Shown here: one piece after another, positions 1-39,851 of the stretch
How the letters are laid out: each line of letters starts with the position of its first letter
Numbering within the stretch: the stretch's first letter is position 1
Assembly (NCBI GenBank): GCA_944386125.1
Contig: CALWZX010000002.1
Coordinates: forward strand, 1 to 39,851
Direction: 5' to 3'
Source of the DNA: an uncultured Clostridia bacterium
Lineage (GTDB): Bacteria > Bacillota > Clostridia > TANB77 > CAG-508
Length of the DNA stretch: 39,851 bases
Translations under genes and position numbers: made by a program
Notes under the pieces: generated by a model
The model's input: the letters and a program-made list of their open reading frames with translations, nothing else
Database searches by the model: none
What the model was told of the DNA's origin: nothing

Positions 1-32
1 ATATCACGAAAATTTAAGAAAATTCGTGATAT
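1..32. repeat. 10-bp perfect inverted repeat ATATCACGAA / TTCGTGATAT with a 12-nt spacer, at the window edge; function unknown (hairpin or operator)
   Basis: Read directly: 1-10 is the reverse complement of 23-32. Confidence 0.5.
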
Positions 33-55
33 AATCTTTGCAAAATAAGTTTAAT

Positions 56-124
56 CTCCAATAAAAATAATATCAAGGGTAAATGAACTCACTTTGTTCA
101 CTCTTGACATTATTTCTATTGGAG
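56..124. repeat. Long imperfect inverted repeat (22-nt arms, 20/22 complementary) enclosing a small inner hairpin; function unknown
   Basis: CTCCAATAAAAATAATATCAAG (56-77) against the reverse complement of CTTGACATTATTTCTATTGGAG (103-124). Both mismatches become G-U wobbles if transcribed from the minus strand. Inner hairpin is TGAAC (84-88) / GTTCA (96-100). Confidence 0.5.
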
Positions 125-184
125 ATTTTATATTAGTTAAGCAAATGTAAGGATAAATATATTTGGCAAAGAGTGACGAATTCG

Positions 185-213
185 TTGATAAATAAAGGAT
201 TTTATGATACAAT
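185..213 (+). promoter_or_regulatory. Putative sigma-A promoter for the 245 ORF
   Basis: TTGATA (185-190), 17-nt spacer containing TGn (205-207), TACAAT (208-213). Lies 32 nt upstream of the ATG at 245. The ACGAATTCGT palindrome (174-183) abuts the -35. Confidence 0.5.
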
Positions 214-244
214 ATGAATCAATGACTGATAAAGGAATTAAAAA

Positions 245-697
245 ATGAATAAAGAAGAAATAATAAGTGTAGTAAAAGAGTATGTTAAAAATGAATGTTT
301 TAATGATTCGACAGGTCATGATTGGTGGCATATTCAAAGAGTCTATAACAATGCGATGTTAATTAATAAGAAAGAAAATGCAGATGAATTTATAATAACA
401 ATAATTGTTTTAATGCATGACTTATGTGATAGAACACCAATAAAGTATCAATTAACGATACCAAGTTACTATAATACAAAATTATTAAAAGATAAAAGTT
501 ATGACTTTTTCTATTTAAAAGATGAATTGTACAAAATAGGAATTATAGAAATGAAAACTCCTTATGGAAATAAAATCAGAGTATACAATTTAGAAAGAAC
601 AATTTGCGATATTATTAGAAACAAAACAAGAATAGAAATAGCGTTATTTACAGATACAATGAAAAGATATGCAGAAAGAAAATATAGAAAAATATAA
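245..697 (+). CDS. Chimeric/truncated ORF: N-terminal third of an HD phosphohydrolase joined to a C-terminal fragment resembling an AbiEi-type antitoxin
   Basis: aa 1-62 carry GHDWWH...LMHDLCD, an HD motif as in YedJ-like proteins. The rest (YKIGIIEMKTPYGNKIRVYNLERTICDIIRNK...) matches my memory of AbiEi C-terminal regions. At 150 aa it is too short for a full HD protein (compare the 212-aa ORF at 1952). RBS AAAGGAA. Confidence 0.5.
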   Translation: MNKEEIISVVKEYVKNECFNDSTGHDWWHIQRVYNNAMLINKKENADEFIITIIVLMHDLCDRTPIKYQLTIPSYYNTKLLKDKSYDFFYLKDELYKIGIIEMKTPYGNKIRVYNLERTICDIIRNKTRIEIALFTDTMKRYAERKYRKI

Positions 698-728
698 TTT
701 AAAGGAAGTTAGCTGACTTTTATAGAAA

Positions 729-764
729 GACAGATTAACATAAATTAAATATGCTTAGTCTGTC
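729..764 (+). terminator. Hairpin between the 245 ORF and the Qng1-like gene; possible weak terminator with no U-tract
   Basis: GACAGATTAA (729-738) pairs with TTAGTCTGTC (755-764), giving 10 bp including one G-U, with a 16-nt loop. It is followed by ATATATAAG rather than a T-run. Confidence 0.3.
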
Positions 765-793
765 ATATATAAGTATTGATATAAATAATAAGA

Positions 794-1741
794 TTGGAGA
801 TAACTATAGTGTTAGATAAAATAAGTAAAAGTTGCAAATATGTTGCTGACAACTCAAAATCAGTTAAAATAAATGAAATAAATCTAGATAAATTTATAGA
901 AAAAATTAAGAAAGTAGAAACTGAACATTGGTTAGCCTTTTCTCCATATAGTTTATTAGATTTACCAATAGAGACAATAATAAACTTTTTGTTAGTATAT
1001 GAAGCGATAGATTTTTCATTTTGGGGAAATCCTAAGTGGACAATAAATACAGAGAATGGAAAAGAAGATGGAAGTATTGCACTGTTATATGCAATATTAA
1101 AGTATGTAAAAGAAAGAAATACTACTGATTTTTCTAATATAACTAAAGAAGAATTTAAAGAAATGTTAAAAGGAAATATAGAGATTCCATTATTTGAAGA
1201 AAGATATCATATTATAAGAGATGTTAGTAAAATAGTAAATGAAAATATGAATGGCAATTTTTACGAGTTTATAAAAGGCATTACCATAGATATGGAGTTA
1301 TTTAATATAATAATAAAATACTTTCCTAATTTTAAGGATGAAAGAAAATACAGAGAAAAAACAATATATTTTTATAAATTAGCACAATTATTAACGTCAG
1401 ATATTTTACATATAAGAGAACGAAAAGAAAATATAAAAGTGGATTATTCCCACTTAGTAGGATGTAGCGATTATAAAATTCCACAAGTAATGCGAGGCTT
1501 AGGAATATTAGAATACAATGACAAACTATCTAATATTATAGATAACAAAAAAGAAATAGAAGTAAATTCAGAATATGAAGTAGAAATAAGAGCTAATATG
1601 CTTGTAGCAATTGACTTAATAAAAAAGAAATTAGAAAATAAAGTATGTGCAATTGATATTAATGATTATATTTGGAGTCAAGGAAGAAATAAAACTATGG
1701 AGTTAAAGCCATATCATCTGACTAGAAATACTAACTATTAA
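794..1741 (+). CDS. Queuosine salvage family protein (DUF2419/Qng1-like, queuosine-5'-phosphate N-glycosylase family)
   Basis: Motifs FSFWGNPKW, YKLAQLLTSDI, SDYKIPQVMRGLGILEY, EYEVEIRA and C-terminal KPYHLTRNTNY match my recollection of DUF2419. The likely true start is GTG 809 (GGAG at 797-800), in frame with the TTG at 794. Confidence 0.7.
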   Translation: MEITIVLDKISKSCKYVADNSKSVKINEINLDKFIEKIKKVETEHWLAFSPYSLLDLPIETIINFLLVYEAIDFSFWGNPKWTINTENGKEDGSIALLYAILKYVKERNTTDFSNITKEEFKEMLKGNIEIPLFEERYHIIRDVSKIVNENMNGNFYEFIKGITIDMELFNIIIKYFPNFKDERKYREKTIYFYKLAQLLTSDILHIRERKENIKVDYSHLVGCSDYKIPQVMRGLGILEYNDKLSNIIDNKKEIEVNSEYEVEIRANMLVAIDLIKKKLENKVCAIDINDYIWSQGRNKTMELKPYHLTRNTNY

Positions 1742-1951
1742 TGAAGTCTCAAATTATATAAGTAAAAATACAGAATTAAAAAATTATGAAGAAATCACCA
1801 TCAGATATGAATAAAAATGATAAAATGGAATGCATTATCAAATACATACAAATCAATTTTAAATTTAAATAAATAGCAAGAGAAAAATATAAATCTATGA
1901 TATAGTAAAAACATAATATAAATAAAATTTGAAAAAGGAGTAATTATAGAT

Positions 1952-2590
1952 ATGATTTTGGAAAATAATAGTATAAATTCAGAATTAATAAAATATATAG
2001 AAAATGAAATATTTCCGTTATATAATAGAAATGAAGAAGGACATGGAATAGAACATATAAAAACGGTAATAAAAAGAAGTCTAGAATTGGCAAAAAATTA
2101 TGATGTTAATTTAGATATGGTTTATACAATAGCGGCCTATCATGATTTAGGGCATTGTATAGATAGAAAAATACATGAAATAATATCTGCAGAAATTTTT
2201 ATAAAAGATGAGAAAATAAAAAAATGGTTTACAGATGAACAAAGAAACATAATAAAAGAAGCAATAGAAGATCATAGAGCTTCAAGTAATCATAAACCTA
2301 GAAGTATATATGGAATGATTATAAGTACGGCAGATAGAACAATTGTAGACATAGATAATGCTATAAAAAGAACATATTCATATGGAAAAAGAAATTATGT
2401 AGGTTTATCTGAGGAAGAACACATAGAAAGAGTTTATCAACATTTAACAGAAAAATATGGAGAAAATGGATATGCAAAAATATATTTAGAAGATAAAGAA
2501 TTTGATGAAGCTATAAAAAAATTAAGACAAGCATTAGCTAATAAGGAAGAATTTATTAAAAGAGTAAAAGAAGTAATAAAAACGATATAA
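1952..2590 (+). CDS. HD-domain metal-dependent phosphohydrolase
   Basis: 212-aa ORF with GHGIEHIKTV...AAYHDLGH...ISTADR (H..HD..D pattern). GGAG upstream. Confidence 0.8.
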   Translation: MILENNSINSELIKYIENEIFPLYNRNEEGHGIEHIKTVIKRSLELAKNYDVNLDMVYTIAAYHDLGHCIDRKIHEIISAEIFIKDEKIKKWFTDEQRNIIKEAIEDHRASSNHKPRSIYGMIISTADRTIVDIDNAIKRTYSYGKRNYVGLSEEEHIERVYQHLTEKYGENGYAKIYLEDKEFDEAIKKLRQALANKEEFIKRVKEVIKTI

Positions 2591-2639
2591 ATTCAGAAAA
2601 AATTATTGATATCAATCAGGAAGGTTTAATATAAGATTA

Positions 2640-2666
2640 CCAGTGTCTGAAAAGACACTGGTTTTT
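2640..2666 (+). terminator. Rho-independent terminator after the HD gene
   Basis: CCAGTGTC (2640-2647), loop TGAAAA, GACACTGG (2654-2661), then TTTTT (2662-2666). A second hairpin, GTAGAAAA/TTTTCTAC, follows at 2670-2690. Confidence 0.8.
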
Positions 2667-2787
2667 AAAGTAGAAAACTTGCTTTTCTACATGAAATAGT
2701 ATAAGATATAACCTATAGAAATGAGAATGTACAAATTTTTGATAAAAGAGAAGAAAAAGTTAAAAAATAAGAAAGTAGGAAATATTG

Positions 2788-3696
2788 ATGGAAAAGAATA
2801 TAAACAAAAATACGAAATTTTATATGGATATTGGATCTTCTACAATAAAATTATATAAATATAATACAGAATTAAAACAAATAAGAGAAAAATCCATATT
2901 ATTTAAGAAAAATTACACGGAAGAAGGAATTAACAAAGAGCATTTGCAAGAATTAATAGGATTTATTCAATTAATACAAGAAGAATATCCATTAAATAAT
3001 GAAAATACTGAGATATATGCAACAGGAATATGGAGAAAAATACCTGATAAACAATTACAAGAAGTAAAAAATAAATTTCAGGAACAAAATTTATTTTTTA
3101 ATGTCATTACTCATGAACAAGAAAATGATTATTTTGAAAAAGCAATGCATGGAGATTATAATAACAAAAGAGTTATGATGGTAAATATGGGAGGAAAAAC
3201 TACAGAATTAGTAATATTTGCGAACAATCAAGTAGAGAAAAAAGTAAACTTAGATATTGGAGTAGGAGATATTAATGAAGCCTTTCCAAAAATAAATGAG
3301 GTAAGTTGCCATATAAAGCAAGAAGAAATAATAGATTATATCTTAAATAGAATAAAAAATGTAAATATAAATTATAATTGTGAGATAGCTATACATACAG
3401 GAGGAGAATTAAGATTTCAAAAATTAGTAAAATATAATTTACAAAAAAATGAATTCTTTAAAGATGGAATACATAAGTTATATGTAACTTATGAAGATTT
3501 TGACAAGAAGAATAAAGAATTATTATACAATACAAAACTAGAAGATTTATATAAATTGTTGCCAGAAAATCCTAAATGGATGGACGGTGCAAAGGCAGGT
3601 GCTATATTAGGACAAGCTATATTTAAAAAAGCGAATATAAAGTATATTATTCCATCTGATTTAAATTTAATTCATGGAGTTATAAAGAATAACTAA
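2788..3696 (+). CDS. Ppx/GppA-like ASKHA-fold phosphatase/NTPase
   Basis: DIGSSTIKLY, ATGIWRK, NMGGKTTEL and HTGGELRF resemble the phosphate-binding loops of exopolyphosphatase/GppA-family proteins. I prefer ATG 2788 over the track's TTG 2785. Confidence 0.55.
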   Translation: MEKNINKNTKFYMDIGSSTIKLYKYNTELKQIREKSILFKKNYTEEGINKEHLQELIGFIQLIQEEYPLNNENTEIYATGIWRKIPDKQLQEVKNKFQEQNLFFNVITHEQENDYFEKAMHGDYNNKRVMMVNMGGKTTELVIFANNQVEKKVNLDIGVGDINEAFPKINEVSCHIKQEEIIDYILNRIKNVNINYNCEIAIHTGGELRFQKLVKYNLQKNEFFKDGIHKLYVTYEDFDKKNKELLYNTKLEDLYKLLPENPKWMDGAKAGAILGQAIFKKANIKYIIPSDLNLIHGVIKNN

Positions 3697-3709
3697 AGGA
3701 GAAAAAGTA

Positions 3710-4186
3710 ATGGAGATATGGGATGTTTTAGATAGTGATGGTAAAAAAACGGGAAAAACAATGGATAAAATAATAAAAATTGGATTAGGAATTATGATAA
3801 AAAATGAAAATAAAGTTTTACTAGGACATAGATGTGAAAATTATGGTGATACAGGTGGTATATATGAACCAGGAAGTTGGACATTTCCAGGAGGAAAACA
3901 AGAATATGATGAAACTATATTTGAAGGAGCTATCAGGGAAACAAAGGAAGAAACTAACTTAGATATATCAGAATTAGAAATATTTAATGCTATAGATGAT
4001 ATTCAACCTAATAAACACTATATTACTATTCAAATAATTGCTAATCAATTTTCAGGCGAATTAAAAAATTTAGAGCCAAAAAAACATAGTGAATGGAAAT
4101 GGTTTTCATTAGATAATTTACCAAAAAATCTATATACTCCAACTAAAGAATTTATAGAAAAATATTTAGAGAATACAAAAAAGTAG
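3710..4186 (+). CDS. Nudix hydrolase (1 of 4)
   Basis: Nudix box GGKQEYDETIFEGAIRETKEETNL (GX5EX7REUXEEXGU). GGAG lies 8 nt upstream. Confidence 0.85.
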   Translation: MEIWDVLDSDGKKTGKTMDKIIKIGLGIMIKNENKVLLGHRCENYGDTGGIYEPGSWTFPGGKQEYDETIFEGAIRETKEETNLDISELEIFNAIDDIQPNKHYITIQIIANQFSGELKNLEPKKHSEWKWFSLDNLPKNLYTPTKEFIEKYLENTKK

Positions 4187-4216
4187 ATAAGTAATATTAT
4201 ATAAAGGAGAAAAAAC

Positions 4217-4675
4217 ATGATACTTTCAACAGTATGCTATATAGAAAAAGAAGGAAAATACTTAATGTTACATAGAACTAAGAAGAAAAAAGATATAAGC
4301 AAAGATAAATGGATAGGGATAGGTGGAAAATTGGAAAAGGACGAAAGTCCAGAAGAGTGTATAATAAGAGAAGTCAAAGAAGAAACAGGGTTACAATTAC
4401 AATCATATAAGCTAAGATGCATAGTAACATATGTATCTACTACTTGGGAAACAGAATATATGTATGTGTTTACTTCAAATGATTTTACAGGAGATTTAAT
4501 AGAATGCAATGAAGGAGATTTACAATGGATTGATAAAACAGAGATTACAAAGTTAAATACTTGGGAAGGCGACAAAATTTTTATAGAAAAAATACAAAAA
4601 GATAATAGCTTTTTTACAATTAAATTTGAATATGACGGAGAAAAATTAGTAAGATATGATTTACAAGAATATTAG
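4217..4675 (+). CDS. Nudix hydrolase, MutT-like (2 of 4)
   Basis: Nudix box GGKLEKDESPEECIIREVKEETGL. The size and layout resemble 8-oxo-dGTP diphosphatase-type proteins. GGAG RBS. Confidence 0.8.
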   Translation: MILSTVCYIEKEGKYLMLHRTKKKKDISKDKWIGIGGKLEKDESPEECIIREVKEETGLQLQSYKLRCIVTYVSTTWETEYMYVFTSNDFTGDLIECNEGDLQWIDKTEITKLNTWEGDKIFIEKIQKDNSFFTIKFEYDGEKLVRYDLQEY

Positions 4676-4692
4676 ATAATTATGGAGGAATC

Positions 4693-5274
4693 ATGGAAGA
4701 GATAATCATTGCTTCAGAAAATAAAGGGAAAATTAAAGAAGCACAAGAAATATTAAAAGAATTTAGAATAGTTTCAATGCAAGAAAAGGGTGTAGAAATA
4801 GATATTCAAGAAGACCAACCATCTTTTGAAGAAAATGCAATAAAAAAAGCAGAAACAATAGCAAAAGTACTAAAGGGAAAATGGTGTATTGCGGATGATT
4901 CTGGAATAGAAATAGAATATCTAGATGGTTTCCCAGGAGTGTTTACTAAGAGATGGCATAAAGGTACAGACCGTGAAAGAAATTTAGCAATATTAGAAAA
5001 ATTGAAAGGAATTCCAAAAGAAAAAAGAAAGATACAATTTATTACAGCTATTGCTGTATCGAACGGGGAAAATACAATTTGCGAAACAGGAAAAATAGAA
5101 GGTTTTGTATCAGAAGAAACAAGAGGAAAAAATGGTTTTGGATTTGATGAAATATTTGAACTAGGAAATGGAAGAACTTTGGCAGAACTATCACAAGAAG
5201 AAAAAAATGCAATAAGTGCAAGAAAAATAGCTTTAGAAAAAGTGAAACAAAAAATACTAGAAAAAGGATTATAA
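4693..5274 (+). CDS. rdgB: RdgB/HAM1-family non-canonical purine NTP pyrophosphatase (XTP/dITP diphosphatase)
   Basis: IIIASENKGKIKEA, ADDSGIEIEYLDGFPGVFTKRW, GFGFDEIF and EEKNAISARKIAL are classic HAM1 motifs. GGAGG RBS. Confidence 0.85.
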   Translation: MEEIIIASENKGKIKEAQEILKEFRIVSMQEKGVEIDIQEDQPSFEENAIKKAETIAKVLKGKWCIADDSGIEIEYLDGFPGVFTKRWHKGTDRERNLAILEKLKGIPKEKRKIQFITAIAVSNGENTICETGKIEGFVSEETRGKNGFGFDEIFELGNGRTLAELSQEEKNAISARKIALEKVKQKILEKGL

Positions 5275-5300
5275 AAATTATAGTTAGAAAGTGAGAAAAT

Positions 5301-6381
5301 ATGCTAAAAGATTTATGTTTTGAGATAATACAAACATGTCCCAATCATTGCAAATTTTGTTCTTCCAACTCATCAAAAAATAAACAAACAATTATTACAT
5401 TAGAACAATATAAAAAAACAATTATGCATTTTATAAGGCAAGGAGGAATAGAAGAAATATCCATTTCAGGAGGAGAACCCTTTTTACATCCTGATTTAAT
5501 GGAAATGATAAAATTGAATAAAGCCAATGGAATCAGAACAGTTGTATTTACTAGTGGAATAAAGAGAGCTTCTCGGTATGCCACCAGAGATGATAGAATA
5601 TATAAAGAATAAATGTCAGCAAGATTTACAAGAAATAGAAGAACATGAGGCATGGAATGAAAGATTAAAAAGAAATGTTAAAGCTTATTATGATAGATGG
5701 CTTGCTCCAAAGGAATTTGAAGCAATAACAAGAGAAGAATTTGAAAAACTAAGAGAACTAGGTTTAGATAAAATTGTATTTGATTGGCAGGCCCTAGATG
5801 AAGAAGTAGATAATGAACTAATGGGAAGAAGAGGTTTAATTACCTGTTTAATGGATTCTTTAATAAGAGCGCGTGGTATAGGACTAAATGTAGATATACA
5901 CTTTATTCCTATGAAACCAAACTATAGGCAATTTCCAGATATATTAGAATGTTTAGAAATAGCAGATATACAAAATATTAGTATACTGAATTTTGTACCA
6001 CAAGGAAGAGGAAGAGTATACAAAGAAGAGTTAATGCTAAATGAAGAAGAATTAAAAGAATTTTCAGAAATAGTAAAAAAATCAAAAGAACATTATAGTG
6101 GAAATATTAGGATTGGAATTCCTTTAAATGGAAGAATGTCACATTTGTGTACAGCTGGAACAGAAAAATTAGATATAAAATATGATGGAACAATACTACC
6201 TTGCCCAGCATTTAAAGAAATGAGTATGGAAACAATGCAAAAGTATGGAATAAAATTATATAGCATATATGATGATTTAGAAAGGGTAGTAATACCTGGA
6301 GGAAAAAGAAAAGAACCATTATGTAAAAAAATATATGGATTTAAAGGTGATTTAACAGAAAGTGAAGAGGTAGAAAAATAA
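5301..6381 (+). pseudogene. Radical SAM protein with a twitch/SPASM-like C-terminus, interrupted by a +1 frameshift (track ORFs 5301-5612 and 5578-6381)
   Basis: CPNHCKFC (CxxxCxxC) and SGGEPF lie in the first ORF. The rest of the barrel and HLCTAGTEKLDIKYDGTILPCP lie in the second. The second frame opens only after TAA at 5560-5562 and its ATG has no RBS, so the switch must lie within 5563-5612, probably in AAAGAGAG at 5561-5568. Confidence 0.7.
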
Positions 6382-6962
6382 TGAAATGGGAAGAAAAAAT
6401 AGAAAATTATAAGCCATATAATGAGCAAGAAGAAAAAGATAAACAGACTATATTACAATATATACACACATTCGATGATGTATTTACGAGAAATAATGAA
6501 TTTGGACATTTTACAGCTTCATCTTGGGTAGTTAATAAAGAAAGAACGAAAGTACTTATGATATATCATAATATATATCAATCATGGGCATGGACAGGAG
6601 GACATGCTGATGGAGAAGAAAATTTATTATCTACAGCTATTCGAGAATTAAAAGAAGAAACCGGAGTAGAAAATGTTAAAGTACTAGATGAGGATATATT
6701 TTCATTGGAAATTATATGCGTGAATGGACATGTAAAGAAAGGAAAATATGTATCATCTCATGTACATCTAAACTTAACATATCTCTTGGAGGTAGATGAA
6801 AAAGAAATTCTAAGAGTAAAAGAGGATGAAAATAGCGGTGTAAAATGGGTTAATATAGAAGATGTAGAAAAGGTATCAAACGAAAAGTGGATTGTAGAAA
6901 ATGTATATAAAAAATTAAACGAAAAACTAAAAATAGAACATAGAAAGAAAGGTTGTATATGA
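6381..6962 (+). CDS. Nudix hydrolase (3 of 4)
   Basis: GGHADGEENLLSTAIRELKEETGV. The ATG overlaps the upstream stop (TAATG at 6379-6383). Confidence 0.85.
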   Translation: MKWEEKIENYKPYNEQEEKDKQTILQYIHTFDDVFTRNNEFGHFTASSWVVNKERTKVLMIYHNIYQSWAWTGGHADGEENLLSTAIRELKEETGVENVKVLDEDIFSLEIICVNGHVKKGKYVSSHVHLNLTYLLEVDEKEILRVKEDENSGVKWVNIEDVEKVSNEKWIVENVYKKLNEKLKIEHRKKGCI

Positions 6963-7558
6963 AAAAAGTATTATTTGCAACAACAAATTTAGCAAAAGTA
7001 AAAAAATATAAAGAGCAATTAGAAGAAAAGGGAATAGAGTTAATTACTATAAAAGATTTAAAAAATCAATTACCTATCAATGAAAATGGAAAAAATGCCA
7101 TTGAAAATGCCTATATCAAAGCAAAAGCATATTATGATATGGTAAAAATACCTACGATAGGAATGGATAATAATTTATTTATAGAAGAGTTGCCAGATGA
7201 GAAGCAACCAGGAACTTATGTAAGAAGAGTCAATGGAAAAGAATTAAGTGACGAGGAAATGATTACTTATTATACCAATTTAGTGAAAAATTATGGAGGA
7301 AAATTAACAGCAAAATGGGTATATGGAATGGTAATTTGTAATGGGAAAAATACAAAAGAGTATTCATGGAGTAAAGACCATTTCTATTTTGTAGATAAAC
7401 CATCAGAAAAAAGAAATCCAGGATATCCATTGGACTCTATTACGATTGTTCCAGAATTTAATCAATATTTAGTAGAGCTAACTACAGAGGAAAAAGAACA
7501 ATATAAAGCAAAAGATAATATTGATGAGGTAGTGAACTTTATTGTTCAAAATGTATAA
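6959..7558 (+). CDS. Divergent HAM1/ITPase-like protein
   Basis: N-terminal VLFATTNLAKVKKYKEQL and GMDNNLFIEEL...PGTYVRR resemble the HAM1 ATxNxxK and DSGL...PG.Y..R motifs. ATG 6959 overlaps the upstream stop (ATGA at 6959-6962). The track's TTG at 6953 is less likely. Confidence 0.55.
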   Translation: MKKVLFATTNLAKVKKYKEQLEEKGIELITIKDLKNQLPINENGKNAIENAYIKAKAYYDMVKIPTIGMDNNLFIEELPDEKQPGTYVRRVNGKELSDEEMITYYTNLVKNYGGKLTAKWVYGMVICNGKNTKEYSWSKDHFYFVDKPSEKRNPGYPLDSITIVPEFNQYLVELTTEEKEQYKAKDNIDEVVNFIVQNV

Positions 7559-7573
7559 AATAGGAGTATCAAA

Positions 7574-7999
7574 ATGAAAAAATTAAATGTCATATTAGTA
7601 TATAATAAAGAAGAAGATAAGATTCTCATGTGTAAGCGAGAAAAAGCCCCATATAAAGGAAAATTGAATTTAGTAGGTGGTAAAGTAGAACAAAATGAAG
7701 ATGAATTACATGCAGCATATAGAGAATTACAAGAAGAAACGGGAATAACAGAGCATGACATTACTTTAACTCACATGATGAATTTTCAATATACAATCTC
7801 AGATATGGAGTTAGAAGTATATGCGGGAAAATTAAATAAAGAAGTTGAATTAAGAGAAGAAATAAATAAGTTATATTGGATTAGTAAAAATGAAAATTTC
7901 TTTGATAATCATCAATTTGCAGGAGAAGGAAATATAGGACATATGTTGCAACAAGCAGAGATTCATAAAGAAAAATTATTGGGAGGAGATGAACAATAA
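7574..7999 (+). CDS. Nudix hydrolase (4 of 4)
   Basis: GGKVEQNEDELHAAYRELQEETGI. GGAG lies 7 nt upstream. Confidence 0.85.
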   Translation: MKKLNVILVYNKEEDKILMCKREKAPYKGKLNLVGGKVEQNEDELHAAYRELQEETGITEHDITLTHMMNFQYTISDMELEVYAGKLNKEVELREEINKLYWISKNENFFDNHQFAGEGNIGHMLQQAEIHKEKLLGGDEQ

Positions 8000-18111: not shown

Positions 18112-20409
18112 ATGAAAGTAGATTTTATAACAAGACATGCGATACCAAATTATGGTTCTATTTTGCAAACTTATGCAACACAAAAAGTATTAGAAAAATT
18201 AGGATGTGACTCAGAAGTAATTAATTATATACAACTAGAAGAAACAGGAGGAAAAACAATTGCTACTAATTGTCATATAGAAAATAAAGGATGGAAAGCA
18301 AAACTAAAAAGAATAGCTTATTTAATTGTTCAACAGCCTAATGTTACTCATATGCACAAAACATTTGCAAAATTTAGAAAAAAATATTTAAAACAAACAG
18401 TAAAAGAGTATCATTCTTTAGAAGAATTAAAGCAAGATTTACCAAAAGCTGACGTATATTGCACAGGAAGTGACCAAGTTTGGGCAAAAATTGGAGCAAA
18501 AAATTATGATGAGGCTTACTTTTTGGAATTTGTACCAGAGGAAAAAAGATGTATTTCCTATGCAGCAAGTTTTGGAAAAAGTAAGATTGACGAAGAATTA
18601 GAAAAAAAGTTACCACAATTTTTAAAAAAATATGAAACAATTTTAGTAAGAGAAAATACCGCAGAAGAAATCATACAAAAACAAGGTTTTCAGAATGTAA
18701 AACAGGTCTTAGATCCTACTTTATTATTAAATCAAGAAGAGTGGAGTAAACTTGCTGAAAAAAATAAGTTAGAAAATAAAGAATATATTTTAGTATATCA
18801 GTTGCACCATAATAAACAAATGGAAGATTATCTAAGAAAATTAAAAAAGCATACAAATCTTCCTATATATAGAATTCATCCTTCTTTATATTATGGAATA
18901 AAACCAGGAAAATTTTTATATTTACCAACACCAGGACAGTATATTAGCTATATACAAAATGCAAAATATATTGTAACAGATTCTTTTCATGGTACAGTAT
19001 TTTCTTTAATCTTTGGTAAAAATTTTGTAGATATTTTGCCAGGAGAAACTTCAACAAGAATTGAAAGCATTTTAAAATTAGTAGGACAAGAAGAGAGAAT
19101 TATCAAAGACTTTAACAATTTTGATTGGCTTAATCAAAATATAGATTATGAAAAAATTACACCAATTTTAGAAAAAGAAAGACAAATATCATTACAAGAT
19201 TTCAAACAGGCTCTTATGAAAGGTTGTAAAGAAAATGTTCAAAATTGTATGGCGCAAGAAAAAGTGTGTACTGGATGCCGTGCATGTGAACAACTATGCC
19301 CAAAACATGCTATTACTATGGAGGAAAATGAAGAAGGTTTTTTAATGCCTCATGTAAATGAAGAGCTATGCATAGATTGTAAGCTATGTGTGCAAAGATG
19401 CCCACAATTAAAAAAAAGAGAAGAAATAACTACTAAGCAAGAATGTTATGCAGCAAAAATAAAAAATGAAGAAATTTTAATGAAAAGTTCTTCAGGAGGA
19501 ATTTTTTCAGCATTGGCAAATTACGTTTTAGAAAAAAAGGGAAAAGTGTATGGAGCAACATTTACAAAAGATTTGACTGTAGAACATATAGCAATAGAAA
19601 GCAAAGAGCAACTAGCATTATTAAGAGGTTCTAAATATGTGCAAAGTAATACAAAAAATACCTTTCAAGAAGTAAAACAAGATTTAACAGAAGGAAAAAT
19701 GGTATTATATTCAGGAACACCTTGTCAAATTGCAGGTTTGCAACAATATTTAGGAAAAGAAGAATCAAATTTATTGACAGTAGATATTGTATGCCATGGA
19801 GTTCCTAGTCCACAGCTATTTAAGAAATATAAAGAATACTTAGAAGAAAAAGAACAAGCTAAAATAGAGGAGTTTTCATTTAGAGATAAAGAAAAAGGAT
19901 GGGGGAAATATTTAAAAATTAGGTTTGACAATGGAAAAGAGATACATCAGTTTTGTGATTTAGATCCATATTATCAGTCTTTTATGAGTGGAGACTTAGC
20001 AAGAAAAGTATGCTATGAATGTATGTATGCCAATACGAATCGAGTCAGTGATATTACTATAGCTGACTACTGGGGAATAGAAATAGAACATCCAGAATGG
20101 AATACAAAACAAGGAGTATCAGCAGTTATTGTTAATACTACAAAAGGAAAACAAATGTGGGAAAAAATAAAAGAAAATGTAGAATATATTCCTTCAACTA
20201 TAGAAAAAATAAAAAAACATAATGAAAATTTGAACCATCCAACAAAAAAGAAAAAAATACGAGAACATATATATGATGGGCTAAAAAATAAAGATTTTCA
20301 AACATTTGCTAAGGAAAATCTACACTTTAAAAAAACAATAAAAGCACGAGTAAAAAATTATATTTCAGAAGATGCCATTAGAAAAGTAAAAATGAGAATT
20401 AAAAAATAG
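18112..20409 (+). CDS. Fusion protein: polysaccharide pyruvyl transferase (PF04230-like) + 2x[4Fe-4S] ferredoxin + FrhB/FdhB-like (coenzyme F420 hydrogenase beta-type) domain
   Basis: N-terminal half has TGSDQVW, ISYAASFG, VLDPTLLL and TDSFHGTVFSLIF. The middle has CTGCRACEQLCP and CIDCKLCVQRCP. C-terminal half has MKSSSGGIF, GTPCQIAGL, VCHGVPSP, FRDKEKGWG and ITIADYWG. Confidence 0.8.
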   Translation: MKVDFITRHAIPNYGSILQTYATQKVLEKLGCDSEVINYIQLEETGGKTIATNCHIENKGWKAKLKRIAYLIVQQPNVTHMHKTFAKFRKKYLKQTVKEYHSLEELKQDLPKADVYCTGSDQVWAKIGAKNYDEAYFLEFVPEEKRCISYAASFGKSKIDEELEKKLPQFLKKYETILVRENTAEEIIQKQGFQNVKQVLDPTLLLNQEEWSKLAEKNKLENKEYILVYQLHHNKQMEDYLRKLKKHTNLPIYRIHPSLYYGIKPGKFLYLPTPGQYISYIQNAKYIVTDSFHGTVFSLIFGKNFVDILPGETSTRIESILKLVGQEERIIKDFNNFDWLNQNIDYEKITPILEKERQISLQDFKQALMKGCKENVQNCMAQEKVCTGCRACEQLCPKHAITMEENEEGFLMPHVNEELCIDCKLCVQRCPQLKKREEITTKQECYAAKIKNEEILMKSSSGGIFSALANYVLEKKGKVYGATFTKDLTVEHIAIESKEQLALLRGSKYVQSNTKNTFQEVKQDLTEGKMVLYSGTPCQIAGLQQYLGKEESNLLTVDIVCHGVPSPQLFKKYKEYLEEKEQAKIEEFSFRDKEKGWGKYLKIRFDNGKEIHQFCDLDPYYQSFMSGDLARKVCYECMYANTNRVSDITIADYWGIEIEHPEWNTKQGVSAVIVNTTKGKQMWEKIKENVEYIPSTIEKIKKHNENLNHPTKKKKIREHIYDGLKNKDFQTFAKENLHFKKTIKARVKNYISEDAIRKVKMRIKK

Positions 20410-20423
20410 GAGAAGATTAATTC

Positions 20424-21389
20424 ATGAGATTAAGTATTATTATACCAGCATATAACGTAGAAATATATTTAAAAAAATGTATAGATAGTATCTTACCGCA
20501 AATAGGAGAAGAAGATGAAATTATTTTAGTAAATCCTGCATCTACAGATAAAACACAACAAATTTTAGAAGAATATGCTAAACAAAATTCCCATATTCAT
20601 TATTATACAATTGAAAGAGCAGGTCCATCTAAAACAAGAAATATAGGAATTCAAAAAGCAAAAGGAAAATATATATTATTTTTAGATGCTGATGATTATA
20701 TTGAAGAAAATTATATTGAAAGAATGCTAGAAGAGAGAAAAGATCATGAATTAGTGATATGCAGTTATCGTATGATTCAAGAAGAAACAGGAGAAACACA
20801 AATCAAACAATATAGTCAAAAAAAAGAAGAAATATCTTTTGATAAGATTCCTGTTTTATATGAAAAAGAATTACTCAATCTAGTTTGGAACAAAATATAT
20901 GAAACATCTATCATTCAAGAAAATCATATTACGTTTAATGAAAAATATACCAAAGGAGAAGACTTACTATTTAATTTAGCCTATATACAAAAAGTAAATA
21001 GTATAAAAGTAATTCCAGATATCTTATATAATTATATAAGAAAAAAAACAGGAGTAAGTAGGTCGTATATAGAACCAATTGAAAATAGAATAGAACGAAC
21101 TAAAATGATTTATGAAGAAATGATAAAAGCAAGTAGAGATGAAAATGTATCGCAAATTAAGAAAACTGTGATTAATCTATACTTTCATCATTTAAGAAAT
21201 TATATAAAAGAGCAAAAAATATATGCACCATGGAAAATAACAAGAACATTTAGAGAGAAAATAAAAATTGATTATTTATTACAAGATAATTTAGACGAAA
21301 GTTTGCAAAAAATAAAAAAATTATATGAGAAAAAGCACATAGTAATGATGTGCATAAAAAATAAAATGATATTAAGAAAGGAAAAATAA
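20424..21389 (+). CDS. Family 2 glycosyltransferase
   Basis: LSIIIPAYNVEIYLKKCIDSIL and GKYILFLDADDYI (DxD). Confidence 0.85.
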   Translation: MRLSIIIPAYNVEIYLKKCIDSILPQIGEEDEIILVNPASTDKTQQILEEYAKQNSHIHYYTIERAGPSKTRNIGIQKAKGKYILFLDADDYIEENYIERMLEERKDHELVICSYRMIQEETGETQIKQYSQKKEEISFDKIPVLYEKELLNLVWNKIYETSIIQENHITFNEKYTKGEDLLFNLAYIQKVNSIKVIPDILYNYIRKKTGVSRSYIEPIENRIERTKMIYEEMIKASRDENVSQIKKTVINLYFHHLRNYIKEQKIYAPWKITRTFREKIKIDYLLQDNLDESLQKIKKLYEKKHIVMMCIKNKMILRKEK

Positions 21390-22421
21390 TGAAAGTTTTT
21401 GTCAACGCTTATTTAGAACAAAATTTAGGGGACGATTTATTTTTCTATATATTAAAAAATAGGTATCCACAGCATAATTTTTATGTGTTATCTACTTTTT
21501 GGAATGATGAAAATAATGTAAAAGTTTATCGTAATCATTTTTTTAATAAAATAATTAAAAAATTACAAATGAAAAGTATTATTGCTAATCGTTGTGATAT
21601 AAGTATTTCCTTAGGAGGAAGTATATATATCGAAAATAAAAATGATAAAAATAGAAAATTTTCATTAGGGAAAAATCCATATTATGTTGTAGGAAGTAAT
21701 TTCGGACCGTATCTTACACAAGAATTTTATCAAAAAGCATATGAGTTTTTTAAACGGAGCAGAAGATGTATGTTTTAGAGACAAGTATTCCTATGAATTA
21801 TTTTCTACTATTCCTCAAGTTCGTTATGCGACAGACTTGGTATTTAATTTAGATACTTCTCAAATACAGTTAACGAATAGAAAAAGAGTTGTATTTTCCA
21901 TTATAGACTGTAATGAAAAAATGAATCAAAAATATACGAAAGCATATGAACAGAAAATGATAGAGATGACAAAATTTGCACTTAGTCAAGGATATGAAGT
22001 TTGTTATATGTCTTTTTGCAGAATAGAAAAAGATGAAGAAGCGATAGAGCGTATTATAGGGCAATGTGATGAGCAGTTACGAAAACAAATTCAAACATAT
22101 TATTATAGAGGAAATATACAAGAGGCACTACAAATATTAGCTGATTGTCAGGCTATTGTAGGAGCAAGGTTTCATTCTAATATATTAGGTTTACTTTTTC
22201 AGAAGACAATTATACCTGTGATATATAGTGACAAAACAAAAAAAGTATTAGAAGATATTTCATTTCAAGGGAAAATGGTAGATATTGAAAATATTAGCGA
22301 CTTACAAATGGAAAAAATATGGAACAAAGAAAACTTAAATTATCAATTAGATATCACAGACATCAAAGAAAATGCTAAAAAACAATTTGAGGGATTGGAT
22401 AAAATATTAAAGAAAGGATAA
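21389..22421 (+). pseudogene. Polysaccharide pyruvyl transferase family protein (CsaB/WcaK-like) split by a +1 frameshift at a T6 run (track ORFs 21389-21778 and 21741-22421)
   Basis: The N-terminal ORF has NLGDDLF and GGSIY. The second ORF continues with DVCFRDKYSYE...GARFHSNILG. The frame switch sits at GAGTTTTTTAAACGG, with the T-run at 21746-21751. Confidence 0.7.
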
Positions 22422-22424
22422 AAA

Positions 22425-23834
22425 ATGAATAAGGAAAAACAACTATTAAAAAACACGGCCATTATTTCTATAGGAAAAATATGTACTCAAGTTATTACTT
22501 TTTTCTTATTACCACTATATACCGCAGTATTAACTACTGAGGAATATGGAATTGTAGATATTTTAAATACTTTAGTTAGTCTTTTAATTCCTATTGTTAC
22601 TTTACAAATAGAACAAGCAACTTTTCGATTTTTATTAGATGCAAAAAATGAAGAAAATGAACAAAAAAGTATTATTACCTCTGTAGTTTTTTTTAGTATT
22701 TTACAAATTGTTATCTATTTAATCTTATTTGCTATTATTAGTCCATGGATAAATAATGTTTATAAATATTTTTTAGTAGCTAATTTAGTAGTAACTGTAT
22801 TTTCATCTATATTTTTACAAATCAGTAGAGGACTACGTGATAATGTTACGTATACCATCGGAAGCTTTCTTTCAGGTTTTTTCACCGTTATCTTAAATGT
22901 TATTTTAATTGTTGTATTCAAAATGGGAGCTTATGGAATCTTAATAGCAACATTTATTGGAAATTTGATTTGTGTAATATATATCATTTTGAAAAAGAAA
23001 GTTTACCAGTATATAAAGGTTTCTTATTTTGATAAAAACTTGCTAAAAAAATTGTTAAAATATTCTATACCATTAGTACCAAACATGATATCGTGGTGGG
23101 TAGTTAATGCTTCAGATAGAACAATTGTTACAGCAATATTAGGCGTTGCAACTAATGGAATTTATTCAGCGGCTAATAAATTTTCAGGAGTATTCTTTGC
23201 TTTAAATGGTATTTTTAATATTACGTGGACAGAATCAGCAGTAGTAAATATAGAGGAAAAAGATAAAGATGCTTATTTTAGTAAAATATTTTCAGTAACA
23301 ATTCGTGTATTTGGTTCTTTATGTTTAGGTGTTATAGCATTAATGCCATTTGTCTTTCCAATATTGATCAATGAAAAATTTGGAGATGCATATTATCAAA
23401 TACCAATTTTAATGGTAGGCATTATGTTTAATATATTAGTTAGCTTTCTAGGTTCTATCTATGTGGCAAAAAAATTAACAAAAGAAATTTCTAAAACATC
23501 TATATTAGCAGCACTGATTAATATTGTAGTTAATTTGATGTTAATACAGTTTATAGGATTATATGCAGCATCATTATCAACTGCTATAGCATATTTTTCT
23601 ATGTTTTTATATCGATATATAGATTCTAGAAAATATGTTGAAATAAAAATCGATTCTACCTTTGTTGTTTCTATTATTGCAGTATATGCAATTACAATTT
23701 TTACATATTATATTAGAAATTTAGCACTTTCAGGAATTATTGCAATGGGAGTTATATTATATGCAATATATATTAATAGAAACAGTGCCAAATTTATCAT
23801 AGATATGGTAAAGAAAAAATTTATAAAAAAATAG
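22425..23834 (+). CDS. wzx: Oligosaccharide flippase (Wzx, MOP superfamily)
   Basis: 469 aa, about 12-14 TM segments, N-terminal LLKNTAIISIGKICTQVITFFLLPLYT typical of the Polysacc_synt family. Confidence 0.8.
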   Translation: MNKEKQLLKNTAIISIGKICTQVITFFLLPLYTAVLTTEEYGIVDILNTLVSLLIPIVTLQIEQATFRFLLDAKNEENEQKSIITSVVFFSILQIVIYLILFAIISPWINNVYKYFLVANLVVTVFSSIFLQISRGLRDNVTYTIGSFLSGFFTVILNVILIVVFKMGAYGILIATFIGNLICVIYIILKKKVYQYIKVSYFDKNLLKKLLKYSIPLVPNMISWWVVNASDRTIVTAILGVATNGIYSAANKFSGVFFALNGIFNITWTESAVVNIEEKDKDAYFSKIFSVTIRVFGSLCLGVIALMPFVFPILINEKFGDAYYQIPILMVGIMFNILVSFLGSIYVAKKLTKEISKTSILAALINIVVNLMLIQFIGLYAASLSTAIAYFSMFLYRYIDSRKYVEIKIDSTFVVSIIAVYAITIFTYYIRNLALSGIIAMGVILYAIYINRNSAKFIIDMVKKKFIKK

Positions 23835-23850
23835 TAGGAGAATGAATAAT

Positions 23851-24927
23851 ATGAAAAAAGTTGGAATTGTAACAATTTATGATACAAATAATTATGGAAA
23901 TCGTTTACAAAATTATGCTATGCAAGAAGTTTTAAGCAAGATGGGTGTAGAGGTAGAAACACTAAGAAATTATGCTAATACTAATAAGGAAGATAATAGA
24001 ATAATTCATACTCTAAAAAGAATAAAAAACGGATTACAACGAGTAAAGAAAATAGGCAATAAGAGGGCAAAATGTTTTCAGGAGTTTGACAGAAATATTG
24101 AGTTTGCTTCAAAAGAATTAAGATGGGATAATGCTGGGCAATTTGTCAAAAACTATGATTATTTTGTAACAGGTAGTGATCAAGTATGGAATCCTTATTT
24201 TGATAGATTATCTAAAATAGAATTATTAGAATTTGCACCACCAGAGAAAAGAATTAGTATTGCAGCAAGTTTTGGCGTAGAAAAATTAGAAGCTAAGTAT
24301 GAAAAAGAATGTCAAAAAGCTTTAAATGAATTTCATGCAATATCTGTACGAGAACAGCAAGGAAAGCAAATTATACAGCAAATGGAAGGAATATCTAAGG
24401 AAAAAGAAATAGAAGTTGTTTTGGATCCTACTATGATGCTTACAGAAAAGCAATGGGAAAAGGTAATGAAAAAGCCAAAGGATATGCCACAAGGAAAATA
24501 CATTCTTAATTATTTTTTAGGAGAACTAGAAGAAGAAACAAAACAATATATAGAAAAAATGGCAAAAGAAAATAATTGCCAGATCATTCAATTATTAGAT
24601 TTGAAAGAAAAGTTACATAATACAGGACCAAGTGAGTTTTTATATTTGATACAACATGCTTTTTTAATATGTACTGATTCTTTCCATTCCTGTGTATTTT
24701 CTATTCTTTTTCAAAAACCTTTTATTATAGTAGAAAGAAAATCTAAGAAAAATATGAATTCTAGAATTGATACATTGCTCGATACTTTTAGCTTACAAGA
24801 TAGAAAATTAAAGACAAATGATATACAAGATATGAAAAGTATAGATTATCAAAAAGTATTTGAAGTATTAGAAAAAGAAAAAATGAAAGAAACAGAATGG
24901 ATAAAGAAAGCACTAAATATAAAATAA
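23851..24927 (+). CDS. Polysaccharide pyruvyl transferase family protein (stand-alone)
   Basis: VGIVTIYDTNNYGNRLQNYA, TGSDQVWNP, ISIAASFG, VLDPTMML, TDSFHSCVFSILF. ATG 23851 sits 9 nt after AGGAGA; the track's ATG 23842 abuts the RBS. Confidence 0.8.
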   Translation: MKKVGIVTIYDTNNYGNRLQNYAMQEVLSKMGVEVETLRNYANTNKEDNRIIHTLKRIKNGLQRVKKIGNKRAKCFQEFDRNIEFASKELRWDNAGQFVKNYDYFVTGSDQVWNPYFDRLSKIELLEFAPPEKRISIAASFGVEKLEAKYEKECQKALNEFHAISVREQQGKQIIQQMEGISKEKEIEVVLDPTMMLTEKQWEKVMKKPKDMPQGKYILNYFLGELEEETKQYIEKMAKENNCQIIQLLDLKEKLHNTGPSEFLYLIQHAFLICTDSFHSCVFSILFQKPFIIVERKSKKNMNSRIDTLLDTFSLQDRKLKTNDIQDMKSIDYQKVFEVLEKEKMKETEWIKKALNIK

Positions 24928-24939
24928 GGAAGAAAAAAT

Positions 24940-26103
24940 ATGGAAATAGAAGAATTAAAAAAAGAACAATGCTATGGGTGTAGTGCATGTATGAATATAT
25001 GCCCTAAAAAAGCAATATCCATGAAGCAAGATGAAAAAGGATTTTACTATCCTCATATTGACCAAAATTTATGTATACATTGTGGGTTATGTACAAAAGC
25101 ATGCCCATCTATACAACGAGCAAATAAGAATGAGAAGTTAATAAGATCTTATGCTTGTAAAAATAAAAAGGATGACATTCGTATGAAAAGCTCTTCGGGA
25201 GGAATTTTTACATTACTTGCACAATATGTTTTGAAGCAAAAAGGAATTGTATTTGGAGCTAGATGGAATAAAAATTTTATGGTAGAACATAGTTTTATTG
25301 AAAAAGAAGAAGATATTACACTTTTTAGAGGTTCCAAGTACTTACAAAGTAATATAAAAAAAAGTTATAAGCAAGTAAAAATATTTTTAGAGAAAGGAAA
25401 AATAGTACTATTTACAGGAACACCTTGTCAGATAGCAGGTTTGAAAACTTTTTTAGGCAAAGAATATGAGAATTTATATACACAAGATTTTATTTGCCAT
25501 GGAGTGCCATCACCAAAATTTTGGAAAAAATATTTAACATACAAAACACCAAATGATGCAGAAATTACAAATATTAACTTTAGGGATAAAGAAAAATATG
25601 ATTGGGATAATTTTAGTTTAGCTATAGACTTTAACAACAAAAAGCGATATAATAGGATCAATACAAAAGACTTCTTTATGCAAGTATTTTTGTCAGATAT
25701 TTGCTTAAGAGATTCTTGCTATGCATGTCCATATAAAAATCACAAAACTTTGGCAGATATTACTCTTGCAGATTTATGGGGAGCAAAAGAAATAATACCT
25801 AGTATGTATGATAACAAGGGAGTTTCTTTGGCTATCTGCTATACGAAGAAAGGACAAGAACTAATGGATGCTATTAATCCATATATAGAAAAACAAGAAA
25901 TCTCTTTAGAAAAAGTAGGAAAATATAATAAAAGTTTATTAAAACCAGCAGTTAAACCAGAAAATAGGGAACAATTTTTTATAGATTTAGAAAAGCAAGA
26001 TTTTAAAAGGATTATCAAGACTTATAAGAAACGTTTTATAGGAATAAAACGATTTTATAGGAAGTGTAAAGGAGGGGTGAAAAAACTAATTCTATTTCGT
26101 TAA
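24940..26103 (+). CDS. FrhB/FdhB-like Fe-S flavoprotein with an N-terminal 2x[4Fe-4S] ferredoxin domain (annotated-type: coenzyme F420 hydrogenase/dehydrogenase beta subunit)
   Basis: CYGCSACMNICP, CIHCGLCTKACP, MKSSSGGIF, GTPCQIAGL, ICHGVPSP, FRDKEKYDW, ITLADLWG. It is collinear with the C-terminal half of the 18112 ORF. Confidence 0.75.
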   Translation: MEIEELKKEQCYGCSACMNICPKKAISMKQDEKGFYYPHIDQNLCIHCGLCTKACPSIQRANKNEKLIRSYACKNKKDDIRMKSSSGGIFTLLAQYVLKQKGIVFGARWNKNFMVEHSFIEKEEDITLFRGSKYLQSNIKKSYKQVKIFLEKGKIVLFTGTPCQIAGLKTFLGKEYENLYTQDFICHGVPSPKFWKKYLTYKTPNDAEITNINFRDKEKYDWDNFSLAIDFNNKKRYNRINTKDFFMQVFLSDICLRDSCYACPYKNHKTLADITLADLWGAKEIIPSMYDNKGVSLAICYTKKGQELMDAINPYIEKQEISLEKVGKYNKSLLKPAVKPENREQFFIDLEKQDFKRIIKTYKKRFIGIKRFYRKCKGGVKKLILFR

Positions 26104-26122
26104 ATAAAGAGGGGGATTTATT

Positions 26123-28603
26123 ATGAAAACAAAAACAAGGATGTTTTTACTAGTAAGTATTATTTTACTTACAGTAATATTATTGGCAAGTATCTCATCT
26201 AATAGTTTTGCAGTAGAAAAAGTAGAAGAATTAAACTTAGAAAATGAAACACAGCCAAGTCAAGCTTTTACTATGGAACCAACAATAACAACATTTTCTA
26301 TGGCCAAAGCAAGTACATTATGGCAATATGAAGTAGAAGAAAATGTGGCTACAATCACAGGTTATACAGGAACAGAAACCAATATTACCATTCCATCAAC
26401 TATTGATGGATATACGGTTAAAGCAATTGGAAGAGCAGCATTTTATCAAAATACCAATATTAAAAGTGTTACCATTCCGAATACAGTAGAAGATATCGAA
26501 GAAGGAGCTTTTGCAGATTGTACGAACTTATCTAACATAACATTAGGAAATGCTGTACAATATATTGCCCCTTACGCATTTCAAAAAACAAAAATAACTT
26601 CTATTAATATTCCTGCATCAGTAGATAACTTAAACAATTTAGCATTTTTTCATTGTGAAAATTTAACACAAATTACCATAGCAGAAAATAACAAAGAATA
26701 TAAGGCAATTAATGGAGTTGTATTTGATAAAGAAGTAACGCAAATTCTCTTTTATCCATATGCTAAAAAAGATACAACTTATACTATACCATCCACAGTA
26801 AAAAGAATTAGAGAAGAAGCCTTTATGAATAATTATTTACAAAAAATTGTTATTCCTAAAAGTGTGAATACAATCAAAACAGATTTATATTGCTTTACTA
26901 CTCCAGCATTAACCACTATAGAAGTTAGTTCAGAAAATCCATATTTTGCAAGTGTCAATGGGGTACTTTTTAGTAAAGATAAGAAAACCATTTATGCCTA
27001 TCCAGCAGGAAAAACAGCAGAAAGTTACACAATTCCAACAGGAACACAAATCATTGAGCAAAATGCTTTCTTTAAAGCCAAATATTTAAAATATGTTACC
27101 ATTCCACAAACAGTAACAACAATGGAAGCAGTTGCTTTTCGTTATGCAGAGGGATTAGAAGAAATTACCATTCCTTCTAGTGTAACAGAATTTGGCTCAG
27201 GAATGTTTGGAGATTGTCCTAATTTAAAAAAGGCAACTATTAATGGCAATATGGAAATACTTTCGTATTTAACTTTTGATGAATGCCCTATGTTAGAAGA
27301 AGTAATTGTTAATGGAAATATAGAAACCATTGCTAAAGGAGCATTTTATAAATGTCCTAAACTTACCAAAGTTACCTTACCAGATAGTCTTAAAACTATC
27401 ATTAACCAAGCATTTTTCTATTGTAACTCATTAAAAGCAATTACTATTCCTAAAAATGTAGAAATTATAGAAGCAGCAGCTTTTTATGATTATACTAGAC
27501 CACCAGAATACGAAGCAGATATACAATTAGATATTAGTAAAACACAATTAAAGAAACAACCAGATGGAAGTTATATAGCAGGCTATAGCTATTCTGTAAA
27601 AGGAACAAGAGATTATGAAAAGGCATACCAAGTATTAGATATAGTTAACCAATATAGACAACAAAATGGATTAACACCATATGTGATGGATGAGTCTTTA
27701 TTAGAAACAGCAATGATAAGAGCAGCAGAAACAGTAGCTTTATTTGATCATACCAGACCAAATGGTATGATGTATGATACAGCTATTACCAGAAACTGGT
27801 CTATTTGTGGAGAAAACATAGCATGTTATCAAAGAACAGCACAAGATGTTATGAATAGTTGGATGAATTCGGACGGCCATAGAGGAAATATTTTAAGAAA
27901 TTATTTTGATTCTATAGGAATAGGATGTTTCTTAGCAGATGATGGAAATTATTATTGGACACAAGTATTTATTAAAGGAGAAGGAACACCACCTACAACA
28001 AAGCCAGCAAATAAGTCTGTTGTGGAAAACATTTTAATTAGAAATAGTTATCTACCTTTTAGAGATGTGTCAGAAAGTGAGTGGTACTATCAAGCAATAC
28101 AATACAATGTATCTCACCATTACATTTTGGGAACAAATTCATCAACTTTTCAACCAAATACAAAAATTTCAAGGGCTATGATGGTTACCATTTTATGGAG
28201 AATGGTAGGAGAACCAAAAGTAACCAATGGAAAAAATTTCCCAGATGTAAAAACAACGGATTATTATTATAATGCCGTAAAATGGGCATCAGCTAAAGGA
28301 ATTGTAAATGGATATAACAGTGGAAAATTTGCACCAAATGATAATATAACTAGAGAACAGCTAGCCGTTATTTTACAAAACTATTCAAAATATATGAAAC
28401 GAGATGTATCGAAAACAACCAGTTTAAGCAAATTTAAAGATGGGTACAAAACCACAGGATATGCACAACCAGCTGTAAAATGGGCAGTAGCAACAGGTGT
28501 TATGTCAGGAAAAGATAACGGAACAAGACTAGATCCACAAGGAACAGCAACTAGAGCAGAGGCAGCAGCTATGATTTATAATTATTTCACAAGAATGAAA
28601 TAG
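26123..28603 (+). CDS. Secreted SLH-anchored protein A: BspA-type leucine-rich repeats + CAP/SCP (YkwD-like) domain + 3 SLH repeats
   Basis: Signal peptide. Repeated ...ITIPSTV..IG..AF..C..L..I units run roughly 26330-27500. The CAP domain is at about 27620-27975 (QYRQQNGL...GENIA...GHRGNIL...IGIG). The SLH cassette starts at 28052. Confidence 0.85.
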   Translation: MKTKTRMFLLVSIILLTVILLASISSNSFAVEKVEELNLENETQPSQAFTMEPTITTFSMAKASTLWQYEVEENVATITGYTGTETNITIPSTIDGYTVKAIGRAAFYQNTNIKSVTIPNTVEDIEEGAFADCTNLSNITLGNAVQYIAPYAFQKTKITSINIPASVDNLNNLAFFHCENLTQITIAENNKEYKAINGVVFDKEVTQILFYPYAKKDTTYTIPSTVKRIREEAFMNNYLQKIVIPKSVNTIKTDLYCFTTPALTTIEVSSENPYFASVNGVLFSKDKKTIYAYPAGKTAESYTIPTGTQIIEQNAFFKAKYLKYVTIPQTVTTMEAVAFRYAEGLEEITIPSSVTEFGSGMFGDCPNLKKATINGNMEILSYLTFDECPMLEEVIVNGNIETIAKGAFYKCPKLTKVTLPDSLKTIINQAFFYCNSLKAITIPKNVEIIEAAAFYDYTRPPEYEADIQLDISKTQLKKQPDGSYIAGYSYSVKGTRDYEKAYQVLDIVNQYRQQNGLTPYVMDESLLETAMIRAAETVALFDHTRPNGMMYDTAITRNWSICGENIACYQRTAQDVMNSWMNSDGHRGNILRNYFDSIGIGCFLADDGNYYWTQVFIKGEGTPPTTKPANKSVVENILIRNSYLPFRDVSESEWYYQAIQYNVSHHYILGTNSSTFQPNTKISRAMMVTILWRMVGEPKVTNGKNFPDVKTTDYYYNAVKWASAKGIVNGYNSGKFAPNDNITREQLAVILQNYSKYMKRDVSKTTSLSKFKDGYKTTGYAQPAVKWAVATGVMSGKDNGTRLDPQGTATRAEAAAMIYNYFTRMK
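28052..28600 (+). repeat. Conserved 3' SLH cassette, copy 1 of 5
   Basis: Encodes LPFRDV...WYY...MVTILWRMVGEPK...FPDVK..DYYYNAVKWASAKGIVNGYNSGKFAPND.ITREQLAVILQNYSKYMK...YAQPAVKWAVATGV.SGKD.GTRLDPQGTATRAEAAAMIYNYF. 28280-28342 is identical to 29934-29996 (63 nt). Confidence 0.9.
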
Positions 28604-28616
28604 AGGGGGAAAAACA

Positions 28617-30257
28617 ATGAATAAAAAATTCATAAAAATTAGTTTATTAATTATTTTGGCAATATGTGTACTCATGTTAACCACTTACACATATGCAAGC
28701 CAAGCTAATACAGAAGCAGTAGAAATGACTACCATTATTACACAACCAAGTGAAGGTATGATAGAACAAGGCAAAGTAATGAATGTAGAAAAAATAGAAA
28801 AATCAGTAGAAATGTCTGGAGCAAAAGAATTTGCCAACCATCTATTTTGGTTATCCAGAGAATATGATATGGAAGATGTGAATCGTGATTTAAAAGAAAA
28901 GGTAACTTTACAAAGTACAGATGCTTCTTATCAAACTTTAGAAAAAATGGCAAATGGAAAATTGTATTTATACTTAGGATTACATATAGACAAACCAGAG
29001 GGAATGCAAAAAATAGAATTACTTAATGCAGAAGGAATTAATTTATTAGATGTACAAGACTTCAGTTTTTCAGAAAAATTAGCAGATGGTTCTTACAATT
29101 ATTACTTAGAATATGCATTTAAAAATGGTAATGAATGGGCACAAGGAGCAGGATTTGCCAATGTTAATCAAAAAATGACAGTATGTTATTATGCAAATGA
29201 AGAAGATAAAGAGCCAGCATCATCTAGCGAACTTATACTTACTCCAGTAAACGAAACAAAAGCTACTACTACACCATTTGAAAGTTATATATTAACAGAA
29301 AATTCAGAATGGAAAAAGGTAGAATATAATCAATTTGACGAAGGAATTGTAGGAGTAAACGGAGATAAAGCAAAAGAACTAATAGATAACATTAGTTATG
29401 ATAAAAATACACAAACTGTAACCTTCCATAACATAGGAACGGGATATGATAATGAACTAATTAGAGTAGCTACACCAAATATTCATGTAATAGGAGAAAA
29501 TGTATTTGCAGAACTATTTTGTGCAAGTATGAAAACAACTATTACGATGGATGCAGGGGCAACCATGAGAACATTTATTACACGACTAGCCACAGATGAA
29601 TCAGAAGTAAAATATGGAGAAGAAATTGAAGAAACTTTTCAATATACCTATACAGCCGGAAAAACTATTTACGTAAAAAAGAATAATTATTTAACGAGTA
29701 CTAAACTACAATTCAAAGATGTAAAAAAAGGCGATTGGTTTTATGAAGCAGTAAAATATAATACAGAAAGAGGATTTATCAGAGGTGCCAATGATACAGA
29801 GTTTAAACCTGAAACAAACATTTCAAGAGGAATGATGGTTACTATTTTATGGAGAATGGTAGGAGAACCAAAAATAACAGGAGGAAAGAGTTTCCCAGAT
29901 GTTAAAACTAGTGACTATTACTATATTGCTGTGAAATGGGCATCAGCTAAAGGAATTGTAAATGGATATAACAGTGGAAAATTTGCACCAAATGATGATA
30001 TAACCAGAGAACAATTAGCAGTAATTTTACAAAATTACTCCAAATATATGAAAAGAGATGTATCTAAAACCACCAGTTTAAGCAAATTTAAAGATGGGTA
30101 TAAAACCACAGGATATGCACAAACAGCAGTAAAGTGGGCAGTAGCAACAGGAGTTATATCAGGAAAAGATAAAGGAACAAGACTAGATCCACAGGGAACA
30201 GCAACTAGAGCAGAAGCTGCAGCTATGATTTATAATTATTTTACAAGAATGAAATAG
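28617..30257 (+). CDS. Secreted SLH-anchored protein B: ~360-aa N-terminal region with no domain I recognise + 3 SLH repeats
   Basis: Signal peptide (...TYTYASQA). The SLH cassette starts at 29706. Confidence 0.8.
   Translation: MNKKFIKISLLIILAICVLMLTTYTYASQANTEAVEMTTIITQPSEGMIEQGKVMNVEKIEKSVEMSGAKEFANHLFWLSREYDMEDVNRDLKEKVTLQSTDASYQTLEKMANGKLYLYLGLHIDKPEGMQKIELLNAEGINLLDVQDFSFSEKLADGSYNYYLEYAFKNGNEWAQGAGFANVNQKMTVCYYANEEDKEPASSSELILTPVNETKATTTPFESYILTENSEWKKVEYNQFDEGIVGVNGDKAKELIDNISYDKNTQTVTFHNIGTGYDNELIRVATPNIHVIGENVFAELFCASMKTTITMDAGATMRTFITRLATDESEVKYGEEIEETFQYTYTAGKTIYVKKNNYLTSTKLQFKDVKKGDWFYEAVKYNTERGFIRGANDTEFKPETNISRGMMVTILWRMVGEPKITGGKSFPDVKTSDYYYIAVKWASAKGIVNGYNSGKFAPNDDITREQLAVILQNYSKYMKRDVSKTTSLSKFKDGYKTTGYAQTAVKWAVATGVISGKDKGTRLDPQGTATRAEAAAMIYNYFTRMK
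29706..30254 (+). repeat. Conserved 3' SLH cassette, copy 2 of 5
   Basis: 29820-29905 is identical to 31803-31888 (86 nt) in copy 3. Confidence 0.9.
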
Positions 30258-30269
30258 GGGGATGAGTTT

Positions 30270-32240
30270 ATGAAGAGAAAAATGGGAATAGGAATAGCTT
30301 TATTCCTAATCACTTTATGTAGTATATTTTTTATACAGGGAAAAGTAGATGCAGCGACAGTATATAATGATGAAATTAGTTATGAAGAAGAATATGATGG
30401 AACTATTACAGTACGTGCAGCAGGAGAGTATATAGAAAAAGCAACGATACCTTCTACTATTAATGGAAAAACTGTAACCAAGATAGATTATTCAGGTTTT
30501 CAAAATTGTAAATATTTAGAAACCGTTACATTGCCTAGTACTATCAAAGAAATAGAAGCTTATGCTTTTGAAGGTTGTACTTCTCTTACAAGTATTAATA
30601 TTCCATCACAAGTAAAAACAATACCTTATTGGGCTTTTCAAAATTGTTCTTCTTTAAGAAATATTAATCTTTCTAATGTGACAAAGATAGAACCATATGC
30701 TTTTAATGGATGCTCTAGTTTAACATCTGTTACATTTTCTGCTAATTTACAATCTATTGGAGACGGAGCATTTAAAGATACTAAAGCACTAAAAACAGTA
30801 AATTTACCTTCTCAATTAACATATTTAGGAGATTCTGCATTTGAAGCAAGTGGATTGACTAGTATTACAATACCTACTAGTGTAAAAGAAATGCCAAGTA
30901 ATTATGGAGCATTTGAAAATTGCAAATCCTTAAAAACAGCAACAATTAATGCTTCTGTAACAAAAATACCATATAATTTATTTAAGGATTGCACTGCTTT
31001 AACAACAGTAAAATTTTCAAGCTCTAGTCCAGTAATTAATTTTGATCGTTACGTATTTTCAGGATGTTCTTCACTTACTAATGTAACGTTACCACCAAAA
31101 TTACAAAATATTTCTAACTATTGTTTTGAAAATTGTACAGCGCTTACTACAATTACTATTCCAGATACAGTAACAACAATAGGAGTACATGCATTTTCAG
31201 GGTGTAGTAAGTTATCTAGTATAAAAATTCCTTACGGAGTAAAAGAAATACAACAGTATGCGTTTTCAGATTGCACATCATTAAAAAATATTTACTTTAC
31301 AAAGTCAATACAAGAAATAGAAAAATGGGCATTTGAAAATTGTTCTACAAGTAATTTGAAGATATATGGCTATTCTGGTACAGCTGCTAAATATTTTGCA
31401 CAAGAAAATGGTTATTCTTTTACAGAATGTACACCTGTATCTAGCATAAAAATAAGTGGAAATACTTCTGTAGTTAAAAAATCTAGTGTTACTTTAAAGG
31501 CCAATGTTTCTCCAACTAATGCCTATAACAAAACTGTAAAATGGTCAAGTAGTAACCCTAGTATTGCTTCAGTTTCTTCTTCTGGAGTGGTAACAGGTAA
31601 AGCAATAGGAACAGCAACCATTACAGCTATGGCAACAGACGGAACAGGAGCAAAAGGAACTTATATAATTACAGTAAAAGCAACAGATTTACCATTTAAA
31701 GATGTAACAGTGGATGAGTGGTATTATGGAGCAATAAAATATACATATCAAAAAGGAATTATCAAAGGAGCAAATGATACAGAATTTAAACCAAATGTCA
31801 ATATTTCAAGAGGAATGATGGTTACTATTTTATGGAGAATGGTAGGAGAACCAAAAATAACAGGAGGAAAGAGTTTCCCAGATGTTAAGACTAGTGACTA
31901 TTACTATAATGCCGTAAAATGGGCATCGGCTAAAGGAATTGTAAATGGATATAACAGCGGAAAATTTGCCCCAAATGATGATATAACAAGAGAACAATTA
32001 GCAGTTATTTTACAAAATTACTCAAAATATATGAAACGAGATGTATCCAAAACAACCAACTTAAGCAAATTTAAAGATGGATATAAAACAACAGGTTATG
32101 CACAACCAGCAGTAAAATGGGCAGTAGCAACAGGAGTTATATCAGGAAAAGATAAAGGAACAAGACTAGACCCACAGGGAACAGCAACTAGAGCAGAAGC
32201 TGCAGCTATGATTTATAATTATTTTACTAAAATAAAATAG
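30270..32240 (+). CDS. Secreted SLH-anchored protein C: BspA-type leucine-rich repeats + Big_2 domain + 3 SLH repeats
   Basis: Signal peptide (...GKVDAA). LRR units run roughly 30360-31440. Big_2 is at about 31438-31683 (VTLKANVSPTNA..VKWSSSNPSIASV...GTATITA). The SLH cassette starts at 31689. Confidence 0.85.
   Translation: MKRKMGIGIALFLITLCSIFFIQGKVDAATVYNDEISYEEEYDGTITVRAAGEYIEKATIPSTINGKTVTKIDYSGFQNCKYLETVTLPSTIKEIEAYAFEGCTSLTSINIPSQVKTIPYWAFQNCSSLRNINLSNVTKIEPYAFNGCSSLTSVTFSANLQSIGDGAFKDTKALKTVNLPSQLTYLGDSAFEASGLTSITIPTSVKEMPSNYGAFENCKSLKTATINASVTKIPYNLFKDCTALTTVKFSSSSPVINFDRYVFSGCSSLTNVTLPPKLQNISNYCFENCTALTTITIPDTVTTIGVHAFSGCSKLSSIKIPYGVKEIQQYAFSDCTSLKNIYFTKSIQEIEKWAFENCSTSNLKIYGYSGTAAKYFAQENGYSFTECTPVSSIKISGNTSVVKKSSVTLKANVSPTNAYNKTVKWSSSNPSIASVSSSGVVTGKAIGTATITAMATDGTGAKGTYIITVKATDLPFKDVTVDEWYYGAIKYTYQKGIIKGANDTEFKPNVNISRGMMVTILWRMVGEPKITGGKSFPDVKTSDYYYNAVKWASAKGIVNGYNSGKFAPNDDITREQLAVILQNYSKYMKRDVSKTTNLSKFKDGYKTTGYAQPAVKWAVATGVISGKDKGTRLDPQGTATRAEAAAMIYNYFTKIK
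31689..32237 (+). repeat. Conserved 3' SLH cassette, copy 3 of 5
   Basis: Near-identical protein and DNA to copies 2 and 4. Confidence 0.9.
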
Positions 32241-32242
32241 AC

Positions 32243-32284
32243 AAAAGGAGAACTTGGAATATAAAATAGCAAGTTCTCCTTTTT
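32243..32284 (+). terminator. Strong rho-independent terminator after SLH gene C
   Basis: AAAAGGAGAACTTG (32243-32256) pairs with CAAGTTCTCCTTTT (32270-32283), with a 13-nt loop and a T-rich tail. Confidence 0.85.
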
Positions 32285-32315
32285 CTAAACTATTTTGGAA
32301 AACATAAAAAAATGA

Positions 32316-32344
32316 TTGAACAGATAAGAAATAAATGATATAAT
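32316..32344 (+). promoter_or_regulatory. Putative sigma-A promoter for SLH genes D-E
   Basis: TTGAAC (32316-32321), 17-nt spacer, TATAAT (32339-32344). Lies 27 nt upstream of ATG 32371. Confidence 0.6.
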
Positions 32345-32370
32345 TTTTCCAGATAAAGGAGAAATAAAAA

Positions 32371-34212
32371 ATGAAAAAAATAGTAAAAATTTGTGTACTA
32401 CTTTTAGTAATCATTATAATAGCAAATATATGGTTACCAATACATAGCTTAGCGGTAACAAAAAAACAAACTATGATAAAACCAATTCAAGCTAATGGTA
32501 ATGGCATAGAAGCTTTTCCACAAAGTTATCAAACTTTACTAAAAAAATTGGTAAATACAACAGGACATACCAATTGGAAATTTCAAGCTTTTTATACAGA
32601 TATAGATTGGAATGAACTAATTAGTAATGAAACCATACATTTAACTAATACGATAGCGTTGTCAGATAGTTATCCATCTTCTTGGTATTGTAGTTGTCAT
32701 AAACAAGGAGATGTAGGATACTATTGTGCTTCAAAAGAAATTATTAGTTATTATTTAGACCCGAGGAACTTTCTAACAGAACCAACCATTTTTCAATTTT
32801 TAAATTTGTCTAATACTACAGAGGTATCAGTTAGTCAAATTGAAAAAGCAGTGGAACAAACCTTTTTAGATGGAAGTGCCAATGGAATGAGATATGCTCA
32901 AATGATTTATGATGCAGCAAAAGCTTCTGGAGAAAATGCTTATAGCATTATATGTAAAATTTTTCAAGAATTAGGAAGAGGAAAAAAAGGAGAATTACCA
33001 GAAGTCGTATCAGGCAAAGATACAGAGTATCCGAATACATATAACTTTTTTAATTATGGAGCAACAGATGGAGAAAATAATAGAAAAAGAGCATTAGCCT
33101 TTGCAGCTCAAGAAGGATGGAATACACCATACAAAGCTATGGTAGAAGGAGCTAAAAAAATTGCTAGCAATTATTTGCAACAAGGGCAAAATACCAAATA
33201 TACTTTTAAATTTGACATAGTAGGAAATGATACCAGTGAAATGTTTTCACATCAATATATGACCAACATTGAAGATCCTTTAGGACAAGCTTTAAACTTA
33301 TATGATATGTATAATGCTAATGGACTATTGAATCAAGAATTAACATTTATCATACCCGTATATAAAAATATGCCAACATATGTAAAATTGCCAAGCACAG
33401 AAACAGGCAATTTAGGATATGTAAGTTCTAATGCAACTTCTGTATATTTGCGAAATGGACCAGGAGGAGTAGGCAGTGGATATACCAATATTATGGCTTT
33501 ACGAAAAGATACCATAGTACAAATTTTACAAACAGGAATCAATGGTTGGACAAAAGTTTCTTATCAGGGAATTGTAGGGTACATGGCAGAACAGTATGTA
33601 ACCCCTGTTAATCTAAAAAAAGATGTTTATCAAGTGCCTAACAGTTCAGAATTACCATTTGAAGATGTATCGGCTGATGAATGGTATTATGAAGCAATTC
33701 GATATACATATCAAAAAGGTATCATTAAAGGAGCAAATGACACAGAATTTAAACCAAATACCAAAATTTCAAGAGGTATGATGGTTACTATTCTATGGAG
33801 AATGGTAGGAGAGCCAAAAGTAACAGGTGGAAAGAATTTTCCAGACGTAAAAACTAATGACTATTACTACTATGCCGTAAAATGGGCATCAGCAAAAGGA
33901 ATTGTCAATGGATATAACAGTGGAAAATTTGCACCAAATGATGACATAACCAGAGAACAATTAGCCGTTATTTTACAAAATTACTCAAAGTATATGAAAC
34001 GAGATGTATCCAAAACAACCAACTTAAGTAAATTTAAAGACGGATATAAAACAACAGGTTATGCACAACCGGCAGTAAAATGGGCAGTAGCAACAGGAGT
34101 TATATCAGGAAAAGATAAAGGAACAAGGCTAGACCCACAAGGAACAGCAACCAGAGCAGAAGCATCTGCTATGATTTATAATTATTTTACAAAAATAAAA
34201 GGAGATAGGTAA
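32371..34212 (+). CDS. SLH-anchored peptidoglycan hydrolase D: GH73-type N-acetylglucosaminidase + bacterial SH3 domain + 3 SLH repeats
   Basis: FPQSYQTLLKKL...NWKFQAFYTDIDWN, YYLDPRNFLTEPTIFQF, YNFFNYGA, GWNTPYKA, QGQNTKYTFKFD and HQYMTNIEDP match clostridial glucosaminidase autolysins. The SH3b-like segment is GYVSSNATSVYLRNGPG...GWTKVSYQGIVGYM. The SLH cassette starts at 33652. Confidence 0.8.
   Translation: MKKIVKICVLLLVIIIIANIWLPIHSLAVTKKQTMIKPIQANGNGIEAFPQSYQTLLKKLVNTTGHTNWKFQAFYTDIDWNELISNETIHLTNTIALSDSYPSSWYCSCHKQGDVGYYCASKEIISYYLDPRNFLTEPTIFQFLNLSNTTEVSVSQIEKAVEQTFLDGSANGMRYAQMIYDAAKASGENAYSIICKIFQELGRGKKGELPEVVSGKDTEYPNTYNFFNYGATDGENNRKRALAFAAQEGWNTPYKAMVEGAKKIASNYLQQGQNTKYTFKFDIVGNDTSEMFSHQYMTNIEDPLGQALNLYDMYNANGLLNQELTFIIPVYKNMPTYVKLPSTETGNLGYVSSNATSVYLRNGPGGVGSGYTNIMALRKDTIVQILQTGINGWTKVSYQGIVGYMAEQYVTPVNLKKDVYQVPNSSELPFEDVSADEWYYEAIRYTYQKGIIKGANDTEFKPNTKISRGMMVTILWRMVGEPKVTGGKNFPDVKTNDYYYYAVKWASAKGIVNGYNSGKFAPNDDITREQLAVILQNYSKYMKRDVSKTTNLSKFKDGYKTTGYAQPAVKWAVATGVISGKDKGTRLDPQGTATRAEASAMIYNYFTKIKGDR
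33652..34209 (+). repeat. Conserved 3' SLH cassette, copy 4 of 5
   Basis: Same module, with a 3-codon C-terminal extension (GDR). Confidence 0.9.
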
Positions 34213-34214
34213 AA

Positions 34215-39851: not shown

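What the first reader, a model, noticed from the sequence alone, without database searches (positions are those of the whole stretch)
18112..20409. Rosetta-stone fusion of a polysaccharide pyruvyl transferase to a ferredoxin + FrhB-like (F420-hydrogenase-beta-type) oxidoreductase
Seen: one 765-aa ORF. Its first ~370 aa align by eye with the stand-alone pyruvyl-transferase-family ORF at 23851-24927 (TGSDQVW; ISYAASFG vs ISIAASFG; VLDPTLLL vs VLDPTMML; TDSFHGTVFSLIF vs TDSFHSCVFSILF). Its last ~385 aa align with the stand-alone ORF at 24940-26103 (two CxxCxxCxxxCP motifs, MKSSSGGIF, GTPCQIAGL, CHGVPSP, FRDKEK, IADYWG vs LADLWG). Known: PF04230 enzymes use PEP to put pyruvate ketals on sugars. 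FrhB/FdhB-like proteins are flavin/Fe-S redox subunits, and cofactor F420 is not expected in Bacillota. Inference: the fusion argues that the transferase and the redox module act on the same intermediate. One possibility is reduction of an enolpyruvyl ether to a lactyl (1-carboxyethyl) ether, following MurA/MurB logic. Another is some other redox tailoring of the pyruvylated sugar. As far as I know, no experimental role has been established for the FrhB-like partner in polysaccharide loci.
Basis: partly seen in the sequence, partly recalled or inferred. Interest (0 to 1): 0.72.

Follow-up and report, generated by a model that had tools for sequence, protein, structure and literature searches.

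The report
Fused lactyl-ether synthase for wall polysaccharide
One 765-residue protein joins a pyruvyl-transferase-type enzyme to an iron-sulfur flavoprotein reductase, and comparison with E. coli and Klebsiella antigens suggests the pair attaches lactic-acid ethers, not ordinary pyruvate ketals, to a cell-wall sugar polymer.

Summary
ORF 18112-20409 encodes PS_pyruv_trans + 2x[4Fe-4S] ferredoxin + FrhB_N/FrhB_C. Its two halves are paralogous to the stand-alone genes at 23842-24927 and 24940-26103. The fusion is real and common: the 120 best database hits share the architecture, reverse-order fusions exist, and AlphaFold gives pLDDT 93 and pTM 0.90. In 80 genomes, 69 FrhB-like genes have a pyruvyl-transferase (PvT) gene within 8 kb. 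These are fused, adjacent, or separated only by a Wzx flippase.

The lactyl-ether idea has comparative-genetic support. The E. coli O124/O164 O-antigen cluster has wzx, an FrhB-like gene and a PvT of the same subfamily. O124 carries lactyl-glucose. O164 carries plain glucose, and the literature attributes this to a frameshift in "wfeP". The only indel I found between two such clusters lies in the PvT gene. In Klebsiella K22/K37 (lactyl-GlcA, no ketal) and on E. coli plasmids, a nitroreductase-family gene pairs with the PvT (on the plasmids in the FrhB slot).

Most likely mechanism: enolpyruvyl transfer from PEP, then ferredoxin/flavin-driven reduction to a 1-carboxyethyl ether. No biochemistry exists for the reductase. 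The PvT-lactyl link is already in the O-antigen literature, so novelty is moderate. The reductase class, its spread in anaerobes and this fused form remain uncharacterised.

The parts
18112..20409 (+). Fused gene, 765 aa: PvT-like transferase + ferredoxin + FrhB-like reductase
   Evidence: ORF. Pfam. All 120 best database relatives share the architecture. AlphaFold pLDDT 93.2, pTM 0.90.
18148..19029 (+). PS_pyruv_trans domain (aa 13-306), 'group A' subfamily with motifs GSDQVW, VRE, DPT and TDSFH
   Evidence: Pfam 133 bits. GT-B-type fold hits. Invariant N13, G15, Q19, G119, D121, Q122, R180, E181, P202, S291, F292, H293 in 97 homologs. blastp hits to 63 of the 77 PvT ORFs found in the FrhB-containing loci.
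19267..19404 (+). 2x[4Fe-4S] ferredoxin domain (aa 386-431), two CxxCxxCxxxCP motifs
   Evidence: Fer4_7 and Fer4 hits. C386, C392, C396, C420, C423, C426 and C430 are invariant and C389 is >=90% conserved.
19444..20181 (+). FrhB-like flavin/[4Fe-4S] core (FrhB_FdhB_N aa 445-514, FrhB_FdhB_C aa 529-690)
   Evidence: Pfam. Foldseek hits to FrhB-type subunits, Fsr and HCAR, E 1e-14 to 1e-9. Invariant C538, C561, C634, C637; in the SSGG motif (aa 460-463) S461 is invariant and G462/G463 are >=90% conserved.
23842..24927 (+). Stand-alone group-A PvT paralog, partner of the next gene
   Evidence: Pfam 138 bits. 32% identical to the fused N half. Same subfamily as FrhB-associated PvTs.
24940..26103 (+). 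Stand-alone ferredoxin + FrhB-like reductase paralog
   Evidence: Pfam. 44% identical to the fused C half, E 1e-98.
22425..23834 (+). Wzx-type flippase. In 26 of 80 loci exactly one gene separates PvT and FrhB-like; most of these are ~510-aa hydrophobic, Wzx-like proteins
   Evidence: Polysacc_synt. Triad statistics. One example confirmed as Polysacc_synt.
21389..22421 (+). Third PvT gene, frameshifted into 129-aa and 226-aa ORFs. It belongs to a different, CsaB/WcaK-like subfamily with a GARFH motif and has no reductase partner
   Evidence: Pfam and NCBIfam. T6 run at 21746-21751. Same split in five assemblies. No blastp hit to any FrhB-associated PvT.
13839..18102 (+). Upstream genes of the same glycopolymer locus: LCP ligase (13839-14960), WbaP-like priming phosphotransferase (15135-15827), UDP-galactopyranose mutase Glf (15840-16940), EpsG-family polymerase-like protein (16954-18102)
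   Evidence: NCBIfam and Pfam.
20424..21389 (+). GT2 glycosyltransferase immediately downstream of the fusion
   Evidence: Pfam 123 bits.
26123..36785 (+). Five consecutive SLH-domain surface proteins (with LRR_5, CAP, Big_2 or SH3 domains), probable clients of the wall polymer
   Evidence: Pfam SLH x3 in each.

Best explanation
The gene encodes a bifunctional lactyl-ether (1-carboxyethyl) synthase for a Wzx/Wzy-made, LCP-attached cell-wall glycopolymer that contains galactofuranose.

Step 1 (inferred from family membership): the N-terminal group-A PS_pyruv_trans domain uses phosphoenolpyruvate to put an enolpyruvyl group on one sugar hydroxyl. The acceptor is either the lipid-linked repeat unit or a nucleotide sugar.

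Step 2 (inferred): instead of closing to a cyclic pyruvate ketal, the enol ether is reduced to a lactyl ether by the C-terminal module. Electrons enter through the two ferredoxin-type [4Fe-4S] clusters, pass the third cluster of the FrhB core and reach a flavin, which delivers them to the C=C bond. The donor is probably reduced ferredoxin or another low-potential carrier, not F420.

This follows MurA/MurB logic using unrelated folds. The neighbouring pair 23842-24927 / 24940-26103 is a second, unfused copy of the same two-step module. The polymer is therefore predicted to carry two different lactyl ethers. The conserved linkage to Wzx suggests that the modification is made in the cytoplasm before flipping.
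For: **Shown**
- Domain content and conserved cofactor ligands.
- A confident rigid two-module model, with the C half matching FrhB, Fsr and HCAR folds.
- Recurrent independent fusions in both orders.
- PvT within 8 kb of the FrhB-like gene in 69 of 80 genomes. Nine are fused, 30 adjacent and 26 separated by one gene, usually Wzx-like.
- A dedicated PvT subfamily is associated with the reductase.

**Chemotype links**
- The E. coli O124/O164 cluster reads wzx, FrhB_N+C protein, group-A PvT.
- O124 has D-Glc lactyl ether and O164 has plain Glc. The clusters are >99.4% identical and the difference is ascribed to a frameshift in wfeP (PMC7685785).
- Across the 12.8-kb galF-gnd region of two such genomes I found 4 SNPs and one 1-bp indel. 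The indel lies inside the PvT gene.
- That review lists pyruvate ketals only for O112ac, O149 and O156.
- Klebsiella K22/K37 have a PvT plus a nitroreductase-family gene, and K66 has a PvT plus an 'F420 hydrogenase' gene. All three are listed as PvT-positive without pyruvylation. K22 contains 4-O-[(S)-1-carboxyethyl]-GlcA (title cited in PMC3857182).
- On E. coli plasmids a nitroreductase-family protein occupies exactly the FrhB slot between Wzx and PvT. This non-orthologous displacement says the partner's job is flavin-dependent reduction.
- Lactyl-Galf is a known decoration of a Bacillota wall polymer, the E. faecalis diheteroglycan (PMC3060912).
Against: - No enzyme of this pair has been assayed, and the FrhB-like gene has never been knocked out as far as I could find.
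- I could not read Liu 2008 or Knirel 2017. That wfeP is the PvT gene is my inference from the single indel, and I do not know the serology of the six E. coli strains.
- The K66 capsule structure could not be verified.
- Characterised PF04230 enzymes all make ketals.
- A minority of FrhB-like genes sit with classical Arg-containing PvTs, with no PvT, or outside polysaccharide loci.
- The enterobacterial and Lactiplantibacillus FrhB-like proteins lack the ferredoxin domain, so the electron-input route is not uniform.
- SLH proteins next door would classically call for a pyruvate ketal.
Confidence: 0.65

Rival explanations
1. Ordinary pyruvate-ketal formation. The PvT domain makes a normal 4,6- or similar ketal, for example to anchor the adjacent SLH proteins. 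The Fe-S/flavin module is accessory and acts as a redox sensor, regulator or structural partner.
For: All biochemically characterised PF04230 enzymes are ketal formers (own knowledge; Pvg1p in PMC4872226). Five SLH-domain proteins follow the locus, and SLH domains are known to bind pyruvylated wall polymers (own knowledge).
Against: - O124 and Klebsiella K22/K37/K66 have this kind of pair but no ketal.
- Classical ketal enzymes such as WcaK have no reductase neighbour.
- The FrhB slot can be filled by an unrelated flavin reductase, which points to catalysis rather than sensing.
- The CsaB-like PvT in this window is a different, unpartnered gene.
Confidence: 0.1
2. A different redox tailoring coupled to pyruvylation. 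Examples are oxidation or reduction of the acceptor sugar to create the right hydroxyl, or reductive processing of a ketal such as decarboxylation or carboxylate reduction.
For: The fusion and co-location data show only that the two activities act together, not which bond is reduced. Fd-FrhB modules also fuse to DUF6270, which is not detectably PvT-like.
Against: The only chemotypes linked to these gene pairs are lactyl ethers. No known bacterial polysaccharide substituent corresponds to the alternative products (own knowledge).
Confidence: 0.13
3. A redox-neutral flavoenzyme. The FrhB-like module uses reduced flavin catalytically, as chorismate synthase does on an enolpyruvyl ether, to isomerise or cyclise the PvT product without net reduction.
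For: There is precedent for reduced-flavin, redox-neutral chemistry on enolpyruvyl ethers and in UDP-galactopyranose mutase (own knowledge). Glf is in the same locus.
Against: A three-cluster electron wire is more than a redox-neutral catalyst would be expected to need. The lactyl chemotype of O124 and K22 needs net two-electron reduction.
Confidence: 0.05
4. The fusion is an artefact or pseudogene, for example a lost stop codon between two genes.
For: The same window contains one genuinely frameshifted PvT.
Against: The identical ORF occurs in five assemblies. All 120 best homologs down to about 35% identity have the same architecture, with ligands conserved in both halves. pTM is 0.90.
Confidence: 0.01

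Closest known systems
E. coli O124/O164 (= Shigella dysenteriae type 3) O-antigen genes: wfeP (PvT family) plus the adjacent FrhB-like gene
   Same: Group-A PS_pyruv_trans (hhalign probability 100%, E 2e-41) next to an FrhB_N+C protein (probability 98.3%) and a Wzx. Glf and Galf are in the same cluster. The product carries a lactyl ether, which is lost when the PvT gene is frameshifted.
   Different: Two separate genes rather than a fusion. The E. coli reductase has no ferredoxin domain and is only about 22% identical. It belongs to a Gram-negative O antigen rather than an LCP-attached Gram-positive wall polymer.
MurA / MurB (UDP-GlcNAc enolpyruvyl transferase and UDP-enolpyruvyl-GlcNAc reductase)
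   Same: The proposed chemistry is the same: PEP-derived enolpyruvyl ether, then flavin-dependent reduction to a D-lactyl ether.
   Different: There is no homology. The transferase is GT-B-like PF04230, not the MurA/EPSP-synthase fold. The reductase is FrhB-type with three Fe-S clusters, not an NADPH/FAD MurB.
Klebsiella K22/K37 capsule genes wclZ (PvT) + HG127 (nitroreductase family), and E. coli plasmid cassettes Wzx-nitroreductase-PvT
   Same: A PvT is paired with a flavin reductase. The capsule has 4-O-(1-carboxyethyl)-GlcA and no ketal. The plasmid cassettes have the same gene order.
   Different: The reductase belongs to an unrelated family, PF00881.
Classical ketal pyruvyltransferases (CsaB, WcaK, Pvg1p)
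   Same: Same Pfam family and GT-B-like fold. The Arg equivalent to Pvg1p R217 (R180) and the His of the xxxH motif are conserved.
   Different: - Scores far below the CsaB and WcaK equivalog cut-offs.
- Ser replaces the PEP-contacting Arg337 of Pvg1p in 60 of 65 partnered PvTs.
- The classical enzymes have no reductase partner.
Ferredoxin+FrhB modules: Fsr N-terminal half and FpoF. Non-F420 FrhB relative: HCAR (PDB 5DQR)
   Same: Same domain order (2x[4Fe-4S] ferredoxin, then the FrhB core) and same fold. HCAR shows the fold working in an organism without F420 (own knowledge).
   Different: Those enzymes reduce sulfite, feed a respiratory chain or reduce a chlorophyll substituent. None is tied to a sugar transferase.

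Membership tests
PS_pyruv_trans (PF04230) | Profile match above the curated cut-off | tested here: met
   133.1 bits against a 25.3 cut-off, aa 13-306.
PS_pyruv_trans (PF04230) | GT-B-like two-Rossmann fold | tested here: met
   The N half of the pLDDT-93 model matches GT-B UDP-GlcNAc 2-epimerases and WaaC, E 1e-8 to 1e-5. The only solved sequence homolog is Pvg1p 5AX7.
PS_pyruv_trans (PF04230) | Both PEP-contacting arginines of Pvg1p (R217, R337) | tested here: inconclusive
   R180 is invariant and is a plausible R217 equivalent, though not aligned directly. The R337 position (TDRLH) is Ser291 (TDSFH), invariant in 97 fused homologs.
PS_pyruv_trans (PF04230) | Forms a cyclic pyruvate ketal from PEP | not testable with these tools
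   Chemotypes linked to this subfamily (O124, K22/K37) are lactyl ethers, not ketals.
CsaB (TIGR03609) / WcaK equivalogs | Score above the equivalog cut-off | tested here: not met
   CsaB model 24.6 bits against a 213 cut-off. WcaK is not among the 25 best of 29 families shown.
FrhB/FdhB family (PF04422 + PF04432) | Both profile matches above cut-off and an FrhB fold | tested here: met
   41.4 and 91.7 bits. Foldseek hits 8RJA_E, 8RIU_B, FrhB, Fsr and HCAR at E <= 1e-9.
FrhB/FdhB family (PF04422 + PF04432) | Four cysteines for the core [4Fe-4S] cluster and a flavin site | tested here: inconclusive
   C538, C561, C634 and C637 are invariant, and SSGG (aa 460-463) is conserved (S461 invariant, G462/G463 >=90%) in 97 homologs. 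The cysteines and the SSSGG motif are also seen in the E. coli O124 protein. Actual cofactor binding was not measured.
FrhB/FdhB family (PF04422 + PF04432) | Uses coenzyme F420 | not testable with these tools
   Hosts are Clostridia, Bacteroidales, Spirochaetia, E. coli and others, which are not known F420 producers (own knowledge). HCAR shows the fold without F420.
2x[4Fe-4S] ferredoxin domain (PF12838) | Two CxxCxxCxxxCP motifs | tested here: met
   C386/389/392/396 and C420/423/426/430, conserved.
MurA/MurB pathway | Homology to MurA (EPSP-synthase fold) and MurB (FAD_binding_4) | tested here: not met
   No such Pfam or NCBIfam hits and no such fold hits. It works like this pathway but is not a member.
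O124-type lactyl-sugar module (group-A PvT + flavin reductase + Wzx) | Group-A PvT, reductase partner, Wzx in the same operon | tested here: met
O124-type lactyl-sugar module (group-A PvT + flavin reductase + Wzx) | Product carries a 1-carboxyethyl ether | not testable with these tools
   Needs NMR or MS of the polymer.

The most novel reading that the evidence does not exclude
The ferredoxin/FrhB-like module is a previously unrecognised class of enolpyruvyl-ether reductase. It would be a non-homologous, Fe-S/flavin analogue of MurB, driven by low-potential electrons. In that case lactyl ethers are a common, overlooked decoration of capsules and wall polymers in gut and rumen anaerobes: thousands of 50%-identity clusters, most with a PvT partner. 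A more speculative extension applies to this organism. The classical CsaB-like gene is frameshifted, so lactyl carboxylates rather than pyruvate ketals might be what the five adjacent SLH proteins bind.
Probability: 0.45. Interest if true: 0.75.

Novelty: new variant of a known kind. Interest (0 to 1): 0.6.

Why it matters
Lactic-acid ethers occur on many bacterial surface polysaccharides: E. coli O58/O69/O124/O146/O150, Klebsiella K22/K37 and the E. faecalis diheteroglycan. To my knowledge, the only biochemically understood route is MurA/MurB for muramic acid.

The FrhB-like family tied to pyruvyl transferases is very large. There are 8,662 clusters at E<=1e-30 among 1.84 billion representatives. 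It is spread over Clostridia, Bacteroidales, Spirochaetia, Negativicutes, Elusimicrobia, lactobacilli and enterobacteria. It is annotated only as 'coenzyme F420 hydrogenase beta subunit C-terminal domain'.

If the pair is a lactyl-ether synthase, three things follow:
- Thousands of capsule and O-antigen loci can be read more accurately, as lactyl rather than ketal. This matters for serotype prediction, vaccine antigens and phage receptor specificity.
- A new Fe-S flavoenzyme reaction becomes testable.
- A tractable model already exists in the near-isogenic E. coli O124/O164 clusters.

The fused form in this window gives a single polypeptide in which both steps could be assayed together.

Tried and rejected
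- **Single-sequence AlphaFold.** It gave pLDDT 37 and was unusable. I repeated it with a 97-sequence alignment.
- **blastn against E. coli genomes.** The window's C half and the K. aerogenes pair found nothing in 5,426 E. coli genomes. The route that worked was tblastn of the PvT against plasmids, then an E. coli plasmid cassette, then weak DNA hits to the O124/O164 cluster.
- **E. coli SE15.** It is reported as O150, a lactyl antigen, but its cluster is O16-type by annotation. This was a dead end.
- **Literature.** I found no paper on the function of FrhB-like genes in polysaccharide loci. Liu 2008, Knirel 2017 and Hancock & Gilmore 2002 were not held. The Butyrivibrio/carboxyethyl search returned only irrelevant metabolomics papers. 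The K66 capsule structure could not be verified.
- **R-to-S change as a hallmark.** I considered whether the change at the Pvg1p R337 position marks lactyl-forming PvTs. I rejected it as a rule because a minority of FrhB-partnered PvTs keep the Arg.
- **DUF6270.** It is another fusion partner of the reductase, and I tested whether it is a hidden PvT. hhalign probability was 0.4%, so it is not.
- **Home-made PvT HMM.** My first HMM under-detected divergent PvTs. Ten of ten weak candidates proved to be PF04230 by Pfam, so I recomputed the co-location counts.
Full report
**1. The observation**

ORF 18112-20409 (+) is a single 765-aa reading frame. Pfam places four domains in it, all above gathering scores:
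- PS_pyruv_trans at aa 13-306 (133 bits).
- A two-cluster ferredoxin domain at aa 386-431.
- FrhB_FdhB_N at aa 445-514.
- FrhB_FdhB_C at aa 529-690.

BLASTP shows the N half is 32% identical (E 2e-40) to the stand-alone pyruvyl-transferase-family ORF 23842-24927. The C half is 44% identical (E 1e-98) to the stand-alone ferredoxin+FrhB-like ORF 24940-26103.

**2. The fusion is real and common**

- The identical protein, in the same gene order, is present in five independent metagenome assemblies.
- The 120 best hits among 5.8 billion proteins, down to about 35% identity, all have the same PvT-ferredoxin-FrhB architecture; most are about 760 aa. One is an NCBI 'uncharacterized protein' of Clostridium sp. 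CAG:470.
- In alignments of 11 and 97 of these, the ferredoxin cysteines are conserved. So are four further cysteines (C538 in GTPCQ, C561 in CHGVPS, C634 and C637 in CYxCxY) and an SSGG motif. The transferase motifs GSDQ, R180-E181, DPT and S291-F292-H293 are also conserved.
- AlphaFold2 with the 97-sequence alignment gives mean pLDDT 93.2 and pTM 0.90. This means a confidently fixed arrangement of the two halves.
- Foldseek matches the C half to FrhB-type subunits: 8RJA_E, 8RIU_B, FdhB in 7BKB, FrhB, the N half of Fsr, and Arabidopsis HCAR (5DQR). It matches the N half to GT-B enzymes.
- By sequence profile, the nearest solved relatives are Fsr and 8RJA_E for the reductase and Pvg1p (5AX7) for the transferase.

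**3. Genomic context**

The gene sits in a one-strand glycopolymer locus. In order, the locus contains:
- LCP ligase (13839).
- WbaP-like priming transferase (15135).
- UDP-galactopyranose mutase (15840).
- EpsG-family protein (16954).
- The fusion.
- GT2 (20424).
- A frameshifted third PvT (21389-22421).
- Wzx (22425).
- PvT (23842).
- Fd-FrhB-like (24940).

Five SLH-domain surface proteins follow (26123-36785). GC is about 27%. The closest genome locus is an uncultured gut Clostridia MAG (L006).

**4. Co-occurrence test**

A full HMMER scan of 1.84 billion representatives with the C half finds 17,436 relatives, 8,662 at E<=1e-30. Most are about 390-aa stand-alone proteins and some are about 760-aa fusions. 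Some larger hits have the reverse order (Fd-FrhB then PvT). One 1,580-aa protein adds GT2 and GT1 domains. Others fuse the reductase to DUF6270, which is not detectably PvT-like.

A scan of one genome per species found at least 599 loci. I analysed the best 80, from Clostridia, Bacteroidales, Spirochaetia, Elusimicrobia, Negativicutes, Halothermothrix, Peptococcaceae and a gut alphaproteobacterium. Using two home-built PvT HMMs, checked by Pfam on ten weak candidates, the result was as follows (one intervening gene checked as Polysacc_synt).

| Relation of nearest PvT to the FrhB-like gene | Loci (of 80) |
|---|---|
| Fused | 9 |
| Abutting (<300 bp) | 30 |
| Exactly one gene between (mostly ~510 aa, hydrophobic, Wzx-like) | 26 |
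| Farther, within 8 kb | 4 |
| None found | 11 |
| Total with a PvT within 8 kb | 69 (68 on the same strand) |

Of the 11 loci without a PvT, several are short contigs. Of those examined on longer contigs, two to three lie in polysaccharide-type contexts without a PvT and three lie in unrelated contexts. For comparison, Klebsiella has 35 PvT genes in 79 capsule loci, and a random position within a locus would rarely be adjacent. The association is therefore specific.

The window's two partnered PvTs belong to the subfamily that contains 63 of the 77 PvT ORFs found in the FrhB-containing loci. The frameshifted third PvT hits none of them and is CsaB/WcaK-like.

**5. What the pair makes**

Three independent links point to lactyl (1-carboxyethyl) ethers.

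*(a) Klebsiella.* Pan et al. 2015 list PvT genes in four capsule types that have no pyruvate ketal: K8, K22, K37 and K66. K22/K37 pair the PvT (wclZ) with a 'nitroreductase'. K66 pairs it (wcqF) with a 'coenzyme F420 hydrogenase'. K22 contains 4-O-[(S)-1-carboxyethyl]-D-glucuronic acid; the Parolis 1988 title, cited in PMC3857182, calls it 'another glycan' containing this sugar, and from memory the earlier one is K37.

*(b) E. coli O124/O164.* tblastn of the window's PvT against plasmids led to enterobacterial cassettes. From there I reached six E. coli chromosomes whose O-antigen cluster reads: galF, wzx ('O124/O164 family'), FrhB_N+C protein, PvT, GT2, GT32, wzy, GT2, glf, GT2, gnd.
- The PvT matches the window's subfamily profile with hhalign probability 100% (E 2e-41).
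- The reductase matches the Fd-FrhB profile with probability 98.3%.
- The review PMC7685785 states that O124 has a D-Glc lactyl ether in its side chain and that O164 has plain D-Glc instead. [quoted passage not shown]
- It lists pyruvate ketals only for O112ac, O149 and O156.
- Comparing galF-gnd between a strain with a split PvT and one with an intact PvT, I find 4 SNPs and a single 1-bp indel in 12.8 kb. The indel is inside the PvT gene. The simplest reading is that wfeP is this PvT-family gene and that its loss removes the lactyl group.

*(c) Non-orthologous displacement.* On E. coli plasmids the slot between Wzx and PvT is filled by a nitroreductase-family flavoprotein instead of the FrhB-like protein. 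One plasmid carries both kinds of cassette. This says the partner's role is flavin-dependent reduction.

In addition, a lactyl-substituted galactofuranose is known in a Bacillota wall polymer, the E. faecalis diheteroglycan (PMC3060912). This fits the Glf gene in the window.

**6. Mechanism**

The steps below are inferred, not shown.
- The PvT domain adds the sugar hydroxyl to C2 of PEP and eliminates phosphate, as in MurA and in ketal pyruvyltransferases.
- The enol ether (or oxocarbenium equivalent) is then reduced at the flavin of the FrhB core instead of being trapped by a second hydroxyl.
- Electrons are supplied through three [4Fe-4S] clusters from a low-potential donor.

F420 is unlikely to be involved. 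The hosts are not F420 producers (own knowledge). HCAR shows the fold operating without F420 (the ferredoxin dependence of HCAR is own knowledge). The E. coli, K. aerogenes and L. plantarum versions lack the ferredoxin domain, so the input module differs between strict anaerobes and facultative organisms.

Whether the acceptor is a nucleotide sugar, as the O-antigen review assumes, or the lipid-linked unit is open. The conserved PvT-Wzx-FrhB triad argues only for a cytoplasmic step before flipping.

One active-site difference is worth noting. The Pvg1p Arg337, predicted to contact PEP (PMC4872226), is Ser in 60 of 65 partnered PvTs. A minority keep Arg, so this is not a rule.

**7. Novelty and verdict**

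The following remain uncharacterised:
- The reductase itself. I found no experimental work in ten full-text searches.
- The family's very wide distribution in anaerobes.
- The ferredoxin-fused and PvT-fused forms.
- The presence of two such modules next to SLH proteins, together with a broken CsaB-like gene.

I rate it a new variant of a known kind, with interest 0.6. Confidence that the pair makes a lactyl ether is 0.65.

Noticed in passing
window 21389-22421 (T6 run at 21746-21751): A third pyruvyl-transferase gene is split into 129-aa and 226-aa ORFs by what looks like a one-T expansion in a T run. It is of the CsaB/WcaK-like subfamily (GARFH motif). The same split is present in five independent assemblies. 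It parallels the natural PvT frameshift that separates E. coli O164 from O124.
   Followed up: partly
window 26123-36785: Five consecutive genes encode SLH-domain surface proteins with BspA-type LRR, CAP, Big_2 or SH3 domains, directly downstream of the glycopolymer locus. The only CsaB-like gene in the window is frameshifted. This raises the question of what the SLH domains bind.
   Followed up: no
loci L007-L085 (e.g. L011:5264-9176), L092, L087: There is a conserved three-gene arrangement: PvT, Wzx flippase, FrhB-like. It occurs in 26 of 80 genomes, on a Lactiplantibacillus plantarum plasmid, and in reverse order on the Desulfotalea psychrophila plasmid, where a ~1.5-kb stretch with no listed gene also lies between Wzx and PvT. 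The flippase may be specific for the modified unit.
   Followed up: partly
L091 (E. coli p30COLEC-2), L096 (pBDSF8-3_3), L090 (K. aerogenes p35_D): Small enterobacterial plasmids carry cassettes of flippase, reductase (FrhB-like or nitroreductase family), PvT and glycosyltransferase; the E. coli ones are bounded by IS elements. They look like mobile units for adding a modified side-branch sugar to a surface polysaccharide.
   Followed up: partly
P0234, P0248; P0191; L060:7983-14666: The ferredoxin+FrhB-like module is also fused to DUF6270, which is not PvT-like by hhalign. One 1,580-aa protein has the order FrhB-PvT-GT2-GT1. One Ruminiclostridium MAG has two tandem FrhB-PvT fusion genes, one of 1,449 aa.
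   Followed up: partly
L086 (Pseudobutyrivibrio xylanivorans pNP95): Two PvT/FrhB-like pairs lie in one EPS locus, one of them with a split PvT, next to a radical SAM/SPASM protein and GH99-like genes. From memory, Butyrivibrio-group EPS are known for lactyl-ether sugars. I could not confirm this in the held literature.
   Followed up: partly
window 3710-7999: An unusual run of four NUDIX hydrolase genes and two Ham1/ITPase-like genes. It includes a radical-SAM gene that appears split into two overlapping ORFs (5301-5612 and 5578-6381).
   Followed up: no
window 37475-39283: DUF4422 and a GT2 gene lie after the SLH block. This is possibly the start of a second glycan locus that runs off the window.
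   Followed up: no
L089 (E. coli SE15, NC_013654.1 2051509-2061975): From memory, strain SE15 is described as O150:H5. Its galF-gnd cluster is annotated as O16-family wzx/wzy with rfb and glf genes, so genotype and reported serotype disagree.
   Followed up: no
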